From: Gammaproteobacteria bacterium
GTDB taxonomy: Bacteria > Pseudomonadota > Gammaproteobacteria > GCA-001735895
Assembly (NCBI GenBank): GCA_024225395.1
Contig: JAAEMR010000020.1
Span: 327-64,326, forward strand
Direction: 5' to 3'
Length of the DNA stretch: 64,000 nucleotides
The notes beneath the pieces were generated by a model, which ran no database searches, had not been told where the DNA came from, and saw only the letters and a list, made by a program, of their open reading frames with translations. Position 1 is the stretch's first letter, and each line of letters opens with the position of its first letter. Both the position numbers and the translations under genes were made by a program. Positions 1 to 64,000 of the stretch are shown here, piece by piece.

Positions 1-218
1 TCATCTGAATCGAGATTATTCCCTATGCAGTCCCCGTCAGTATCTGCAGATTCGCTTGAGTTATTAGGGAATTGATCAACAGAGTCGCTAAAACCATCAC
101 TATCTATATCACTGAACTCACTGGCAGGGTAGGGAAAACGGTCATTGTCATTAGGTATCACATCCTTATCATGATCGGTATCCACATCATTTTGAATGCC
201 ATCATCATCCGAATAACA
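1..218 (-). CDS. Open-ended ORF encoding Asp-rich DxDxD(G) calcium-binding repeats of thrombospondin type-3 kind. No canonical start codon lies between the upstream in-frame stop (inside soxZ) and a GTG at 185.
   Basis: Manual minus-strand translation gives FCDGQGEIACYSDDDGIQNDVDTDHDKDVIPNDNDRFPYPASEFSDIDSDGFSDSVDQFPNNSSESADTDGDCIGNNLDSD, stop-free to base 1. It is absent from the ORF track because it runs off the window. Confidence 0.35.
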
Positions 219-220
219 GG

Positions 221-532
221 CTATTTCACCTTGCCCATCACAGAATCAGACTTTCCTTTATTATCCGCCCAGAACAAAGTAATAGACCCACCTTTTCCAC
301 CGCTATACTTAAACGACAGATATGGATTTTTCGAAATTGCACCTCCCCACACCGCATCCAGTACGGTTTTATCATCGGCTTTAGCCGTTACCTGTTGAAT
401 ATGATGCGCAGCAATCAACTTGCCAGTCTTTTTGTCTTTTCGCAGACCGGTTTCCATTGGGTGGTTCATCAATGCTTTCACAGTGACGATACCTTTCTTC
501 GATTTTGCTCTTAATTTAATTGATTTAGCCAT
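221..532 (-). CDS. soxZ: SoxZ, sulfur-compound-binding partner of SoxY
   Basis: 103 aa. Motifs: IKLRAK...VKALMNHPMETGLRKDKKTGKLIAAHHIQ...ISKNPYLSFKY. AGAGGA Shine-Dalgarno upstream. Lies downstream of soxY. Confidence 0.9.
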   Translation of the reverse strand: MAKSIKLRAKSKKGIVTVKALMNHPMETGLRKDKKTGKLIAAHHIQQVTAKADDKTVLDAVWGGAISKNPYLSFKYSGGKGGSITLFWADNKGKSDSVMGKVK

Positions 533-563
533 TTACTATATCCTCTGTACAAAGTTATAAGTT

Positions 564-707
564 CCGTAGCTGTTCAGCGCGTTTAGATTTTGGTTTAGAG
601 CAAGGCATTTTCGCACGGAGAATGTGAGCATATGACTATATGTGATCATTCGAGTACGAAAATAACGCCGCTATAAACCAAAAGATGAATGCGCTGAGCG
701 GTTACGG
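564..707. repeat. Long imperfect inverted repeat (arms about 60-70 nt) filling almost the whole soxY-soxZ spacer
   Basis: Left arm ccgtagctgttcagcgcgtttagattttggtttagagc... aligns with the reverse complement of the right arm, ccgtaaccgctcagcgcattcatcttttggtttatagc.... Inner gaatg...cattc pairing surrounds a short centre. Many mismatches are transitions. Confidence 0.7.
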
Positions 708-708
708 G

Positions 709-1170
709 TTAGCCTCCACACCCACCGATGGTCACCTTCACTTCTTTTTTATTCGCAAACAGCTTGCCGGCTGATTTCACCACCGCGACAACATTGCCTG
801 TTTTGCCCATTTTAATTCGGGTTGAAACATAAGCCTGGGAACCATCCAGTTTAAAAGAAGCCACCAGCGGGGAAGCATTTGATTCAGACAATAAGGTGAT
901 CGATTCAACATCCGCTAAAGCAGTTGAAATAGTGACAGGCACTACTGAACCATTTTCAGCAATATCAGGGGCTTTAATTTTGATACCATCCGAATGTTCA
1001 TAGCTACCTGAACCCAATGCTGACGATAAAGCAGTTGCGCTATCTTTAGCTTCAAATGCGGCTTTTGGGTAGGCAGCCAGTACCTGTACCGGGGTCATCA
1101 AACCTGCTGATACAGCAACGGCAACAGCAGAAGCCGCCAATGACGATTTTAATAGCGTTCTTCGATTCAC
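709..1170 (-). CDS. soxY: SoxY sulfur carrier protein
   Basis: Twin-arginine leader NRRTLLKSSLAASAVAVA and C-terminal carrier motif GGCGG. Start placed at GTG 1170, which is preceded by GGAGG at 1176-1180. The track start at 1203 is also possible. Confidence 0.9.
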   Translation of the reverse strand: MNRRTLLKSSLAASAVAVAVSAGLMTPVQVLAAYPKAAFEAKDSATALSSALGSGSYEHSDGIKIKAPDIAENGSVVPVTISTALADVESITLLSESNASPLVASFKLDGSQAYVSTRIKMGKTGNVVAVVKSAGKLFANKKEVKVTIGGCGG

Positions 1171-1367
1171 AGTAACCTCCTGATATTTATTGAGTGAAAT
1201 CATTATAGAGTTGTAAACTGAATGACATATGAATACTCCGGTCTGTGTATAAACCGGTTAATTTTCGACTTGTTAAAATTTGGCATGACAAACATAATAT
1301 TAACTACTTTTTTATGAGCAGGTTTTAAACCTTGAGTTTCAGACATTTTAAAAAAAACACCTTAGTG

Positions 1368-1469
1368 ATGTTTTTTATTGTACTGGCTGCCATGCTGGTA
1401 ATCTCCGGTTGCGGCAATAAAGGACCATTAACACTGCCCGTAGATAAAACCAGTCAGCCAGAAAATTAA
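1368..1469 (+). CDS. lptM: Small lipoprotein, LptM/YifL-like (33 aa), not in the ORF track
   Basis: Manual translation MFFIVLAAMLVISGCGNKGPLTLPVDKTSQPEN. Lipobox ISGC followed by the GxKGPLxLP signature. Sits in the conserved position just upstream of lysA-dapF. Confidence 0.6.
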   Translation: MFFIVLAAMLVISGCGNKGPLTLPVDKTSQPEN

Positions 1470-1487
1470 CAGTATTGAGACAGAACA

Positions 1488-2738
1488 TTGGATTATTTTG
1501 AATATCAAAACGGTCAGCTCTTTTGTGAGCAGGTCGCCCTTGAAACCTTAGCCACAGAATACGGTACGCCCTTATACGTGTACTCACGAGCCACTCTGGA
1601 AAGGCACTGGAAAGCATTTGATTCAGCATTATCAGATCATGCTCATTTAGTCTGTTATGCCGTAAAGGCCAACTCTAACCTGGCGGTACTCAATATACTC
1701 GCACGTCTTGGTAGTGGTTTTGATACCGTATCCAGCGGTGAAATATTACGTGTTCTCAAGGCCGGAGGAGATCCCGACAAAATCGTTTTTTCTGGCGTCG
1801 GCAAACAGCCGGAAGAAATGCAACTGGCGTTAGATACTGGCATTCGCTGCTTTAATGTGGAATCTGAACGGGAGCTCGAAATTCTGAATAATGTCGCGGG
1901 TGACATGAATAAAGTCGCCACCATTTCTTTCAGGGTCAACCCGGATGTCGACGCAAAAACGCATCCCTATATATCCACCGGCTTGAAAGAAAATAAGTTT
2001 GGCATTAATTTTGAAGATGCCGAACGTATTTACCTTAAAGCCAGCAAAATGGAAAATATTAAAATCATTGGCATCGATTGTCATATTGGTTCGCAACTGA
2101 CCGAATTATCCCCATTCGAGGATGCTCTTGATCGCCTGCTAGCTTTAGTCGCCCAGTTAGCCGCAAAGGGAATCATCATTACGCATCTTGATCTTGGTGG
2201 CGGACTGGGTGTTCGCTATAACGATGAATCCCCGCCTTTGCCTGCCGAATGGGCAACTGCGCTGAAAGATCGTTTAACTAACTTTGCTGGTGAAATCATT
2301 GTCGAACCGGGACGAGCCATCGCTGCAAATGCAGGCATATTACTCACCCGGGTGAATATCGAGAAAAAGACCGAACATAAAAACTTCGCCATCGTCGATG
2401 CCGCAATGAACGACCTGATGCGCCCGGCTTTATACCAGGCATGGCAAAATATCATCCCGGTTAAGCAACATTCTGATACTGAAGTCGATGTTTATGACAT
2501 TGTCGGCCCCATTTGTGAAACAGGTGATTTTTTGGGAAAAGACAGAGAATTATCGATCAATTCCGGTGACTTACTGGCGATCCGAACATCCGGAGCCTAT
2601 GGCTTTACCATGAGTTCAAACTATAATTCACGAACTCGTGCCGCCGAAGTGATAGTCGATGGAAGCAATCACCATGTGGTCAGACAACGTGAAACCTTCG
2701 AAGATCTGATCCGCGGCGAAAGCCTGCTAGCGGAATAA
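1488..2738 (+). CDS. lysA: Diaminopimelate decarboxylase
   Basis: 416 aa. Motifs GTPLYVYS, YAVKANSN and EPGRAIAANAG, with a C-terminal SGAYGFTMSSNYNSR. TTG start. Confidence 0.95.
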   Translation: MDYFEYQNGQLFCEQVALETLATEYGTPLYVYSRATLERHWKAFDSALSDHAHLVCYAVKANSNLAVLNILARLGSGFDTVSSGEILRVLKAGGDPDKIVFSGVGKQPEEMQLALDTGIRCFNVESERELEILNNVAGDMNKVATISFRVNPDVDAKTHPYISTGLKENKFGINFEDAERIYLKASKMENIKIIGIDCHIGSQLTELSPFEDALDRLLALVAQLAAKGIIITHLDLGGGLGVRYNDESPPLPAEWATALKDRLTNFAGEIIVEPGRAIAANAGILLTRVNIEKKTEHKNFAIVDAAMNDLMRPALYQAWQNIIPVKQHSDTEVDVYDIVGPICETGDFLGKDRELSINSGDLLAIRTSGAYGFTMSSNYNSRTRAAEVIVDGSNHHVVRQRETFEDLIRGESLLAE

Positions 2739-2740
2739 CG

Positions 2741-3571
2741 ATGAATCTAAAGTTCAGCAAAATGCATGGCCTTGGCAATGACTTTATGGTCATTGATGGC
2801 ATCAATCAGTCTGTTTCACTCAGCAGTCAGCAGGTTTCACAGTGGGCAGACAGGCATTTTGGCATCGGCTTTGATCAACTGTTACTGGTTGAAAAAGCCC
2901 AAACCGAGAATGCACTATTTAAGTATCGAATTTTTAATTCCGATGGTAGCGAAGTCGCACAATGCGGAAATGGAGCACGTTGCTTCGCCCGCTTTGTCAC
3001 TGAAAAAGGGCTCACCGATCAAACCATCATTCCGGTAGAAACTCACAGTGGTCTGTTACAACTCAACATGATTGATGATGTAAATGTTGAAGTAAACATG
3101 GGCATCCCTAATTTTGAACCGGTCAATATTCCACTCGACACGGATAACAGACTGGACAGTTATCAACTGGATATAGATGGTCATGTTATCGAATTCAGTG
3201 CACTGTCCATCGGAAATCCACATGCAGTGATCATTGTCGAAAACGTAGATTCAGCTGCGGTTGAAAGCATTGGATCCATACTTGAGCCTCACCCGTTTTT
3301 CCCGCAAAAAGTTAACGTGGGTTTCATGCAGATTATTAATCGCAATGAATTTAAGCTTCGCGTGTTTGAGCGAGGAGCTGGTGAAACCCAGGCCTGTGGA
3401 AGTGGCGCCTGTGCTGCCATGGCTGCAGCAGTAAAGCTCGACCTTTTAGACACAGACGCAACCGCTCATTTAACGGGCGGAAAATTACAACTAAACTGGC
3501 AAGGCGAAGGTCAGCCGGTTATGATGACCGGCAGCACCGCTCAGGTGTACGAAGGAGAAATTAAAATATGA
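2741..3571 (+). CDS. dapF: Diaminopimelate epimerase
   Basis: 276 aa. MHGLGNDFMVIDG, with catalytic Cys motifs QCGNGARC and ACGSGACA. Confidence 0.95.
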   Translation: MNLKFSKMHGLGNDFMVIDGINQSVSLSSQQVSQWADRHFGIGFDQLLLVEKAQTENALFKYRIFNSDGSEVAQCGNGARCFARFVTEKGLTDQTIIPVETHSGLLQLNMIDDVNVEVNMGIPNFEPVNIPLDTDNRLDSYQLDIDGHVIEFSALSIGNPHAVIIVENVDSAAVESIGSILEPHPFFPQKVNVGFMQIINRNEFKLRVFERGAGETQACGSGACAAMAAAVKLDLLDTDATAHLTGGKLQLNWQGEGQPVMMTGSTAQVYEGEIKI

Positions 3572-4269
3572 CAAAAGCAACAACTGCAGAAAAAATTCAA
3601 CCTGAATCGATAAATGAGTCGAAGGTGATGGATTATTTAAAAAACAATCCTGAAACACTGGAACGCCATCCTGAAATATTAAGCCAGTTGACCTTTCCTC
3701 ACGAAAGTGGAGCAGCCGTTTCACTGGTTGAGCGCCAGATTAAAATATTAAGAGATGACAATAGAAACCTGAAAAACAAATTAACCGAACTGGTGCAAAT
3801 TGCCAGGGAAAATGAAGAACTCAGCCAGCGTTTTCATCGCCTGTCCCTGGAACTAATGGCTGGTGAGCATTTACACGATATCATCGCAATGACGCAGGAT
3901 CAGGTAGAAACTTTTTTCTATACCGATTATGTCGGTTTCTTCTTCCATGATGAGCTGAGCAACCAGCTTGGCGGACTGGAAAATATTACTCTGGATCCCG
4001 ACAGTAAACACGCAAGAAAAGTCCGCAAATGGATGCACAATAGAAAACCAGTTTTTGGGCCATTTGACCAGGGCATTCGTAAACTGCTTCTTGACGATCA
4101 GAAACAACTGGCTTCATCTGTGTTAATTCCAATCTATCATACCAATGATATTGGACTGCTAATTTTAGGCAGTAAAAGTAAAGACCGCTTCGTCGAAGGT
4201 ATGGGCACCGTGTTTTTGGCTCAGTTGGCTGAACTGGTCAGCAGTAAATTAAAAATCTATATAAAGTAA
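3568..4269 (+). CDS. DUF484 family protein (YigA-like)
   Basis: 233 aa. Overlaps the dapF stop. Conserved dapF-DUF484-xerC context. Coiled-coil N-terminus plus GAF-like C-terminus pattern. Confidence 0.75.
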   Translation: MTKATTAEKIQPESINESKVMDYLKNNPETLERHPEILSQLTFPHESGAAVSLVERQIKILRDDNRNLKNKLTELVQIARENEELSQRFHRLSLELMAGEHLHDIIAMTQDQVETFFYTDYVGFFFHDELSNQLGGLENITLDPDSKHARKVRKWMHNRKPVFGPFDQGIRKLLLDDQKQLASSVLIPIYHTNDIGLLILGSKSKDRFVEGMGTVFLAQLAELVSSKLKIYIK

Positions 4270-4277
4270 TTATCCTG

Positions 4278-5186
4278 ATGCAACAACAAAAGCATTTGTT
4301 ATCTTTCTTACAAATGCTCAAGTCAGAGAAATTTTACTCACCTCACACCTGTAAAAATTACTCACGCGACTTAAACCTGTTTGCTGAATTTCTTGATACT
4401 AAAGAAGTTCAGCACTGGCAGGATGTGGATTACCGAACCGTATCAGCCTTTGCCGCACAGCGTTTCCGACAGGGTAAAAAGGGCAACACCATCCAGCGCG
4501 AACTATCATCCATCCGCAGCTTTTATAAGTACCTGATACGTCAACAGGTGGTAAACAGCAATCCGGCCTTAGAGGTCAAAGCACCGAAAACGGCTAAAAA
4601 ATTACCCCGTACCTGCGATACCGAGCAAATCGATCAATTGTTCAAAGCGCATACTCATGATGATAATTTGACCATCCGTGACCTTGCCATGTTCGAGCTC
4701 ATGTATTCATCAGGACTGCGCCTGGCGGAACTCGCTTCACTCGACTTACACAGTATTGATATTAAGCAAAAACAAATGGTGGTGACCGGAAAAGGCAACA
4801 AAACCCGCTACCTGCCCGTTGGCCAGAAAGCCATTGAAGCGCTACAGAAATGGCTAAAGGTTCGACCTACTTATATAAAAAAAATAGATCAACCCGCTCT
4901 CTTTACCAGCAAACAGGGTAAACGAATATCACATCGTTCCATTCAAAGCCGCCTGGACAAATTAATTAAATCACAGTCCCTGGGGCAGCATGTTTCGCCT
5001 CACATGCTGCGACATTCTTTTGCCACCCACTTACTCGAGTCCAGTTCTGATTTACGCGCAGTACAGGAGTTACTGGGGCATGCAGATATCAGCACCACCC
5101 AGATTTATACACACCTCGACTTCCAGCACCTGGCACAGGTTTATGACAAGGCGCATCCACGTGCCCGCAAAAAAAATTCGGAGTAG
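4278..5186 (+). CDS. xerC: Tyrosine site-specific recombinase XerC
   Basis: 302 aa. SGLRLAEL, HMLRHSFATHLL and LGHADISTTQIYTH with the catalytic Tyr. Conserved chromosomal context. Confidence 0.9.
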   Translation: MQQQKHLLSFLQMLKSEKFYSPHTCKNYSRDLNLFAEFLDTKEVQHWQDVDYRTVSAFAAQRFRQGKKGNTIQRELSSIRSFYKYLIRQQVVNSNPALEVKAPKTAKKLPRTCDTEQIDQLFKAHTHDDNLTIRDLAMFELMYSSGLRLAELASLDLHSIDIKQKQMVVTGKGNKTRYLPVGQKAIEALQKWLKVRPTYIKKIDQPALFTSKQGKRISHRSIQSRLDKLIKSQSLGQHVSPHMLRHSFATHLLESSSDLRAVQELLGHADISTTQIYTHLDFQHLAQVYDKAHPRARKKNSE

Positions 5187-5573
5187 CGAGTCATTGATCT
5201 CCATTTTAAGTGTGCGCTGGAAATAGATCCCGATAATTTTATGCCAACCTGATGTGGGCAGCATGGATACCAAACCGTTATAACCCCGTTCACTATGATA
5301 ACCAAAAATGGATAAGCCCTCATAACGGGAATAAGTGAGTGAAACAGGTCCAGGACCGGCTATCTTTGAAGCAGGAATGACTTTGTTACGGTTTGATCGT
5401 GCTGCAAACCAGTTTCAAATAATGTTTTCAGTTGTACCAAAGTATCAGCAGCGGGAGGAACCGCATACATTTCAGCGGTATCGAAAAAAATAACATCATT
5501 TTTCAAATGTGATAACCCTCTTTTAGACACAAATACCTGCACTTCAAACAAAAAAAGCATTGCGACCCTTTCT

Positions 5574-5602
5574 CTTGAATTTCATCTCTATAACCCCCAT
5601 AT
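5574..5602 (+). promoter_or_regulatory. Sigma-32 (RpoH) type heat-shock promoter for hslVU
   Basis: tctCTTGAAt (-35, 5574-5579), then 15 bp, then CCCCATAT (-10, 5595-5602). This matches the CTTGAA / CCCCATnT consensus directly upstream of hslV. Confidence 0.6.
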
Positions 5603-5657
5603 CCCTTTTTTCATGTACTATTGCACACCTGTTTCAGGTGTAGTCAGAGGAATTATT

Positions 5658-6197
5658 TTGGATCAATTCAGAGGCACAACTATTCTTTCAATTCGTCGAG
5701 GCAACTCGGTGGTGATCGGCGGTGACGGCCAGGTCACCATGGGCAACACCGTGATGAAAGGTAACGCTCGTAAAGTGCGCCGTTTACATAAAGGTAGCGT
5801 AATTGCCGGGTTCGCCGGTGGCACAGCCGATGCTTTTACACTGTTTGAATTATTCGAAGGCAAACTGGATAAACACAACGGTCAACTGGTGCGCTCTGCC
5901 GTTGAACTGGCTAAAGACTGGCGTCAGGATCGTGTTTTACGCAAGCTCGAAGCGCTACTTTGTGTTGCCGATAAAGATGCATCACTGATCATTTCCGGCA
6001 ATGGCGATGTTATTGAACCTGAAGATGACCTGATGGCTATTGGTTCCGGTGGTCCTTTTGCACAATCTGCCGCTCGCGCAATGCTTGACACGACCGAGCT
6101 TCCGGCTCGTGATATTGTCGAAAAAGGTCTGGCCATAGCAGCCGACATCTGCATTTACACCAATCATAATCGCACCATCGAACAACTGGACTTTTAA
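5658..6197 (+). CDS. hslV: ATP-dependent protease subunit HslV; start revised to TTG 5658
   Basis: The catalytic TT of TTILSIRRG must lie close to the N-terminus. The MDQFRGTT form matches the MEQFxGTT pro-peptide type. AGAGGA lies 7 nt upstream. The track ATG at 5613 falls at about the predicted transcription start. Confidence 0.9.
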
Positions 6198-6207
6198 GAG
6201 CACTAAC

Positions 6208-7557
6208 GTGGACAACCAAATAAGCAATCAATCTCCCATGACCCCTCGTGAAATTACGCAGGAACTGGATAAACATATTATCGGGCAGGACCAGGCCAAA
6301 CGCGCCGTCGCCATAGCCCTGCGTAATCGCTGGCGCCGCATGAATGTGAGCAATGAATTACGCAATGAAATCACGCCTAAAAACATTTTGATGATCGGGC
6401 CAACCGGCGTCGGTAAAACCGAAATTGCAAGACGTCTGGCACGCCTTGCGAATGCCCCGTTCATTAAAGTTGAAGCCACAAAATTTACCGAAGTCGGTTA
6501 TGTCGGAAGAGATGTCGAATCGATCATTCGAGATCTCGCCGATTGTTCAGTAAAAATGACTCGTGAAACAGCAATGAACCGGGTTAAACATCGCGCCGAA
6601 GATGCCGCTGAAGAGCGTATTCTGGATGTATTGCTACCCAGGCCAAAAGATTTCGATCAGCAAGCCAGTGATACGAGCGGTGACAATACCCGGCAAAAAT
6701 TTCGCAAAATGTTACGCGAAGGTAAGCTGGACGATAAAGAAATTGAAGTCGATTTGCAGGCTGCCAGCGTCGGCATAGAAATCATGGCGCCTCCCGGTAT
6801 GGAAGAAATGACCAACCAGCTGCAGGGAATGTTCCAGAACATGGGCAACAGCAAAACAACAACGCGTAAATTAACGGTAAAAGATGCTCTTAAGTATCTA
6901 ACCGACGAAGAAGCCTCTAAACTGGTCAACGAAGAAGAGATTAAAATCTCTGCGCTGGAAAATGCTGAGCAAAATGGCATCGTGTTTATCGATGAAATTG
7001 ATAAGGTCGCAAAACGTCAGGAAACTAGCGGTACCGATGTCTCTCGTGAAGGCGTACAACGCGATTTATTACCCTTAGTTGAAGGCTGCACGGTCTCCAC
7101 CAAAGCCGGCATGATTAAAACAGATCATATTCTGTTCATCTCATCAGGTGCCTTTCACCTTTCAAAACCTAGTGATTTAATTCCTGAACTACAGGGTAGA
7201 CTACCCATTCGTGTTGAATTATCAGCCCTTTCTGTAGATGACTTCGTGCGTATTTTACGCGAACCCGATGCATCACTGACCGAGCAATACAGTGCATTGA
7301 TGGCAACCGAAGAAGTCACTCTCGAATACACCGATGAAGGGCTACAACGACTTGCCGAAGTTGCTTTTGAAGTGAATGAAAAGCAGGAGAATATCGGTGC
7401 AAGACGCCTCTACACCGTGATGGAAAGATTACTTGAAACGGTCAGTTTTGAAGCGTCTGATATGGCAGGACAAACCATCACCATCACCGCCGATTACGTC
7501 AACGAACACCTGGGAGAACTGTCTAAAGACGAAGATCTCAGTCAATATATTCTTTAA
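6208..7557 (+). CDS. hslU: ATP-dependent protease ATPase subunit HslU
   Basis: [34 protein letters not shown] and Walker [16 protein letters not shown]. The start may instead be ATG 6238. Confidence 0.95.
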
Positions 7558-7569
7558 GCAGGCCTATTT

Positions 7570-7956
7570 ATGAGTGCTACCAAACCCACTGAAATCAATT
7601 TCCACAAAGTGTCCCAAATGCTAGAGATTGCATTTAACGACGGCTCCCGTTTTTCACTGCCCGCAGAATATCTACGCGTTTACTCCCCGTCGGCCGAGGT
7701 TCAGGGGCACGGTCCCGGGCAGGAAGTGCTACAGGTCGGTAAAGAAGATGTCAAAATTACCCAGCTCGAACCTGTGGGTCACTATGCGGTGAGTTTAATC
7801 TTTGATGATAACCATGACTCCGGCATCTATAGCTGGGATTACCTGTATCAGCTGGGCGCACATCACGACAAGAAATGGGAAACTTACCTGGAACGTTTAC
7901 AGGCGTCTGGTTATACGCGTAAAACAGACAAGCTCAATATCAATAATACAATTTAA
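7570..7956 (+). CDS. DUF971 family protein (gamma-butyrobetaine hydroxylase-like N-terminal domain)
   Basis: 128 aa. LRVYSPSAEVQGHGPGQ...VGHYAVSLIFDDNHDSGIYSWDYLYQLG. Common neighbour of hslVU and ubiE. Confidence 0.7.
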   Translation: MSATKPTEINFHKVSQMLEIAFNDGSRFSLPAEYLRVYSPSAEVQGHGPGQEVLQVGKEDVKITQLEPVGHYAVSLIFDDNHDSGIYSWDYLYQLGAHHDKKWETYLERLQASGYTRKTDKLNINNTI

Positions 7957-7986
7957 CTGTATTGATAATCTGCACAACAGAAGCGG

Positions 7987-8013
7987 CCGGTTACAAAAGG
8001 TAATCGGTTTTTT
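7987..8013 (+). terminator. Rho-independent terminator after the DUF971 gene
   Basis: CCGGTTAC-aaaag-GTAATCGG stem (one G.U pair) followed by TTTTTT. Confidence 0.55.
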
Positions 8014-8126
8014 AAAATTCTCCCTTGCAATGACAGTAAAGTTTAAATCAATACCAATAGCCTCGAATGCTGACCTGAAGGCCCGATTCTGGTAAGGTTC
8101 GCCGTAGAAACCTACGAGTAACTTTT

Positions 8127-8879
8127 ATGAACGATCAATCCACCACTCATTTCGGTTTTACCCAGGTAAATACTGAAGAAAAAGCAGGTAAAGTCGCCGA
8201 AGTCTTTGACTCTGTGGCCAGTAAGTATGACATCATGAATGACGTCATGTCATTTGGCGTGCATCACCTGTGGAAAAAATTTACGCTGGAACTGTGTGGT
8301 TTACGTGAAGGCCACAAGGTACTTGACCTTGCTGGCGGTACCGGCGACCTGGCGTTGAAACAGGCCAGGATGGTGGGAGAATCAGGTCATGTCACTCTGG
8401 CAGATATTAATGGTCCGATGTTACGCGAAGGTCGTGACCGGGTTCTCAACAAAGGACTGGTTAATCGCATTTCTACCAGTCAGTGTAATGCTGAAATCCT
8501 ACCCTTTGAAGACAACAGCTTCGACTGTATTACCATTGCATTTGGTTTACGTAATGTGACCGACAAAGCCAGGGCGTTACGTTCTATGCGTCGCGTATTG
8601 AAACCGGGCGGACGTTTATGCGTGCTGGAATTCTCCAAACCATTGTATGAGCCACTGGAAAAAGTCTATGATTTTTATTCCTTCAATATTCTTCCCAAAA
8701 TGGGCGAGATCATTGCCGGGGATCGTGACAGTTATCAGTACCTGGCAGAATCCATTCGCATGCACCCCGATCAACAGGCGCTTAAAAACATGATGACTGA
8801 AGAAGCCGGTTTCGATGAAGTCGAAATATTCAACATGACCGGTGGCATCGTAGCTCTGCATCGAGCGTTTAAATACTAA
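8127..8879 (+). CDS. ubiE: Ubiquinone/menaquinone C-methyltransferase UbiE
   Basis: [21 protein letters not shown] and DLAGGTGD. Heads the ubiE-ubiJ-ubiB operon. Confidence 0.95.
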
Positions 8880-8888
8880 TTCATTGAA

Positions 8889-9371
8889 GTGAGCAACTTT
8901 ACTCATTACCAGTTTCACTATGCCAGTTTCGGGCGTCGTCTATTCGCTTTTCTGCTGGATACACTGATGATCGGTTTGATCACCACCAGTCTGACCATAG
9001 CGCTGTTTGGTTATGACTCTGTCATGCAAATGCAATCCATCACTGCCGATTATTCAATTGAGTGGAATATTTTTATAGTTGATCGGGCGCTACCAGCCAT
9101 CTGGACAATTGCTTTCTGGCTTGCCTGGAAAGCCACTCCCGGTAAACTCTTACTCGATTGTCAAATTGTAGATGCCGACACTTTACAAACAGCCAGCACC
9201 GGCCGGCTTATACTGCGCTATCTCTGTTACTTTATTTCTGCCCTGCCAATAGGCCTTGGTTTTTTGTGGATTGTTTTCAACAGGCGCAATCAGGGATGGC
9301 ACGATAAACTCGCTAATACGGTCGTTATTATGCAGGATGATTCTTTGCTAAAACTTGAGTCATATTCATGA
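8889..9371 (+). CDS. RDD family membrane protein
   Basis: 160 aa. YASFGRRLFAFLLDTLMIG, three hydrophobic spans, WHDKLANTVV near the C-terminus. GTG start. Confidence 0.7.
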   Translation: MSNFTHYQFHYASFGRRLFAFLLDTLMIGLITTSLTIALFGYDSVMQMQSITADYSIEWNIFIVDRALPAIWTIAFWLAWKATPGKLLLDCQIVDADTLQTASTGRLILRYLCYFISALPIGLGFLWIVFNRRNQGWHDKLANTVVIMQDDSLLKLESYS

Positions 9372-9380
9372 GGTGCTTAG

Positions 9381-10004
9381 ATGCTTGATCAACTGGCTAA
9401 AAATCTACTGGGATTCGCCGAAATTGGCGGCAACCATCTACTTGGCATGGACCCGCAGGTTTTGCAACACTGCACCGGGTTACAGGGAAATATCATTGCC
9501 ATTGAATTGACCGATCTGGATAAAACCATTTACTGTCACCCCGGTTCATGGGGCATGCGCCTGAGTCTACAACAACCCGGCAAGGAAGTGGACTCAACCA
9601 TTCGTGGACATTTACTGGGTCTCGTCAATTTATCCATACAACAGGAAAAAATGAGTACATCGATGCAAGAGCGTATCGAAATAATCGGCAATCCATCTGT
9701 TGCACAAAAATTTCAAAAGATTTTGACCGAACTTAATATCGACTGGGAAGAAGAACTGTCAAAACACACTGGAGATATCATGGCTTATCGCATCGGTCAG
9801 GGTGTGCGTAAAACTCACCGGACCTTTAAAGATATTACCAGTTCCCTGGCTCTTTCCGGTCGTGAGTATCTACAGGAGGAAAGTCATCACATGCCAACAC
9901 TACCGGAGTTTGAAAAATTCCAGCAGGAAGTCACTAACACAAAGCATGACGTGGACCGGCTCGAAGCCAAACTAAATTATCTTTTAAAAAAGACTCTGGC
10001 ATAA
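9381..10004 (+). CDS. ubiJ: Ubiquinone biosynthesis accessory factor UbiJ (SCP2 domain)
   Basis: 207 aa lying between ubiE and ubiB. NIDWEEELSKHTGDIMA motif typical of YigP/UbiJ. Confidence 0.75.
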   Translation: MLDQLAKNLLGFAEIGGNHLLGMDPQVLQHCTGLQGNIIAIELTDLDKTIYCHPGSWGMRLSLQQPGKEVDSTIRGHLLGLVNLSIQQEKMSTSMQERIEIIGNPSVAQKFQKILTELNIDWEEELSKHTGDIMAYRIGQGVRKTHRTFKDITSSLALSGREYLQEESHHMPTLPEFEKFQQEVTNTKHDVDRLEAKLNYLLKKTLA

Positions 10005-10013
10005 AACATCATT

Positions 10014-11684
10014 ATGATCGCTTCATTTTATCGCCTGTTTATTATCAATCTAACTCTGGCTCGTTTTGGACTGGATGAAATCATTCTATCCATTCACCTG
10101 TTTGCACCGTTACGTTTTCTGGTTTATTTAAACCCCTATAACTGGTTTCGAGATAAAAACATTTCTCAGGCAGAACGTCTGCGACTATGCATCGAATCAC
10201 TCGGTCCTATTTTTATAAAATTTGGACAGTTACTCGCCACACGACGGGACTTACTAGATGATAATCTGGTCAATGAACTGGAAAAATTACTGGATAGAGT
10301 CCCTCCTTTTCCCGTGTCTCAGGCGCGCAGTATTATTGAAAAAGAGCTAAAGCTCCCGCTGAATGAAGCCTTTGCCTCCTTCGATGAAAATGTTCTAGCA
10401 TCAGCGTCAATCGCACAGGTTCATGGTGCCGTGATGAATGACGGGCGAGAAGTGATCGTTAAAATTGTGCGCCCCAATATTGAAAAAGCTATTCGTAAAG
10501 ATATTGACCTGTTATTGATGCTGGCAAAAATGGCTGACCGTTACTGGGTTCATGCCAAACGGGTTAAACCAGTCAAAGTTGTGGAGGAATTTGAAAAAAC
10601 TCTGATCAATGAACTCGACCTTGTCAGAGAAGCAGCTAATGCCAGTGAATTACGCCGCCACTTTGTAGACTCAGAAGATTTATATGTACCTGAAATTTTC
10701 TGGAATTATTGCAAAACCAATATGCTGGTTATGGAACGAATCGATGGCATTCCAGCAACCGATATCAAGCAGTTAAATGAACATGGAATGAATCTTGAAG
10801 TTTTGTCCAGAAAAGGGGTCGAAGTATTTTTCACGCAGGTATACAACAATAACTTTTTTCATGCCGATATGCATCCCGGGAATATCTTTGTATCAAGAGA
10901 TAACCCTGATAACCCGAAATATATCGCCGTAGATTTTGGCATCATGGGTTCACTATCAACTTCTGACCAACGTTACCTGGCTGAAAACTTTGTCGCTTTC
11001 TTTAACCGTGATTACCGGAAAGTTGCTGAGCTTCACGTAGACTCCGGATGGGTAGACGCTGCCACCAGAATTGATGACTTTGAAGCCGCCATTCGAGCCG
11101 TATGCGAACCTATGTTCCAGCGACCTTTAGCTGAAATTTCATTTGGCCAATTATTATTACGCCTGTTTGAAACGGCTCATGATTTCAACATGGAAATTCA
11201 ACCACAATTATTATTACTGCAAAAAACCCTGTTACATATTGAAGGCATGGGTAGACAGCTTTACCCACAACTGGACTTATGGGATACGGCAAAACCTTTT
11301 CTGGAAAAATGGCTGAGTGAACAAATGGGTGTTAGAGCCATGGCAAAAGGTTTCAAACGCAACCTGCCATTTCTTGCTGAACACCTTCCTGACTTGCCTC
11401 AACTGGCTTTCAAAGCACTCGATAAAGTGGCTAATGATAAGCTCGAAATAGAATGGAAATCTAAACAGCTCGAAGAGATTAAACAGGAAATAAAAATAGC
11501 CAACCGACGCACAGTAAGAGCTATAGCGGGAAGCAGTCTTATCATCAGCTCTGCTTTAATTGCGGGCCTGGATGGCATTGCACCCACGATGATTGGCAGC
11601 GGGATATTATTCACACCGGTCGTCAGTATAATTTTACTGGTTCCCGGGTTGATGATTATGTTCTCACTGATGAATGAGCGTTAA
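10014..11684 (+). CDS. ubiB: Ubiquinone biosynthesis protein kinase-like UbiB
   Basis: 556 aa. LGPIFIKFGQLLATRRDLL, ASIAQVH, FHADMHPGNIFV, and C-terminal transmembrane helices. Confidence 0.95.
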   Translation: MIASFYRLFIINLTLARFGLDEIILSIHLFAPLRFLVYLNPYNWFRDKNISQAERLRLCIESLGPIFIKFGQLLATRRDLLDDNLVNELEKLLDRVPPFPVSQARSIIEKELKLPLNEAFASFDENVLASASIAQVHGAVMNDGREVIVKIVRPNIEKAIRKDIDLLLMLAKMADRYWVHAKRVKPVKVVEEFEKTLINELDLVREAANASELRRHFVDSEDLYVPEIFWNYCKTNMLVMERIDGIPATDIKQLNEHGMNLEVLSRKGVEVFFTQVYNNNFFHADMHPGNIFVSRDNPDNPKYIAVDFGIMGSLSTSDQRYLAENFVAFFNRDYRKVAELHVDSGWVDAATRIDDFEAAIRAVCEPMFQRPLAEISFGQLLLRLFETAHDFNMEIQPQLLLLQKTLLHIEGMGRQLYPQLDLWDTAKPFLEKWLSEQMGVRAMAKGFKRNLPFLAEHLPDLPQLAFKALDKVANDKLEIEWKSKQLEEIKQEIKIANRRTVRAIAGSSLIISSALIAGLDGIAPTMIGSGILFTPVVSIILLVPGLMIMFSLMNER

Positions 11685-11762
11685 CCCATAAAATACTGCC
11701 TCAGGTCAGCTCCACAACTATAATAATCTGATATTGTTATTCCAGTCTGATAAGGAACTACA

Positions 11763-13544
11763 ATGTCCCGTAAAATACGTTTCGGTACTTTTGTCCAGGC
11801 CATCACTGTCAAGCAGCGCGAGGTCAGTTATAACGACCTTGTGCCTGAAATCAGGCTCGACCCCGACGGCAGGGAAATTCCTTACACGCCAGAAAAACTA
11901 AAACTCCGCCCCATCGATAGCTATCGATTAATAAAACCTTATCTTAGCGTTCGTTTGATAGAGCAGGCTCATGCCGTTATTCCGTTGGCAATTTACCTGA
12001 TACTTTTTCAACTATTGATCTTACGCCAGGCAGTCACAGATTCATGGGTAATCACTGGCGGCCTGTTATCCGTTATCATCGGTTTAATGCTTTTCATGGA
12101 AGGTTTAAAACTGGGCTTGATGCCTCTCGGCGAAACACTGGGAAATGGTCTGCCCAGCAAATCCCCTTTACCGGTTGTGCTGACCATAGCATTTTTACTG
12201 GGGGTGGGCGTGACCTTTGCCGAACCCGCCATAGGTGCATTAAAACAGGCCGGACAGATCGTAGATATTCATAAGGCTCCCTACCTTTATGCTCTACTAA
12301 ATCAATGGGCTGAAGTACTGGTTTTAGTGGTAGGAGCAGGTGTTGGGCTGGCCGCTATCCTTGGTACTATTCGATTTATTTATGGATGGAGCTTGAAACC
12401 ACTCATTTACCTTACCCTGGCGCCGACTCTATTACTGACCCTTTACATCGGCACCGATGAAAATCTTAGCACAACTCTGGCTCTCGCCTGGGACTGTGGC
12501 GCGGTCACAACCGGCCCCGTCACCGTACCTTTAATCTTATCACTGGGCATAGGTATAGCCTCTGCTGCCGGCAAAGGAGATTCATCATTATCAGGTTTTG
12601 GCATCGTCACTCTTGCCTCTTTATTTCCAATCATCGGTGTTCAGTTACTCACCATTTATCTAAGCAGCAGCTTCACCCCTGAACAGTTGATCGCTTCTGC
12701 TACTGCAATTACCAGCACCCCTGAAACTTTGAGCTGGTATCAGCGAACACCGGGACTGGAAATAATTTCAGGCCTCAGAGCCATCGTACCTCTGGTGATT
12801 TTCCTGTTCCTGGTGATGACTTATGTGCTTAAAGAGAAGATCAAAAATCCTGGTGAATTAAGTTACGGACTGATACTTTGTGTTCTCGGCATGATAATTT
12901 TCAACCTTGGTTTAAGTTATGGTTTAAGCAAACTGGGCGGGCAGTCCGGGGGACTGGTTCCCGGTGCTTTCATGGATATTGAAGGCTTCAGCGGCTCCCC
13001 GCTGTATACCTATCTGCTGGGCATTTTAATCGCGGTTGTATTTGCCTGGATTCTGGGATTCGGAGCCACACTGGCAGAACCCGCACTTAATGCATTAGGT
13101 CTGACTGTTGAAAACCTGACCAATGGCTCATTCAAAAAATCTTTATTAATGCTAGCTGTTTCTATCGGTGTTGGTTGTGGAATAGCTTTAGGGGTATTAA
13201 AAATTATCTATGACATTCCAATTTTATACCTGATTATTCCGGGTTACTTAATCGCTATTATATTAACCATTTTTTCCACAGAAGAGTTTGTCAACGTAGC
13301 CTGGGATAGCGCAGGTGTCACCACCGGCCCGGTGACCGTGCCACTGGTATTAGCCATGGGGCTGGGATTTGGCAATGCTCTCGGCGTTACCGAGGGTTTC
13401 GGCATATTATCCATGGCCTCTATCGGGCCGATAATCGCCGTGCAGTCAACAGGTTTATGGATTGCATGGAAAATTAAACGTCGCCGCAGCAGTGCCTCGC
13501 AGCCAAATAAATCGATAGATGAAAATACACTGGAGACTATATAA
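11763..13544 (+). CDS. Polytopic membrane protein made of two tandem DUF1538-type repeats
   Basis: 593 aa. An internal duplication is visible: GVTFAEPAIGALKQAG / GATLAEPALNALGLTV, and AWDCGAVTTGPVTVPLILSLGIG / AWDSAGVTTGPVTVPLVLAMGLG. Confidence 0.7.
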   Translation: MSRKIRFGTFVQAITVKQREVSYNDLVPEIRLDPDGREIPYTPEKLKLRPIDSYRLIKPYLSVRLIEQAHAVIPLAIYLILFQLLILRQAVTDSWVITGGLLSVIIGLMLFMEGLKLGLMPLGETLGNGLPSKSPLPVVLTIAFLLGVGVTFAEPAIGALKQAGQIVDIHKAPYLYALLNQWAEVLVLVVGAGVGLAAILGTIRFIYGWSLKPLIYLTLAPTLLLTLYIGTDENLSTTLALAWDCGAVTTGPVTVPLILSLGIGIASAAGKGDSSLSGFGIVTLASLFPIIGVQLLTIYLSSSFTPEQLIASATAITSTPETLSWYQRTPGLEIISGLRAIVPLVIFLFLVMTYVLKEKIKNPGELSYGLILCVLGMIIFNLGLSYGLSKLGGQSGGLVPGAFMDIEGFSGSPLYTYLLGILIAVVFAWILGFGATLAEPALNALGLTVENLTNGSFKKSLLMLAVSIGVGCGIALGVLKIIYDIPILYLIIPGYLIAIILTIFSTEEFVNVAWDSAGVTTGPVTVPLVLAMGLGFGNALGVTEGFGILSMASIGPIIAVQSTGLWIAWKIKRRRSSASQPNKSIDENTLETI

Positions 13545-13562
13545 GCCATAAAGGTAAGCGCT

Positions 13563-13937
13563 ATGAGTGAAAGAGAGATTACCGTTCTAACCGATGTATC
13601 GTTAATTACCTGCGTTGTACAGAGAGGCGTCGCCGACGATATTATAAAAGCAGCTCAGGATGCAGGAGCGCAGGGAGCGACGACTTATTTTGCCCGCGGT
13701 AGTGGTGTACGTGAGCGTCTTGGAATTGTGGGGGTAGCCGTTGAAGTCGAAAAGGAAATGATTAATATCGTGGTTGCAAACGATCAGGTCGACAGAGTCT
13801 TTGAAAAAATGTACCTGGCAGGCCAACTGGATACTCCCGCCATGGGTTTTATGTATGTCACACAACTGGATAAAGCGGCTACCTACATCCCGCAAGATAT
13901 ATTACAGAAGCTTACAACGGGGAAATCAGCATCATGA
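13563..13937 (+). CDS. P-II-like signal-transduction protein (first copy)
   Basis: 124 aa. LITCVVQRGVADDIIKAAQDAGAQGATTYFARGSGV...INIVV pattern of the P-II fold. Starts 19 bp after the DUF1538 gene. Confidence 0.6.
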   Translation: MSEREITVLTDVSLITCVVQRGVADDIIKAAQDAGAQGATTYFARGSGVRERLGIVGVAVEVEKEMINIVVANDQVDRVFEKMYLAGQLDTPAMGFMYVTQLDKAATYIPQDILQKLTTGKSAS

Positions 13938-13956
13938 CAACCAGCGAACTCAGGTT

Positions 13957-14301
13957 ATGAATTTAAATCCCCCGTCAAAACTGATTACCTGCATTCTTCC
14001 AAAAGGACGAGCTATGCCCGTGCTTAAATTGTTAAAAAGCGAACTTGGTATTATCAACGCGAATATAAATCATGCGAGAGGCTCAGGCAGACTTTCACCA
14101 CTAAACTATCGCGGAGCAGGAGAACAAACAGAAAAAGAAATTCTTTCACTGGTTGTAGATGAACAGCAGGCAGACGAAGTGTTTAGTTTTATTTTTTTCA
14201 ATGCTGAAATTAATCGACCTCACGGGGGCCTGATTTTTCAAAGTGCACTTGGTTTATCAACTCGTTACCAAATACCGGATCAGTTACCCGCTGAAAAATA
14301 A
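13957..14301 (+). CDS. P-II-like protein (second copy); start revised from the track 13774
   Basis: 114 aa from ATG 13957. LITCILPKGRAMPVLKLLKSELGIINANINHARGSG...ILSLVV parallels the first copy. The longer track ORF would overlap the preceding gene by 160 nt. Confidence 0.5.
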   Translation: MNLNPPSKLITCILPKGRAMPVLKLLKSELGIINANINHARGSGRLSPLNYRGAGEQTEKEILSLVVDEQQADEVFSFIFFNAEINRPHGGLIFQSALGLSTRYQIPDQLPAEK

Positions 14302-14371
14302 AGAATAACTTTTCATCAATATTCAACAGGTATAAGATTAAATAAGATCAACACTAAACAGGAATATTATT

Positions 14372-15499
14372 ATGGAATTTGCGACTAAAATTGCCTTACT
14401 TATTTCCTTTGTTATGTTCATTCCAATATCTGCGGCCTGTTACTTTTACAGCCGAAATACTCAACGGATTACTGCAATAAAGCGATACCTGGAAATTCTG
14501 AAAATAAAAAAAATTGATCTTTTTCAGCACCAACATCCTAAAGTCAGTCTGTCAGTAGCCGTATTTTTCATCACGTTTTTATCTGCCTGTTTCTGGGGTT
14601 TAATTCTTTTTGGTGCTGATTCCGGCATAACAAAAACACCAAACTACCTGCTAGGAGGTGCATTCATCATTGCTCTGGACGCATGTAAGGATGCCACACA
14701 AATTCACCAGTACCAGTCAGGCGCACTGCTCACCTTTAACATGGCATTTATGGGTGCATACCTGTGGGGAATACAGAACATAACCCGACGATACTCCATG
14801 AACGACCTGATTCCAGCTGCCTATTATAATATTGGTACCAGAATGATCTATGCTGGAATCCTGGCACTGGTATTTTTTCACTTTTCAAAATCATCTCCGG
14901 ACATGCTGTCAACCGTGCTGGTAACCACTCCCGGCACAGAACAAACAGAAACAATCGCATCAAATGGCACAAATCTGTTAATGCCCATTATCGCTTTTCT
15001 AATCGGTATGTTCCCGCAAAGGGGCTTGAGATGGTTAACCTTAAAGTTTTCTATCTTTAGCCAGCAACAGGACCCGACCGTTAGAGAACTTCCGCTGGAA
15101 ATGATAGAAGGTATCTCCATGTACGATCGAGTTCGCTTACAGGAGCTTGGCATCGACTCCTGTTACGACCTGGCCAACATGGACTACATACCTTACCTTT
15201 TCAAATCACCCTACACCCCTAGAACACTCATCAACTGGATACTACAGGCTAAGCTCTGCACCTACTTTGGAGAGCAAGTAAAAGACTTGCGTGAACATGG
15301 AATTCAAACGGCCTGGCAATTAAAAAAATTTGATGAAAGCGCCCTCAAAGAGCTTGTCAAAACCACATCATTAACAGAAGACACATTGTTAAAAGTGAAA
15401 AACCAGATTACAGATGATAAGGAAATTGAACGTTTAATGGAGGTACAGTTAAAGTTGAGCCAGTACTGGAATAAACAGCCTGATGAGGATGAAAAATAA
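14372..15499 (+). CDS. Membrane protein of unknown function with C-terminal helix-hairpin-helix-like motifs
   Basis: 375 aa with about 6 N-terminal hydrophobic spans. The soluble tail carries IEGISMYDRVRLQELGIDSCYDLA and GEQVKDLREHGIQTAWQLKK (HhH-like). Confidence 0.5.
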   Translation: MEFATKIALLISFVMFIPISAACYFYSRNTQRITAIKRYLEILKIKKIDLFQHQHPKVSLSVAVFFITFLSACFWGLILFGADSGITKTPNYLLGGAFIIALDACKDATQIHQYQSGALLTFNMAFMGAYLWGIQNITRRYSMNDLIPAAYYNIGTRMIYAGILALVFFHFSKSSPDMLSTVLVTTPGTEQTETIASNGTNLLMPIIAFLIGMFPQRGLRWLTLKFSIFSQQQDPTVRELPLEMIEGISMYDRVRLQELGIDSCYDLANMDYIPYLFKSPYTPRTLINWILQAKLCTYFGEQVKDLREHGIQTAWQLKKFDESALKELVKTTSLTEDTLLKVKNQITDDKEIERLMEVQLKLSQYWNKQPDEDEK

Positions 15500-15591
15500 G
15501 TATCAAGATAGCTTTGTGGTTTAAAGAAAAACCATAATGCCGGTATGTTCTTGACCTGTATCCATTTTTGAATAATGCTTCTAGCCTAGCA

Positions 15592-15618
15592 ATAGATTCC
15601 GGCTAAAAACCTGCCGGA
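15592..15618. repeat. REP-like hairpin element, copy 1 (ATAGATTCCGGCTAAAnnCCTGCCGGA)
   Basis: A near-identical 26-27 nt sequence recurs at 47495-47520. Both lie between convergent genes. Stem TCCGGC/GCCGGA. Confidence 0.5.
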
Positions 15619-15718
15619 GACATGGTGCATGGACGCACCGTTAACGAAACCAGAGGATACAATGACTAAATTCTTTGTGTCACATGACTTTCATACAGAG
15701 CCATATTACTGAAGTTTT

Positions 15719-17206
15719 TTATGGGCCTGTTTCACTCATAATCCCCACGCAGCTAACTGCCTTCTTCCAGTCTCCAAGTAATTTATTGCGTAACTCAGAA
15801 TCCATACTGGAGTTATACTGACTCTCTTTTTGCCACATAGAAGATAAAGCTTCGGTCGACTCAAATAAACCGGCCTGTAAACCTGCCAGATAGGCAGCAC
15901 CCAGAGCAGTCGTTTCAGTAATAACCGGTAATTGAATTTCGATCTGCAGAATATCTGCCAGCATTTGGCACATCCATTTATTATTCACCATACCGCCATC
16001 AACTTTTATCATTGCTATTTTATCGCTGGTATCGTTGGTCATAGCCTGTATCAAGTCATGAGTTTGATAACAGATCGACTCAAGAGCCGCTCTTGCAAAA
16101 TGTTCGGGGCCAGAGTCACGAGTAAGTCCGAAAATTGTTCCTCTGGCATCAGGATTCCAGTAAGGCGCACCTAATCCTACAAATGCAGGCACCAGGTAAA
16201 CACCTTCATTGCTTTTTAACCCCCTGGCAAAAGCTTCAGTTTCACTAGCCGTTTCAATAATTTTTAATTTATCTCTAAGCCACTGCACGGCGGCTCCAGC
16301 AATAAAAATAGAGCCTTCAAGAGCATAACTAGTTTTACCATTTAACCGGTAACCCACAGTCGTTAGCAAACCGCTGGATGAACTAATCGGTATACTTCCG
16401 GTATTCATCATGGCAAATCCACCGGTGCCATAGGTACTTTTAGTCATGCCGGGTTCAAAACAGCATTGGCCGATACTGGCAGCCTGCTGATCACCGGCAA
16501 CACCGCAGATAGGTAATTCATATCCTATCGCCTGCATTGTGGTTACTCCAAAATCTGCGGCAGAATCTTTGACTTCCGGCAGCATGCTAACGGGAACATT
16601 AAATATATTTAAAAGCTCTTCATCCCAGGCTTGAGTATGGATATTAAACAGTGAAGTTCGTGATGCATTAGTCGCATCGGTAGCATGTACCCTGCCATCC
16701 GTTAATCTCCAGATCAGGAAACTGTCGATGGTTCCAAATGCAAGTTTCCCTTGCTCAGCCAGAGCCCGAGCACCATCAACATGATCCAGTATCCAGCCAA
16801 TTTTTGTCGCTGAAAAATATGGGTCAAGAACAAGTCCGGTTTTTTGTTTTATAGTTTCTTCATAACCCTGTTGCTTCAGTTTGACGCATAAACCAGACGT
16901 TCTGCCATCCTGCCAGACAATCGCTTTATATAAAGGAACACCAGTTTCTCTATTCCACACCACAGTGGTTTCACGCTGATTAGTAATCCCGATCGCAGCA
17001 ATTTCTCCTGCCTGAGATATAACCTTTTTAACGACCTTTTGAGTCGTCGACCAGATTTCTTCAGGGTCATGCTCAACCCACCCGGTATCTGGAAAGAATT
17101 GCTCAAATTCCATTTGCGCAATTTTCAATGGATTCCCCTTCGTATCAAATACGATAGCTCGTGAACTGGTTGTTCCCTGGTCGATGCTGAGTATTAATTC
17201 GCTCAT
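15719..17206 (-). CDS. glpK: Glycerol kinase; start revised to ATG 17206
   Basis: [20 protein letters not shown] is the canonical N-terminus. AGGTGA Shine-Dalgarno upstream. The track start at 17272 would overlap glpD. Confidence 0.95.
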
Positions 17207-17226
17207 AACTTTTTTCACCTTATTAA

Positions 17227-18765
17227 TTAGGCTGCTGAATGCAGATTCTTTACCTGAGAATCTGATATCCATTGTTGTAACTTTTTAACTTCTTCTGTAT
17301 TTAATTTTAAACCTTTTTTAGTACGACGCCATAGAATATCATCACTACTTTGTGCCCATTCACTCTCTATTAAATAGACCACTTCTTTTTCATACAAACC
17401 ACCACCAAAGTATTCACCCAGATCATCCGTTTGACTACAATCATACAGGATATTATCTATTTCTGTACCGTAATTGCGACAATAATCCTGCACTATCTTT
17501 TTATCCAGCCAGGCATACTTCAGCTGACTATCGGACACATATCTCTCAAAATCAGCATGCTGGATATTCCCACCCGGTAGTACACTGTTTTCAGTCCATG
17601 CAGCTTGAGTGATATTCAATGAATCCTTCAGCAAGTCCACAACCTGTTCTGAAAGAATACGAAATGTGGTTATTTTTCCGCCGTACACAGAAACCATCGG
17701 AGCAGCCTGTTGATCGAACTCCAGTTCATAATCTCTGGACACTTTACTGGCATTGCCAGTCGCATCATCGAATAGAGGTCGAACACCCGAGTAACTCCAC
17801 ACCACCTGATCAGGCGTAACAGGTCTTTCGGCATAGTGACTGACTGCCTTGCAAATATAGTCAATTTCCTGCTGATCAATTCCCACATTATCAACATCAT
17901 CTTGATAATCATGATCGGTGGTTCCTAGAAGGGTAAAATCCTGCTCAAAAGGAATCGCAAAAAGAATGCGCCCATCTTCATGCTGAAAAATATAAGGGTA
18001 ATCATGATCAAATAATTTTTTTACGATGATATGACTACCTTTAACCAGGCGAACTGAACGATTGGATAAACTATTACCGGCTAAACCCAGCGTTTTTTCA
18101 ACCCACGGGCCGCAAGCATTGACCACTGCTTTGGCCGAAATCGTTTTGATCTTTCCAGTATTGCTATCTTTAACAGTAGCAGACCAGTTTTTCTGATACC
18201 GGGTCAGACCAGTACAAAGAGTATGCATCATAATTGAAGCACCCAGCCTTTTTGCATCACGCGCATTCAGTATCACCATCCGGGCATCCTTCACCCCACA
18301 GTCTGAATATTCAAAAGCATGGGTAAATTTCTGTTTCAGGAACTGGCCGGAAATATGTTTTTTAAGATTTATACCCGTTGATGCCGGAAGAAGTTTTCGT
18401 CCGCCAATATAATCATAAATAAACAACCCCAGACGCAATAACCAGCGGGGCCTTAAACCTTCATGATGCGGCAGAATAAAACGTAATGGCCAGATAATAT
18501 GAGGCGCACTATTGAGCAGTATTTCCCGCTCTTTCAATGCGTGGCGAACCAGTAAAAAGTCATAATTTTCCAGGTATCTTAAGCCTCCATGAATTAACTT
18601 GGTGCTGGCAGATGAGGTATGTGAGCCAAGATCATCTTTTTCACACAGTACGACTTTTAATCCGCGACCTGCCGCATCTCTGGCAATGCCACAACCATTG
18701 ATACCGCCGCCAATAACAAGTAGATCTACTTCTTCATCATCTTTAATCGTATCAGTTTTAGCCAT
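17227..18765 (-). CDS. glpD: Aerobic FAD-dependent glycerol-3-phosphate dehydrogenase
   Basis: 512 aa. [26 protein letters not shown] dinucleotide fold and the GGKITTFR motif. Confidence 0.9.
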
Positions 18766-18778
18766 AGAATCTAATTAA

Positions 18779-19063
18779 TTAAACCCATTTAAAAACTAAA
18801 ATTGAGTAAACAATGGAAATAGCCATAGCCCCCCACAGTGGTGTACTAAAAAAAGCTAACCATCCCAGAGTTATAAAAATACTGCCAAGAATTGAAATGA
18901 ATAATCGGTCTCCCCGCGTGGTATCAAGACCGAGAACCCCGTGACGGGGATTTCCACCGGGAGAGTAATGTTCCCACACGCCCATAACAAGCAAACAAAA
19001 CAAAATGAATAAGAAGAAAGCTGCTGTCGGCCATGTCCATGCCATCCACGATAAATCGATCAT
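18779..19063 (-). CDS. Small integral membrane protein DUF2160 (GlpU-like)
   Basis: 94 aa with 3 hydrophobic spans. Characteristic companion of the Rhizobium-type glycerol ABC importer. Confidence 0.7.
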   Translation of the reverse strand: MIDLSWMAWTWPTAAFFLFILFCLLVMGVWEHYSPGGNPRHGVLGLDTTRGDRLFISILGSIFITLGWLAFFSTPLWGAMAISIVYSILVFKWV

Positions 19064-19075
19064 TACTCAGCCCCC

Positions 19076-19876
19076 TTAAACACGACCGAGGGCAAAACCC
19101 TTGGCTATATGGTTACGTACAAAATAAATGACTAATGCTCCAGGAATAATAGTCAGTGCTCCTGCAGCTGCCAGCAACCCTAACTCATAACCTGATGCAC
19201 TGGCTGTTCGAGTCATCGTTGCAGCAATAGGCTTGGCTGCAACCGAGGTTAATGTTTTAGCCAGTAACAGTTCAACCCATGAATACATGAAAGTAAAAAA
19301 CATGGTGACACCGATGCCTGAAGCTATAGTGGGGATAAATATTTTTCCGAAAAATCGAGAGAATGAATAACCATCAAGAAAAGCAGTTTCATCAAGTTCT
19401 TTCGGAACCCCTGACATAAAACCTTCAAGAATCCAGACAGCCAATGGGATATTAAATAGACAATGTGCCAGCGCCACTGCAATGTGAGTATCAAACAAAC
19501 CTACTGATGAATATAACTGGAAGAATGGCAACGCAAAAACAGCGGCTGGAGCCATACGGTTAGTCAACAACCAGAAAAATAAATGTTTATCACCTAAAAA
19601 ATTATAACGTGAGAAAGCATAGGCTGCTGGCAATGCCACCGTAACGGAAATCACCGTATTCATCGCCACATAAATTATCGAGTTGAAATAACCGTTATAC
19701 CAGGTTGGATCGGTGAATATGGTACGATAATTTTCCAGCGTAAATTCAAGCGGCCAGAGCGAAAAAACACCCAATATTTCATTAGTTGTTTTAAAGGACA
19801 TATTGATGAGCCAGTAAATAGGTAACATCAAAAATATGATATATATAATTGGTAAAAGTGATTTATATTTAATCAT
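19076..19876 (-). CDS. ABC transporter permease (sugar/glycerol type, GlpQ-like)
   Basis: 266 aa with 6 transmembrane helices and the EAA-loop region ELDETAFLDGYS. Confidence 0.85.
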   Translation of the reverse strand: MIKYKSLLPIIYIIFLMLPIYWLINMSFKTTNEILGVFSLWPLEFTLENYRTIFTDPTWYNGYFNSIIYVAMNTVISVTVALPAAYAFSRYNFLGDKHLFFWLLTNRMAPAAVFALPFFQLYSSVGLFDTHIAVALAHCLFNIPLAVWILEGFMSGVPKELDETAFLDGYSFSRFFGKIFIPTIASGIGVTMFFTFMYSWVELLLAKTLTSVAAKPIAATMTRTASASGYELGLLAAAGALTIIPGALVIYFVRNHIAKGFALGRV

Positions 19877-19878
19877 GG

Positions 19879-20742
19879 CTATGTCTCATTCCGCATCATC
19901 AGGGTGTAAAAAACCCAGCTAACCAGCAGCACGATAAAAAAGTAAATTAACGACATTGCGCCGGCATGTCCCAGGTCAAACTGACCCAATGCAATTTTCA
20001 CCAGATCAATCGACAGGAAGGTTGTCGTATTGCCCGGTCCACCACCTGTCAGCACAAAGGGTTCGGTATAAATATTGAAACTATCCATAAATCTAAGCAG
20101 TATGGCGATGGTCAGCACCCGTTTCATTTTAGGTAACTGGATACGCCAGAATACGGCCCAGTTACTCGCGCCATCTATCTTGGCCGCCTGATAATAGGCA
20201 TCTGGAATCGAAACCAGACCTGCATAAGCCAATAGCACAACCAGTGATGTCCAGTGCCAGACATCCATCATCACTGTTGTTATCCATGCAGCTATGGGAC
20301 CCTGAGTGAAGTTATAATCAATACCTATAGCATTAAGGCTATAACCCAGCAGCCCAATATCTGGAAGTGCAAATATATTCCACATGGCACCCACTACATT
20401 CCAGGGAATTAAAAGAGGCAGAGCCATTAAAATCAGGCAAACTGAAACCCACGGCCCTTTACGAGGCATGGCTAATGCAACAGCAATACCAAGTGGTATT
20501 TCTATTAACAATATAGTTCCGGTAAATGCCATTTGCCGCATAAAGGATTGATGAAAGCGCGGAGAGCTAAGTACTTCTTCAAACCATTTAGTGCCTTCCC
20601 AGAAAAACAGGTTATTGCCAAATGTATCCTGAACCGAATAATTCACCACTGTCATCAGTGGAATTAACGCATTAAATGCAACCAGAACGATGACTGGAAT
20701 AACAAACAGCCAGGCTTTTTGATTGGTGGTTTTATTTATCAT
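19879..20742 (-). CDS. ABC transporter permease (GlpP-like)
   Basis: 287 aa. EAA loop YYQAAKIDGASNWAVFWRIQLP. Confidence 0.85.
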   Translation of the reverse strand: MINKTTNQKAWLFVIPVIVLVAFNALIPLMTVVNYSVQDTFGNNLFFWEGTKWFEEVLSSPRFHQSFMRQMAFTGTILLIEIPLGIAVALAMPRKGPWVSVCLILMALPLLIPWNVVGAMWNIFALPDIGLLGYSLNAIGIDYNFTQGPIAAWITTVMMDVWHWTSLVVLLAYAGLVSIPDAYYQAAKIDGASNWAVFWRIQLPKMKRVLTIAILLRFMDSFNIYTEPFVLTGGGPGNTTTFLSIDLVKIALGQFDLGHAGAMSLIYFFIVLLVSWVFYTLMMRNET

Positions 20743-20758
20743 TTAAAATACCTCAATA

Positions 20759-21850
20759 TTAATCCACTACCCAGCTATCGGCATACAACATGGTTTTATC
20801 AGGATCAAAAATTATATGCGGGCTTATTGATGGAAGACTTTCTTGTTCAGGCAAAATAAGTTTAATTAAGTGATGCTCATGTTTAACTTCTACAATTCGA
20901 AATTTACCCAGGTCATTGACTCTAATTATTTCTACTGGAATCGCAGAAGCATCACCGTTTGAATTACCTTCAGCTGCGAAACGAATAAACTCCGGCCTGA
21001 TACCAATTTCAAGCTTACCCTGGAGTGTATTAATATCAGTATTTGCAGATGTTTTTATCGGGCAACCCTCAAACCCAATTTCACCATTGTTATTTTCGGC
21101 AGGTAAAATATTCATCCCGGGAGAACCAATAAAGTTACCCACAAAAGTATGTTTTGGACGTTCGAATAATTCAACAGGTGTACCCATTTGCACCACTAAT
21201 CCATCGTGCATAACCACCACCTGTTCTGCAAAGGTCAGAGCTTCTGTCTGATCATGCGTTACATAGATCATGGTAATTCCGAGACGTTGGTGTAATTCCT
21301 TTAACTTCGATCGTAGCTTCCATTTCAGATGGGGATCTATAACGGTTAAAGGCTCATCAAACATGATTGCACTAACATCTTTTCGAACCAGGCCTCGACC
21401 CAGAGAAATTTTCTGCTTGCCATCTGCGGTCAAACGAGCAGCTCGTTGTTGCAACGAATCTTCCAGTTCCAGCATCTGTGCAATTTCATGCACCCTGGGA
21501 ATAATTTCAGCCTCTTTAAACCCCCGGTTGCGTAACGGGAAAGCCAGGTTATCAAACACTGTCATGGTGTCATAAACGACGGGAAATTGAAAAACCTGAG
21601 CTATATTTCTATCACTGGTCGGCATGTTGGTGACATCGATATCATCAAATAAAATTTTGCCTTCAGAGGGTGTCAACAAACCTGAAATAATATTTAATAA
21701 GGTTGTTTTTCCACAGCCGGACGGTCCTAACAAAGCATATGACCCACCGTCTTCCCAGACTGAATTAATTTCTTTCAGCGCATAGTCAACCTTTCCCTGA
21801 GGAGTGGAACAGTAACTATGCCTTAACTGTTGTAGATTTATTCGTGCCAT
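20759..21850 (-). CDS. ABC transporter ATP-binding protein (GlpT-like)
   Basis: Walker A GPSGCGKTT, an LSLGRG-type signature region, Walker B IMFDEP, and a MalK-like C-terminal domain. Confidence 0.9.
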   Translation of the reverse strand: MARINLQQLRHSYCSTPQGKVDYALKEINSVWEDGGSYALLGPSGCGKTTLLNIISGLLTPSEGKILFDDIDVTNMPTSDRNIAQVFQFPVVYDTMTVFDNLAFPLRNRGFKEAEIIPRVHEIAQMLELEDSLQQRAARLTADGKQKISLGRGLVRKDVSAIMFDEPLTVIDPHLKWKLRSKLKELHQRLGITMIYVTHDQTEALTFAEQVVVMHDGLVVQMGTPVELFERPKHTFVGNFIGSPGMNILPAENNNGEIGFEGCPIKTSANTDINTLQGKLEIGIRPEFIRFAAEGNSNGDASAIPVEIIRVNDLGKFRIVEVKHEHHLIKLILPEQESLPSISPHIIFDPDKTMLYADSWVVD

Positions 21851-21891
21851 AGTAATAATTTCTATCTTTAAATAATTCTCAAATCAAATAT

Positions 21892-22959
21892 TTATACTGG
21901 AATCAAATCACCCTGCACATCAAAAAGCAGGCACTGATTTATATTCATAAACAAATCAATCGTTTCACCGACTTTATAAGGATGTATACCATGAGATTCG
22001 GAAACCCAGCTGCAATCTCCAAAAATGATATGGATAACAGAATCCGAGCCACTAATTTCTGTCACCTTAACCACACCCTTAACTCTGACCGCATTTTCAT
22101 CTGTACTAAATGGCGTTAAATGATGCGGACGAACACCCAGGATATAGTCTCCATCGGCTAAATTTTTAAGCCCTCCATCAATCTTGCAGCAGGAAATGTC
22201 CTGAATAAAAAGCTCATTTCCTTTTTTAATCACTTTAGTGGTATTGATTGGAGGATGCGAAAACACAGTTGCACTGGTTAGATTATTGGGTGAACGATAG
22301 ATCTCTGCCGTTTCTCCATATTGAATAACCCGGCCTTCGTGTAACGTGGCAGTATGACCTCCGAGCATTAAGGCTTCCATCGGTTCACTGGTGGCATAAA
22401 CCACGGTCGCCCCAGAACCCGCAAACAGTTTGGGTAATTCATCACGTAATTCTTCGCGTAATTTATAGTCCAGATTGGCCAGGGGTTCATCCAGCAAAAC
22501 CAGTTCAGCATTTTTAACCAGTGCACGTGCCAGGGCTGTTCGTTGCTGCTGCCCACCCGATAGCTCAGCGGGCATACGATTTAACATTGGCGTTAACTTG
22601 AGTAAATCAGCAATCGATTCTACTCGTTTTTTTATTTCAGATTTAGATACACCAGCTACTTTTAACGGGGAAGCAATATTGTCATACACACTGTGACTGG
22701 GGTAATTAACAAAAGCCTGGTACACCATCGACACGCTGCGTTTTTGCACAGCCATTCCTGTTACATTTTCCTCATTGAACCAGACCTCTCCCTGAGTCGG
22801 TTTTTCCAGCCCGGCCATTAAACGCATCAATGTGGTTTTACCAGACAAAGTCGTTCCCAGCAGAACGTTAAAACCTCCTTTGAGTAGTTTTAGGTTTGTT
22901 TCATAAATATGCGTCTCTGCATCTTTTGTTTTGACAACCCCTTTTAACTCTATGCTCAT
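21892..22959 (-). CDS. ABC transporter ATP-binding protein (GlpS-like)
   Basis: Walker A GTTLSGKTT, signature LSGGQQQR, Walker B VLLDEP. Confidence 0.9.
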   Translation of the reverse strand: MSIELKGVVKTKDAETHIYETNLKLLKGGFNVLLGTTLSGKTTLMRLMAGLEKPTQGEVWFNEENVTGMAVQKRSVSMVYQAFVNYPSHSVYDNIASPLKVAGVSKSEIKKRVESIADLLKLTPMLNRMPAELSGGQQQRTALARALVKNAELVLLDEPLANLDYKLREELRDELPKLFAGSGATVVYATSEPMEALMLGGHTATLHEGRVIQYGETAEIYRSPNNLTSATVFSHPPINTTKVIKKGNELFIQDISCCKIDGGLKNLADGDYILGVRPHHLTPFSTDENAVRVKGVVKVTEISGSDSVIHIIFGDCSWVSESHGIHPYKVGETIDLFMNINQCLLFDVQGDLIPV

Positions 22960-22967
22960 TTTGTTTC

Positions 22968-23756
22968 TTAACTCACAACTGTTGTTTTGATAACTACATT
23001 ATGTTCATTGCAAACACTGATAAAATTAGCAGGTGGTTTTTCATCAGTGATAAAATAATCAATTTCAGCAACGTTGCACACACGTACAGAAGCTTTACGC
23101 TGAAATTTTAATTCATCCGCAACCAGAATAACTGAGCGGGAATTTCTAATAATGGCCTGGGTTACACAAACTTCACGACTATCAAAGTCGAGTATTGTGC
23201 CATCCTCTTCAATGGCTGACACACCAATAATGGCGTAATCCAGTTTGAACTTATCTATAAAATCTGTTGCCGACTCTCCAACAATTCCGCCATCTTCACT
23301 TCTCACGGTTCCACCGGCTGTCATCACATTTATATTTTTATTTCTACGTAAAATATTAACGACATTTAAATTATTGGTCACGACCAGTAGACCCAGGTGC
23401 CCCATCAAATGCATGGCGACCTGTTCGGTTGTAGTTCCAATATTTATAAATAGAGAAGAGTCATTCGATATCAATTCAGCAGTGACTTTACCTATGTCCG
23501 ATTTACTTGGTGCTGCCATTTTTGAACGTGCTTCATAACCCAGATTCTCAATACCATCAAAAGCGATGGCTCCACCATGTACACGCTGTAATAAGCGTAT
23601 TCTGCATAATTCACTCAAGTCCCGACGGATAGTTTGTGGCGTAACCTGAAGCTCTTCTGCAATAGGCTCAACCAGAACTCGCCCTTCACGCCTTGCGATA
23701 TCAAGGATGGTTTGCTGACGTAAAGATAAATTTGGATTTTTGTGAAGCTCTCTCAT
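22968..23756 (-). CDS. glpR: DeoR-family transcriptional repressor, GlpR-like
   Basis: 262 aa. N-terminal HTH LQVTPQTIRRDLSEL and a DeoR C-terminal sensor domain. Heads the glycerol transporter-glpD-glpK operon. Confidence 0.85.
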   Translation of the reverse strand: MRELHKNPNLSLRQQTILDIARREGRVLVEPIAEELQVTPQTIRRDLSELCRIRLLQRVHGGAIAFDGIENLGYEARSKMAAPSKSDIGKVTAELISNDSSLFINIGTTTEQVAMHLMGHLGLLVVTNNLNVVNILRRNKNINVMTAGGTVRSEDGGIVGESATDFIDKFKLDYAIIGVSAIEEDGTILDFDSREVCVTQAIIRNSRSVILVADELKFQRKASVRVCNVAEIDYFITDEKPPANFISVCNEHNVVIKTTVVS

Positions 23757-23808
23757 TGATATTTATATAAATCCTGAAAGCAGTCAGTCAGTATGTAACT
23801 ATTCAGCG

Positions 23809-23845
23809 AAAAAACAATATGCGGAGGCACATCCTTTGTGCCTCC
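23809..23845 (-). terminator. Hairpin terminator downstream of the glycerol-binding protein gene
   Basis: GGAGGCACA...TGTGCCTCC 9-bp stem followed, on the minus strand, by gcatattgTTTTTT. Confidence 0.5.
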
Positions 23846-23861
23846 AGCTTAAGGTGACTAT

Positions 23862-25601
23862 TTAGCTTTTACTCCAACGTTTTATAAGCTCGTCATAGTC
23901 GATGGTCTCTCCCTTTGGTTTTTCATTTGAAAGTTTGGCTTTAGGTGAGCCTGACTTATTCAACCAGTAAGAAGCTTCTCTGGGTTCATTCAACCTTGGA
24001 CCACAACCACCATACACTTTTGCTTTTTCATCGGCAGATTGCATACGAGCCATAACCTGATCCATTTCTGAGGCTAAACGATCCATTGCCTGTTGAGGTG
24101 TGAATACACCAGAGTTAACGTCACCAATTTGCTGCCACCAGATCTGGGCAAGCTTGGGATAATCGGGAACATTAACACCTGTTGGAGACCAGCGAACACG
24201 ATCAGGTGAACGATAGAATTCAACCAGACCACCAAGGTCAGCAGCACGTGTTGTAAAAGAATCATCATTAATTGTACTTTCACGAATGAAGGTTAAACCA
24301 ACATGGCTCTTTTTAACATCAAGAGTCTTGGAAACCACAAATTGTGCATACAACCAGGCCGCCTTACGACGATCAACAGGAGTAGACTTGAACAGTGTCC
24401 ACGAACCGGCATCCTGATAACCCAGTTTCTGACCTTCTTTCCAGTAAGGTCCATGAGGAGATGGAGCCATGCGCCATAGTGGTTTACCTGCCTTGTCGAC
24501 AGTATTATTACCTTTCGACTGAGGTTCAACCATGGAAGAAGTAAACGCGGTATACCAGAAAATCTGTTGCGCTACATTACCCTGAGATAAAGCAGGAAGT
24601 GATTGATAGAAGTCATAACTGGCCGCACCGGGAGGTGCATATTGGCGTAGCCATTCATCCCACTTACGAATCGCATAAACAGCAGCAGGCGCATTGGTTG
24701 CACCACCACGAGTAACTGAAGCACCGACAGGATTACAGCTACCATTTTCCATGCGAATACCCCATTCATCGACAGGCACACCATTTGGTAAACCTTTACT
24801 GCCGGCACCGGCCATGGATAACCAGGCATCGGTCATACGCCAACCAAGGTCAGGAGCACGTTTACCGTAATCCATATGTCCATAGATGCGAGTACCATCG
24901 ATTTCCTTAACATGAACACTGAAAAATTCAGCAATATCTTCGTAAGCAGACCAGTTAACCGGTACGCCTAATTTATAACCGTAGATATCTTTAAATTTTT
25001 TCTGTAAATCTGAACGATCAAACCAGTCTTTGCGAAACCAGTACAGGTTTGCAAACTGTTGATCCGGTAACTGGTACAACTTTCCATCCGGACCTGTTGT
25101 AAATGACTTACCGATAAAGTCATCGATATCGAGCATCGGGTTAGTGACACCTTTACCTTCTCCTGCCATCCAGTCCGACAGGTTGACGGCCAGTTGAAGT
25201 CGAGAGTGGGTTCCGATTAAATCAGAGTCGTTAATATAGGCATCATACAAATTACGTTTGGTTTGCATCTGTGTTTGCACGGCCTGAACCACTTCACCTT
25301 CACCCAGTAACTGGTGATTAACCTTGATTCCGGTAATTTCTTCAAATGCTTTGGTCAGTGTTTTAGACTCATATTCATGCGTGGGAATGGTTTCCGACAG
25401 CACGTTAATTTCCATGCCTTTAAAAGGAGCAGCAGCTTTAACAAACCACTCCATTTCTTTTTGCTGTTCAGACTTCGATAAAGCTGATGGTTGAAATTCA
25501 TCATTTATCCACTTATTTGCTGCATTCATATCAGCAAATGCAACGGGTTGAAAAGATAAAAATCCGACGGCTATAACAAGTGGTAATCGTCGTATCATCA
25601 C
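23862..25601 (-). CDS. Large periplasmic solute-binding protein of the glycerol ABC importer (GlpV-like)
   Basis: 579 aa with signal peptide MMIRRLPLVIAVGFLSFQPVAFA. AGGAGG Shine-Dalgarno. Family-1 extracellular solute-binding protein features. Confidence 0.85.
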   Translation of the reverse strand: MMIRRLPLVIAVGFLSFQPVAFADMNAANKWINDEFQPSALSKSEQQKEMEWFVKAAAPFKGMEINVLSETIPTHEYESKTLTKAFEEITGIKVNHQLLGEGEVVQAVQTQMQTKRNLYDAYINDSDLIGTHSRLQLAVNLSDWMAGEGKGVTNPMLDIDDFIGKSFTTGPDGKLYQLPDQQFANLYWFRKDWFDRSDLQKKFKDIYGYKLGVPVNWSAYEDIAEFFSVHVKEIDGTRIYGHMDYGKRAPDLGWRMTDAWLSMAGAGSKGLPNGVPVDEWGIRMENGSCNPVGASVTRGGATNAPAAVYAIRKWDEWLRQYAPPGAASYDFYQSLPALSQGNVAQQIFWYTAFTSSMVEPQSKGNNTVDKAGKPLWRMAPSPHGPYWKEGQKLGYQDAGSWTLFKSTPVDRRKAAWLYAQFVVSKTLDVKKSHVGLTFIRESTINDDSFTTRAADLGGLVEFYRSPDRVRWSPTGVNVPDYPKLAQIWWQQIGDVNSGVFTPQQAMDRLASEMDQVMARMQSADEKAKVYGGCGPRLNEPREASYWLNKSGSPKAKLSNEKPKGETIDYDELIKRWSKS

Positions 25602-25650
25602 GTATTCCTCCTGATTAATTATGGTTTGGGGCTCAAAATACTACTCTTTT

Positions 25651-25720
25651 AATGTTCACTTGCAAGATTTTTTTTGATCAAGCGAACATTTATTTGATCT
25701 AAACGAATATTAGGTTCAAT
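25651..25720. promoter_or_regulatory. Candidate GlpR operator half-sites in the divergent glpV / glpCAB control region
   Basis: aATGTTCAc (25652), GCGAACATT (25682), aaACGAAtat (25701) and aGGTTCAat (25711) resemble the TGTTCG / CGAACA half-sites of enterobacterial GlpR operators. Confidence 0.4.
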
Positions 25721-25814
25721 ATTGCACAATAGTTATCCATCCTTGGAAAATGGATATAAATTTTACTCATCTGAGAAATATAAAACATGTCAATTCAATG
25801 GATTTAGAATAGCA

Positions 25815-27095
25815 ATGAATATCATAGATTTTAAAGCCAGGGCTGAGGAGTTATTGCCGGAAGGCGCAAACTACGATGCCTGCCTGGCTTGTGGACTTTG
25901 TGCATCAGGTTGCCCTGCATCGGGTTTTGATGGCATGGATCCACGACGCTTTATTCGTATGGCCATGCTCGGCATGAATGAAGAGCTGAGCACCACACCC
26001 TGGGTATGGACCTGCACCCAGTGCCAACGTTGCGCTCAGGTATGTCCAATGAATATTGATGTATCCGTTTTAGTAGGCGTCGCTCGAAGCGCCTGGCCCA
26101 AAGACAAAAAACCCAAAGGCATCGTGCGCTCCTGTGAAGCCCAGATGCGCTTTGAGGGCACCAGCGCCATGGGGCTGCAAACTGAAGATTTCGTTGAAAT
26201 CATTGAGGAAACTGCTGAAGAAATTCGTGAAGACTCTGTACAGTTTAAATCCCTGCAAGCACCTATGAATAAGAAAGGCGCGCATTTCTTTGTCAATCAA
26301 AACTCTCGTGAACCGGCAACAGAACCCGAAGAACTGGGCCCCTTATGGAAAATTTTCGATTATGTCGGCGCCGACTGGACCTACGCTTCAAAAGGCTGGG
26401 CAGCTGAAAATTTCTGCATGTTTACCGGTGATGATGATTCATGGGAGAAAATGGTTAAACAACGCGTTGATGCAGTGAATGAACTGGGCTGCGATGTCTG
26501 GCTAAATACCGAGTGCGGGCATTCTTTTTATACGCTGTGGAAAGGAGTTGAACGTTTTAATCTACAGGCTAATTTTGAACCCGATAGCCTGGTTACTTAT
26601 TACGCTAAATGGATCAGAGAAGGCAAACTTCCGGTCAACTCAGACTGGAATCGTCAGGGACTTAAATTCACTCTACAGGACCCCTGTCAGTTGGTTCGAA
26701 AATCCATCGGTGATCCCGCTGCTGATGACCTGCGTTACGTTACCCGAAAACTGGTCGGTGATGAAAATTTCATTGATATGCAACCTTGTCGAAGTGCCAA
26801 CTATTGTTGCGGTGGTGGTGGTGGCTTTCTACAGGCCGGTATGAATGAACAGCGCAGAGCTTATGGAAAACGAAAATTTGACCAGATACAAACTACCGAA
26901 GCAGATTATGTATTAACACCCTGCCATAATTGCCATTCTCAGATTGAAGACATCGGAGGTCACTTTGGAGGCAACTATCGAGTGGTTCATTTATGGACCT
27001 TGATTTGTCTCTCGCTCGGCATTTTAGGCGAAAACGAACGAAAATACCTGGGACCGGATCTGGCCAAAATTGGTTTAGCGGGAGATAATGAATAA
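25815..27095 (+). CDS. glpC: Anaerobic glycerol-3-phosphate dehydrogenase subunit C (Fe-S, CCG-domain protein); start revised to ATG 25815
   Basis: Ferredoxin motifs CLACGLCASGCP and CTQCQRCAQVCP. C-terminal cysteine-rich CCG-type motifs (NYCCGGGGG, TPCHNCH). Confidence 0.8.
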   Translation: MNIIDFKARAEELLPEGANYDACLACGLCASGCPASGFDGMDPRRFIRMAMLGMNEELSTTPWVWTCTQCQRCAQVCPMNIDVSVLVGVARSAWPKDKKPKGIVRSCEAQMRFEGTSAMGLQTEDFVEIIEETAEEIREDSVQFKSLQAPMNKKGAHFFVNQNSREPATEPEELGPLWKIFDYVGADWTYASKGWAAENFCMFTGDDDSWEKMVKQRVDAVNELGCDVWLNTECGHSFYTLWKGVERFNLQANFEPDSLVTYYAKWIREGKLPVNSDWNRQGLKFTLQDPCQLVRKSIGDPAADDLRYVTRKLVGDENFIDMQPCRSANYCCGGGGGFLQAGMNEQRRAYGKRKFDQIQTTEADYVLTPCHNCHSQIEDIGGHFGGNYRVVHLWTLICLSLGILGENERKYLGPDLAKIGLAGDNE

Positions 27096-28735
27096 TGTCG
27101 AATAAAGCTGGCCTGCTCGAACTTGAAACAGAAGTCCTGATCATTGGTGGCGGAGTAACGGGTACCGGTGTCATGCGTGACCTGGCTTTGCGTGGAATAT
27201 CCTGCCTGTTGATTGACCGTAAAGATTTAAATGCCGGTGCATCCGGTGGCAATCATGGCCTGCTACACAGCGGAGGACGATACGCGACTTCTGATTGCGA
27301 AACAGCCGCCGAGTGTCGCATAGAAGGTGAAATTTTGAAGAGCATTGCTGCAGATGCTGTTGACCCCTGTGGCGGAATCTTTGCCGCAGTAGAGGGTGAC
27401 GACCCCGACTTCGCAGAAAAATTCCCACAACATTGCGAACGAGCTGGTATCTCCTGTACCGAGTTAACTAACACTGAAGCAAGACAGCTGGAACCCGCAC
27501 TAAGTGACAGGGTTTTTGCTGCGTTTCAGGTACCCGATGCCAGCATTGACCCCTTTCGTCTTACACTGGCTAATGTGCAACATGCTAAACAAATAAACGA
27601 TAGTGATTATTTGCCCCACACGCAGGTAATCAGTTTCGAGATCACAGACGGCGAAATTACCAGTGCTATCTGCCAGGATCATCGAAGTGGATCAATTTTA
27701 AAAATTCGTGCCAGACAGTTTGTTAACGCTACGGGCGCCTGGGCCAAAATGGTCGCAGAACTGGCAGATTGTCATGATGTCAACCTGCTGTACTCAAAAG
27801 GCAGCTTAATTATTAGTAATACGCGCATCACACAGGGTGTGGTTAACCGTCTGCGACCTCCTGGTGATGGAGACATTGTGGTTCCCGGCGGAACCGTTTC
27901 TCTGCTTGGCACCACATCCGACAGCATAGATAATCTGGATAAAATTCGTCCCTCCGTTGCTGAAGTCGATCGAATACTCAAACAGGGCACAGCGCTTATT
28001 CCCGGCCTTGAAACAACCCGGTTCATTCGTGCTTTCGCAGGTGTCAGACCCTTGTTAATGTCATCCGGTGCAGCACAGGACGGGCGCAGGGCGAGTCGGG
28101 GTTTTACTCTTTACGACCATCAACAACAGGGGCTGTCTAACTTTGCCACCATCGCAGGAGGAAAGCTGACCACCTATCGCCTGATGGCTGAAAAAACCGG
28201 CGATTTAGTTGCTAAACGACTGAACAATAGCAATCCATGCCGGACAGCTGAATTAACCTTGCCGACCGATGAAGGCGTTCGCTGGACCGAACCGGGTTAC
28301 TCCGCACGACACTGGTTTAAACACAGCAATGCCAGCGATTTAATTCTGTGTGAATGCGAAATGGTTCCACAGTCAGCGGTCGATAAAGTCATCAAACTGG
28401 CTCCCGGAGCAGAAGATGAAATGACTGTTCAGGCCATAGGTTTACGCAGCCGCATTGGAAAAGGAACCTGCCAGGGTGCTTTTTGCAGCATGCGCGTGAC
28501 ATCACATCTTTATGATCAACATATCTATAATAATCGCGATGGTCTCAGGCATATGCGTGATTTTGTCGGGGGACGTTTCAAGGGCATTAAACCCATTTTA
28601 TGGGGCGAACAAATGCCACAATTTGAATTAGCCGAAACCATGCATTGCGGTTTAATGGGGCTGGATTTTTTTGAACCGGAACTTCCGAAAAGTGACGACC
28701 AGGTGAAATCAGAAAATTCGGAGTCCAGCTCATGA
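27095..28735 (+). CDS. glpA: Anaerobic glycerol-3-phosphate dehydrogenase subunit A
   Basis: 546 aa. VLIIGGGVTGTGVMRDLALRG FAD fold and a C-terminal BFD-like Cys cluster (CECE...GTCQGAFC). ATG overlaps the glpC stop. Confidence 0.9.
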   Translation: MSNKAGLLELETEVLIIGGGVTGTGVMRDLALRGISCLLIDRKDLNAGASGGNHGLLHSGGRYATSDCETAAECRIEGEILKSIAADAVDPCGGIFAAVEGDDPDFAEKFPQHCERAGISCTELTNTEARQLEPALSDRVFAAFQVPDASIDPFRLTLANVQHAKQINDSDYLPHTQVISFEITDGEITSAICQDHRSGSILKIRARQFVNATGAWAKMVAELADCHDVNLLYSKGSLIISNTRITQGVVNRLRPPGDGDIVVPGGTVSLLGTTSDSIDNLDKIRPSVAEVDRILKQGTALIPGLETTRFIRAFAGVRPLLMSSGAAQDGRRASRGFTLYDHQQQGLSNFATIAGGKLTTYRLMAEKTGDLVAKRLNNSNPCRTAELTLPTDEGVRWTEPGYSARHWFKHSNASDLILCECEMVPQSAVDKVIKLAPGAEDEMTVQAIGLRSRIGKGTCQGAFCSMRVTSHLYDQHIYNNRDGLRHMRDFVGGRFKGIKPILWGEQMPQFELAETMHCGLMGLDFFEPELPKSDDQVKSENSESSS

Positions 28736-29997
28736 TCAAAAAAACACGACAATATAAATCCGAGCTGGCAGTTGTCGGGGCAGGCATTGCCGGTTGTGCG
28801 GTCACTGTCTTCGCCCAGGCTCGAGGTATCCAGACTACTCAAATTGGTAATAGCGGTGCTCTCGCCTATACCTCCGGTTATTTTGATTTACTCGGCGCCG
28901 ATAGCTCTGAATACCTCAAAGATCCATGGGCAGGATTAGCGCAACTACGGGAGAGCGAACCCGATCATCCCTATAGCAAATTAACCGACCAGGATCTGCG
29001 CGACTCACTTGATGAGTTTATTACTGCCCTGAAAAAAATGGGACTCAGTTACAGTTCACCTGGAGAAAAAAACCACCTGGCCATGTTACCGGCAGGTGCC
29101 TGTAAACCGACTTTTTGCCTGCCTGAGACCATGTTTAAAGGAACACTGGCCATGACATCCAGAGCTAAGGTTCTGATCATTGACTTTGTTGGTTTGCAGG
29201 GATTTAGTGCACAGGAGATTGTGGCAAATTTAAAATCACAGTGGCCCCAATTACGAGCTGAACGCATGATATTTCCGGAGATGGAGTCCGGCGCACAGAT
29301 TTTTCCCGAAGTCATGGCCCGGGCACTTGAAGTTCCAGCGACTCGTGAAGAGTTTGCCAGACGATTAAAGGATATTGTTGAAGACGCAGAGTACATTGCT
29401 ATGCCCGCGATGCTTGGCATTCATCGACCTGACTTTATCCACAGTGAAATGGAAAAACTGCTGGGCTTGCCGATATTTGAAATTCCGACCATTCCACCGG
29501 CTGTAGCAGGCATTCGCCTGCGTGAACTATTTGAACAAAAATTACCAGCCCTCGGGGCAACTGTCATCTCTCAACATAAAGTTCAACGCATAGAATTTGA
29601 AAATAAGTCCATTCGATTATACCTGCAGGACAGCTATGGCCCTGTAGAAATTGAAGCCGAAAAACTTGTTCTAGCCAGTGGCAGATTCCTGTCAGGAGGC
29701 TTGACCGCCGATCAGCAGGAAGTAAAAGAACCCCTGATAGATTTACCTGTTCAACAACCGGATGGTCGCGAAAACTGGTTTTGTGAATCCTACTTCGATT
29801 CGGCAGGACATGCTGTTAATCGATCAGGTATTGTGGTTAATGAAAAATTTCAACCGCTTGATTTTAAGGGTCGTGTAATTGATAAACGACTCTACGCTGC
29901 TGGAATTTTATTAGCCAATCAGGACTGGATTCGTCAACGTTGCGGGGCAGGGCTTGCCATCGCTACGGCTTATAAAGCCGTAAAAAGTTTGTCATAA
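28732..29997 (+). CDS. glpB: Anaerobic glycerol-3-phosphate dehydrogenase subunit B
   Basis: 421 aa. LAVVGAGIAGCAV dinucleotide motif. Overlaps the glpA stop by 4 nt. Confidence 0.8.
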   Translation: MIKKTRQYKSELAVVGAGIAGCAVTVFAQARGIQTTQIGNSGALAYTSGYFDLLGADSSEYLKDPWAGLAQLRESEPDHPYSKLTDQDLRDSLDEFITALKKMGLSYSSPGEKNHLAMLPAGACKPTFCLPETMFKGTLAMTSRAKVLIIDFVGLQGFSAQEIVANLKSQWPQLRAERMIFPEMESGAQIFPEVMARALEVPATREEFARRLKDIVEDAEYIAMPAMLGIHRPDFIHSEMEKLLGLPIFEIPTIPPAVAGIRLRELFEQKLPALGATVISQHKVQRIEFENKSIRLYLQDSYGPVEIEAEKLVLASGRFLSGGLTADQQEVKEPLIDLPVQQPDGRENWFCESYFDSAGHAVNRSGIVVNEKFQPLDFKGRVIDKRLYAAGILLANQDWIRQRCGAGLAIATAYKAVKSLS

Positions 29998-30045
29998 AGC
30001 AGTTAGTAAAAAGTTGTATCGGCACTCATCGATCTATCCGCTCGA

Positions 30046-32283
30046 CTAACGTCTGCTCGACTCTTCCTTCAAGTTATCTAACAATAAAAATAACTCATCA
30101 CTAGCCTGCTCCATTTTCTGGTAATTATTTATAATATCAGCTTCATTTTCCAACCGTTGGTCAGCATCAACAATAAATTTTTTATTCGCTTCAACGACGC
30201 CATGAACCTTACTGTGCGGGAGACTGATTTTAGGATAACTCACAAGTCCTGAAAACTTTTCTTTGGCCGTTGTGCCATACCACTTACCCAGTCTGCAATT
30301 TTTATGATCAGCAAACTGTACACTGGCATCAGCATCAATCATTGAGTTATAGGCATTTGATTTGAAAATAACATGATCTATTTTAGCTAATACTATAAAC
30401 GACTGATCGCCCATATCTTCAACCAGAATTGACATATCTTTGGTATCCGAACTTAAATGCCCCATTGTTTCTTTAAAATTTTCAACCGAAGCTGAAACAG
30501 CATTTGCCAGCTCTGTCATCACAGCTGACTTTTCTACAATTGATGATGTCTCTTTTCTCATATCACCGATAGAGGCAGCAATTTCATCGGTAGCCTTTTG
30601 GGTATGTTCAGCCAGGTTTCTCACTTCATCAGCAACTACCGAAAAGCCTCTACCATGTTCACCTGCCCGGGCAGCTTCAATGGCAGCGTTAAGTGCCAGA
30701 AGGTTTGTCTGTTCAGCAATCGTTTTAATTAAATCGACCACAGAGGTAATATCATTACTTCTTTCATCCAGCCCCTCAATAGTCACATTCGAATCATTGA
30801 TGTTAACGACAAGAGCTTGCAGCTTGGACAGAATCTCGTCGACAACAACAAGACTTTCTTCTGATTGAGCGCTGGTTTTGTCGGTTGTCTTCAGCACATC
30901 AGCCAGATCACCCACCAGGGCGGAAATCTCACTTTGAATAAATGAAATACTAGCGCCAATGTTATTAATTTTACGTAACTCGGCAGTAAAGCGGATTAAC
31001 TCCTGTTTATCATGCGCGTCCTTCATAGCATTAATCCCAGACTGGACACTTTGAATCGCCATGGCAAATTCCCCAGAGAATCCCTCATCCTTTAGTTCAC
31101 AGGAATCAAAATCACCTTTAGCGGCAAAATGAATCGAGGTAGTTATTTGCGCGGTTAAATCTTGCATGATAGTCACCAGTGATTGAAACTGAAGAGCAAT
31201 TTGATCCATTTCATTGTTGCTATTTTTTCTCATACTATATTGTGCCGAGAGATCACCATTTTTTACTCTTTCAAGCAAGGCTTTGATATCTTGAATTTTA
31301 CTCATAATCACCGAATTAATACCCCGGCTTAGTAAAAATGTCACCAGCAAGGCAACAATAGAAACTAAGAAGACCAGAATAAGTATCCAAAATGAAGTGG
31401 TCTTTATTTCCTGTGCAGCCTCTTTCGTCGACCGGGTGATAACATCTTCCATTTTTTTGAGTTTATTTATTTTTTGAGTAATCGTTTTAAACCAGTAACC
31501 AGGATCTGTCTCAAAATCTTTTTGTTTGCTAAGTGCAAGCCCTCTCATCCGCTCAACTTCGGCAAAAGAATTGTCATTTTTTATGGTTGAATAGGTGCGT
31601 TTAAACTGTTCATTTGCACTGTATTCAAACAGGTTGAATAAAGCATTTTGCTGGGCCATTACCGATAAAAACTTTGAATTTAAAAAAGGAGTAAATTCAT
31701 CGCGGGCAAATGTAGCTGAAAGAATAGCTCGCTCAATACCGGCTCTTTCTTTAGCACTGATAAAAAGCACCAGGCTATTGAGCATATTGCGTATTTGATG
31801 ATCCCGAGAAAGTGTAGAAAATTCGGTAATCATATCAAGAATAGACTTATTTAAAGCCGTGTAATATCCAACAGCGGCCTTTGTATCAACAGATTGATTA
31901 TCAACACTGGAACGCATTGAGAGCATCCTTGAGAAATCAATATTTTTAGAAGCTGATTGAGTAAATGGATTATTCACCGAATTAAGGTGCTTTTTTAAAA
32001 GCGAAACCCTTTCATCTGTTAACAGGCGTTGCTGAGGTAATTTTTCAGTGAATTTCTGACCTTTAGAACCTAAATAACCCGCACTCGCGCCTCTTTCTTT
32101 TTGTAACTCATGCAACACATTACTCAGGTATACCGATAACTCAACAACATCAATAGACCTTTTCGAACTATCGTATTGATTAAGCTCATAAGTTGATAGT
32201 TTAATCGCATAGGCAAAAATAAGTGCCATCGACACAATATTTAGAATGACTAGCTTGGCGTGAATAGAATAGTGTTTTAACAT
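30046..32283 (-). CDS. Methyl-accepting chemotaxis protein with N-terminal NIT (nitrate/nitrite-sensing type) domain and C-terminal CZB zinc-binding domain
   Basis: 745 aa. The NIT hallmark is [22 protein letters not shown]...RLLTD. HAMP domain follows. The MCP signalling core is [34 protein letters not shown]. The CZB motif is IDHVIFK...[10 protein letters not shown]...HSKVH. Confidence 0.9.
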
Positions 32284-32383
32284 GAGAGAACTCAGTACAG
32301 GTTAAGGTTATATGAATATAGTACATAATCTATTTCGGCACAGCGTTTCTAAACTTTAACGTTATAGCTATATAGTTCCCGGG

Positions 32384-34021
32384 CTAAAAGGGCGTTTTAG
32401 CTGAAAACTCCATCTTTTCACCCGTTTGCGGGTGTTCAAAGCCGATTTTTTCTGCATGCAGGAATAACCTTTCCGAACGCGAGCCATACAACTCATCTCC
32501 AACAATCGGAGCATCCAGCCCCTGATGATGAGCAGCATGCACCCTTAACTGGTGTGTTCGTCCTGTTAGCGGATAAAAGTAAACACGGCTCGTTCCGGCT
32601 TCAACTGAAATTACTTTTACCCGGGTCACCGCATTCTTTCCATATTCATAACAGACAACCTGCCTTGGGCGATCATCCAGATCTACTCGTAGAGGTAAAT
32701 TCACCCTTTTATCCTGTTTCTCCAGTTTTCCTGATAACAACGCTACATATCGTTTTTTTACACTGCGATTAATAAACTGATGCTGTAAATGTTTATAAAC
32801 CTGCGCATTTTTAGCCGCAAGCAATAACCCCGATGTAGCCATATCCAGACGATGAACCAGTAATGCACCTGATGCCTGAGGATAACGCTGCTGTAACCAG
32901 CTCAAAACAGAATATTGCTGTTGTTTGCCTGGGATTGACAACATGCCAGCGGGTTTATTCAACACCACCAGACTTGCATCTTCATAGATTATTTCCGGCT
33001 CTAACGCCTGAACCAGATCATCCACAGCCACTCTTTCCTGACACACTCCCTGCAACATGAAAGGCAATACAGGATGACACTTTCCCCGGCAGGGAGGGTA
33101 AAAATGAGCATGATGGCGAACTCCTTTTGCAGGGCTTGAGCCCCACCAGAATTCTGCCATTGCCAGTATTTTCAGTTTATTTAAATGTGCAAACTGAATC
33201 AGTTTTGGAGCGGCACAATCTCCGCTTCCTCCGGGTGGTATCTTTCCGCCAAAAAAAGAGAGCAAAGACTTCTGCTCAGCGGATTCATTGACTAATAAAT
33301 AATTTTCAAAAACTTTTTTATGCAATTCCTGTGATAGTGCTTTTCGTTTATCAATGAGCTTATTTATCTCATCTTCAAAGTCACTTTCAAATTTAACCGC
33401 CGCCTTTTGCAGAGTATTCGCCCAGCTCAATTTAGATTGTTTAAATGCACGTTTATCCTGCTGACTAAGAAAAGATAATTCCGCTAAATATTTATTTGTA
33501 TGCTGATCATTTTTCAGTAAAGACCGTTTTAACCGGCGCTGTTGTTTATTTACCTTGTTGAGCTTTATTAGTCGCTCTACATCCATTTCCTGATGCCGCT
33601 TGAGTTGTGAAAGTTTTTCAATCGCCTGTAAACGTTCCGCTGCATTTGATAAAAATTCAATTTTTGTAGTTAAACGGGTTACCTCAATTTCACCTGCATC
33701 TAAAAATAGCTGCTGTCGCTTAACATTGAATACAGGGGGAACAAAACCGGGTACTATCCATTGCTTATTTAGCATGCCTGAAAAACTGGATAAATAACCG
33801 ATCCTGCCATCGTTATCTTCAACCACTAACACACCAAACATTTTTCCATTGTGCCGGTCGAATAAATGAGTCGATAAGAAGGGGTTATCAGTCAACTGCT
33901 GTTGTAATTCTTTGCCTGCTTTAATAGCCAGCGGGTGAGGATCATTGTCAAACGGGTTGCGGCATGACCGTGGAATCTCCGAAGGCAGGGGTTGTTCGAA
34001 GAAGTATTGAATAGTGCTCAC
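32384..34021 (-). CDS. RluA-family pseudouridine synthase with a 330-aa N-terminal extension
   Basis: 545 aa. The C-terminal half has HRLDMATSGLLLAAKN and THQLRVH. The N-terminal half has GKMFGVLVV, a long coiled-coil insert, and a Cys/His cluster GDCAAPK...HHAHFYPPCRGKC. Confidence 0.85.
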   Translation of the reverse strand: MSTIQYFFEQPLPSEIPRSCRNPFDNDPHPLAIKAGKELQQQLTDNPFLSTHLFDRHNGKMFGVLVVEDNDGRIGYLSSFSGMLNKQWIVPGFVPPVFNVKRQQLFLDAGEIEVTRLTTKIEFLSNAAERLQAIEKLSQLKRHQEMDVERLIKLNKVNKQQRRLKRSLLKNDQHTNKYLAELSFLSQQDKRAFKQSKLSWANTLQKAAVKFESDFEDEINKLIDKRKALSQELHKKVFENYLLVNESAEQKSLLSFFGGKIPPGGSGDCAAPKLIQFAHLNKLKILAMAEFWWGSSPAKGVRHHAHFYPPCRGKCHPVLPFMLQGVCQERVAVDDLVQALEPEIIYEDASLVVLNKPAGMLSIPGKQQQYSVLSWLQQRYPQASGALLVHRLDMATSGLLLAAKNAQVYKHLQHQFINRSVKKRYVALLSGKLEKQDKRVNLPLRVDLDDRPRQVVCYEYGKNAVTRVKVISVEAGTSRVYFYPLTGRTHQLRVHAAHHQGLDAPIVGDELYGSRSERLFLHAEKIGFEHPQTGEKMEFSAKTPF

Positions 34022-34173
34022 TTAAAAGTCTGGAGGTACTTTACAGGGTAATCAGTAAGCAGACATTCTATCATCATACAACCGCAAACAGGTTGATTTA
34101 TAAGCATAAATCTTATTAAACTAAATTTAAATTTTCATGTCGAAACATTATTGTATTTCACTGTGACAGCACC

Positions 34174-34734
34174 ATGACTCGTCTATTTATTTCTCTAGCC
34201 ATCAGCTTTCTTATTTCCGGCTGCCAGACGTTGAGTGAACCCGTTGACTTTAGCCATCCCAAAAGCAAACCTCCTGTAGGTACAATAGTACAGCTAAATG
34301 AAAAATTAACATTTCAAACGGGCACGAGTCGATCCTATATTCAGCACGGAAAGTCCAAAGAATTTAAAGGCATAGAAGATCGCGAACCCTGGTGCATGTT
34401 TTATAGGTACGAACCCCGAGCAGCCTTAAAAAGTGAACGTTCAGTTGAGCCTGATAATTTCACAGTTACCAGCTCATTACAGCGCGCAGAAATGGTTTCA
34501 GCTAAACCATTTTTTATTTCAACATTTAATATGATTCTTCCTGCGATGCTCGAAAGCGATAACAGCAACTCTGCAACTTTAACCACTACCATGAAAATAA
34601 AGTCTGACAAGCAACCTGAAGTTGTAGAATTAAGATGCGGGGTATTTAATGAGTCCTTTTCTGAAAATTATGTTTCTGTAAATAAAATTTTAGAAACACT
34701 GGGAAATATTGTAACCTTAAAATTTCCACAATAA
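34174..34734 (+). CDS. Lipoprotein of unknown function
   Basis: 186 aa. Lipobox FLISGCQ after a hydrophobic leader. Confidence 0.6.
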   Translation: MTRLFISLAISFLISGCQTLSEPVDFSHPKSKPPVGTIVQLNEKLTFQTGTSRSYIQHGKSKEFKGIEDREPWCMFYRYEPRAALKSERSVEPDNFTVTSSLQRAEMVSAKPFFISTFNMILPAMLESDNSNSATLTTTMKIKSDKQPEVVELRCGVFNESFSENYVSVNKILETLGNIVTLKFPQ

Positions 34735-34914
34735 ATATTGCTCTATATAGCATTTAGAGCACAAAGATAGGCATGAAAAGTACACTTGTCTTTGCGTATC
34801 CTAATACATATTGGTGCTCACTCAACAATACTATTCGCCCTTTTTTTTAAAAGTGACTTTCAAACACTGTTTAATCGTATAATACGTTTCTTAATTCCTT
34901 TAACTGTCGTATAC

Positions 34915-36192
34915 ATGAGCGTTTCGCCATCACCTTTTACAGATCAGCCATTCTTTTTATTGCTCTGTCCGTCAATTAAACTATTCCTTACAGAACAGGC
35001 AAAGTTGTTACGCTTTTCTGTTCAGGATTGTCGACAAAGCTGTGAAATTGCTCTGGATTTGCAAATGTGGGGAAATGACTCCATTGAAGATATCTGGCCA
35101 GATATGAGCCAGCTGAATGTGTCCGGCAAAGCTCGGAAACAGCAGGTCATGAACCAACTGAAATCAACCTGGGAAAACCTTAAATCCGAACAAAATTACT
35201 ACCCGGATAATAGCTCTGCACCCAAAATAAGTGCAGCAGCCATTCCGCAGGCAATACAGAAAGAATCTCTGGGGTTAGGTCGCTGCCCTGTCGCTTCACC
35301 TAGAACATTATGTTGCAACCTGCAAACGCTGGATGCCGTCGATAACTGTGGTTATGGCTGCAGTTACTGCAGCATTCAATCTTTTTTTGATGGCAAACAA
35401 ATCAACTTTGACAAAGGTTTTGCTGACAAGCTCAAAAATCTCAAGCTTGATCCAGATAAAATCTACCACATTGGAACAGGTCAATCTTCTGATTCACTGA
35501 TGTGGGGAAATAGTCATGGTGTGCTGGATGCCGTGATTGATTTTGCCCACGCCAATCCAAATGTCATTCTTGAACTGAAAACCAAGTCGGCTAATGTCAG
35601 TCATCTGGTTCGCTCCGATACACCCAAAAATATTCTTTGCACCTGGTCACTCAGCACACCCACACTGATTCGCCATGAAGAACATGGTACGGCTTCTCTT
35701 GAGAAGCGTCTGGCAGCTGCCCGACAGGTTGCCGATGCGGGGTTTATTGTAGGCTTTCATTTTCACCCAATCATTCATTATGATCACTGGTCAGAAGATT
35801 ACCAGGCCGTGGTAAAACAGCTTACCTCTCAGTTTGGAACCAGCGAAGTTGCCTTAATCTCACTGGGCACATTAACTTATATAAAGTCAGTCATGCGTGA
35901 AATACGCAAAAAGGCAATTCCCAGCCAGATACTGAAAATGCCCCTGGTCGATGCCGATGGCAAGTTGTCTTATCCCGATGATATTAAACTGTCGATGTTT
36001 AAAACGGTGTACAACAGTTTTCCTGAAAGCTGGAAAGAGCAGGTTTTTTATTATCTGTGCATGGAAAACCAACGTTTCTGGAAACCTGTTTTTGGTTATG
36101 AACATGTTTCAAACGATGAATTTGAGATGGTAATGAAGAGTTCATACCTGGCAAAAATCAATTCAGCCATTAAACAAAGCCGGGGAAACTGA
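34915..36192 (+). CDS. Radical SAM enzyme (CxxxCxxC), possibly of the spore-photoproduct-lyase / DNA-photolyase-like group; start uncertain
   Basis: NCGYGCSYCSIQSFF cluster motif, an upstream CCNLQTLD, and IGTGQSSDSL and LELKTKSANV segments. The track start 34786 precedes a TGACTT-18 nt-TATAAT promoter-like pair at 34854-34883, so ATG 34915 (or 35065) is preferred. Confidence 0.65.
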   Translation: MSVSPSPFTDQPFFLLLCPSIKLFLTEQAKLLRFSVQDCRQSCEIALDLQMWGNDSIEDIWPDMSQLNVSGKARKQQVMNQLKSTWENLKSEQNYYPDNSSAPKISAAAIPQAIQKESLGLGRCPVASPRTLCCNLQTLDAVDNCGYGCSYCSIQSFFDGKQINFDKGFADKLKNLKLDPDKIYHIGTGQSSDSLMWGNSHGVLDAVIDFAHANPNVILELKTKSANVSHLVRSDTPKNILCTWSLSTPTLIRHEEHGTASLEKRLAAARQVADAGFIVGFHFHPIIHYDHWSEDYQAVVKQLTSQFGTSEVALISLGTLTYIKSVMREIRKKAIPSQILKMPLVDADGKLSYPDDIKLSMFKTVYNSFPESWKEQVFYYLCMENQRFWKPVFGYEHVSNDEFEMVMKSSYLAKINSAIKQSRGN

Positions 36193-36242
36193 TCAATGTT
36201 ATTTGAGTTTCACTTGAACCGTTTTATATTGCTAAACATCTT

Positions 36243-37091
36243 ATGAACGATAAAACGACATTTATCAAGGCTTTACGCCCCTTTTCGTTAATTGTTGCCA
36301 TTGCCACCTGTGGCCTGGGCGTCAGTCTCGCTCTGGTGGAAAATTCACAGAATACCTTATTGGCCAGCCTGGTGATTTTTACCGGTGTACTGTTGCAGAT
36401 CGCAGTAAACCTGATAAATGATCACCGGGATCTTACCAGTCATCAATTTACACATGCTCAACAGTTAGCCATTAAACGAAATACCCGAATTGGCTGGACA
36501 GTCATGTTGCTAGCCATCGCCATCGGTTTCTATATGGTCAGCATCAGGGGATGGCCACTATTATTGCTTGGCATGTTCGGAGTTTTTGGTGCCTGGGGTT
36601 ATACCGGCGGTCAGATCAATTATAAAGAGCGTGGTCTCGGCATATTATTTGTCTTTTTGTTCATGGGTGTTCTGCTTATCGGTGGCTCTTATTATGTTGT
36701 GTCCGGAGACTATCACTGGAATATTTTCTGGCTATCACTGCCTTTTAGCCTGCTGTCATCACTGTTATTACTCAGTAATGAACTGCGGGATTATGAAGAT
36801 GACCTGGCGGCCGGCATTAAAACCCTGTGTGTTCGACAGGGATATAAACTGGGCGTCAAGCTGTATTACTGGATCGTCGCTCTGGTTTACCTGGTGAGCG
36901 TATTGTTGTATCAGGCTGAAATTTTACCCGGCCTGATTTTACTGCTGGTCACCATCGTGGTGCTGTGGCAGCCATTTAAACTGCTAAATGCCCCAAAAAA
37001 ACAACGTATTTACCTAACCCCTTTAACAGGACGATTCTATTTTATATATAGTGCCGCCTACCTTGCCACCATCTGGATACCTCAATTATGA
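36243..37091 (+). CDS. UbiA-superfamily prenyltransferase, MenA-like (1,4-dihydroxy-2-naphthoate prenyltransferase type)
   Basis: 282 aa with about 8 transmembrane helices. LLQIAVNLINDHRD parallels MenA LLQILSNLANDYGD. The second Asp-rich motif is NELRDYEDDLAAGIKTLCVRQG. Confidence 0.75.
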   Translation: MNDKTTFIKALRPFSLIVAIATCGLGVSLALVENSQNTLLASLVIFTGVLLQIAVNLINDHRDLTSHQFTHAQQLAIKRNTRIGWTVMLLAIAIGFYMVSIRGWPLLLLGMFGVFGAWGYTGGQINYKERGLGILFVFLFMGVLLIGGSYYVVSGDYHWNIFWLSLPFSLLSSLLLLSNELRDYEDDLAAGIKTLCVRQGYKLGVKLYYWIVALVYLVSVLLYQAEILPGLILLLVTIVVLWQPFKLLNAPKKQRIYLTPLTGRFYFIYSAAYLATIWIPQL

Positions 37092-37957
37092 ATCAGGACC
37101 TGGTTCTCGCTATCGCCCTGCCGGTTACTCTTTTTTTCATCATGTTCAGTATGGGCGCAAGCCTGACGCTGGCTAATTTTAAAACGGTCATACAAACCCC
37201 CGGAACTGTTATAACCGGACTGGTATCTCAAATGCTATTGCTACCAATATTGGCTTTTTTTTTGCTTTACCCGTTCAATTTACCCGCAGAAATATTTGCC
37301 GGTTTCATTATTCTTGCGCTAAGCCCGGGCGGCACAACTTCTAATATGTTTTCTTACCTGGCAGGTGGAAACCTGGCTTTATCCATTTCTTTAACCGCTA
37401 TAGTCAGTATTTTAACGCCATTTACCATCCCGTTAATTGCCGGTTGGATACTGGTTTCACAGCTTGATGCAGCAACTGCCATCAAGCTGCCTTTCCTGTT
37501 AACCGTGGTTAAACTATCCGTGGTAACCCTGGTTCCTGTTGTACTTGGCATGTTGTTACGCCACTTTAAAACAGCATTGTGTAACCAGCATGAATTTTGG
37601 ATGACACGAATTCCATTAATCATGTTATTGCTGGTCATCGCCGGTATCATCCACCAAAACTGGACAATGATGCCTTTCTTTATCGATCAGACAGGTTTTC
37701 CCGCTTTATTGCTGGCCACACTAGCGATTGCTGTTGGATATATTTTTGCGCGCAGCATGAAACAAAACAAAGCTGACTCCAGAACCATTGCCATCGAAAC
37801 CTCTATACAGAATGGTGGCACAGCTATTCTGGTCACCGGAACCATCTTACAAAATTCTGCCATGACCATTGCCCCGGTCATGTACGGCATTTTAATGCTT
37901 ATTCCTGTTTTCATTTACCTGTTCTGGGTTAATCGTTCTAAACAGGTACTCGCATAA
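37088..37957 (+). CDS. Bile acid:sodium symporter (BASS) family transporter
   Basis: 289 aa, polytopic. ALSPGGTTSNMFSYLAGGNLALSIS signature. ATGA overlap with the preceding gene. Confidence 0.8.
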   Translation: MNQDLVLAIALPVTLFFIMFSMGASLTLANFKTVIQTPGTVITGLVSQMLLLPILAFFLLYPFNLPAEIFAGFIILALSPGGTTSNMFSYLAGGNLALSISLTAIVSILTPFTIPLIAGWILVSQLDAATAIKLPFLLTVVKLSVVTLVPVVLGMLLRHFKTALCNQHEFWMTRIPLIMLLLVIAGIIHQNWTMMPFFIDQTGFPALLLATLAIAVGYIFARSMKQNKADSRTIAIETSIQNGGTAILVTGTILQNSAMTIAPVMYGILMLIPVFIYLFWVNRSKQVLA

Positions 37958-38683
37958 ATGACTCATCGGTTATCAAAAACTTTCGGTAAAAGCAGAGTCA
38001 CCACCGAACAACGTGAAGAACTTGTTCGCGGCATCTTTAATCGCGTGGCTGGACGCTACGACCTGATGAATGACTTGATGAGCATGGGCATTCATCGAGT
38101 ATGGAAACATCGTTTTTGCAAAGAGGTGAACAAGACACCAGGACATGTGTTTGTTGATCTGGCAGGAGGTACTGGTGATATCGCCAGCGCTATGATTAAT
38201 GACCAGAGAGAAGTGATCATTATCGACCCTTCCGTCGAGATGATGAGGGTTGCTGAAAAACACCTGGGTCAAACATGTCGTTATTTAGCGGCTTCGGCTG
38301 AAGACATTCCATTACCGGATAACAGCGTTGATGTACTGACTATATCCTTCGGTATTAGAAATGCCACAGATATTTCAAAATCTCTACAGGAGATAGCTCG
38401 TGTGCTTAAACCCGGCGGTCATTTTTATTGCCTTGAGTTCAGTACCCCTTATGCATGGCTTGCTCCTTTTTACAATGCCTGGTCACGCATTGTCATTCCA
38501 CGTCTTGGCGCATTAGTCGCAGGGCATCCGGATGCCTATACTTACCTGATTGAATCTATTCGTGAATTCCCGGCTCAACAGGAAATGGCTGAAATGATCT
38601 CATCGGCCGGCTTGATCAGCGTTTCCTACAGTAACCTTTCTTTTGGAATAGCCTGTATTCACCGGGGAGTAAAAGCACAATAG
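37958..38683 (+). CDS. Second UbiE/MenG-family quinone C-methyltransferase
   Basis: 241 aa. [42 protein letters not shown]. Starts the base after the BASS stop codon. Confidence 0.85.
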   Translation: MTHRLSKTFGKSRVTTEQREELVRGIFNRVAGRYDLMNDLMSMGIHRVWKHRFCKEVNKTPGHVFVDLAGGTGDIASAMINDQREVIIIDPSVEMMRVAEKHLGQTCRYLAASAEDIPLPDNSVDVLTISFGIRNATDISKSLQEIARVLKPGGHFYCLEFSTPYAWLAPFYNAWSRIVIPRLGALVAGHPDAYTYLIESIREFPAQQEMAEMISSAGLISVSYSNLSFGIACIHRGVKAQ

Positions 38684-38791
38684 CGTTCAAATTGTGAACC
38701 AGGCAACGCAACTTGTGTAACTTAGTCACATAACTTTTTACAATCCTCTATTATACTTTGCTTATATAGTAATTTTTACTGGAGATTAGAA

Positions 38792-39031
38792 GTGATTAAA
38801 TCAGCCTGTTTTCTAATGAAGAAAGCCGCGGCTTCATCTGTATTCCTGATTGTTGCGGGAACCCTGTTGGTATTAATATCCCAGTTTATAAACCTGACTA
38901 CGGTTGTCCCTGCCATATTTTCATACGTTGGATTTATTTTAATTGTTGCCGGTTTACTGATTATGCTTATAACGACGGTGGCTATTTTACTGCCCAGGAT
39001 CAGCAGACAGCTGGAGCAGTGTCAGCACTAA
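38792..39031 (+). CDS. Small two-helix membrane protein ending RQLEQCQH
   Basis: 79 aa. GGAG lies 8 nt before the GTG start. Has a diverged inverted paralog 50 bp downstream. Confidence 0.5.
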   Translation: MIKSACFLMKKAAASSVFLIVAGTLLVLISQFINLTTVVPAIFSYVGFILIVAGLLIMLITTVAILLPRISRQLEQCQH

Positions 39032-39081
39032 ACTTAAGACCTAACAATTGTCGGCCTGTTGCTCTGCTGAACACTCCAGAT

Positions 39082-39300
39082 CTAGTGCTCACATCGATCC
39101 ATTTTCTGTTTAGATTTTAGTAACACCGATATCAGGAATGTAGATAGCAGTATAGTGGGGGACGGCAATAACAAAATGAACCCGAAAAACATCACGATAT
39201 GCGGTAAATTTCATATTTGAGGCAATATATGCATAGCGACCATGATAAGCATAACGCCTGCGATAAAAAAGATTAGCGAGGCAACAACGCCTTCGCGCAT
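39082..39300 (-). pseudogene. Inverted paralog of the 38792-39031 small membrane protein, interrupted by an in-frame TGA (39211-39213)
   Basis: Manual translation MREGVVASLIFFIAGVMLIMVAMHILPQI*NLPHIVMFFGFILLLPSPTILLSTFLISVLLKSKQKMDRCEH. It aligns with the plus-strand copy (FIAG/IVAG, QI*NL/QFINL, GFIL, C-terminal RCEH/QCQH). Confidence 0.5.
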
Positions 39301-39342
39301 AGTTTGACAACCCAAAGTTAATAACATGTTGTTTTCATTATA

Positions 39343-39990
39343 TTAATCATTTTCAGCCATCATTTTTTTAGCAGTTCCCTTTTCCAGTCCAAACTCACTT
39401 TCAATCATTGCATTCCATGCCGCTCTTTTGAACGTTCGTTCATGAGGTACTCTCCGGTGAACCAGATTGTAATGACAATCAATACAACTTTTATGTTTCG
39501 CATCTTCCAGATGAATTTTATTAGTATCTGGCCGGGTACCATAAATGGCTTCTTTAACATGACATTTTTTACAGGTCGCCGAATCTCTCTTTTTAAACCA
39601 GCTTCTGGCAGCAAAGGCGGCTTCCGGTAAATGCAATGCACTCACAACTGGATCATCATAATCCGGGCCAATTAATGCGCCTTTCAGCTGATTGATAACA
39701 TCTTTACCCCCAATAAAATGATCCCAGGTCGCCGATAATACGCCTTCAGATACATGACAGTCTCCACAACTGGCTCGAACCCCGGAATCCGGCTTATAGT
39801 GTTTGGACTGCCGATAAGGGTCTGCCACAATTTCCATCGAATGACAGCTGGTACAAAAATCTTCACTGCTGGTGTAATGATCAAATTCTATCAAAAAAAG
39901 TATAAAACCCATGCCAGAAATTCCACCCACCAGTAAAGCAAATAAAACATGACGGGTTATGAAAGCTGGTAGCTGGAGCCTAATCTTCAT
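39343..39990 (-). CDS. NapC/NirT-family membrane-anchored tetraheme cytochrome c (quinol dehydrogenase)
   Basis: N-terminal transmembrane helix then 4 CxxCH motifs (CTSCH, CGDCH, CKKCH, CIDCH). ATG 39990 follows AAGGGA and overlaps the upstream stop. Confidence 0.85.
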   Translation of the reverse strand: MKIRLQLPAFITRHVLFALLVGGISGMGFILFLIEFDHYTSSEDFCTSCHSMEIVADPYRQSKHYKPDSGVRASCGDCHVSEGVLSATWDHFIGGKDVINQLKGALIGPDYDDPVVSALHLPEAAFAARSWFKKRDSATCKKCHVKEAIYGTRPDTNKIHLEDAKHKSCIDCHYNLVHRRVPHERTFKRAAWNAMIESEFGLEKGTAKKMMAEND

Positions 39991-41434
39991 GAGATATCCC
40001 TTGTCCAAAACCTGGAACAGGGTTCCCTTTTTCCGGATGGTTCAACCAGTCATGATGCTCAGAATCATTGATATACTTTTTTATCAGGGCATCACCTTTT
40101 TGCTTTCCGGCAACGCCCCTGATTTGCTTTAGAAATTTACCATAAAAATTGCTACCAACCTCACTCATGCCCTTCCAGGTCATACTGGGACTACCCATCG
40201 CGGCGCCATGCCTGGCCATTGTTCCACTGGTATGCCATAAATTCCAGTAAGTGACTTCAATCGGCTCATCGAAAGGTAAAGGCGTTAATAAGTCATCAGA
40301 GTAAAGCTGCTGCATAATGGCCTGAGCAGGTTTACCATATTTCTCATTAAACAGTTCAACCACGTTATCAAACTGTAACATCGCATTATTACTGAACCCT
40401 TTACTATGACATTCCAGACAAACTTTTGTCATGGCACCACGACGGCGTTTGGGCGATGCCACTGCTTTCACTTTACCCATGCTACCATCCATTTTAGAAA
40501 TACTTTCACCGCGCCGGGGTATAGGTTCAGAGGTTGAAAGTTCTCTCTTGCTTCCATCAGCAAAAATAACAAGATATTGCTGCTTTGAAACTGCCTCATT
40601 CAAATTCCATGAGTCACGCATACCCACATCATGCGTAGACTTCATTTTACCTGCTGCCCCCATGTGACAGGTGACACAGGTGGGAGCCGCCGAGTAATCC
40701 TTTCCAACGACCCACTGATCACTGTCCATATTCATATCTTTTTTATGCGCTTCATACATTATGCCGTGCCTGGAGCTTTCATATATTGATTTATCAGGAG
40801 AATCAGGTCCTGAGTGACAGTAGATGCATGCCTGTGGCTCACGTGCCTGAGCCTTGGAAAATTGATGCCTGCCGTGACAGGAGGAACAGGAACCAACTGA
40901 ACCATCCGGGTTAATACGTCCGATGCCGGAATTGGGCCAACTGGCTGGATCCAGTGTGCCATCACCACGTACCTTAACTTCCGAACCATGACATTTCGCA
41001 CAACCTGCATCATTAATGGATGGACTTCCAAAATGTTCGGAAAGAGCAGGCATCCGGTTCTTAATAATTGTAAGTGCCCTGGTATGAACCGAACCCTTTT
41101 GTTGCTTAAATTCTTGCGTATGGCAACGACCACAATCTTTCGGTGATACGATCGTCGCTATTATGCTACCTTCATGTTCGATTGCATCGACATCTTCTTC
41201 ATAAGCCTGATGACAATCCAGGCAGTTCACATTGGCCACAGCATGAGCACTGTTTTTCCACTGGTGAGTGAGCCCCGCCGAAGATTTACTATGACAGTCG
41301 ACACAGGCCTTACCTTCATCACTTCCCCAGCTACTGGAATCAACCGTGACTTTTGCAGCTAAGACAGAAGTAGATGACAACAATGTTATCAATAGAATCA
41401 GAACTGAAAATGAGGTCTGTAGGTAAGGCTTCAC
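39980..41434 (-). CDS. Octaheme cytochrome c of the hydroxylamine oxidoreductase (HAO) family
   Basis: Signal peptide and 8 CxxCH motifs (CVDCH, CLDCH, CGRCH, CAKCH, CSSCH, CIYCH, CVTCH, CLECH). HAO-family block WPNSGIGRINPDGSVGSCSSCHGRHQFS...AREPQACIYCHSGPDSP...YESSRHG. The start may be 41452. Confidence 0.8.
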   Translation of the reverse strand: MKPYLQTSFSVLILLITLLSSTSVLAAKVTVDSSSWGSDEGKACVDCHSKSSAGLTHQWKNSAHAVANVNCLDCHQAYEEDVDAIEHEGSIIATIVSPKDCGRCHTQEFKQQKGSVHTRALTIIKNRMPALSEHFGSPSINDAGCAKCHGSEVKVRGDGTLDPASWPNSGIGRINPDGSVGSCSSCHGRHQFSKAQAREPQACIYCHSGPDSPDKSIYESSRHGIMYEAHKKDMNMDSDQWVVGKDYSAAPTCVTCHMGAAGKMKSTHDVGMRDSWNLNEAVSKQQYLVIFADGSKRELSTSEPIPRRGESISKMDGSMGKVKAVASPKRRRGAMTKVCLECHSKGFSNNAMLQFDNVVELFNEKYGKPAQAIMQQLYSDDLLTPLPFDEPIEVTYWNLWHTSGTMARHGAAMGSPSMTWKGMSEVGSNFYGKFLKQIRGVAGKQKGDALIKKYINDSEHHDWLNHPEKGNPVPGFGQGISHED

Positions 41435-41509
41435 GTTATAGTAACTCCACACATTATTTTATTAACTTAGCCCCGTGAAGGGGCGTAATTCAAAGGTTAT
41501 ATTCTGTAA

Positions 41510-42092
41510 TTATTCTTTTTCGTAACCGACTATCATCGCCTTCAGGTAACCGATAAACACTTCACTGGTCGTTAAGCCATGTAGAGATGTACAATTAAAA
41601 ATGCGATTAACATGAAAGCCAGCACTGTATGCATTAACGCAACGAACATCAGACTTAGTCCTCCAGGCCCAACCATTGCCCAGTAAGGGTAAAAAAATAG
41701 AGCAAACCACTGAGTACCGCAAAAGGTAACATAAGGGTATGTAGCGACAGGTAAGCCATACGCTGTACAGGATTCAATTTTGACTGCCTGGTTTTATGAT
41801 GAGGGTATTCACTACCAGCGGTAAAAATATCCACGCCATAATATTTCATCATAGCCAGCAATTTATTCATATTTGCCGGTATATATTGTTTCCACTCACC
41901 CGTAACCATGTTGCAGAAAATACCCAGAAACCCGATAGCAATCAAACACCAGGAAGCGACTATATAAATATCCACTGCCTGCTCATACCCGAACAAACTA
42001 TAAGTCCCATGAATCTCAAATCCCGTTATCAACATGGCAATAACCAGAAAGCCCTGAGACCAGTGCCAGTTCCGATATGACAACGGGTACAA
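41510..42092 (-). pseudogene. Cytochrome b (Ni/Fe-hydrogenase / formate dehydrogenase gamma-type b subunit family) broken by two frameshifts in its 3' part
   Basis: Frame 1: YRNWHWSQGFLVIAMLITG...LTGQWLGLED*. Frame 2: GLSLMFVALMHTVLAFMLIAFLIVHLYMA*. Frame 3: TTSEVFIGYLKAMIVGYEKE*. Joined together they reconstruct a typical family member. Confidence 0.65.
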
Positions 42093-42357
42093 CGTGATAA
42101 GTTACCAGTGATACTCAGGCAAAAATTGTTCACAACAGTTTTCTTACCTACCAGTTCACCATTGTCGGGATTAGTAAATTGCCGGTTCCGGTGTTTTTTT
42201 AAGCTCATCAAACTTACTGTGATCAGCCGTTGAGGTAGAATTTTTTAACCGGTGTGTTTTTCTGAGAAGCCAAACTACTACTGGAAAAACCAACCAGACA
42301 GCTACCCAGCAATAAAAACAAAGCGGGGCGAACTAAACTTCCATAGCGGGAAAACAT
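42029..42357 (-). pseudogene. Remnant of a multiheme cytochrome c gene (resembles the N-terminus of tetrathionate-reductase-family octahemes), frameshifted and truncated
   Basis: A strong RBS GGGAGGG precedes ATG 42357, giving signal peptide MFSRYGSLVRPALFLLLGSCLVGFSSSSLA and a stop after 44 codons. The next frame reads ADHSKFDELKK. A third frame reads FTNPDNGELVGKKTVVNNFCLSITGNLSRCTRCH. Frame changes coincide with A6/A7 runs. The ORF then runs into the cytochrome b start. Confidence 0.5.
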
Positions 42358-42441
42358 ACGTTTCCCTCCCTAAAAACAAATGCTTTTAATTTCCGGAACA
42401 AAGCGGGTGTTAAACAACCTCAGCTTTGCCCCGGTACTCTA

Positions 42442-43722
42442 TTACAACGAGTTTTCAGCCGATGCAATCATCTTTGGAGCAGTTACATCTTTAGGGATTT
42501 TAGTGAACTTTTTAACCAGTCCAGGCCATAAAAGGTTGTAGTAAAGTTCGGCACGAACCAGTACAACGTCTTTGGCTGGGATAGAGTATTCAAAGTTACG
42601 TGTCTCAAAAGCTTTCAGTCGAGTATCAGAACCCTGACCTTTAGCCGTTGGAGGACCCGTTGGCTTTCCATCTGCATCAACCAGTGTTAAGAACATAAAT
42701 GCTTTTTTGTCTTGCTTGGCAGGGTGTCCTTTTGCATTTTCCCAAACCATCTTGCCGTCCTTGTCATAAGCCGTAATTTTTATATATAGATTTCTGAACG
42801 GTGCACCAGTAGGCATGGTGTGCGGTTGTTTATTTCTGAGAGTAATAGTCGAGTTAATATTATCCCCATTCTTTTTACTATCCATATAAAAAACTACTGC
42901 ACGTTGCAACATACCCATATCATGTCCACCACCCATACTGTGGTCGGCAAAACCTTTACCCATAGGCATGTGGCATGACAGACAGTCTACTTGCGCATTA
43001 CTCGCTATGTATTCGTCACCCGTTGCACATAAAGGCACTCCATGAGCATTGTTACGCTTATCATGGCAACCCATGCAGGCATCGGATGTTCTTAAGTGAG
43101 AAGGATTACTTTCCATTGGTAGAGACTGAATTGTCTTGCCATCAACCTCAACCGCTTCACCCATATGAGGGTTCGGTTTCTTGTCTTCTTCACCACCAAA
43201 ACCAAAATCATCACCACTAGCAGCCAGTGATGCCAGTTTATTGTTAGAGTGACGACCAGAGCCCTGTAATTTAGTAGATGTTTCATAGGCCTTCAGCCCT
43301 AATTTACCTTTGGTTGCATCAACACCTACAAGTTTTTTCATAGTATGACAGGCAACACAGTTAACACCTTCAGAGTAGGCAGGGGCAGAATCCAGTTTAG
43401 TCTTTTTATCTCTCGCTGCATTAGGTGCATGACACTGCAAACAAACAGGGTATTTACCTGATTTTGTTTTTACGCCTTCCTTTCCTGGATCACCGACAAC
43501 TTTTCTATAGAAAGTACCGTGAATGGGATCTTTGAATGCCGTACTGTTTGCATGCATTGAACCTTTCCATTGTTTATAAATATCTTTATGGCAAGTTTTA
43601 CAGGTTTCGGACGAAACCTGGTGAATCGGTTTATCAGCTGAAACATTTGTAGCTGAAAGCAAACTTAAACCACAAAATACCATTCCTGAAAATAGCAAAG
43701 AAATTTTTACCCTGGTGCGCAT
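42442..43722 (-). CDS. Periplasmic pentaheme cytochrome c with a heme-free C-terminal domain
   Basis: 426 aa with a signal peptide and 5 CxxCH motifs (CKTCH, CLQCH, CVACH, CMGCH, CLSCH). The last 150 aa or so lack heme motifs. GAGGAAGGG Shine-Dalgarno. Confidence 0.8.
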   Translation of the reverse strand: MRTRVKISLLFSGMVFCGLSLLSATNVSADKPIHQVSSETCKTCHKDIYKQWKGSMHANSTAFKDPIHGTFYRKVVGDPGKEGVKTKSGKYPVCLQCHAPNAARDKKTKLDSAPAYSEGVNCVACHTMKKLVGVDATKGKLGLKAYETSTKLQGSGRHSNNKLASLAASGDDFGFGGEEDKKPNPHMGEAVEVDGKTIQSLPMESNPSHLRTSDACMGCHDKRNNAHGVPLCATGDEYIASNAQVDCLSCHMPMGKGFADHSMGGGHDMGMLQRAVVFYMDSKKNGDNINSTITLRNKQPHTMPTGAPFRNLYIKITAYDKDGKMVWENAKGHPAKQDKKAFMFLTLVDADGKPTGPPTAKGQGSDTRLKAFETRNFEYSIPAKDVVLVRAELYYNLLWPGLVKKFTKIPKDVTAPKMIASAENSL

Positions 43723-44252
43723 AATACTAGCCCTTCCTCAATGATTAACTTTAATAATTTAAAAAGAGAAGCTGTCACCACAGTGCTTATCATTGCGGCT
43801 GTCTTAAAACTAGTAATAACAGCTCTATCACTGTTTTATTATTGCATTTCATCGACTTTCGTTGGGTCAAAACGAAAAATACACGATTTTTCAGGATCTC
43901 AAAGTATTTAAAAATACGGGAACTCTTATCAAGTTTAGAAAACTATTCATATTTTCTAACTTTGACGAATATTCCTTCTATATTATTTTTACAGTAGCTA
44001 GAATTTATCAATTTGAATACAACATAGGTTAATATCCTGAATTAAAACTAAGGTTTATTTAAATCGAAAGGGGAATTACTTGAATATGAATTGATATAAA
44101 TTAACAAATTTGAGTTACTTAATAATACATTATGATTTTTAGCGGTTACTGAAAAGCGTGCCTCATTGCCACCTAAAATAACCGGGTTTTTATTGCATAT
44201 TTACAGGCTAAAATTATTTTTACAGATGCAAAAAGTTCTTTTTTAAGACTCT

Positions 44253-45689
44253 TTAATGAATTATTTCAGACAATTCCTTAACCAGCGCATCAGGCGTAAT
44301 TCCATGGGCAAATTTTGTAATAAAACTACCATCCGGTGCCATCAGGTAAAGACTGGCAGTATGGTCCATAACATATAAGCCCGGATCAGACTCGTCTCTC
44401 CTGCCTTTTTCGAACTGCACCTTGAATTGATCAGCAACCCGTTTAATCATCGCCTCAGAACCCGTAAGGCCAATCAGACGCGGATCAAAATAACTCACAT
44501 AGTCTCGTAATAACGTAACCGTATCCCTCTCAGGATCAATTGAAATGAAATAAGGCTGAATATCATCGGCCATATCCCCCATCTGCCTGAAAGCCTGGGT
44601 CAATACAGACAAGCTGGTCGGGCACACATCCGGACAAGAGGTGTAACCGAAAAATAATATCGCATACTTGCCCATCATATCCTGTTCAGTAACGGTTGCT
44701 CCGAGATGGTCAGTCAGGAAAAAATGCCCGCCCAAACCATCGATAACAGGACTTTCATCACCAAAAGCCTCGAGTCGTGCTTTGGCTGCTTCATCCATGT
44801 CAGCATTCAAACAACGCTTTATCACATCCGTATTGTATTCCATCAGCTTCAGGTACAACTCCGGGCCAGGCTCTAAATCCAGCCCTAACGTATCCAGTTT
44901 GCCGATGTTTATTGTTTGCCCTTCTGTTAAAAGCTGCTCGTTCCCAGCTGGCATACTCTTATCTACAAACAGACAAACCGCTTGCTGGCTGGCAATTCTT
45001 GTCCGCACATTGAGCAAGTCCAGGACATTTTCCTTATCCCACGGTGAAGCAGAAACATGATCCAGTGTTTTCAATGCATAGGCCTGCTCAAAATAATTCA
45101 AATTGTCATAATACAAAACCCCTAGACCCGCTTTTAAACCTCGATATCCGTACTCATATTCTTTATCTATGCGCCGCAATGGCACTAACATATCCAATCG
45201 GTTACGGGTGTAAATATGTGAACGCTGGGGATCAAGCCGAACCAAAATCTCTGTTAACTCATCCAGCATAATCATTACATTTCGATCATCCATCCAGAAG
45301 AATGGATCCCGAGCATCTGGATTTTTTCGTGATGGAAGTATCTTTAAATCAGGACTGGATAACAATTCAACAACCTTGACACTATCAGGTAACTTTTCAA
45401 TAGTTTGCTGCAGGGATTTTTCAAGTTCAGGACCTACCCAGATCAGCAGTTTTGCATCATTTAACTGATTTTTCTGCTGCTGATTTAACTCAAAATTATA
45501 GGGCGTTTCTTTGTTATCGATTAATAAAACCGGTTTACCGACACCCTTCATTAAACCAGCAACAATTGAATGAACCGGTTTAATACTGGTTACAACTGTA
45601 AAATTATCGGACGCCCAGCTCACTGACATATTCAACATCAATACAGTAATCGTAACACGGTAAAAGCCGTGTATTATTTTCTCTATCAT
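44253..45689 (-). CDS. Fusion protein: ZnuA/TroA-like periplasmic binding-protein domain (canonical His ligands absent) plus C-terminal Sco1/SenC copper chaperone
   Basis: 478 aa. The N-terminal TSIKPVHSIVAGL...LLIWVGPELE scaffold has TPYNF, DPFFWMD and YYDNLNYF where ZnuA has His. The C-terminal part has FFGYTSCPDVCP (CxxxC) and DHTASLYL (His ligand). Confidence 0.75.
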   Translation of the reverse strand: MIEKIIHGFYRVTITVLMLNMSVSWASDNFTVVTSIKPVHSIVAGLMKGVGKPVLLIDNKETPYNFELNQQQKNQLNDAKLLIWVGPELEKSLQQTIEKLPDSVKVVELLSSPDLKILPSRKNPDARDPFFWMDDRNVMIMLDELTEILVRLDPQRSHIYTRNRLDMLVPLRRIDKEYEYGYRGLKAGLGVLYYDNLNYFEQAYALKTLDHVSASPWDKENVLDLLNVRTRIASQQAVCLFVDKSMPAGNEQLLTEGQTINIGKLDTLGLDLEPGPELYLKLMEYNTDVIKRCLNADMDEAAKARLEAFGDESPVIDGLGGHFFLTDHLGATVTEQDMMGKYAILFFGYTSCPDVCPTSLSVLTQAFRQMGDMADDIQPYFISIDPERDTVTLLRDYVSYFDPRLIGLTGSEAMIKRVADQFKVQFEKGRRDESDPGLYVMDHTASLYLMAPDGSFITKFAHGITPDALVKELSEIIH

Positions 45690-46024
45690 TGCTTAAATGT
45701 CTTCTCGATACCTTTTACGGCTACATCAACCTGCTCTGTGAAAGGCAAAGCACCGGGGCAAGCAGAGTTTTTAGTCATAAAATCCATGAATGAACTACTG
45801 GTTGCACTCTCGAACCAGTCACCCAGCTCTCTTTGTTTGGGTAAATGCAAAACCAGGGTCATTTTAATTCGCTGCATTTGATCCATATAACGACAATGCA
45901 ATGCAACACCATTCAGCTCGCCCATTTTTGCAATCGCATTGAGTTGACTCTCGGTTGCCGCATGAGCCGATGAAACTCCGGATAAAGCAACGATCAGGAT
46001 GAATAATAATTTCATGTTTTTCAT
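45686..46024 (-). CDS. Small secreted two-cysteine protein (pattern reminiscent of TIGR02301-type proteins)
   Basis: 112 aa. Signal peptide ending SSAHA. LHC...ACP cysteines. ATGA overlap with the downstream ZnuA-Sco gene. Confidence 0.5.
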   Translation of the reverse strand: MKNMKLLFILIVALSGVSSAHAATESQLNAIAKMGELNGVALHCRYMDQMQRIKMTLVLHLPKQRELGDWFESATSSSFMDFMTKNSACPGALPFTEQVDVAVKGIEKTFKQ

Positions 46025-46380
46025 TTGTCTCTAAACTGTTTTCTTCAAGTTGTACTCAAAGGTATCTGGCATTCATTAATGCTGCATATTTTCTTTTTCA
46101 AGCATGGTAATTAAATGATAGGAAAATTCTCTGGCATTAAAAAAAACGACATCTTCAAGCATACTACTATGCAAATTGGTTTCTGCTTTAGGAGTGTTGC
46201 AGTCACCTTTTTCTGTCACAGCTAATACCACTGTTACTAACAGGCTGAAAAACCATAAAAGGTGTACAGCTACCTTGAATTGGATTGCATAATAAATTCC
46301 AAGTTCAATACCGACTATTTTAACCGCTTAAAGCACTTTAAAAAAGCAGGTAATTAGACAAGAAAAATAGATATCTGACT

Positions 46381-46423
46381 TTGACATGAATCAAGAGTCA
46401 ACATTAGAACTAAAAGCTATAAT
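46381..46423 (+). promoter_or_regulatory. Class II FNR/DNR-type promoter: TTGACatgaATCAA box plus TATAAT -10
   Basis: Box at 46381-46394, then 23 nt, then TATAAT at 46418-46423. AGGTAAG Shine-Dalgarno and ATG at 46453. Confidence 0.6.
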
Positions 46424-46452
46424 AGTTATCACAAATTACTTTAGGTAAGTTC

Positions 46453-47133
46453 ATGAAGCTATACTCCACAGCAGCCAGTTTTTTACTATTTTACCTGTTT
46501 ATTCCCATGCCTGCGCTGGCATTTGATTATGACCCAGATATCGGTCAGGAAATTAATGATGTCTGCGCCGGTTGTCACGGAGAATTTGGACAGGGCGGAA
46601 AAGAAGGGGAATACCCTCGTTTAGCCGGCATGCCTGCCGAATTCATTGCTCAACAGCTAGTTTTATTCAGAAATCGAGAACGCCCTAATATGCCAATGCT
46701 TCAATATATCGACGAGCGTCAAATGCCCGATGAAGATATCTACAATGTATCTCAATACATCGCATCAATAAAACTTAACACCCGCTTACCACCTGTTGAT
46801 GAAACTGCTGCGGATTTTGATGCTTATGCAAGGCTTCTGGAATCGAAAAAATTAATGCAAATTCCACGTGCGCCAGGCGATATAGCAAAAGGTAAAAAGC
46901 TTTATAAGAAAGAATGCGCCAGCTGCCACGGTAAAGATGGATATGGTTTACACAAAAAAGCCGTGCCATTACTGGCAGGACAGTACACCAGCTACCTTTG
47001 GAATCAGGTGACAAAACTACGTAAAAGAATTCGTATTCACGATATAGAAGAGCCTGATGAAGAGTTACTGGATGATTTCACGGATGATGAGATAACCGAT
47101 ATTTTTGCCTGGCTATCAATGGCCGATGACTAA
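46453..47133 (+). CDS. Diheme cytochrome c, c4-like
   Basis: 226 aa. Signal peptide, CAGCH and CASCH, with YPRLAGM / LLAGQ motifs after each heme site. Confidence 0.85.
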   Translation: MKLYSTAASFLLFYLFIPMPALAFDYDPDIGQEINDVCAGCHGEFGQGGKEGEYPRLAGMPAEFIAQQLVLFRNRERPNMPMLQYIDERQMPDEDIYNVSQYIASIKLNTRLPPVDETAADFDAYARLLESKKLMQIPRAPGDIAKGKKLYKKECASCHGKDGYGLHKKAVPLLAGQYTSYLWNQVTKLRKRIRIHDIEEPDEELLDDFTDDEITDIFAWLSMADD

Positions 47134-47264
47134 ATATCTTAAACCCTGAGATTGGGAAAACATAAATCTCATGTTCTCAGATAGCAAAATGGTACAGGTC
47201 GTTCGCTTTTCCAGTCCCTGGGAAACTATCATAAACATTTAATCAATTAACCCCGGAGTTTAAA

Positions 47265-47471
47265 ATGAAATTTAGTCCCTGCACAGGAGAATGCACTGAA
47301 GATGGTACAAACTGTAAAGGTTGTGGCCGTGCCCATGAAGAAATTGCAGAAATGAAATCTAATATTGCCAGCCTGGTAGCATTCGCAAAAAAAATGGGTT
47401 ATGAAAATATTGATGAATTTGCAAATGGCGTAGCTGGAAGCATTAAATATAAAATGGGCGAAGGGCACTAA
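47265..47471 (+). CDS. Small cysteine-rich protein, DUF1289-like
   Basis: 68 aa. SPCTGECTEDGTNCKGCGRAHEEIAEM fits the PCxGxC-x6-7-CxGCxRxxxEI pattern. Confidence 0.55.
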   Translation: MKFSPCTGECTEDGTNCKGCGRAHEEIAEMKSNIASLVAFAKKMGYENIDEFANGVAGSIKYKMGEGH

Positions 47472-47494
47472 ACACGCCACCGCCTGAAGATGCG

Positions 47495-47520
47495 ATAGAT
47501 TCCGGCTAAACCCTGCCGGA
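47495..47520. repeat. REP-like hairpin element, copy 2; probable bidirectional terminator
   Basis: ATAGATTCCGGCTAAACCCTGCCGGA matches the copy at 15592-15618. Followed by tactacgttttgttg. Lies between convergent genes. Confidence 0.5.
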
Positions 47521-47575
47521 ATACTACGTTTTGTTGAGACTTAGATTTGACTGATATTCTGTAAGAGATACTTTA

Positions 47576-48067
47576 TTACTGGTTATTACTGGTAATAAAA
47601 CGAAATGGTACATTTATCTGTTTATCACCAGCATCCAGTTGAATAACGGATTCCCACTCCATAATGCTTCGAGTACAAAAAGATAAAGCCCCTTTGCCCA
47701 TATAACGTCCATTTCCTGTTTCATTTAAATCGACAATATTGGGAGGCATCTTCATATCAACTCCATTGATATCAACTGACACATCATCGATATCAAGACC
47801 TGAAACGGTCACTTCAAGTTTTAGCTTTTCACTGACTGGAATAGATCGCGGCTCAATGGCAAAACTTACACGGCTACCATCGTCTAAAGTCGTGATGCAG
47901 GGTCCTGCACGTAAATCACAACCAGGGTCAAATGCGACTCTGACTTGCTCGGGGGGAATATTGTCTACCCACCATTGCTGATAAACCAGCCAGCTTATTA
48001 CTAAAAATGACAGTGTTATTCCTGCTATCCAGTTGGATTTACTAATCCCTTCAAAGGTTTTTTTCAT
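47576..48067 (-). CDS. Single-pass membrane-anchored periplasmic protein, FixH-sized; family not confidently recognised
   Basis: 163 aa with an N-terminal transmembrane helix WIAGITLSFLVISWLVY. Beta-rich remainder with CDLRAGPC. Starts 23 bp downstream of nosY. Confidence 0.5.
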   Translation of the reverse strand: MKKTFEGISKSNWIAGITLSFLVISWLVYQQWWVDNIPPEQVRVAFDPGCDLRAGPCITTLDDGSRVSFAIEPRSIPVSEKLKLEVTVSGLDIDDVSVDINGVDMKMPPNIVDLNETGNGRYMGKGALSFCTRSIMEWESVIQLDAGDKQINVPFRFITSNNQ

Positions 48068-48090
48068 AACTATGAATTAATTCAACCGGG

Positions 48091-48918
48091 TTATGGCAAA
48101 TCACTGCGTTTGAATAAAAAGTACCCTATACCCGCACACACTGAGCCAAACACTATCGGATAAATTACAGCGTAGGCGATATATCCTGCCTGGGTAAAAT
48201 TATCCAGAATGACGTAAGCGGTTGGCCCTAAAAGAACCAGTTGCGGATCAAACAACATCATCGTTGCCGTTCTGAAAACCTGCATAGGATTCGCCAGTGC
48301 AATCGCTACAGCAGTATTTGGAGGGAGGTTTTCCTGAATCATGATGCCCAGCAAAATTAAATCCAGGAACAATAGTAAAAACAGCCAGGTAATGAAAGCG
48401 GCCCCTTGCGCCACGTCAGACGAACGTGCCAGTGTTGAGATTAACATGCCAATACCTAAAAAACACCAGGCTAGCGCCATCAATAATGCTGTATAAAAAA
48501 CAAAAAGATCCCAGGGTATTTCAGAACCTTTGAGAACCCCCCATATTACCGCACCCAGCATTGCTACAAAAACAGGCAGAAATACAACAAAGAAGCGCCC
48601 GAAAAAGCGCCCCCAAAACCAGGCAGCTAATGAAACAGGTAAAGAAAGCATGTATTCGAAAACTCCCGCTTCACGGTCACCAGCCACAGAACGTACCGTG
48701 GTGATCAATACAAATATGGGCAATATAGCCATTGATAACTGAATATAAGTTACCAGTAATCGTGACAGACCGGTAAAACCCATGATACGAGATTCAGATA
48801 AACCAAAGGCAAAAAGTAACACCACAATGCCACCAAACACCATGGAATAAACCATAAACCAGCGAGCACGTAGAGATTCAATAATATCGGTATAGGCTGT
48901 CAGCCACAGGTGTTTCAT
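48091..48918 (-). CDS. nosY: NosY, ABC-2 type permease of the NosDFY complex
   Basis: 275 aa with 6 transmembrane helices. Operon position alongside nosF and nosD. Confidence 0.8.
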   Translation of the reverse strand: MKHLWLTAYTDIIESLRARWFMVYSMVFGGIVVLLFAFGLSESRIMGFTGLSRLLVTYIQLSMAILPIFVLITTVRSVAGDREAGVFEYMLSLPVSLAAWFWGRFFGRFFVVFLPVFVAMLGAVIWGVLKGSEIPWDLFVFYTALLMALAWCFLGIGMLISTLARSSDVAQGAAFITWLFLLLFLDLILLGIMIQENLPPNTAVAIALANPMQVFRTATMMLFDPQLVLLGPTAYVILDNFTQAGYIAYAVIYPIVFGSVCAGIGYFLFKRSDLP

Positions 48919-49439
48919 TTTAATTTTTCTCTTTCCAGTGCCTGTTCTTTCAGGCGTTGTTGCAATTGTAAACCATGAACATTGAAACGTTCTTCAACTT
49001 TATGAACATAATCTTTTGCCTGTTCAAAATTCAGTCCATCAGGAGCTGTTTCTGACTGGGCACCCAGACCATATTCCATAGGTGTCGTTTTCTTTTTTAC
49101 GTAAGTGGCTGTTTCAGCATTAATCCACTCTTTATTGCGATGGTCTGACACCCATAACTCTGTTCTGTCATCATCTTTCCAGGGTTTATCTTCGAGCCAC
49201 AGAACAGCACATCCAATATCATCGAACTTTGCCACTTTTGAACGTTTTTTATTTTTTGGAAAATAACGTATCTGAGCGGAAAAATGGGGGTCACTCAACA
49301 CCATTCGACAACGTTCACAAATGTCTCTGTCCCATTTAACCTCTATCGGACCCGTTTCCGGTTCGCCAGAGCAGGCTGACATTGTCAACAGAACAAACAG
49401 CCAGAATATACCAGAGCCGGTTGTTAGACGATTAACCAT
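48915..49439 (-). CDS. nosL: NosL copper-chaperone lipoprotein
   Basis: 174 aa. Lipobox LTMSAC and the DRDICERCRM (CxxCxM) motif typical of NosL. Confidence 0.8.
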   Translation of the reverse strand: MVNRLTTGSGIFWLFVLLTMSACSGEPETGPIEVKWDRDICERCRMVLSDPHFSAQIRYFPKNKKRSKVAKFDDIGCAVLWLEDKPWKDDDRTELWVSDHRNKEWINAETATYVKKKTTPMEYGLGAQSETAPDGLNFEQAKDYVHKVEERFNVHGLQLQQRLKEQALEREKLK

Positions 49440-50289
49440 TTAATTCATTCATTTGCACGCCTGCTAGCAGGGCTGCATAACGAGAAATCATTCCCAGAAA
49501 TCTCAATCGATCCGGACCGGCAATACTGCCATTCCACAACACACTATCATCAGTGGGTTTGAAGCCCCACTCGGTGAGTGCTTTTGCGAAAGCATCTTCA
49601 GGTCGAATCATTTTTATACTGCACACCAGTTTACTGGACATATCGACAAGGTCGGCAACTTCATCATCCAGCACAATTTTTCCCTGGTCCATTTCAACCA
49701 CTCTGTTCACCAGAGAAGCCACTTCATCAAGTCGATGACTGGAAATCAACATCGCAGAAGTCTTTTGCTTTTCAGCTAACAACTTAAAAAGAATATGCCT
49801 TGCCTCCGGGTCAAGATTTGCTGCAGGTTCATCCATAACCAGCAATTCGCTGTCCCGCCCTAATGCAATCGCAATTAACAGTTTTTGTTTCTGGCCACCC
49901 GATAATTTAACGAAAGGCTGATGTTTAAAATGGACCGCATCAAAACCTAATTGTTGTGCAACATGAATCATTTCTTCAGGGTCTGCAGCACACAGGCTGG
50001 ATGCAAACTTGATCAATTGTCCGACAGGCATTCTCAGCGGTGGCGGTAACTGCGGTACGAAGCCCACTTTGGATAAAACCAGTTGACGAGACTGACGAGG
50101 ATCCATGTCATCGATAGAGACATCTCCGATAAAGTTATACTGGCCAAGCAGGCAACGTATCAAGGTTGTTTTACCTGCACCGTTGGAACCCACCAGGGCA
50201 ACACGTTGTCCGCGTTGAATGGATAAATCTATATTTTTTAAAACTTCATTGCGACGAAATTTTTTAGTGACATTTGAAAACTGAATCAT
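49432..50289 (-). CDS. nosF: NosF ABC ATPase
   Basis: Walker A GSNGAGKTT, signature LSGGQKQK, Walker B LVMDEP. Confidence 0.85.
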   Translation of the reverse strand: MIQFSNVTKKFRRNEVLKNIDLSIQRGQRVALVGSNGAGKTTLIRCLLGQYNFIGDVSIDDMDPRQSRQLVLSKVGFVPQLPPPLRMPVGQLIKFASSLCAADPEEMIHVAQQLGFDAVHFKHQPFVKLSGGQKQKLLIAIALGRDSELLVMDEPAANLDPEARHILFKLLAEKQKTSAMLISSHRLDEVASLVNRVVEMDQGKIVLDDEVADLVDMSSKLVCSIKMIRPEDAFAKALTEWGFKPTDDSVLWNGSIAGPDRLRFLGMISRYAALLAGVQMNELNG

Positions 50290-50293
50290 GATT

Positions 50294-51265
50294 TTATAAA
50301 AACTTATCCAAACCTTTGAACTTAAAATTTAACGAATCGGTAGGACAGACATCAACACACATACCGCATCGTGTACAATCAGAAACGACATCCAGATTTA
50401 TATCGCTAGCCCGGCCACGAATCGTTAAATCCAGCACATGGGGGACTTCACATATTTTTCGACAATCACCTTCATGGTGGCAATTTTCAGCGTTATAAGT
50501 CACACGAAGAGGAGAAATCGTACCGACGACTGCATAGGTCACTCCGATTGGACAGACGTATCGGCACCAGGCCCGGCGAGATACAAATGTTTCAAACAAC
50601 AGTAAAATTCCAACCCAGATTAATGCAACTCCCGGCCCATAGATTATTGCTCGACTTAATATTCCGGTGGGTGAAATTGTTTCGAAAACGGTATAGCCTG
50701 ACAATATAGCCATCAATGCAAAAATCACATAAAACACGCTACGCGTTTTACGATGAAAGGTATGGCTCTTTATGATTTTTTTACCCACTAACCAGACATG
50801 AATCATTTCAGTCCACTCAGCCAGTAAATGATATGGACAGACCCATGAACAGAAGGTTCTGCCGCCTAATAATAACCACATAATGAACACTGTGGTGGTG
50901 CCAATAACAAGATTCAAAACGACATGTTTATAAGCCAGCATGACCTGTAAAGCTGAATTTAAATCGGCCAAATGAAAACCTACAAATCGGGATGCCGTCA
51001 TCGCACCTTCAAGAAGCTGTACATCAAACTTATAGGAAACAAGAAATAGAAAATTTACCACAATAATCGTAATCCAGCGACGTCTTGTCCATTTATTACA
51101 ACAGGTTTTTCGATGTTCATGACGAGCAGATTCAATATCAGCTTTAGTCAGGTTACCTACTTTTCTCTTATAAATTGCTTTTAACGCTTCGGGCTGCTCT
51201 TCTTTAGATGGTCTGCTTGGCTTATTGCCAAAAACCTGGGATAAGGATTCTATAATATAATTCAT
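50294..51265 (-). CDS. nosH: NosH, NapH-like membrane Fe-S quinol dehydrogenase subunit; start revised to ATG 51265
   Basis: Four transmembrane helices with CSWVCPYH and CRYVCPIG motifs. The C-terminus has two 4Fe-4S motifs (CHHEGDCRKICEVP, CTRCGMCVDVCP). Confidence 0.8.
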   Translation of the reverse strand: MNYIIESLSQVFGNKPSRPSKEEQPEALKAIYKRKVGNLTKADIESARHEHRKTCCNKWTRRRWITIIVVNFLFLVSYKFDVQLLEGAMTASRFVGFHLADLNSALQVMLAYKHVVLNLVIGTTTVFIMWLLLGGRTFCSWVCPYHLLAEWTEMIHVWLVGKKIIKSHTFHRKTRSVFYVIFALMAILSGYTVFETISPTGILSRAIIYGPGVALIWVGILLLFETFVSRRAWCRYVCPIGVTYAVVGTISPLRVTYNAENCHHEGDCRKICEVPHVLDLTIRGRASDINLDVVSDCTRCGMCVDVCPTDSLNFKFKGLDKFL

Positions 51266-51270
51266 TTCAC

Positions 51271-52158
51271 TCAGCCCCAATCCGTAATTTTATCAATATC
51301 AACCACAATGGCAGGATCTCCTTCAACAGGGCAAATCATTTCACAAACCCCGCAACCCACACAGCCGTCAAGTACTGCCGGTACCATCGTCATTAATCCG
51401 TTTCTATCCTGAATCACCTGCATTTCAATTGCATGTTTAGGCGGGCACTCATTACCATGCTGTTCTGCTACCCTCGCTAGCTTTCCTTCGCTTTTAGCTT
51501 CTAAACGTTGCTTTTCTTTTTCTGCACACTGGGTTATTCGAATTTCTATTGGACATTGTCTAACGCACAGATCACAAATTTCAATATCATATTCATGCTC
51601 AGCAACTGGAAGAGGGTTCCAGCGGTCAATTTCATCGTACCTTAACAGCCCTTTATAATCCGGACCTCTGGCAACCCCTTTGAAGCCTTTCCCATGTACA
51701 GCCAGGCAGCTTTTGGGTTTATCCATGCGAGCAAAACCCATGCGAGTATCGGCCGGGTAATCAAGGTCATGAGTTAATGAACCCGTCGGGCACGCCAGAA
51801 CACACTGCAAGCCATCACAGGAAAAATCGCAGGCCTGTTCTCTGGCATCAATATAGGGGAGACCGATTCCAATACCTTCATCCAGATCAGACAGTTTGAT
51901 GGCGTTGACCGGACATACCTGAACACATTGCCCACATTTAATGCAAGATGAATAAAACTGCTGCTCATCTAACAAATTTTTAAGTGCACCTGGCGGACGC
52001 AAACGACTGGATGTACCCTGCACCACAGGAATAAATCCCGCTAAAGACAATGTTACGACACCAGCCGTCAAAACTGCTGAGCGAATAAACTCTCTTCGAT
52101 TACTTTCTCTACGACTCTTACTGAGTACAATCTTTTTCTTTTTTGTAGATTTAGTCAT
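51271..52158 (-). CDS. nosG: NosG, NapG-like periplasmic poly-ferredoxin
   Basis: Tat leader NRREFIRSAVLTAG and four Cys clusters (CIKCGQCVQVCP, CDGLQCVLACP, CDLCVRQCP, CVGCGVCEMICP). Confidence 0.8.
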   Translation of the reverse strand: MTKSTKKKKIVLSKSRRESNRREFIRSAVLTAGVVTLSLAGFIPVVQGTSSRLRPPGALKNLLDEQQFYSSCIKCGQCVQVCPVNAIKLSDLDEGIGIGLPYIDAREQACDFSCDGLQCVLACPTGSLTHDLDYPADTRMGFARMDKPKSCLAVHGKGFKGVARGPDYKGLLRYDEIDRWNPLPVAEHEYDIEICDLCVRQCPIEIRITQCAEKEKQRLEAKSEGKLARVAEQHGNECPPKHAIEMQVIQDRNGLMTMVPAVLDGCVGCGVCEMICPVEGDPAIVVDIDKITDWG

Positions 52159-52164
52159 TTGTGA

Positions 52165-53412
52165 TCACTCTTTGGTTAAGCCACTCACTTTTACCTTTGC
52201 TTCCATTAAAGGATTTTTATCTCTGACCAGCATATCCGGCTTACTGAATGGAGCCAGTCTTTCCAGAAAGTCTAATACTGCCATCACCGGCGTACCCTGT
52301 AAAAAGCGGGCTGCTGGAACATCCATCCAAATCCTGTCTGCATATCCATAAAGCTCATACGGTGTATCACCGATTCCATCATTATCCAGGTCAAAACCTT
52401 CGTAATCATCCCAGTAGTTATCTTTCCACACGTTACGATTCGCAGTTTTACCGCCTGCTACCGAAATTTGCGTCTGGTTTCCTTTAAAGGAATTACGTTC
52501 GAATACATTGCCCTTCCAGTCGTTAAGAAAATCGATGCCAATATTGGTAAAAGCAATGACATTATCATGGATACGATTAGTAGTTTCCGGGTCGTAAGGC
52601 GACACATCGATATACATGCCCGTTGCACAATATAAGATCTGATTATCATAAATATCGACATCAGATGTTTCCTTAAAACCGATTCCCAAACCTGTCGGAC
52701 CATTGGCATAGGCAATATAATTTCCATGCACCTTAACACTGTCACTGTACATTAAAAAAATACCTACAGAGTTGTTCTCATAATGGTTTGAATCAACGTC
52801 ATTATAACGTGAGTACATAAAATGCAGCGAGTAACGGCCACCGCGTGAATCATTTCTCGCGATTGTATTATCTGCCGAATACCAGACCACCATATCACGG
52901 CTATTACGAATGACATTGTCTTCAATTTTATTATTAAAACTGTACCACAGTCGAACAGAGTCACCCCGAACACCAAGATCAACATCTTTAGATGAAATTG
53001 TATTTCTACGAATGATATTAAAATCTGACTGCTGCAGGTCGACGCCAAATAAACTATTATCAATTACAACGTCTTTGACAACATTAAAATTTCCACGAAC
53101 CTGAACGCCTGCGTCAATATCATTATGCGAGTTGCCTGTATTTGTCAGGCGCAGATTCCTGATCACCGCACCATCAGTATCCAGGTAAATAACCGAACCG
53201 GTTCCACCTGCATCAATGGTAACTTTGTTCTTTCCATCTATGGTTAAAGGATAATCAAGAGTGACCGGTCCCGAATAAGTACCGGGAGGAGGAATGAGAA
53301 TAGAATTGGGTTCAGCAGCATCCACCAGATCCTGCAAAGGAGGGTACTCAGCAGCATAACCTGTTAACGGTGTAACAAGAAAAACTAGACCGGCTGCAAT
53401 GTATTTAAGCAT
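52165..53412 (-). CDS. nosD: NosD periplasmic beta-helix protein
   Basis: 415 aa. Signal peptide and repeated parallel beta-helix segments (NTISS..., DNVIRNS..., NHYENNSVGIFLMYS...). Confidence 0.9.
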   Translation of the reverse strand: MLKYIAAGLVFLVTPLTGYAAEYPPLQDLVDAAEPNSILIPPPGTYSGPVTLDYPLTIDGKNKVTIDAGGTGSVIYLDTDGAVIRNLRLTNTGNSHNDIDAGVQVRGNFNVVKDVVIDNSLFGVDLQQSDFNIIRRNTISSKDVDLGVRGDSVRLWYSFNNKIEDNVIRNSRDMVVWYSADNTIARNDSRGGRYSLHFMYSRYNDVDSNHYENNSVGIFLMYSDSVKVHGNYIAYANGPTGLGIGFKETSDVDIYDNQILYCATGMYIDVSPYDPETTNRIHDNVIAFTNIGIDFLNDWKGNVFERNSFKGNQTQISVAGGKTANRNVWKDNYWDDYEGFDLDNDGIGDTPYELYGYADRIWMDVPAARFLQGTPVMAVLDFLERLAPFSKPDMLVRDKNPLMEAKVKVSGLTKE

Positions 53413-53445
53413 GCGTTATTTTTTAAGTTCAAAGCATTTTTATCG

Positions 53446-53573
53446 CAGAGGACGCAAAGGTATGCAGTGGAAACCTTATATATTATGAATTATTAAAAAG
53501 CAATTGTCGTCAAATTAATATAATCCAAATTTTTAGTCTTACCTGAAAACCTTGCGTACCTCTGCGTCCTTTG
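53446..53573. repeat. 25-bp imperfect inverted repeats flanking a 78-bp AT-rich core in the nosB-nosD spacer
   Basis: cagaggacgcaaaggtatgcagtgg (53446-53470) compared with the reverse complement of 53549-53573, caaaggacgcagaggtacgcaaggt: 19 of 25 identical, and four of the six mismatches are transitions. Confidence 0.5.
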
Positions 53574-53585
53574 TGGTTATTTTTA

Positions 53586-54773
53586 TTAGTCAGTCGACTT
53601 AAACTGCTTACGACGGATCAGTGCAGCAGGTGTTAAAACAGCAAACACTGCCAACATCATAAAGAAACCGGTATCAGGATAAGAATGAGTAGCAAATTGA
53701 GCCACCTTGCCATCACCAAAAACGGTAGGCATAAACGGTTTAACCGAAAAGGCACCCATGTCATTAAGCGTGTGGCCATACCACCACAACCAGGCAGAAT
53801 AATCGATGAGGAAAAATAACGGAAGTGCCATGGGTACTAGAACCAGTAACCAGTACAGAATTCCACCATTTTTACGTGCACCAAAAATAAGTAGCAGCAT
53901 GGCTCCAATTAATCCCCAGAAAACCACATGCAAAGCCATCTTCAATACCTTAACCATCGGCTCTATTTCAGCCGGATTATTAAAATATCTGCCAAGACTT
54001 TTTTCATAGTGCCAGGCCATTATCTGAAAGGAGCTTCCATCCCAGTCTTCCATATCAGCAGACTTGGCACGATCAATATCATAGGTATCTTTTAATTGGC
54101 CAATCAAATGCCCTTTAGTACCGAGCTCTCCTTCTTCAGCCAGTTTTTTCTGCTCTTCAACTTCAGAAGGCAGGATAACTTCAACGCCGGAATCTTCCAG
54201 AGACTTCTTCAGCACACCTGTAATTCCACCAATAACGAATTCAGGTTCAGCATCCACTGTCGTATCCCCGGCATCCTGGTCGAGAGATGTCATCAGAGCC
54301 TCGGCAAATCCTTCATTTTGTAAATGGAATCCATCTTCTGAGTACATTGCCTGGTACATCCACACAGCAATCACAAAAAAACCAATACTCAGGATTGTCA
54401 TACGAATTTTAGGCTTAGAGCACATAAATCCCAGCAACATGACCATCATGAATACAACCAGAAATTGCCCGAAACCACGCTCTACCGGACCACCGGCAGC
54501 AATCGGGTACATGCCAACATAGTGATTGATGGTATCCATTTCATGCACACAATCGAGCGCTTCATCTTCGGTTATTTCAACTTTATCCTGCTTTTTACAG
54601 CCATTAAATACACCATTGATATGAAACTGAATTCGAACACCATCAGGAAAAGATTCAGCCGGATAGTTTGGAGCTGTTAAAGAAACCCACCATACTGATG
54701 AATAAAAAATAGCACCTAGCAAACCTATAGCAATAAGACTAAGGATACCGACTTTTAAGTTTTGAACGTTCAT
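53586..54773 (-). CDS. nosB: NosB-like polytopic membrane protein (clade II nos clusters)
   Basis: 395 aa with multiple transmembrane helices and a large acidic loop. Positioned between the nosZ/cytochrome genes and nosD, as in clade II clusters. Assigned mainly by context. Confidence 0.6.
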   Translation of the reverse strand: MNVQNLKVGILSLIAIGLLGAIFYSSVWWVSLTAPNYPAESFPDGVRIQFHINGVFNGCKKQDKVEITEDEALDCVHEMDTINHYVGMYPIAAGGPVERGFGQFLVVFMMVMLLGFMCSKPKIRMTILSIGFFVIAVWMYQAMYSEDGFHLQNEGFAEALMTSLDQDAGDTTVDAEPEFVIGGITGVLKKSLEDSGVEVILPSEVEEQKKLAEEGELGTKGHLIGQLKDTYDIDRAKSADMEDWDGSSFQIMAWHYEKSLGRYFNNPAEIEPMVKVLKMALHVVFWGLIGAMLLLIFGARKNGGILYWLLVLVPMALPLFFLIDYSAWLWWYGHTLNDMGAFSVKPFMPTVFGDGKVAQFATHSYPDTGFFMMLAVFAVLTPAALIRRKQFKSTD

Positions 54774-54866
54774 TGAATTTGGCCTTAAGAATGATGTGGT
54801 TTTGTATAGCCCAAAAATGAAAAAGGCTGGACTGACAAAAGCTAGCCCAACCTAATCTGAAATAGA

Positions 54867-54891
54867 ATAACTCCCGCCAGGCGGAAGTTAT
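54867..54891 (-). terminator. Strong hairpin between the diheme cytochrome gene and nosB (attenuator or processing site)
   Basis: ATAACTTCCGCC-tg-GGCGGGAGTTAT on the minus strand, about 11 bp of stem including one G.U pair. Confidence 0.45.
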
Positions 54892-54897
54892 TATTAA

Positions 54898-55626
54898 TTA
54901 ATCGTAGTCTGGATTTTGCCAGTCAGCAGATGGAGCCAGGTCTTTAGGATCGACCGGAGTTCTTGAAACCCAGTTAATAACCATTTTCATTTCTTTATTA
55001 GAAAAACCTGCGATCTGCTTCACCATGTCTGGATTAGCGTTACGACGCTTACCATCTCTGATCCACTCAAACTGTCTCAGCATATATTCATAATGCTGAC
55101 CTTCAATACGTGGATAGAATTTATCAGGCATGCCTTCACCATGATCACCATGACATTGAACACAGTTATCTTTGTACAGCTTTTCGCCCTGGTCATATTC
55201 AGCAGTTCCTTTAGCCCACTCACCTTTTCCATTATCAGGATTCATAGGTAAAGTTGCGATATAAGCCGTTACATCAGCCAGCGCCTGTTCATCACCAATA
55301 GATTCAGGTAATGCAAATGGGTACATAGTAGGGTTGTCACGATTCAGCGCACGAATATCAGCTAACTGCTTGATCAGTACTTCGCGAGATTGCCCGGCAA
55401 GTTGCGGGAAAGTTCCGTTCGTCATGCCCCAGCCTTCCAGTAAATGGCAAGCAGAACATACTTCATAAACTTCTATGCCATTTTCACGATCGGGAGTTAA
55501 TGTCATGGCTACAGTTTTTTCACCACCTTCTGCATTCCACTCGACTTTACCTGCCGCTAATACCGAGCTGCTCATAGAGAGTCCTACTAGCACAACTCCA
55601 GCTTTTGATAATAAATTTAATTTCAT
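54898..55626 (-). CDS. Diheme cytochrome c (c4-like), NosC-type electron donor candidate
   Basis: 242 aa. Signal peptide, CSACH and CVQCH, with FPQLAGQ / YPRIEGQ motifs. Confidence 0.8.
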   Translation of the reverse strand: MKLNLLSKAGVVLVGLSMSSSVLAAGKVEWNAEGGEKTVAMTLTPDRENGIEVYEVCSACHLLEGWGMTNGTFPQLAGQSREVLIKQLADIRALNRDNPTMYPFALPESIGDEQALADVTAYIATLPMNPDNGKGEWAKGTAEYDQGEKLYKDNCVQCHGDHGEGMPDKFYPRIEGQHYEYMLRQFEWIRDGKRRNANPDMVKQIAGFSNKEMKMVINWVSRTPVDPKDLAPSADWQNPDYD

Positions 55627-55690
55627 AAGTATTCTCTGTTAACCGTGACAATTTAAATAAAGATTGTTACATAAGTAACCGCTAATATAC

Positions 55691-55704
55691 TTGACTCACA
55701 TCAA
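55691..55704 (-). promoter_or_regulatory. FNR/DNR-like box TTGACtcacATCAA inside a 42-nt palindrome between the two cytochrome c genes
   Basis: The box centre lies about 71 nt upstream of ATG 55626. It is flanked by the perfect inverted repeat cgctaatata / tatattagcg (55680-55721). Confidence 0.45.
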
Positions 55705-55731
55705 GAACAAATATATTAGCGTTACTAAATA

Positions 55732-56049
55732 CTATTGAGTCGCTAACCAGTTAGCAATTTCAGTTATTTCAGCATCATTTACTAAAGACATGATGCCTTT
55801 CATGGCAGCTGTCTGACCGTTATTACGCTTACCAGATTTAATATCTTTCATCTGGTTCACAGCATACTGTGCATTTTGCCCAGCCAGTTTTGGATAAATA
55901 GGCAGTAGTGGAGTTTTAGCATCTTTACCATGACAAGACCAACAAGTCTTTGCCTGATATAAAGCTGCGCCGTCAGCCTGAGCAACAGGGCTCATAGAAA
56001 AAGCGATCATAGCCGCCGGGATAATTGCTAAAGTTTTTGATAATTTCAT
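55732..56049 (-). CDS. Monoheme class I cytochrome c (c55x-like), NosC-type
   Basis: 105 aa. Signal peptide, CWSCH, YPKLAGQ, and a distal Met region AAMKGIM. Confidence 0.8.
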   Translation of the reverse strand: MKLSKTLAIIPAAMIAFSMSPVAQADGAALYQAKTCWSCHGKDAKTPLLPIYPKLAGQNAQYAVNQMKDIKSGKRNNGQTAAMKGIMSLVNDAEITEIANWLATQ

Positions 56050-56084
56050 AATTTCACCTAATTTTATGTGGAAATGAGTTTCCT

Positions 56085-56118
56085 AAACGAAACAGGGGGA
56101 GCATAAATGCTCCCCCTG
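56085..56118 (-). terminator. Rho-independent terminator/attenuator just downstream of nosZ
   Basis: Perfect 11-bp stem CAGGGGGAGCA-tTTa-TGCTCCCCCTG followed by TTTCGTTT on the minus strand. A second 6-bp inverted repeat lies at 56140-56163. Confidence 0.65.
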
Positions 56119-56172
56119 AATTTAAGCTGAATAACTATACTAGAGAAAAGAAAAAAGCTCTAGATCAAGTTA

Positions 56173-58479
56173 TTACTTAGTTTTTACCTTTACGGCGCCA
56201 TGCTCTTCCAGGAAGGTTTTAGCACGCAGACCCATATCAGCAGTTTTTACCTGATACTGCCAATGTTGACCAGCCCAGAGTGTAGCGTTCTGGTAGTCAC
56301 CTTTCTTGGCAAAAGCATCAGCTTTCTTCTTAGCTTCGTCAGCAAAACCTAATTGATCGGTCGCATCTTCAACCAGAGCTACAACTTCAGGGAAGTCTTT
56401 GTAGTTATGGCTAGTGATGAAACCTACAACGGAGTTGATAACCGCTTGAGTATCATTGTTGGTTTTAACCTGCTTGTCGTAGTCAGCTTTAGAGTAAGCC
56501 TGGCCTTCAGACATTTTACTCTTCTTGGCGACATAACCTTTAGGTTTAACTAACAGGTAACCCTGCATTTCAAGGTGAAGTGCAGAACAGAACTCTGTGC
56601 AGTAGTAAGGGAATACACCCGCCTTTTCCGCTTTGAAAGTTGCTGTTACCGTTTTACCAGGCTCGATAGATAACTGAACATTTTCGCTATAAACTGCAAA
56701 ACCGTGAGTTTCATCTTCCGCTCTTTCGAGGTTAGTCAGATGGATAGAAACTGTCTCGCCTTCTTCAACTTCGATGATTTCAGGCGTGATGTGTGAACGA
56801 ATAACCGTTCCGTAAACATGAACAACACCGTCTTTACGAACAACTTTCTCACGACCTGCACGAGTTTTGTAAGGTGAACGCTTATCAGTACGACTATCCC
56901 AACCAGACTTGTAACGAACAACCGGCTTCAACTTGTCTGCTTTGATTGCAACAACATAGTGCGGTTCGCCTAAAGGTAAAGGCATATCGTATAGCAGTGA
57001 CATCTTGGCATCTTTACCACCACTGATATCAATCAGCTGATGATTCTGTGGATGTAATGGCCCAACAGGGTTAAAACGGTCAATAGCCAGTTTATTCAAA
57101 GCAACCAGGTATTTTCCATCAGGAGAAACCGAATCACCTTCCATTGTCATTAAGTGACCAATGTTGTAGTGGATATGTATCTGATCAAGAACTTTACCTT
57201 CACAGTAGTCCCACTTGGTAACCATTGAGTCAACATAGATTGAAGTATAAACAACACATTCTGTTGCATCATACTGTGTATGAAGAGGCCCTAAACCAAC
57301 CTGAACCTGCTTATGCAAAGCATCTTTCATAGCAATGATAGGAATCCCGTAAGGGTCTTTACCTTCAAATTTCTTAGCATCGATAGCTTTCTTGATTTTA
57401 GCCCAGCTATAAACCCATGCATGGCTGTCTAACTTACCAGCAACAATGATGTGAGTTCCGTCAGGACTGACGTCAACACCGTGAGGACTTTTAGGCTCAG
57501 GAATCAAATATAGCAGATTTTCTTTAACCGCCTGCTCCATTGAGATCAGGTAAGAACCATTAACTTTCTTCACTTTACCAGCTGCAACCAGTTCAGCAGC
57601 TTTCTGCCAGTTAGTTACGTGTAAGAAGTCAGTATCTTTCGCAGAACAACCTGCTTCGAAAGGAGGACGCCCTTTTTCGATACCACCTACATAACGCTCA
57701 GAACAAAATGAGTTAGTGAAACCCCAGCCCATGCTTGCATTCTTACCCGCATCAGATAAATCCTGGCTGTAAGGAGGTAGCTCAAAAGTGAATGAGTTAG
57801 CTTCATCAATTCGACCTTCTTTATTATCGAATTTCCAGTAAGTCACACCACCACGATATTTATCATTGAACTCTTCCAGAGGTACGAAATCATTACTGAT
57901 TGGCGCCGCGTACTGGGCTGCAGACATGACATACTCAGAGTTAGGCGTTACAAACGCACCACCATGAGATGATTTAAAGAAAGGATTGCTTACGATTTGC
58001 TTAGTTTCAAAATCATGCAGATCAATTACAGCAATACGAGGATTGGCTTTATCATTAATGAATAGATATTTACCATTGTATTCACCAGCAGTTTCAGTAA
58101 ATGCAGGGTGGTGAGTATCACCAAATTTCAGCTCTCCATCCAGGTCGCCCTGATAAAGAACGCGCTTTGACTCATCATCAAAACCATAACCTTGCCATGG
58201 CTCCGGAGTAAACACCGCAATGTATTTCAAAATACGCATTGACGGAACACCGTAAACGATAACATGACCACTCTGACCACCTGATGCAAAAGCAAGGTAC
58301 TCATCACGACCACCCGTCGGGGTGTATGTCTTGGCAGCAGCCAATAAGTCTTTTTCAGTTAAGCCACGAGCTTCCATGACCTCTTTAAGCGTTTGAGCTG
58401 CTGTAGCAGTCGTGGCCAGGCCTAAGCCTAACCCCAACGTTAGCAGCGCAGCGCTGAGTTGCTTTAATCTTGGTTTCAT
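56173..58479 (-). CDS. nosZ: Nitrous-oxide reductase NosZ, clade II (Sec-type signal), with about 120-aa C-terminal extension; start revised to ATG 58479
   Basis: MKPRLKQLSAALLTLGLGLGLATTATAA has no twin-arginine. GGTGGGGA Shine-Dalgarno. CuA site CTEFCSALHLEM. Neighbours are nosB/G/H rather than nosR. Confidence 0.95.
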   Translation of the reverse strand: MKPRLKQLSAALLTLGLGLGLATTATAAQTLKEVMEARGLTEKDLLAAAKTYTPTGGRDEYLAFASGGQSGHVIVYGVPSMRILKYIAVFTPEPWQGYGFDDESKRVLYQGDLDGELKFGDTHHPAFTETAGEYNGKYLFINDKANPRIAVIDLHDFETKQIVSNPFFKSSHGGAFVTPNSEYVMSAAQYAAPISNDFVPLEEFNDKYRGGVTYWKFDNKEGRIDEANSFTFELPPYSQDLSDAGKNASMGWGFTNSFCSERYVGGIEKGRPPFEAGCSAKDTDFLHVTNWQKAAELVAAGKVKKVNGSYLISMEQAVKENLLYLIPEPKSPHGVDVSPDGTHIIVAGKLDSHAWVYSWAKIKKAIDAKKFEGKDPYGIPIIAMKDALHKQVQVGLGPLHTQYDATECVVYTSIYVDSMVTKWDYCEGKVLDQIHIHYNIGHLMTMEGDSVSPDGKYLVALNKLAIDRFNPVGPLHPQNHQLIDISGGKDAKMSLLYDMPLPLGEPHYVVAIKADKLKPVVRYKSGWDSRTDKRSPYKTRAGREKVVRKDGVVHVYGTVIRSHITPEIIEVEEGETVSIHLTNLERAEDETHGFAVYSENVQLSIEPGKTVTATFKAEKAGVFPYYCTEFCSALHLEMQGYLLVKPKGYVAKKSKMSEGQAYSKADYDKQVKTNNDTQAVINSVVGFITSHNYKDFPEVVALVEDATDQLGFADEAKKKADAFAKKGDYQNATLWAGQHWQYQVKTADMGLRAKTFLEEHGAVKVKTK

Positions 58480-58571
58480 TTTATCCCCACCATCATTAAA
58501 TAAGAAACAGATTTTGTTACAGTAAAAATCCTGAGAACAACGAATTTTGATCTCTGCGACATTTTGTCGCA

Positions 58572-58585
58572 TTGACATAAGTCAA
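58572..58585 (-). promoter_or_regulatory. Perfect palindromic FNR/DNR-family box TTGACataaGTCAA upstream of nosZ
   Basis: The centre lies about 99 nt upstream of ATG 58479. CAAAAT sits at the expected -10 distance on the minus strand. Confidence 0.55.
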
Positions 58586-58609
58586 AGGTTTGAGAATTAT
58601 TAAATTTTA

Positions 58610-58623
58610 TTGATATAGGTCAA
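58610..58623 (-). promoter_or_regulatory. Second FNR/DNR-type box TTGATatagGTCAA upstream of nosZ
   Basis: 9 of 10 match to TTGAT-N4-ATCAA. Lies 38 bp upstream of the first box. Confidence 0.5.
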
Positions 58624-58676
58624 TCATCTACTTTGGCACTATTGAACCAAATGATAAATCAGCAAGTTAAACGAAT

Positions 58677-61600
58677 TCAGTTGGCATCTAAAAGCTTATC
58701 CAGCGGAGCGGGGTGTGAAATAGCATATCCCTGCAAAAAATTAACGCCAATCTCTGTAAGTTTTTCAATTATTTCTTCATTTTCCACAAACTCTGCAATA
58801 GTCTGCATACCTGAAACCTGTCCCACTTCATTCACCGATTTAACGATAGCAAAGTCAATTGGATCATGGGTAATATCCTTCACAAACATGCCATCTATCT
58901 TTAGAAAGTCTACAGGTAAATTCTTGAGATGAGCATACGAAGCATGACCACTACCAAAGTCATCCAGCGAGAACTTACAACCCAGCAGTTTGATCTCATC
59001 TATAAACTGTTTAGCCTTGAACAAATCATTCATGGCTGCAGTTTCAGTAATTTCAAAACACACGGTGTCTTTATCAATGTTAAAATCGTTGAACTGCTGC
59101 TGGATATAACCAACCATATATTTATCCATGATGGATTGCCCGGATAAATTTATGGATAGTAATATCGGCCTGGAAAATTTAGTTTGATTTATTGACAACC
59201 ATCTAAAAACAGTCTTTATAACCCACCGGTCAAGAGTTATTGCCAGGCCATACCTTTCAGCTGCAGGTAAAAACATGGCTGGAGAAATTAGTTCACCGTC
59301 TTCGGATATCATGCGAACAAGGATTTCAAAATGAGTCCGCTGCTGATTCACTTCAGTAGACCTGATTTCCTGCTGAAACAGTGTCATCCTGTTATTCTCA
59401 AAGGATTCTGTTAACAGGTTAACTATTGAGCTTTCACCTCGTTTTCTTGCTGCAGCCGAATCATAGACCTGAACCCTGTTGCGCCCCCCTTCTTTTGCTG
59501 TATAACAGGCGGCATCAGCTTCACTGAGTAAATTATCCGCTGTTTCAGCTGAATTTGAAAACTCTACAAGACCAATACTGATCCCAACATTAAATACCTG
59601 ACCCTTCCAGAAAAACCTGAAGTCTTGCACGGAAGACCGCAACTTATTGGCCACTTTCAAACCAATATCTTTTGAGCAAAATTCCAGTAAAACAGCAAAC
59701 TCATCCCCCCCCAGCCGGGCAAAAGTATCACGCTGCCTTAACTGGCCAGACATTAACTTTGTTAACTGCTTTAATAATTCATCACCAGCAGCGTGACCTG
59801 CACTGTCATTTACAATTTTAAACCTGTCAAGATCCATAAACAGTAAAATATTTTCAGCGTTACTCTCTCTGGCCTTAACTACAGATTTTTGCAATCGCCT
59901 GTCAAATTCACGGCGATTTAACAATCCAGTCAGTGCATCATGGTTAGCCTGATGTTCAATTTCATTGGCATGCGCTCTGGACTGGGATACATCATGAAAA
60001 ACCAGTACCGCTCCCACAACCAGACCATCCGCATTTTTAATGGGAGCAGCGCTATCTTCAATTGGAATCTCCAAACCATGTCGATGAACTAACACGGTAT
60101 CATTACCCAACTCAACAATTTCTTTATTGCATAAACACTGAATAACAGGATCTTCAACCTTTTCCCCTGTCTTTTCATTCACAACCATAAATACCTGGGA
60201 AATATGCCTGCCAATAGCATCTTCTTCTGTCCAGCCACTGAGCCGTTCTGCAACAGGGTTAATAGAATTAATTTCCCCATCAATATCCGTTGTAATAACC
60301 CCGTCTCCAATTGAGTTAAGCGTTACCATGGCTCGCTCATGCTCTTCCATTAGTTTTTGCTCTGCTATGACCAGTTCAGAAACATCTGAAATAGAGGCTA
60401 TGATTTTATGTCCATCTGAGTGATCTAACGAACTCAGGCCTACCTCTACTGCAAATTCGGTTCCATTTTTTCGACGCCCAAGCAAGTGTCGACCTGTCCC
60501 CATAAGCCGGTTTTGAGGGTTATCGTTAAAGCTCTCTCGATGTTTGACATGTGCCCCACGTACATTTTCTGGCAATAATATATCCATGCCCTGATTCAAT
60601 AACTCATCATCAACATAGCCAAAAATTCCAGATGCACTTTTGTTGATTAATTCAATCAAACCATCCTCATTTATTACCATCATGCCATAAGGCGCGGACA
60701 TAAAGGTTTTTAGCAAATTCTGTTCACTTTTTTCTAACGCAAGGGTTCGTTGCTCAACCTTTAACTCCAGTTCATTATTAGAGCGTTTTAATCCCTCTTC
60801 TGCCAACAGCCTTGAGCTTTCTTCTACCCAGAGTCGCCATAAGAAAATAAATAACACGCTAACAAGCAACACAAAAGCGTAAGCTGAACGTAGCATTAAC
60901 TTATTTTTGTACTCAGATATGAGGTCTGTATTGGGTAAAGCCAGGATACTCCAGCCCGTTCCGGGCACAGTCTCCCTGTAAAGCGTTTTAGCCAGATAAT
61001 TATCATTCAATGAATTTCCAAACCAGGCACTTTGAAATACACCTTTAGCACTCATTTCAATCCTCTCAGGTGTAGCATTATTCACAACGAGTAAGGATTG
61101 GCCGGGTATCTGAGAATTTCTCAACAAATTCAAAAGCGGGAGAGCCCTGAAGCTGACAAAAAAGATCGGGCTGTTTGGGGATGTATCAATATTAGCCATC
61201 ACATCAAAATGATAATCTTCCGGACTTAGGCCATGCATCACCACTGTTTCTTCAAGTTTACCGGGGGACTGTGAAAAAAAAATAAGACCATCCTTACATT
61301 CAGTCCCCAGCTTTATCACCTTCTCTTCCAGTAAAGGAAGACCATCTGAATCACTCAACAAGTAGGTAAAATTATCAGGTAAGTGACTTTTAACAGATTC
61401 GCTTAGCAGCGCAAGATTGTCTTTATCCACCGGGAAATCGGCTATTTCCAGCAGTAAACTCCTCTGTTCACTGACTATAGTATGAACTACCTGACGACGC
61501 TGCTCCACATACTGACTTATATTATTAACAATACCTTTAACCGTAGCTTTTGCCAGATCCAGCTGGGTACGTTGATAACTGGCACTTTCAAAATGAACAA

Positions 61601-61721
61601 ACCAGCCCAACGCTATTGCCACAATCAAAAGCAGAAAAAAGGAAGGCACCGCCATAAAAAAAAACCGTTTTAACGTCACTGGCCTTAAAGTGCTAAATTT
61701 TTTGTGAGCGTTATTTATCAA
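58677..61721 (-). CDS. Membrane sensor with periplasmic domain, two PAS domains, GGDEF and EAL domains
   Basis: 1014 aa. Two transmembrane helices flank a 270-aa loop. RLGGDEFAVLL is an intact GGDEF. EAL-domain motifs are present: FEILVRM, FLPAAER, EITE, DDFGSG, QGY. Confidence 0.9.
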   Translation of the reverse strand: MINNAHKKFSTLRPVTLKRFFFMAVPSFFLLLIVAIALGWFVHFESASYQRTQLDLAKATVKGIVNNISQYVEQRRQVVHTIVSEQRSLLLEIADFPVDKDNLALLSESVKSHLPDNFTYLLSDSDGLPLLEEKVIKLGTECKDGLIFFSQSPGKLEETVVMHGLSPEDYHFDVMANIDTSPNSPIFFVSFRALPLLNLLRNSQIPGQSLLVVNNATPERIEMSAKGVFQSAWFGNSLNDNYLAKTLYRETVPGTGWSILALPNTDLISEYKNKLMLRSAYAFVLLVSVLFIFLWRLWVEESSRLLAEEGLKRSNNELELKVEQRTLALEKSEQNLLKTFMSAPYGMMVINEDGLIELINKSASGIFGYVDDELLNQGMDILLPENVRGAHVKHRESFNDNPQNRLMGTGRHLLGRRKNGTEFAVEVGLSSLDHSDGHKIIASISDVSELVIAEQKLMEEHERAMVTLNSIGDGVITTDIDGEINSINPVAERLSGWTEEDAIGRHISQVFMVVNEKTGEKVEDPVIQCLCNKEIVELGNDTVLVHRHGLEIPIEDSAAPIKNADGLVVGAVLVFHDVSQSRAHANEIEHQANHDALTGLLNRREFDRRLQKSVVKARESNAENILLFMDLDRFKIVNDSAGHAAGDELLKQLTKLMSGQLRQRDTFARLGGDEFAVLLEFCSKDIGLKVANKLRSSVQDFRFFWKGQVFNVGISIGLVEFSNSAETADNLLSEADAACYTAKEGGRNRVQVYDSAAARKRGESSIVNLLTESFENNRMTLFQQEIRSTEVNQQRTHFEILVRMISEDGELISPAMFLPAAERYGLAITLDRWVIKTVFRWLSINQTKFSRPILLSINLSGQSIMDKYMVGYIQQQFNDFNIDKDTVCFEITETAAMNDLFKAKQFIDEIKLLGCKFSLDDFGSGHASYAHLKNLPVDFLKIDGMFVKDITHDPIDFAIVKSVNEVGQVSGMQTIAEFVENEEIIEKLTEIGVNFLQGYAISHPAPLDKLLDAN

Positions 61722-61872
61722 TTTTTATCTTTATATTTCCGTTAGAGATATAACGGGTTATAGTAAATATCAAACTTTTAAATATTTTTTTTATAAGCTC
61801 GAAACACCATGCTTTTAATATTTATTATCACTGAGTGTAGTAGAAAGTTAACGAATTAACATAGATTAAAAA

Positions 61873-62943
61873 CTAACAGTTTCCAGGTGTATCTCCAGTT
61901 TCATCCCATGAATCAAGACAGATAGTCCTTTCTGCCTTTTCTAATAGACCAATCCTTTTAACATGTTGATAAAATTCAGCATAGTCACCCGCATGACTTC
62001 GTAACAATTTCCTGAAAACATTTACTCTTGAGTGATAAGTCGAGACCGATGCAAGCTTTGCATTATTCAAGTCCTTCTTAAACCAGTATTTAAAACCATC
62101 TGGAACCTCAAACCCCGATGAAAGTTGCTGATAATCTTCTTTTAACTGCTGCAAAAGTTGACCTTTTTGCAACCTCTTTTCACTCTCATTAAGATCTTCT
62201 TCATATAATCGTGTTAATTGGGAGCGACCTTTTTCAATCAGATGGGTTACTTTAAGGCGGTTCTTTTGATACTGCTTATACCGCTTTAATTTTTCAAACT
62301 GTCCTTTCTCAAACAACCACTTTTCAACTGCACTATATTGAACAGCCATGGCAAATGATTCATTAAACTGTGAATCCCCATCGATATACAAACGCTGGTG
62401 AGCAAGTTCATGAAAAATCAGGCCTGCAAGGCGATATTCCGGCCAGTATATAAACGTATTTAACACCGGGTCATCAAACCAGCCCAGTGTTGAATAGGCG
62501 GGTATGTTAGCTACATAAACATCCTTACCCTGTTGCAGCAGGGTTTCCTTAAATTTTTCCAGCAGCTTTTCATCAAAGTATCCTCTATAGCCCGCACATC
62601 CCACTACCGGATAACACCACCGTTGCAAAGCCGTCGAGAATTCTGCACTGGCAAACAGGTTTTTTAAAACATAACGACGGCCTACATCTGCATACTGGGT
62701 ATAACTGTCTGACTCGGGTAATTTTATTTCTTCAAATGCAAATTGACGAATACTGCCAACCAGTTTTAACTGTTGCTTCAATTTATCCTGAACGGATTCA
62801 TCCTGTAGCACATCATCAATATCCTGTGTTTTCTGAATAATTGAGAGTTGGCCTTTAACACTATGCATGTAATAAGACAGATCTGCACAGGCAGTCATTT
62901 GCAATACAACCAGGGATAGCAGAAATTTATAAAAACCATTCAT
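61873..62943 (-). CDS. Predicted zinc aminopeptidase lipoprotein (putative-aminopeptidase family)
   Basis: 356 aa. Leader with Cys (LQMTAC) and the HELAHQ zinc motif. Confidence 0.65.
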   Translation of the reverse strand: MNGFYKFLLSLVVLQMTACADLSYYMHSVKGQLSIIQKTQDIDDVLQDESVQDKLKQQLKLVGSIRQFAFEEIKLPESDSYTQYADVGRRYVLKNLFASAEFSTALQRWCYPVVGCAGYRGYFDEKLLEKFKETLLQQGKDVYVANIPAYSTLGWFDDPVLNTFIYWPEYRLAGLIFHELAHQRLYIDGDSQFNESFAMAVQYSAVEKWLFEKGQFEKLKRYKQYQKNRLKVTHLIEKGRSQLTRLYEEDLNESEKRLQKGQLLQQLKEDYQQLSSGFEVPDGFKYWFKKDLNNAKLASVSTYHSRVNVFRKLLRSHAGDYAEFYQHVKRIGLLEKAERTICLDSWDETGDTPGNC

Positions 62944-63072
62944 CTTTCTTCATTTAATATGTTTTTTCCAGAATTCATCTATAACCTGAAACACATCAAA
63001 TTAAAAGAAAAAGACGATATACTCGAATAATGAGAATAAACCTGATCCGACCATAGAAACTCAAACCAGGAA

Positions 63073-64000
63073 ATGCAAGCTGACATGCAAACTCAAAATA
63101 GAATCCATTTTCTGCAGAATATTATATTAATCAACCTGCTCCTGATAAGTACAGCGTCTTACGCTACCGAAGCAATCATTAACTATGCCAGCCTTGCTCA
63201 GCCAGTCTGGTCGCAACACGGCATGGTTTCGTCCCAGCAAAAAATAGCCACAGAAGTTGGAGTAGAAATTTTAAAACAGGGCGGTAATGCCATTGATGCA
63301 GCCGTTGCGGTTGGATTCACACTGGCAGTAACTCTTCCTCGTGCAGGTAATCTGGGCGGAGGCGGCTTTATGCTGGTGCATCTGGCAAAAACTAATCAAA
63401 CTATCGCACTGGATTACCGGGAAATGGCTCCGCTCAATGCGTTTCGAGACATGTACCTTAATAAAGATGGTTCTGTCGATAAAAACCGTTCACGTTTTCA
63501 CGGGCTTGCTATAGGCGTCCCGGGCACCGTAAAAGGATTGACTCAAGCTTTAGAAAAATATGGCAGCATGTCGCTTCAGCAAGTATTACAACCGGCCATA
63601 GAGCTTGCATCAAAAGGCTTCTTAGTTGATCGGGATTTAGCACTGTCTCTAAAACGATCCATTAAACGACTTACCCGCTGGCCTGCAACTGCAAAAGTTT
63701 TTTACCATGGTGATGGCTCCAGTTATGAAACGGGAGAGCTGTTCAAACAACCTGATCTGGCCAGAACACTGCAAAAAATATCCCGGCAAGGTGCATCTGC
63801 TTTTTACCGGGGTGAAGTTGCCAGCAAAATCATTGATGCCGTCAAACTGGCTGGCGGCAACATGCAACTTGATGACATGTCAAATTATCAGGTAAAAATA
63901 AGACAACCCGTTTCCGGTAATTATCGTGGATACCGTATCGACTCCATGCCCCCACCTTCATCCGGTGGTACTCATATAATCCAGATATTAAACATCATGG
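63073..64000 (+). CDS. ggt: Gamma-glutamyltranspeptidase, 5' part (runs off window end)
   Basis: Manual translation MQADMQTQNRIHFLQ...HGMVSSQQKIATEVGVEILKQGGNAIDAAVAVGFTLAVTLPRAGNLGGGGFMLVH...PPPSSGG. Not in the track because it is open-ended. Confidence 0.9.
   Translation, partial: MQADMQTQNRIHFLQNIILINLLLISTASYATEAIINYASLAQPVWSQHGMVSSQQKIATEVGVEILKQGGNAIDAAVAVGFTLAVTLPRAGNLGGGGFMLVHLAKTNQTIALDYREMAPLNAFRDMYLNKDGSVDKNRSRFHGLAIGVPGTVKGLTQALEKYGSMSLQQVLQPAIELASKGFLVDRDLALSLKRSIKRLTRWPATAKVFYHGDGSSYETGELFKQPDLARTLQKISRQGASAFYRGEVASKIIDAVKLAGGNMQLDDMSNYQVKIRQPVSGNYRGYRIDSMPPPSSGGTHIIQILNIM

Follow-up and report, generated by a model that had tools for sequence, protein, structure and literature searches.

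A conserved prenyltransferase-BASS carrier pair beside clade II nos genes of marine sulfur-oxidising bacteria: a candidate tail-end quinone biosynthesis module

RESULTS

The genes of interest lie in a 64-kb stretch of gammaproteobacterial DNA, the whole of which is referred to here as the window (Table 1). Three ORFs, encoding a UbiA/MenA-like membrane prenyltransferase, a BASS/SBF-family carrier and a second UbiE/MenG-type C-methyltransferase (UbiE2), were found where the original prediction had placed them, and the translational coupling proposed for them was confirmed by an ORF check and by direct reading of the junctions. At the UbiA-like/BASS junction, caattATGAatc, the start codon of BASS (ATG at 37088) and the stop codon of the UbiA-like gene (TGA ending at 37091) overlap as ATGA, and at the BASS/UbiE2 junction, gcaTAAATGact, the BASS stop ends at 37957 and the UbiE2 ATG begins at 37958. 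The motifs quoted in that prediction (LLQIAVNLINDHRD, NELRDYEDDLAAGIKTLCVRQG, YDLMNDLMSMGIHRVWK and DLAGGTGD) are present in the translations of the module, and its three family assignments were upheld by matches to PF01040, PF01758 and PF01209. The canonical ubiE-ubiJ-ubiB operon that it described was likewise supported by NCBIfam scores, and the presence of this operon indicates that the organism makes ubiquinone. No men or mqn core genes had been noted in the window, and indeed none of the approximately 45 ORFs scanned, a few of which lacked any match, matched a men or mqn family.

Table 1. Positions of the module and of other features of the window
Feature	Position	Strand	Remarks
Canonical ubiE-(160-aa ORF)-ubiJ-ubiB operon	8127-11684	+	
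Canonical UbiE	8127-8879	+	NF001240 412, cutoff 378
160-aa ORF inside ubi operon	8889-9371	+	No family match
UbiJ	9381-10004	+	NF047938 48.8, best match, under cutoff
UbiB	10014-11684	+	NF003404 726, cutoff 667
SPL-family radical SAM gene	34915-36192	+	425 aa from ATG; neighbour, outside module
UbiA/MenA-like membrane prenyltransferase, MenA/UBIAD1 clade	36243-37091	+	282 aa; first gene of conserved pair
BASS/SBF-family carrier	37088-37957	+	289 aa; obligate partner of prenyltransferase
UbiE2, second divergent UbiE/MenG-type C-methyltransferase	37958-38683	+	241 aa; facultative third member
NapC/NirT tetrahaem quinol dehydrogenase	39343-40008	-	PF03264 116 bits; convergent with module
Octahaem cytochrome	39980-41452	-	PF13447 89 bits; convergent with module
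ZnuA-SCO1/SenC fusion protein	44253-45689	-	Pfam ZnuA and SCO1-SenC; partial ZnuA matches in NCBIfam
Clade II nos cluster	47576-58578	-	Recurrent genomic partner of module
163-aa ORF at nos cluster end	47576-48067	-	
NosY	48091-48918	-	ABC-2 permease, Pfam match
NosL	48915-49439	-	Pfam match
NosF	49432-50289	-	
NosH	50294-51280	-	TIGR02163 240.2, cutoff 213
NosG	51271-52158	-	Best match NapG, under cutoff
NosD	52165-53412	-	TIGR04247 383.8, cutoff 300
NosB-like	53586-54773	-	
Cytochrome c	54898-55626	-	
NosZ	56173-58578	-	TIGR04246 857.8, cutoff 625

The prenyltransferase scores 91.5 bits with the Pfam model PF01040 (UbiA; cutoff 34.2), and its best NCBIfam matches are all MenA models, headed by NF004751 for 1,4-dihydroxy-2-naphthoate (DHNA) polyprenyltransferase (EC 2.5.1.74; 139.6 bits, cutoff 264), with TIGR00751 at 74.8 against 102.15 and the remaining MenA models scoring lower still, so that no curated MenA threshold in NCBIfam is reached. 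With E. coli MenA it shares 31% identity, and its sole PDB sequence match is UBIAD1, the animal homologue of MenA (8djk, E 2e-16). The AF2 model is all-helical (pLDDT 71.7), and a Foldseek search with it placed UBIAD1 first, the other top matches being DGGGP synthase and archaeal UbiA. The two Asp-rich Mg2+/diphosphate motifs, N-x-x-N-D-x-x-D and N-x-x-R-D-x-x-x-D-x-x-x-G-x-x-T-L, are of the MenA-type form and align with those of E. coli MenA (NLINDHRD against NLANDYGD and NELRDYEDDLAAGIKTL against NNLRDINSDRENGKNTL). Across 14 homologues there is little or no variation at N56, N59, D60, D63, N179, R182, D183 and D187. The earlier designation of this gene as MenA-type therefore holds for the motifs and for membership of the MenA/UBIAD1 clade, but with every curated threshold missed the protein is better called MenA-like than an established MenA, and its acceptor may differ from DHNA.

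The carrier matches PF01758 (SBF; 107 bits, cutoff 24.3) and falls under the cutoffs of TIGR00841 (164.4 against 326) and of the PanS model (99.4 against 400), while its PDB matches are bacterial BASS/ASBT and NTCP proteins (28sv at E 1e-33). The motifs SPGGxTSN and IE(T/V/I)xxQNxG are conserved in 11 homologues, in all of which S79-P-G-G-x-T-S-N86, E237, Q241 and N242 are invariant; judged by known ASBT structures, these residues may correspond to the Na+ sites of ASBT. Its best PDB matches are bacterial BASS proteins, and it has features in common with other BASS/SLC10 carriers (ASBT homologues, PanS and plant BASS proteins), yet it forms a distinct subfamily, defined by adjacency to the prenyltransferase. 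In other lineages, 18 loci encode a BBP2 porin (PF07642) directly upstream, in Halobeggiatoa a Phenol_MetA_deg barrel is encoded 2 bp upstream, and one relative carries a fused NMT1-type periplasmic binding-protein domain. Because two unrelated families of outer-membrane barrel are found in this position, the proposed role of the carrier as an importer gains indirect support, as it does from the binding-protein fusion, although BASS substrates are not readable from sequence and both substrate and direction of transport are inferred; the carrier may export rather than import.

UbiE2 aligns with PF01209 (Ubie_methyltran) over profile positions 3-233 of 233 (242.9 bits) and scores above the cutoff of TIGR01934 (254.1 against 158), passing NF001244 by 0.8 bit (216.8 against 216). 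It fails the canonical gammaproteobacterial UbiE model NF001240 (213.7 against 378), reaches 197 bits with the methyl-plastoquinone methyltransferase model MpqE and is 39% identical to the canonical UbiE of the same window. The full UbiE/MenG signature and the coupling to the carrier gene are as originally described. UbiE2 is not a constant part of the triplet, however: it follows BASS in 17 of the 49 genome loci. Elsewhere, its orthologues always adjoin another MenA-like gene, and they occur in cassettes with other MenA-like genes and a ferritin/rubrerythrin-like di-iron protein, a possible ring hydroxylase.

Conservation across genomes had been named as a check on the arrangement. Among 49 genome loci with a UbiA-like protein at 52% identity or more, 47 have BASS after the UbiA-like gene; of the remaining two, one is interrupted by a contig end and one (L052) is a true exception. 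Viewed from the BASS side, a UbiA-like neighbour was present in all 54 metagenome contigs whose flank reached 0.6 kb or more. Two gene orders occur, UbiA then BASS at BASS identities of 55% or more and BASS then UbiA at 38-45%, and a UbiA-like neighbour was never found beside BASS relatives at 37% identity or less. Prenyltransferase and carrier thus form an obligate pair, and pairing that is near-absolute in two gene orders argues that they serve a shared task. As the gene order of the module recurs in dozens of independent genomes and in metagenome contigs, it is more than a chance arrangement.

In marine sulfur-oxidising bacteria, the module is also repeatedly a neighbour of nitrous-oxide-reductase genes. 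The nos cluster of the window is classed, from its NosZ, its NosD and a NapH/NapG-like NosH/NosG pair, as clade II (Sec-type); no CXXCH motif is present in the C-terminal extension of its NosZ, which is therefore not the cytochrome-fused cNosZ. Repeatedly, the module has been inserted at the 3' end of, or beside, such clusters (nosZ-B-D-G-H-F-L-Y-ZnuA/SCO1). In loci L012, L016, L021-L023 and L041 the nos gene order runs straight into UbiA-BASS-UbiE2, and these loci share with L098, L099 and L118 the one-strand order nosZ...nosY-(ZnuA/SCO1)-UbiA-BASS-UbiE2; co-linearity with clade II nos clusters was seen also in L132 and L136. Orthologues of the ZnuA-SCO1 fusion (60-63% identity) are encoded immediately upstream of UbiA in L021-L023, L041, L098, L099 and L118, and in Thioglobus-type loci the fusion gene stands directly between nosY and the UbiA-like gene. 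The clade of reversed order (BASS then UbiA) adjoins nos genes as well (L072, L132, L134 and L136). This conserved synteny backs the predicted tie of the module to NosGH-type N2O respiration. The NapC/NirT-octahaem pair, by comparison, is next to the module only in its closest relatives (L006, L087 and L088), and in Beggiatoaceae (L008-L011 and L040) the prenyltransferase-carrier pair is not adjacent to nos genes.

The radical SAM gene, on the same strand and 50 bp upstream of the module, had been put forward as a possible further member. It matches the Pfam model PF20903 (67.2 bits, cutoff 27), carries its CxxxCxxC motif as CGYGCSYC and scores 75 against a cutoff of 400 with TIGR04070, the true SPL equivalog; we class it as a member of the spore-photoproduct-lyase family. 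That it has a part in the pathway, such as ring formation or modification, and so extends the module to a four-gene cassette, is highly improbable. Its adjacency to the UbiA-like gene is retained, but solely in the closest relatives L006 and L039, and wherever else upstream flank is available it is missing from that position. Moreover, its conservation exceeds that of the module, as over 120 clusters of orthologues share 68-91% identity with it (some bearing the names 'DNA photolyase' or 'spore photoproduct lyase'); orthologues at 69-77% identity occur on their own in unrelated surroundings (contexts L166-L169 lack UbiA); and its family is not of the MqnC/MqnE or class C methyltransferase type.

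DISCUSSION

We found no published description of a prenyltransferase-BASS(-UbiE2) arrangement, but each of its parts resembles a known system. The prenyltransferase shares with MenA and UBIAD1 the UbiA-superfamily fold and the two Asp-rich motifs, and differs from them in being paired with a BASS carrier and in occurring in ubiquinone-type Gammaproteobacteria beside nos, not men, genes. UbiE2 has the SAM motif DLAGGTGD of UbiE/MenG, but is a second copy of that enzyme and is always found beside MenA-like genes. The nos clusters have the same components (Sec-type NosZ, NosB-like, NosD, NosG, NosH, NosF, NosL and NosY) as the clade II clusters with NosGH of the Wolinella succinogenes type, to which the gammaproteobacterial clusters add the ZnuA-SCO1 fusion and UbiA-BASS(-UbiE2) at the 3' end.

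The closest functional parallel may be the salvage of exogenous DHNA by an orphan MenA, which reportedly yields functional quinones in group B Streptococcus, Lactiplantibacillus plantarum and Porphyromonas gingivalis. The logic would be the same, in that the genome encodes the pathway's tail alone and neighbours are said to provide the ring. For those systems we found no description of a dedicated transporter, whereas here a carrier is genetically tied to the prenyltransferase, and an outer-membrane barrel sometimes accompanies the two. The hosts here are Gram-negative chemolithotrophs, with the module placed in a denitrification locus.

With this precedent, our tentative explanation, which we hold to be possible but somewhat short of probable, is that an imported, preformed naphthoate-type head group is prenylated and C-methylated to give a quinone resembling menaquinone, for use in anaerobic respiration. 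The BASS carrier, which retains motifs that may be the Na+ sites of its family, would bring a preformed anionic aromatic head group, most plausibly a dihydroxynaphthoate such as DHNA, into the cytoplasm, and the MenA/UBIAD1-clade enzyme would join a polyprenyl chain to it in the membrane. The ring would then be C-methylated by UbiE2 or, in loci that lack it, by a different methyltransferase or the housekeeping UbiE. A low-potential quinone of the menaquinone type would result in an otherwise ubiquinone-making organism, and the quinol dehydrogenases of anaerobic metabolism, NosGH and NapC/NirT among them, would be served by it. We favour such salvage because the prenyltransferase matches only MenA-type models and UBIAD1 and UbiE2 is a full-length UbiE/MenG protein, and because of the obligate pairing, the nos linkage, the uptake theme and the UbiE2 orthologues abutting MenA-like genes. 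Salvage is weakened by Q-8 having been described as the quinone of cultured organisms that have the pair or members of the wider family, including Chromatocurvus halotolerans and Oceanospirillaceae, and by the location of the pair in Beggiatoaceae. Nor is a low-potential donor necessary for the N2O/N2 couple, which also counts against it; and, since NapGH-type modules are able to use ubiquinol in E. coli, menaquinol is not required by NosGH.

Two other accounts of the product must be weighed. The module might make a prenylated compound other than a naphthoquinone, the carrier supplying or removing a polar moiety. A prenylated benzoquinol or phenolic acid could be such a compound, as could another lipid-anchored cofactor that the Nos, Nir or cytochrome machinery requires. 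We regard this as rather unlikely, since the HMM, PDB and fold matches that rank highest are all naphthoquinone prenyltransferases, even though every MenA equivalog threshold is missed. The MpqE score of UbiE2, the di-iron protein in the cassettes of its orthologues and a NosD paralogue (TIGR04247 323, cutoff 300) encoded behind the pair in 11 loci are points in favour of such a product, but the cassette in the window lacks both hydroxylase and decarboxylase, in keeping with a ring that arrives as a hydroquinone, and to our knowledge quinol ring C-methylation is the only activity known for the UbiE/MenG family.

Alternatively, the module could perform the ordinary last steps of an endogenous menaquinone pathway whose men or mqn genes lie elsewhere, with a carrier unrelated to precursor supply. 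Some sulfur-oxidising Gammaproteobacteria (Chromatiaceae and Ectothiorhodospiraceae) contain both UQ and MK, menA often lies apart from the remaining men genes, as it does in E. coli, and the analysis covered 64 kb of this genome. We nevertheless consider this arrangement improbable, and slightly more so than a non-naphthoquinone product. It leaves out of account the near-absolute pairing with the carrier and the barrels upstream in other lineages, and the low identity to E. coli MenA, with scores below threshold for all MenA models, speaks against it. In addition, men genes were absent, as judged from cluster annotation, from the conserved neighbour clusters of approximately 160 flanking regions at related loci, read to up to 10 kb per side, and a related thiotrophic symbiont has been reported to lack menaquinone (PMC8269255).

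Salvage of a preformed ring by import, prenylation and C-methylation is accordingly the explanation that we prefer. In marine sulfur-oxidising bacteria, the module may represent the tail end of quinone biosynthesis, carried along with the genes of N2O respiration.

Results

Content of the locus

The original prediction described a naphthoquinone precursor-salvage cassette composed of three coupled genes, and its reading frames, the ATGA overlap, the abutting stop and start codons and the quoted motifs were all read directly in the sequence; the families claimed for the prenyltransferase, the BASS carrier and the second, divergent UbiE/MenG-type methyltransferase (UbiE2) were also those returned by Pfam and NCBIfam. 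A canonical ubiE-ubiJ-ubiB operon is present elsewhere in the window, as had been stated, with its UbiE above the family cutoff, and a scan of about 45 window ORFs gave no match to a men or mqn family, in agreement with the proposed lack of these core genes from the window. A promoter and terminator scan of positions 34000-39500 found no more sites than in shuffled sequence. The features are collected in the table.

Features of the window and of compared loci (L numbers denote loci from other genomes or metagenome contigs; other positions are those of the window)
Feature	Position or locus	Strand	Basis or family
SPL-like radical SAM gene	34915-36192 (from ATG)	+	ORF
UbiA-like prenyltransferase	36243-37091	+	ORF; Pfam and NCBIfam
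BASS carrier	37088-37957	+	ORF; Pfam and NCBIfam
UbiE-like methyltransferase (UbiE2)	37958-38683	+	ORF; Pfam and NCBIfam
79-aa hydrophobic ORF	38792-39031	+	
Canonical UbiE, UbiJ, UbiB	8127-11684		UbiE: NF001240 score 412 (cutoff 378)
hslV-hslU through ubiE	5613-8879		
GlpA and GlpB (anaerobic)	25722-29997		
GlpD and GlpK (aerobic)	15719-18765		
NapC/NirT-octahaem block	39343-43722	-	
ZnuA-SCO1 fusion	44253-45689	-	
BBP2 porin upstream of prenyltransferase	including L012, L016, L024-L026, L028, L030, L031, L033, L035-L038, L042, L044, L045, L053		PF07642
Outer-membrane barrel, Ca. Halobeggiatoa	L011:9061-9999		Phenol_MetA_deg, PF13557
Membrane protein, Chromatocurvus halotolerans	L046:8873-9874		
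Second cassette	L170:6491-9801; L171:6553-8741; L172:6553-8753		

The small ORF lying 108 bp 3' of UbiE2 looks like a two-helix membrane protein, has no family match and is called as a gene in L001-L004. In the near-identical contigs L003 and L004 some genes are split by frameshifts (the radical SAM and octahaem genes in L003; UbiE2, the octahaem gene and glpA in L004), the window copies being intact, and these splits have the look of errors in assembly or sequencing, or of strain-level pseudogenes.

Pairing of prenyltransferase and carrier

Among 49 genome loci with a UbiA-like protein at least 52% identical to that of the window, the carrier gene lies directly downstream on the same strand in 47; one of the other two ends at a contig edge, and L052, from a Sedimenticola MAG, is without the carrier. 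The count from the carrier side covered metagenome contigs in which the carrier is at least 38% identical and the relevant flank is 0.6 kb or longer; in all 54 of these a UbiA-like gene stood beside the carrier. Thirteen further full-length carriers have no UbiA-like neighbour, all of them less than 600 bp from a contig end (L131 and L149 are ambiguous), and carriers of 37% identity or less had a prenyltransferase neighbour in no case in the metagenome scan. The pair occurs in two clades of opposite gene order, UbiA-BASS and BASS-UbiA. Assemblies in which it is present include JABHSO01 (SI039_bin4), PNQY01 (Ca. Thioglobus perditus), MARB01 (Ca. Thiodiazotropha endolucinida), JAUCGL01 (Ca. Halobeggiatoa HSG11), SLWX01 (Chromatocurvus halotolerans DSM 23344) and CALOEK01 (a 2.36-Mb contig). 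The carrier itself is an SBF-domain protein that scores below the TIGR00841 and PanS cutoffs, and its homologues show little or no variation in the motifs SPGGxTSN and IE(T/V/I)xxQNxG.

UbiE2 follows the carrier in just 17 of the 49 genome loci, so that of the predicted triplet it is the prenyltransferase-carrier adjacency, not the whole, that proved conserved. Since the adjacency is seen from both sides and UbiE2 is only frequent, the pair is the conserved core and UbiE2 an addition to it. In Ca. T. taylori a DUF938 methyltransferase takes the place of UbiE2 after the carrier. In the cultured Chromatocurvus halotolerans DSM 23344, a membrane protein encoded 79 bp upstream of the pair has sub-threshold similarity to PEMT, ICMT and NnrU-type proteins (E 0.002-0.02) and could, on this very weak evidence, be an alternative methyltransferase.

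The radical SAM gene, which the original prediction had left as a possible member, is rejected as part of the module on synteny and orthologue contexts and regarded as a neighbour only. It lies upstream in just two of the 49 genome loci (L006 and L039, the closest relatives); more than 120 clusters of orthologues share 68-91% identity with it, some of them bearing the annotation DNA photolyase or SPL, and those at 69-77% identity sit in unrelated neighbourhoods in which a UbiA gene is absent.

Identity of the prenyltransferase and of UbiE2

The assignment of the UbiA-like protein to the MenA type stood in so far as MenA-type models were its sole matches, but every score fell below the curated NCBIfam cutoff (best NF004751, 139.6 against 264; TIGR00751, 74.8 against 102). 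It shares 31% identity with E. coli MenA, and the two proteins align in both Asp-rich motifs; UBIAD1 is its sole PDB sequence match and the top Foldseek match of its AF2 model (pLDDT 71.7). In a profile search of 1.8 billion representatives it graded into the wider MenA family with no isolated clade, and in the part examined of a neighbour-joining tree of 229 sequences the BASS-linked proteins grouped together, distant from E. coli MenA. The position after hslVU, which is occupied by menA in E. coli K-12 (L085), holds ubiE-ubiJ-ubiB and no canonical menA in the window.

A one-genome-per-species scan yielded 188 relatives, all named ones gammaproteobacterial. Homologues of the prenyltransferase at 63-95% identity come from uncultured Gammaproteobacteria, with Ca. 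Marithrix, Ca. Halobeggiatoa, Ca. Thiomargarita and Ca. Thiodiazotropha among the named hosts, and the identical locus recurs on contigs of JGI metagenomes and a single NCBI contig. The latter copy (L005) is on a 3.3-kb contig of assembly GCA_024449705.1, whose contig numbering implies a very large, fragmented assembly, and may be host-associated or contaminant sequence. More distant homologues (41-48% identity) without the carrier occur in Oceanospirillaceae and relatives (L054-L083), including cultured, presumably Q-8 heterotrophs such as Neptuniibacter, Oceanospirillum, Nitrincola and Pontibacterium. These are flanked by a YegQ-like U32 peptidase and a class I fumarase, a context that we treat as lineage synteny and have set aside as a functional clue.

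UbiE2, a UbiE/MenG protein of full length, shares 39% identity with the housekeeping UbiE; it scores above the subfamily threshold and below the cutoff of the canonical gammaproteobacterial UbiE model. Orthologues of 71-76% identity elsewhere belong to a second cassette, in which a rubrerythrin/ferritin-like di-iron protein of 187 aa precedes a MenA-like gene about 26% identical to that of the window, followed by UbiE2; the L170 example is oriented divergently to a clade II nosZ cluster, and a third MenA-like gene comes after it. UbiE2 thus stands beside MenA-like genes in both cassette types and is a consistent partner of MenA-like prenyltransferases. The second cassette may be another nos-linked quinone route, with a hydroxylation step.

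The respiratory neighbourhood

Convergent with the module, the window carries a minus-strand clade II nos cluster encoding NosZ, cytochrome c, NosB-like, NosD, NosG, NosH, NosF, NosL and NosY, after which come a ZnuA-SCO1 fusion, multihaem cytochromes and a NapC/NirT-octahaem pair. In L012, L016, L021-L023 and L041 the two blocks form a single-strand array running from nosZ to nosY, then ZnuA/SCO1 or a porin, UbiA, BASS and UbiE2, and metagenome contigs L098, L099 and L118 carry, likewise on one strand, the part from nosH/nosL through nosY and ZnuA/SCO1 to UbiA-BASS. The reversed-order clade adjoins nos genes too (L072, L132, L134, L136, L141 and L147). In Ca. Thiodiazotropha the pair is flanked at one end by genes for a NirJ-like protein, NirS and a porin, and at the other end by those for a NosD paralogue, a cytochrome c peroxidase and a NapC-fusion protein. 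Several Beggiatoaceae loci (L008-L011 and L040) have no respiratory genes adjoining the pair. We consider a functional link of the three genes with nos loci to be probable. Neither a cNosZ assignment nor a Campylobacterota origin is claimed for NosZ; the CXXCH motif is absent from its C-terminal extension.

Other features of these neighbourhoods were recorded. In L012, L016, L026, L030, L031, L033, L035-L037, L042, L044 and L100, BASS or UbiE2 is directly followed by a NosD paralogue that shares 37-42% identity with the window NosD, scores above the TIGR04247 cutoff and has no NosF or NosY beside it. The fusion of a ZnuA-type metal-binding domain with a SCO1/SenC copper chaperone, which in Thioglobus-type loci is encoded between nosY and the prenyltransferase, probably serves NosZ as a CuA-assembly factor. 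In the NapC/NirT-octahaem block the tetrahaem NapC/NirT protein is accompanied by an octahaem cytochrome whose core is hydrazine/hydroxylamine-oxidoreductase-like, by a Ni_hydr_CYTB cytochrome b called in L001 and by another multihaem protein; the block resembles the octahaem nitrite-reducing systems reported from orange Beggiatoaceae (PMC6449678). The window also encodes both anaerobic and aerobic Glp enzymes, GlpA and GlpB being accompanied by an HmcF/DsrK-like Fe-S subunit instead of a typical GlpC. In E. coli the anaerobic glycerol-3-phosphate dehydrogenase feeds the menaquinone pool; the enzyme in the window fits with a second quinone and proves nothing.

Evidence for uptake

In 18 loci an OmpL-like BBP2 porin is encoded directly upstream of the prenyltransferase, about 1.3 kb from UbiA, whereas in Ca. 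Halobeggiatoa this place is taken, 2 bp upstream, by a Phenol_MetA_deg barrel; two unrelated outer-membrane families are found directly 5' of the pair. A prenyltransferase relative of 625 aa from a 4.8-kb JGI metagenome contig (P0261) has a C-terminal NMT1-type periplasmic substrate-binding domain and could be a genuine fusion or a gene-calling artefact; the fusion, if real, would be another tie of the prenyltransferase family to solute capture. The two barrel types and the NMT1 fusion, three independent observations, point towards a role in uptake.

Discussion

Our working model, chosen as the most economical, is that the carrier would deliver a polar, anionic, preformed hydroquinone ring, to which the MenA-like enzyme would add a prenyl chain before methylation of the prenylated ring by the UbiE-type enzyme, and that the product would be a menaquinone-type quinone, used with anaerobic respiratory enzymes in a ubiquinone organism. 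A cassette without hydroxylase or decarboxylase fits a ring such as DHNA, and salvage through an orphan MenA occurs in other bacteria. Against the model count the curated MenA thresholds missed by the UbiA-like protein, the ability of NapGH-type modules to use ubiquinol and the cultured organisms with the pair or members of the wider family, which are described as Q-8 organisms. A dedicated MK methyltransferase, active micro-oxically, has been reported in a ubiquinone bacterium (PMC3237581), and a related thiotrophic symbiont is said to be without menaquinone (PMC8269255). On balance we hold the full model, from carrier through prenylation and methylation to a menaquinone-type quinone, to be possible and somewhat doubtful. 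A broader reading, which we consider rather unlikely to hold as a whole, is that the clade II nos clusters of ubiquinone-type sulfur-oxidizing Gammaproteobacteria, including oxygen-minimum-zone, sediment and symbiont lineages, own a portable quinone-salvage unit composed of an outer-membrane channel, a Na+-coupled carrier, a MenA-like enzyme and a methyltransferase; in these abundant marine bacteria the respiration of N2O, and other anaerobic respiration, would then hang on a vitamin-K ring precursor that microbes nearby release, and the BASS protein would rank as the first importer dedicated to DHNA-type naphthoates.

What is new is the obligate pairing with a carrier and the linkage to nos; the enzymology belongs to a known kind. 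In the literature searched, no paper connects a prenyltransferase with clade II nos clusters or with any BASS carrier, and the Thiomargarita genome papers do not discuss menaquinone. Even without a menaquinone product, these respiratory loci have an unannotated component in the prenyltransferase-carrier pair, which is conserved across over 100 loci and linked to nos genes. If the proposed function is true, a transporter of a menaquinone head group would be known for the first time, and the 'orphan' MenA-like genes of ubiquinone-only Gammaproteobacteria would have an explanation. In oxygen-minimum zones and sulfidic sediments the greenhouse gas N2O has its main biological sink in reduction by organisms with clade II NosZ, and if a scavenged quinone precursor limits N2O respiration, N2O consumption would be tied to cross-feeding, a new control point.

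What the first reader, a model, noticed from the sequence alone, without database searches (positions are those of the whole stretch)
39343..41434. HAO-family octaheme cytochrome paired with a NapC/NirT tetraheme in a Sox-encoding gammaproteobacterium
Seen in sequence: a secreted protein with exactly eight CxxCH motifs and the HAO-family block GRINPDGSVGSCSSCHGRHQFS...CIYCHSGPDSP...SRHG. Its stop overlaps the start of a membrane-anchored four-heme NapC/NirT-type gene. Established: HAO homologues lacking the cross-linking tyrosine, paired with NapC/NrfH-type quinol dehydrogenases, act reductively (nitrite or hydroxylamine to ammonium) in Campylobacterota. Abundant octahemes with nitrite reductase activity are also known from large sulfur bacteria. 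Inference: this pair is a quinol-dependent nitrite/hydroxylamine reductase or detoxifier working alongside NosZ. No nirS, nirK, nor or nrfA is present in the window.
Basis: partly seen in the sequence, partly recalled or inferred. Interest (0 to 1): 0.6.

Follow-up and report, generated by a model that had tools for sequence, protein, structure and literature searches.

The report
Cross-link-free HAO-like octaheme with NapC partner
A marine sulfur-oxidising bacterium carries an intact eight-heme enzyme of the hydroxylamine-oxidoreductase family wired to the membrane quinone pool and built to run as a reductase, but two residues of its catalytic pocket differ from all sampled relatives, so its real substrate (nitrite or hydroxylamine is the best guess) is still open.

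Summary
Window 39980-41434(-) encodes a secreted 484-aa protein with exactly eight CxxCH motifs. Its stop overlaps by 11 nt the start of a membrane-anchored four-heme NapC/NirT-family gene (39343-39990). The octaheme belongs to the HAO family by Pfam, by PDB sequence search and by predicted fold; IhOCC (4QO5) is the nearest solved structure. A quinol-driven reductase is therefore supported. The substrate is inferred only.

New here:
- The clade uniquely replaces the family's distal Asp-His with Asp/Glu-Ser, and an Arg with Asn.
- It carries a beta insertion.
- The pair belongs to a conserved island: penta-heme c552, OTR, cytochrome b, HAO, NapC, small membrane protein.
- In this genome OTR is deleted, and cytochrome b and the small gene are broken, while HAO and NapC stay under strong purifying selection.

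The genome has Nap, cd1 NirS, Nor and NosZ; NrfA, NirB and Hcp were not found. A second HAO paralog lies beside norCBQD. The scan noted the same kind of pair earlier in another genome (e1-957849), with the same reading. No experimental work on this clade was found in the paper library searched. Verdict: a new variant of a known kind, of moderate interest.

The parts
39980..41434 (-). HAO-family octaheme cytochrome c. 484 aa, Sec leader, no cross-link Tyr, distal pocket Asp211-Ser212 / Asn279, clade-specific beta insertion at about residues 284-326.
39343..39990 (-). NapC/NirT-family membrane-anchored tetraheme cytochrome, the presumed quinol dehydrogenase. 215 aa; heme 1 motif is CTSCHSM; its start overlaps the octaheme stop by 11 nt.
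   Evidence: It sits directly after the octaheme gene in 17 of 17 related loci that have downstream sequence.
39082..39327 (-). Small 81-codon two-helix membrane protein gene, 15 nt downstream of NapC. It is broken here by TGG>TGA at 39211-39213, where two congeners have Trp.
   Evidence: A co-oriented homologue lies downstream of NapC in 17 of 17 related loci, 61-100% identical to the congener G002's copy.
41510..42092 (-). Cytochrome b (PhsC-like) gene with two 1-nt frameshifts. In relatives it is the membrane partner of the neighbouring OTR.
   Evidence: An independent metagenome contig (run X3) carries an extra A at 41573 and at 41690, and these restore a 198-aa frame.
42171..42357 (-). 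N-terminal remnant of an octaheme tetrathionate-reductase-family (OTR) gene: signal peptide plus ADHSKF. About 1.3 kb of the gene is deleted.
   Evidence: The same deletion is seen in the independent contig of run X3.
42442..43722 (-). Penta-heme cytochrome, 426 aa with a heme-free C-terminal beta domain. It is a close homologue of the low-potential cytochrome c552 of Thermochromatium tepidum and lies upstream of the pair in nearly all related loci.
   Evidence: PDB 5ZE8, E 4.5e-161.

Best explanation
The two genes encode a quinol-dependent periplasmic reductase.

The membrane-anchored NapC/NirT-type tetraheme oxidises quinol. It hands electrons to a secreted HAO-family octaheme, probably a trimer, whose five-coordinate heme 4 is not cross-linked to tyrosine and therefore works reductively. 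The most likely substrates are small nitrogen oxides: nitrite, hydroxylamine or NO, reduced to ammonium either for detoxification or as a branch beside NirS/Nor/NosZ denitrification.

Shown: family, fold, absence of the tyrosine, obligatory pairing with the NapC-type gene, purifying selection.

Inferred: direction of electron flow, oligomeric state, substrate and product.
For: Family and fold:
- PF13447 scores 89 bits.
- Best PDB sequence hit is IhOCC 4QO5 at 5.7e-41, against about 1e-20 for oxidative HAOs. With a family profile the IhOCC hit is 6.9e-60.
- The AlphaFold model has pLDDT 87.5 and pTM 0.84. Foldseek ranks 4QO5 first (E 1e-20, TM 0.68), then the reducing HAO Kustc0458, then NeHAO, KsHAO and HDH. 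ONR, NrfA and MccA are not significant.

Cross-link tyrosine:
- Tyr467 sits in the motif NPGGWTYTEGW of NeHAO.
- In a 40-sequence L-INS-i alignment the window protein has SPSM--TWKGM at that place. The 104-sequence alignment gives the same result.
- The protein has no Tyr anywhere between residues 396 and 431.

Phylogeny: oxidative HAOs form a separate, supported side of the tree (99). The window clade has 12 rows and support 100, and lies inside the cross-link-free radiation.

Partner: the NapC-type gene follows the octaheme in 17 of 17 loci.

Selection: dN/dS is about 0.04 for both genes against two congeners. Between near-identical strains the octaheme shows only synonymous changes.

Genome context:
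- NapA is present; cd1 NirS hits are present.
- NrfA, Hcp and NirB were not found.
- Within the genus the pair was found in G000, G002, G006, G008 and G013. cd1 NirS was found only in G000, G002, G006 and G013.

Literature:
- Cross-link-free HAOs reduce nitrite and hydroxylamine and do not oxidise hydroxylamine (PMC8042395, which also cites Haase 2017).
- HaoA plus a NapC/cM552-type cytochrome is proposed as a quinol:nitrite reductase (PMC3701875).
Against: - The distal pocket is rebuilt. NeHAO Asp267-His268 aligns with Asp211-Ser212, and the position of NeHAO Tyr334 (Arg in most cross-link-free clades) is Asn279. Losing both His and Arg is not what one expects for a nitrite-anion pocket.
- The neighbours relate to sulfur chemistry: OTR, and a c552 related to the polysulfide reductase MccSep.
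- The clade is seen in sulfur oxidisers.
- The genome already has NirS.
- Three accessory genes of the island are broken here, so the module may be on its way out.
- There are no expression data.
- Genus-level co-occurrence with NirS involves close kin and is not independent evidence.
Confidence: 0.5

Rival explanations
1. The octaheme acts on a sulfur or selenium species, such as sulfite, polysulfide, tetrathionate/thiosulfate or selenite. Together with c552 and OTR-cytochrome b it forms a periplasmic sulfur-compound redox island of sulfur-oxidising Gammaproteobacteria.
For: - The island is conserved as c552-OTR-cytb-HAO-NapC in about ten loci from lucinid symbionts, Sedimenticola and sediment or water-column MAGs.
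- OTR matches TIGR04315 at 630 bits.
- The penta-heme is a close homologue of T. tepidum c552. That protein is suggested to act in sulfur metabolism (PMC11976967, citing Chen 2019) and is structurally related to the polysulfide/selenite reductase MccSep (bioRxiv 10.1101/2025.11.18.688581).
- The clade-specific pocket lacks the His and Arg kept by the other cross-link-free clades sampled.
Against: - Every characterised HAO-family enzyme acts on nitrogen compounds (PMC8042395, PMC9250108).
- OTR itself reduces nitrite and hydroxylamine (PMC6449678, PMC11237559).
- HAO-NapC persists where OTR and cytb are absent or broken (L063, L068 and the window) and can be its own transcription unit (L023; L063). 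The link to the neighbours is therefore loose.
Confidence: 0.2
2. The module runs oxidatively, like the forward hydroxylamine:quinone redox module of ammonia oxidisers. The octaheme oxidises a periplasmic substrate, and the NapC-type cytochrome acts like cM552 and reduces quinone.
For: - NapC/NrfH/cM552 relatives work in either direction (PMC3701875).
- The host is a lithotroph that feeds periplasmic electrons into its respiratory chain.
- The partner is not an equivalog of NapC, NirT, TorC or NrfH: all scores are far below the curated cut-offs.
Against: - There is no cross-link tyrosine. Cross-link-free HAOs tested so far do not oxidise hydroxylamine or hydrazine (PMC8042395).
- There is no haoB gene and no c554-type partner of the kind found beside canonical HAOs.
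- The protein lies far from the oxidative clade in the tree.
Confidence: 0.1
3. It is an NO-forming nitrite reductase like anammox HAOr (Kustc0458), acting as a second nitrite reductase beside NirS.
For: HAOr lacks the cross-link and makes NO from nitrite (PMC8042395). Kustc0458 is the second-best structural match.
Against: - By sequence, Kustc0458 belongs with the canonical HAO side. Canonical HAOs hit it at about 1e-57 to 1e-61, while the window protein hits it at 5.8e-18.
- The genome already has cd1 NirS.
- HAOr uses a diheme partner, not a NapC-type one.
Confidence: 0.07
4. In this particular genome the pair is a decaying remnant that no longer functions.
For: Within 3 kb, OTR is deleted, cytochrome b has two frameshifts, and the conserved small downstream gene has a nonsense codon. 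The re-assembled source run reproduces the frameshifts.
Against: - Both reading frames are intact with all 12 heme motifs.
- Strain-level differences in the octaheme are synonymous.
- dN/dS is about 0.04.
- Two other genomes keep c552-HAO-NapC cleanly without OTR or cytb, so these two neighbours are dispensable.
Confidence: 0.1

Closest known systems
IhOCC, octaheme cytochrome c of Ignicoccus hospitalis (PDB 4QO5)
   Same: - Best sequence match (5.7e-41; 6.9e-60 with a profile) and best fold match (Foldseek E 1e-20, TM 0.68).
- Eight hemes in HAO order.
- Reported to lack the P460 cross-link (PMC9250108).
- Grouped with HAO/HDH as clade 1 of the multiheme family and listed as a nitrite reductase (PMC9250108).
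   Different: - Only 24% identical over the structural alignment.
- IhOCC-like sequences form a separate clade in the tree (P0213, P0238, P0246, P0267).
- IhOCC's pocket reads DPDVP, the window's GPDSP.
- The window clade has a beta insertion and a co-translated NapC partner.
- IhOCC is archaeal.
Epsilonproteobacterial Hao (εHao) with CycB/NapC: the 'reverse-HURM' of Nautilia and Campylobacter
   Same: A cross-link-free HAO homologue paired with a NapC/NrfH/cM552-family tetraheme, proposed to act as a quinol:nitrite or hydroxylamine reductase (PMC3701875). Recombinant εHaos reduce nitrite and hydroxylamine (PMC8042395, citing Haase 2017).
   Different: - In N. profundicola the two genes are far apart (NAMH_1280 and NAMH_0559). 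Here they overlap.
- No εHao sequence could be fetched with the tools, so neither clade membership nor pocket identity was tested.
- Those hosts lack NirS and NirK; this genome has NirS.
Oxidative HAO/HDH (Nitrosomonas europaea HAO, Kuenenia HOX and HDH)
   Same: Same superfamily, heme order and overall fold. The distal Asp is kept.
   Different: - No Tyr467 equivalent.
- His268 becomes Ser and Tyr334 becomes Asn.
- No haoB gene.
- Opposite side of the tree.
NrfHA (NrfH quinol dehydrogenase plus penta-heme nitrite reductase NrfA)
   Same: The same logic: a NapC/NirT-type membrane tetraheme feeds a periplasmic multiheme reductase. The partner matches NrfH weakly (PDB 2J7A, 1.5e-6) and has the CxxCHxM heme 1 motif.
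   Different: The catalytic subunit is not NrfA. PF02335 scores 17.8 bits, below its cut-off of 24.1. There is no CxxCK motif, and the fold match to NrfA is not significant.
Orange octaheme of Guaymas Beggiatoaceae and relatives in large sulfur bacteria
   Same: An octaheme from sulfur-oxidising Gammaproteobacteria with reported nitrite reductase activity (PMC6449678). A Candidatus Marithrix protein (cluster of P0124, 40% identical) belongs to the sister clade of the window clade.
   Different: - The sister clade keeps GPDH and Arg in the pocket.
- The sister-clade loci read (L049-L052) have no adjacent NapC gene.
- Whether BOGUAY_0691 itself belongs to that clade was not tested.

Membership tests
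HAO-family octaheme cytochromes c (Pfam PF13447; clade 1 of Soares et al. 2022) | Eight CxxCH motifs and a significant match to the family model | tested here: met
   Eight CxxCH motifs. PF13447 scores 89.2 bits against a cut-off of 21.9.
HAO-family octaheme cytochromes c (Pfam PF13447; clade 1 of Soares et al. 2022) | Fold like the solved HAO, HDH and IhOCC structures, and not like NrfA, ONR, OTR or MccA | tested here: met
   The ten best Foldseek hits are all HAO-family chains (E 1e-20 to 7e-10). ONR, NrfA and MccA have E above 0.1. The model has pLDDT 87.5.
HAO-family octaheme cytochromes c (Pfam PF13447; clade 1 of Soares et al. 2022) | Seven bis-His hemes plus one five-coordinate catalytic heme 4 | tested here: inconclusive
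   Besides the eight CxxCH histidines, His87, His117, His190, His223 and His268 are invariant and His64 nearly so in 48 sequences. His401 is invariant and His409 nearly so within the clade. The count fits the rule, but heme ligation cannot be read from sequence.
Oxidative HAO/HDH (P460 enzymes) | Tyrosine that cross-links to the catalytic heme of the neighbouring subunit (NeHAO Tyr467) | tested here: not met
   Tyr467 was located in the 4FAS chain through a canonical HAO. The aligned column is Thr or Trp in the window clade, and the protein has no Tyr between residues 396 and 431.
Oxidative HAO/HDH (P460 enzymes) | Distal Asp267-His268 pair (PMC3814345) and Tyr334 (own knowledge) | tested here: not met
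   Asp is kept (Asp211, or Glu in some clade members). His becomes Ser212 in 12 of 12 clade members. The Tyr334 position is Asn279.
Oxidative HAO/HDH (P460 enzymes) | haoB gene directly downstream | tested here: not met
   The five canonical HAO loci L024-L028 have a heme-free gene of about 330 aa downstream. The window has a NapC-type gene instead.
Cross-link-free reductive HAO homologues (εHao, IhOCC, HAOr) | HAO fold without the tyrosine cross-link | tested here: met
Cross-link-free reductive HAO homologues (εHao, IhOCC, HAOr) | Partner of the NapC/NrfH/cM552 family linking to the quinone pool (reverse-HURM layout) | tested here: met
   A PF03264 gene overlaps the octaheme stop. The two genes are adjacent in 17 of 17 loci.
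Cross-link-free reductive HAO homologues (εHao, IhOCC, HAOr) | Measured nitrite or hydroxylamine reductase activity with negligible hydroxylamine oxidation | not testable with these tools
   This needs purified protein.
Cross-link-free reductive HAO homologues (εHao, IhOCC, HAOr) | Sequence clustering with εHao of Campylobacterota | not tested
   No εHao sequence was obtainable. Named cluster members were Marithrix, Planctomycetota/Brocadiaceae, Latescibacterota, Anaerolineae and unclassified Gammaproteobacteria MAGs.
NapC/NirT family tetraheme quinol dehydrogenases (PF03264) | N-terminal membrane helix, four CxxCH motifs, near full-length match to the family model, CxxCHxM at heme 1 | tested here: met
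   One search gives the sequence, with CTSCHSM at heme 1. PF03264 scores 116 bits over positions 7-171 of 174. That the motif is typical of the family is my own knowledge.
NapC, NirT, TorC or NrfH proper (NCBIfam equivalogs) | Score above the curated cut-off of the equivalog model | tested here: not met
   TorC 90.7 against 478; napC_nirT 76.6 against 311; NapC 64.6 against 349; NrfH 47.3 against 134. It is a separate subfamily.
NrfA / ONR / OTR nitrite- or tetrathionate-reducing multihemes | Match to the family model and its special heme ligation (CxxCK in NrfA and ONR) | tested here: not met
   PF02335 scores 17.8 bits, below its cut-off. There is no CxxCK. The fold matches are not significant.

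The most novel reading that the evidence does not exclude
The Ser/Asn-pocket clade may be a new catalytic type within the HAO superfamily. On this reading it does not act on nitrite or hydroxylamine at all. It acts on a different small molecule, such as a sulfur or selenium species or NO, and works with the conserved c552, OTR and small-membrane-protein partners as a previously undescribed quinone-linked periplasmic module of sulfur-oxidising bacteria and chemosynthetic symbionts.
Probability: 0.2. Interest if true: 0.75.

Novelty: new variant of a known kind. Interest (0 to 1): 0.5.

Why it matters
Cross-link-free HAO homologues are candidate missing enzymes in nitrogen cycling: ammonium or NO formation in organisms without NrfA, NirS or NirK. 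This clade is common in lucinid and tubeworm symbionts, Sedimenticola and marine sediment or water-column sulfur oxidisers. At least 120 distinct 90%-identity clusters are 60% or more identical to the window protein.

If it reduces nitrite or hydroxylamine to ammonium, these denitrifiers would also retain nitrogen. That would change nitrogen budgets for symbioses and oxygen-deficient waters.

If the rebuilt pocket means another substrate, it would extend the chemistry of the HAO fold. The natural His-to-Ser and Arg-to-Asn swap is also a ready-made test of what tunes reactivity in this family beyond the tyrosine cross-link.

Tried and rejected
Synteny was obtained with the genome search, the fetch from genomes and the search for related loci instead.
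- No RNA holder was listed for the stretch. The one guessed RNA run laid nothing. There is therefore no expression evidence either way.
- Direct comparison with εHao of Campylobacterota was not possible. Two cluster look-ups of 20 representatives returned no Campylobacterota names.
- FNR/DNR boxes: the four perfect boxes in the window all lie in the nos region, at 46381 or beyond. There is only a one-mismatch site 370 nt upstream of the penta-heme gene, and no conserved box upstream of the island in five relatives. I rejected this as evidence of regulation.
- A terminator-like hairpin just downstream of NapC turned out to lie inside the coding sequence of the small 81-codon gene. I dropped it.
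- The promoter scan found fewer sites than the shuffled sequences did and is uninformative.
- A possible assimilatory nitrate reductase hit on C19 is a Tat-exported molybdoenzyme with a three-heme partner, not NasA.
- Flanking genes beyond the island vary between genomes. The nos and quinone-module neighbourhood is shared with congener G002 but not with the other loci read.
Full report
**Observation**

The minus strand of 39343-41434 holds two overlapping genes.

- Its start is best placed at GTG 41434. A GGAG lies 9 nt upstream, and the N-terminus VKP is conserved in two congeners.
- The second (39343-39990) encodes 215 residues with one N-terminal membrane helix and four CxxCH motifs. The first of these reads CTSCHSM.
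- The octaheme's TAG (39980-39982) lies inside the first codons of the second gene, an 11-nt overlap.
- Pfam assigns the first protein to PF13447 (89 bits) and the second to PF03264 NapC/NirT (116 bits, nearly the whole profile).
- NCBIfam places the second protein far below the cut-offs of NapC, NirT, TorC and NrfH. It is a separate branch of that family.

**Family and fold of the octaheme**

- Against PDB sequences the best match is IhOCC of Ignicoccus hospitalis (4QO5, 5.7e-41). The oxidative HAOs, HDH and the reducing Kustc0458 follow at 1e-14 to 1e-22.
- A profile of 14 relatives raises the IhOCC match to 6.9e-60.
- An AlphaFold model built on 48 sequences is confident (pLDDT 87.5, pTM 0.84) and ends in three long C-terminal helices.
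- Foldseek ranks 4QO5 first (E 1e-20, TM 0.68), then only HAO-family chains. ONR, NrfA, MccA and OcwA are not significant.

**The cross-link tyrosine**

- I fetched canonical HAOs from a sample of 400 genomes of the same class.
- One of them aligns over its whole length to the N. europaea chain 4FAS. Counting along that alignment puts Tyr467 in NPGGWTYTEGW, Asp267-His268 in GVDH and Tyr334 in RWANY.
- PMC3814345 names Asp267, His268 and Tyr467 as the functional residues. Tyr334 rests on my own knowledge.
- In a 40-sequence L-INS-i alignment, and again in a 104-sequence one, the window protein reads SPSM--TWKGM where canonical HAOs have the tyrosine. It has no tyrosine between residues 396 and 431.
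- The cross-link tyrosine is absent.

**Phylogeny**

The tree has 104 rows: loci from the class sample, congeners, named clade members and 57 full-length representatives of the 1.84-billion-protein library.

- Canonical HAOs, a clade of HAO-like proteins paired with five-heme partners, and one further sequence form one supported side (99).
- All other sequences form the cross-link-free radiation.
- The window protein lies in a 12-row clade with support 100 and a long stem.
- Its sister (99) is a group that contains a Candidatus Marithrix protein.
- Sequences carrying IhOCC's DPDVPAF signature form another clade.

**A rebuilt pocket**

- Nearly all cross-link-free clades sampled keep GPDHPQ, which is the HAO Asp-His pair. 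They also keep an Arg at the position of NeHAO Tyr334.
- The window clade alone has GP(D/E)SPD and W-x-L-N. His becomes Ser and Arg becomes Asn in 12 of 12 members.
- Both alignments are gap-free and anchored on an invariant CxxCH, or on an invariant His and Trp.
- The clade also has an insertion of about 40 residues that the model folds as beta strands (residues 284-326). The genome's second paralog lacks it.
- An earlier agent of this scan reached the same conclusion on another genome (e1-957849). I obtained it independently before reading that note.

**Gene neighbourhood**

- In two congeners the order is: penta-heme (about 430 aa), octaheme OTR (543 aa; TIGR04315, 630 bits), cytochrome b (199 aa, PhsC-like), HAO-like, NapC-like.
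- A scan of species genomes gave 18 named loci. They come from marine Gammaproteobacteria MAGs, symbionts of the lucinids Taylorina, Bathyaustriella and Lucinoma, and a Sedimenticola MAG.
- The NapC-type gene follows the HAO-like gene in all 17 loci that have downstream sequence.
- The five-gene order holds in about ten loci.
- Two loci (L063, L068) have penta-heme, HAO and NapC with no OTR or cytochrome b.
- In one congener the pair is transcribed divergently from the other three genes (L023).
- In L063 a strong terminator and 355 nt separate the penta-heme gene from the pair.
- An 81-codon two-helix membrane protein gene lies downstream of NapC, co-oriented, in 17 of 17 loci. The gap is 17-30 nt in the two congeners measured.
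- The penta-heme protein is a close homologue of the low-potential cytochrome c552 of Thermochromatium tepidum (5ZE8, E 4.5e-161) and a distant relative of the polysulfide reductase MccSep (bioRxiv 10.1101/2025.11.18.688581; PMC11976967).
- Genes beyond the island differ from genome to genome.
- Among the HAO-like clades of the class sample, only the window clade has a NapC-type gene overlapping or abutting the octaheme gene. One divergent sequence on the HAO side of the tree (L041) is followed by two four-heme genes of unchecked family.

**State of the island in this genome**

- Only a 62-codon N-terminal remnant of OTR is left.
- Cytochrome b carries two 1-nt frameshifts.
- The small downstream gene has TGA where two congeners have TGG.
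- Logan's re-assembly of the probable source run reproduces the window without indels.
- A contig from an independent study (run X3) shares the OTR deletion. It has one extra A at 41573 and one at 41690, which restore a complete 198-aa cytochrome b.
- The deletion is therefore real and older. The frameshifts are strain-specific and younger.
- Across the same contigs the HAO-like gene differs only by two synonymous changes. NapC differs by one synonymous and two conservative changes.
- Against two congeners dN/dS is about 0.04 for both genes, although synonymous sites are saturated.
- The pair is thus maintained while its neighbours decay.

**Genome inventory**

The genome is 98.9% complete.

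- Present: NapA; five cd1 NirS-family hits; nor-like genes, named from size, order and heme count only; clade II NosZ and NosD in the window.
- Not found: NarG, NrfA, Hcp, NirB.
- NrfA was found in none of 41 relatives.
- Within the genus the window-type gene was found in G000, G002, G006, G008 and G013. cd1 NirS was found in G000, G002, G006 and G013 only. G008 is 79% complete.
- These genomes are close kin, so this is a hint and not a test.
- A second HAO paralog (39% identical, Asp-His kept, motif PDY-THW near the cross-link column) lies on C149 beside the nor-like genes.

**Mechanism**

- Shown: family, fold, no cross-link tyrosine, obligatory NapC-type partner, selection.
- From the literature: cross-link-free HAOs reduce nitrite, hydroxylamine and NO, and do not oxidise hydroxylamine (PMC8042395). 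HaoA with a NapC/cM552-type cytochrome is the proposed quinol:nitrite reductase of Nautilia (PMC3701875).
- Inferred: quinol is oxidised by the membrane tetraheme, electrons run through the octaheme to heme 4, and a small nitrogen oxide is reduced, most simply to ammonium.
- The rebuilt pocket and the sulfur-related neighbours keep a different substrate a live option.

**Verdict**

The finding is a new variant of a known kind and was already met once in this scan.

Noticed in passing
window 41510-42357: The OTR gene is reduced to a 62-codon remnant and cytochrome b has two 1-nt frameshifts. An independent metagenome contig (run X3) shares the OTR deletion but has an intact 198-aa cytochrome b. 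The decay is therefore stepwise and differs between strains.
   Followed up: yes
window 39082-39327 (-): The 81-codon two-helix membrane protein gene after NapC has TGA (39211-39213) where two congeners have Trp. Homologues lie downstream of NapC in 17 of 17 related loci, often with a second co-oriented paralog. The congeners end in the motif C-D-H, and the convergent paralog at 38792-39031 ends C-Q-H.
   Followed up: partly
window 42442-43722 (-): The penta-heme cytochrome is a close homologue of Thermochromatium tepidum low-potential cytochrome c552 (PDB 5ZE8, E 4.5e-161). It is distantly related to the selenoprotein polysulfide reductase MccSep. It lies upstream of the HAO-NapC pair in nearly all related loci.
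   Followed up: partly
G000 contig C149:33414-34799 (L001:934-2319): A second HAO-family octaheme (461 aa, 39% identical) keeps the Asp-His pair and has a Tyr three residues before the cross-link column (PDY-THW). A TPR protein follows it, and it lies about 700 bp from a nor-like cluster (norD/Q/E/B/C by size, order and heme count) and on the same contig as nirS-family genes. Congeners carry both paralogs together.
   Followed up: partly
loci L029-L040 (class sample): A well-supported clade of HAO-like octahemes (445-612 aa; pocket GPPHPDD, no cross-link Tyr) is followed by a five-heme gene of about 270 aa in 11 of its 12 loci (the twelfth is cut by the contig end). It appears in 12 of the 400 gammaproteobacterial genomes sampled and groups with the canonical HAO side of the tree.
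   Followed up: no
L060:2350-3042: In the Taylorina symbiont a Crp/FNR-family regulator gene lies next to the penta-heme gene and is divergent from it. No conserved FNR box was found upstream of the island across genomes.
   Followed up: partly
whole genome G000: Three SoxY genes were found (one at window 712-1167), but there was no match to the SoxB model TIGR04486 in a 98.9% complete genome.
   Followed up: no
L043:2444-3538 and L044:2383-3447: In two other gammaproteobacterial genomes an HAO-like octaheme of the paralog-B type is followed by a nine-heme cytochrome of about 360 aa. This is a third kind of partner in this family.
   Followed up: no
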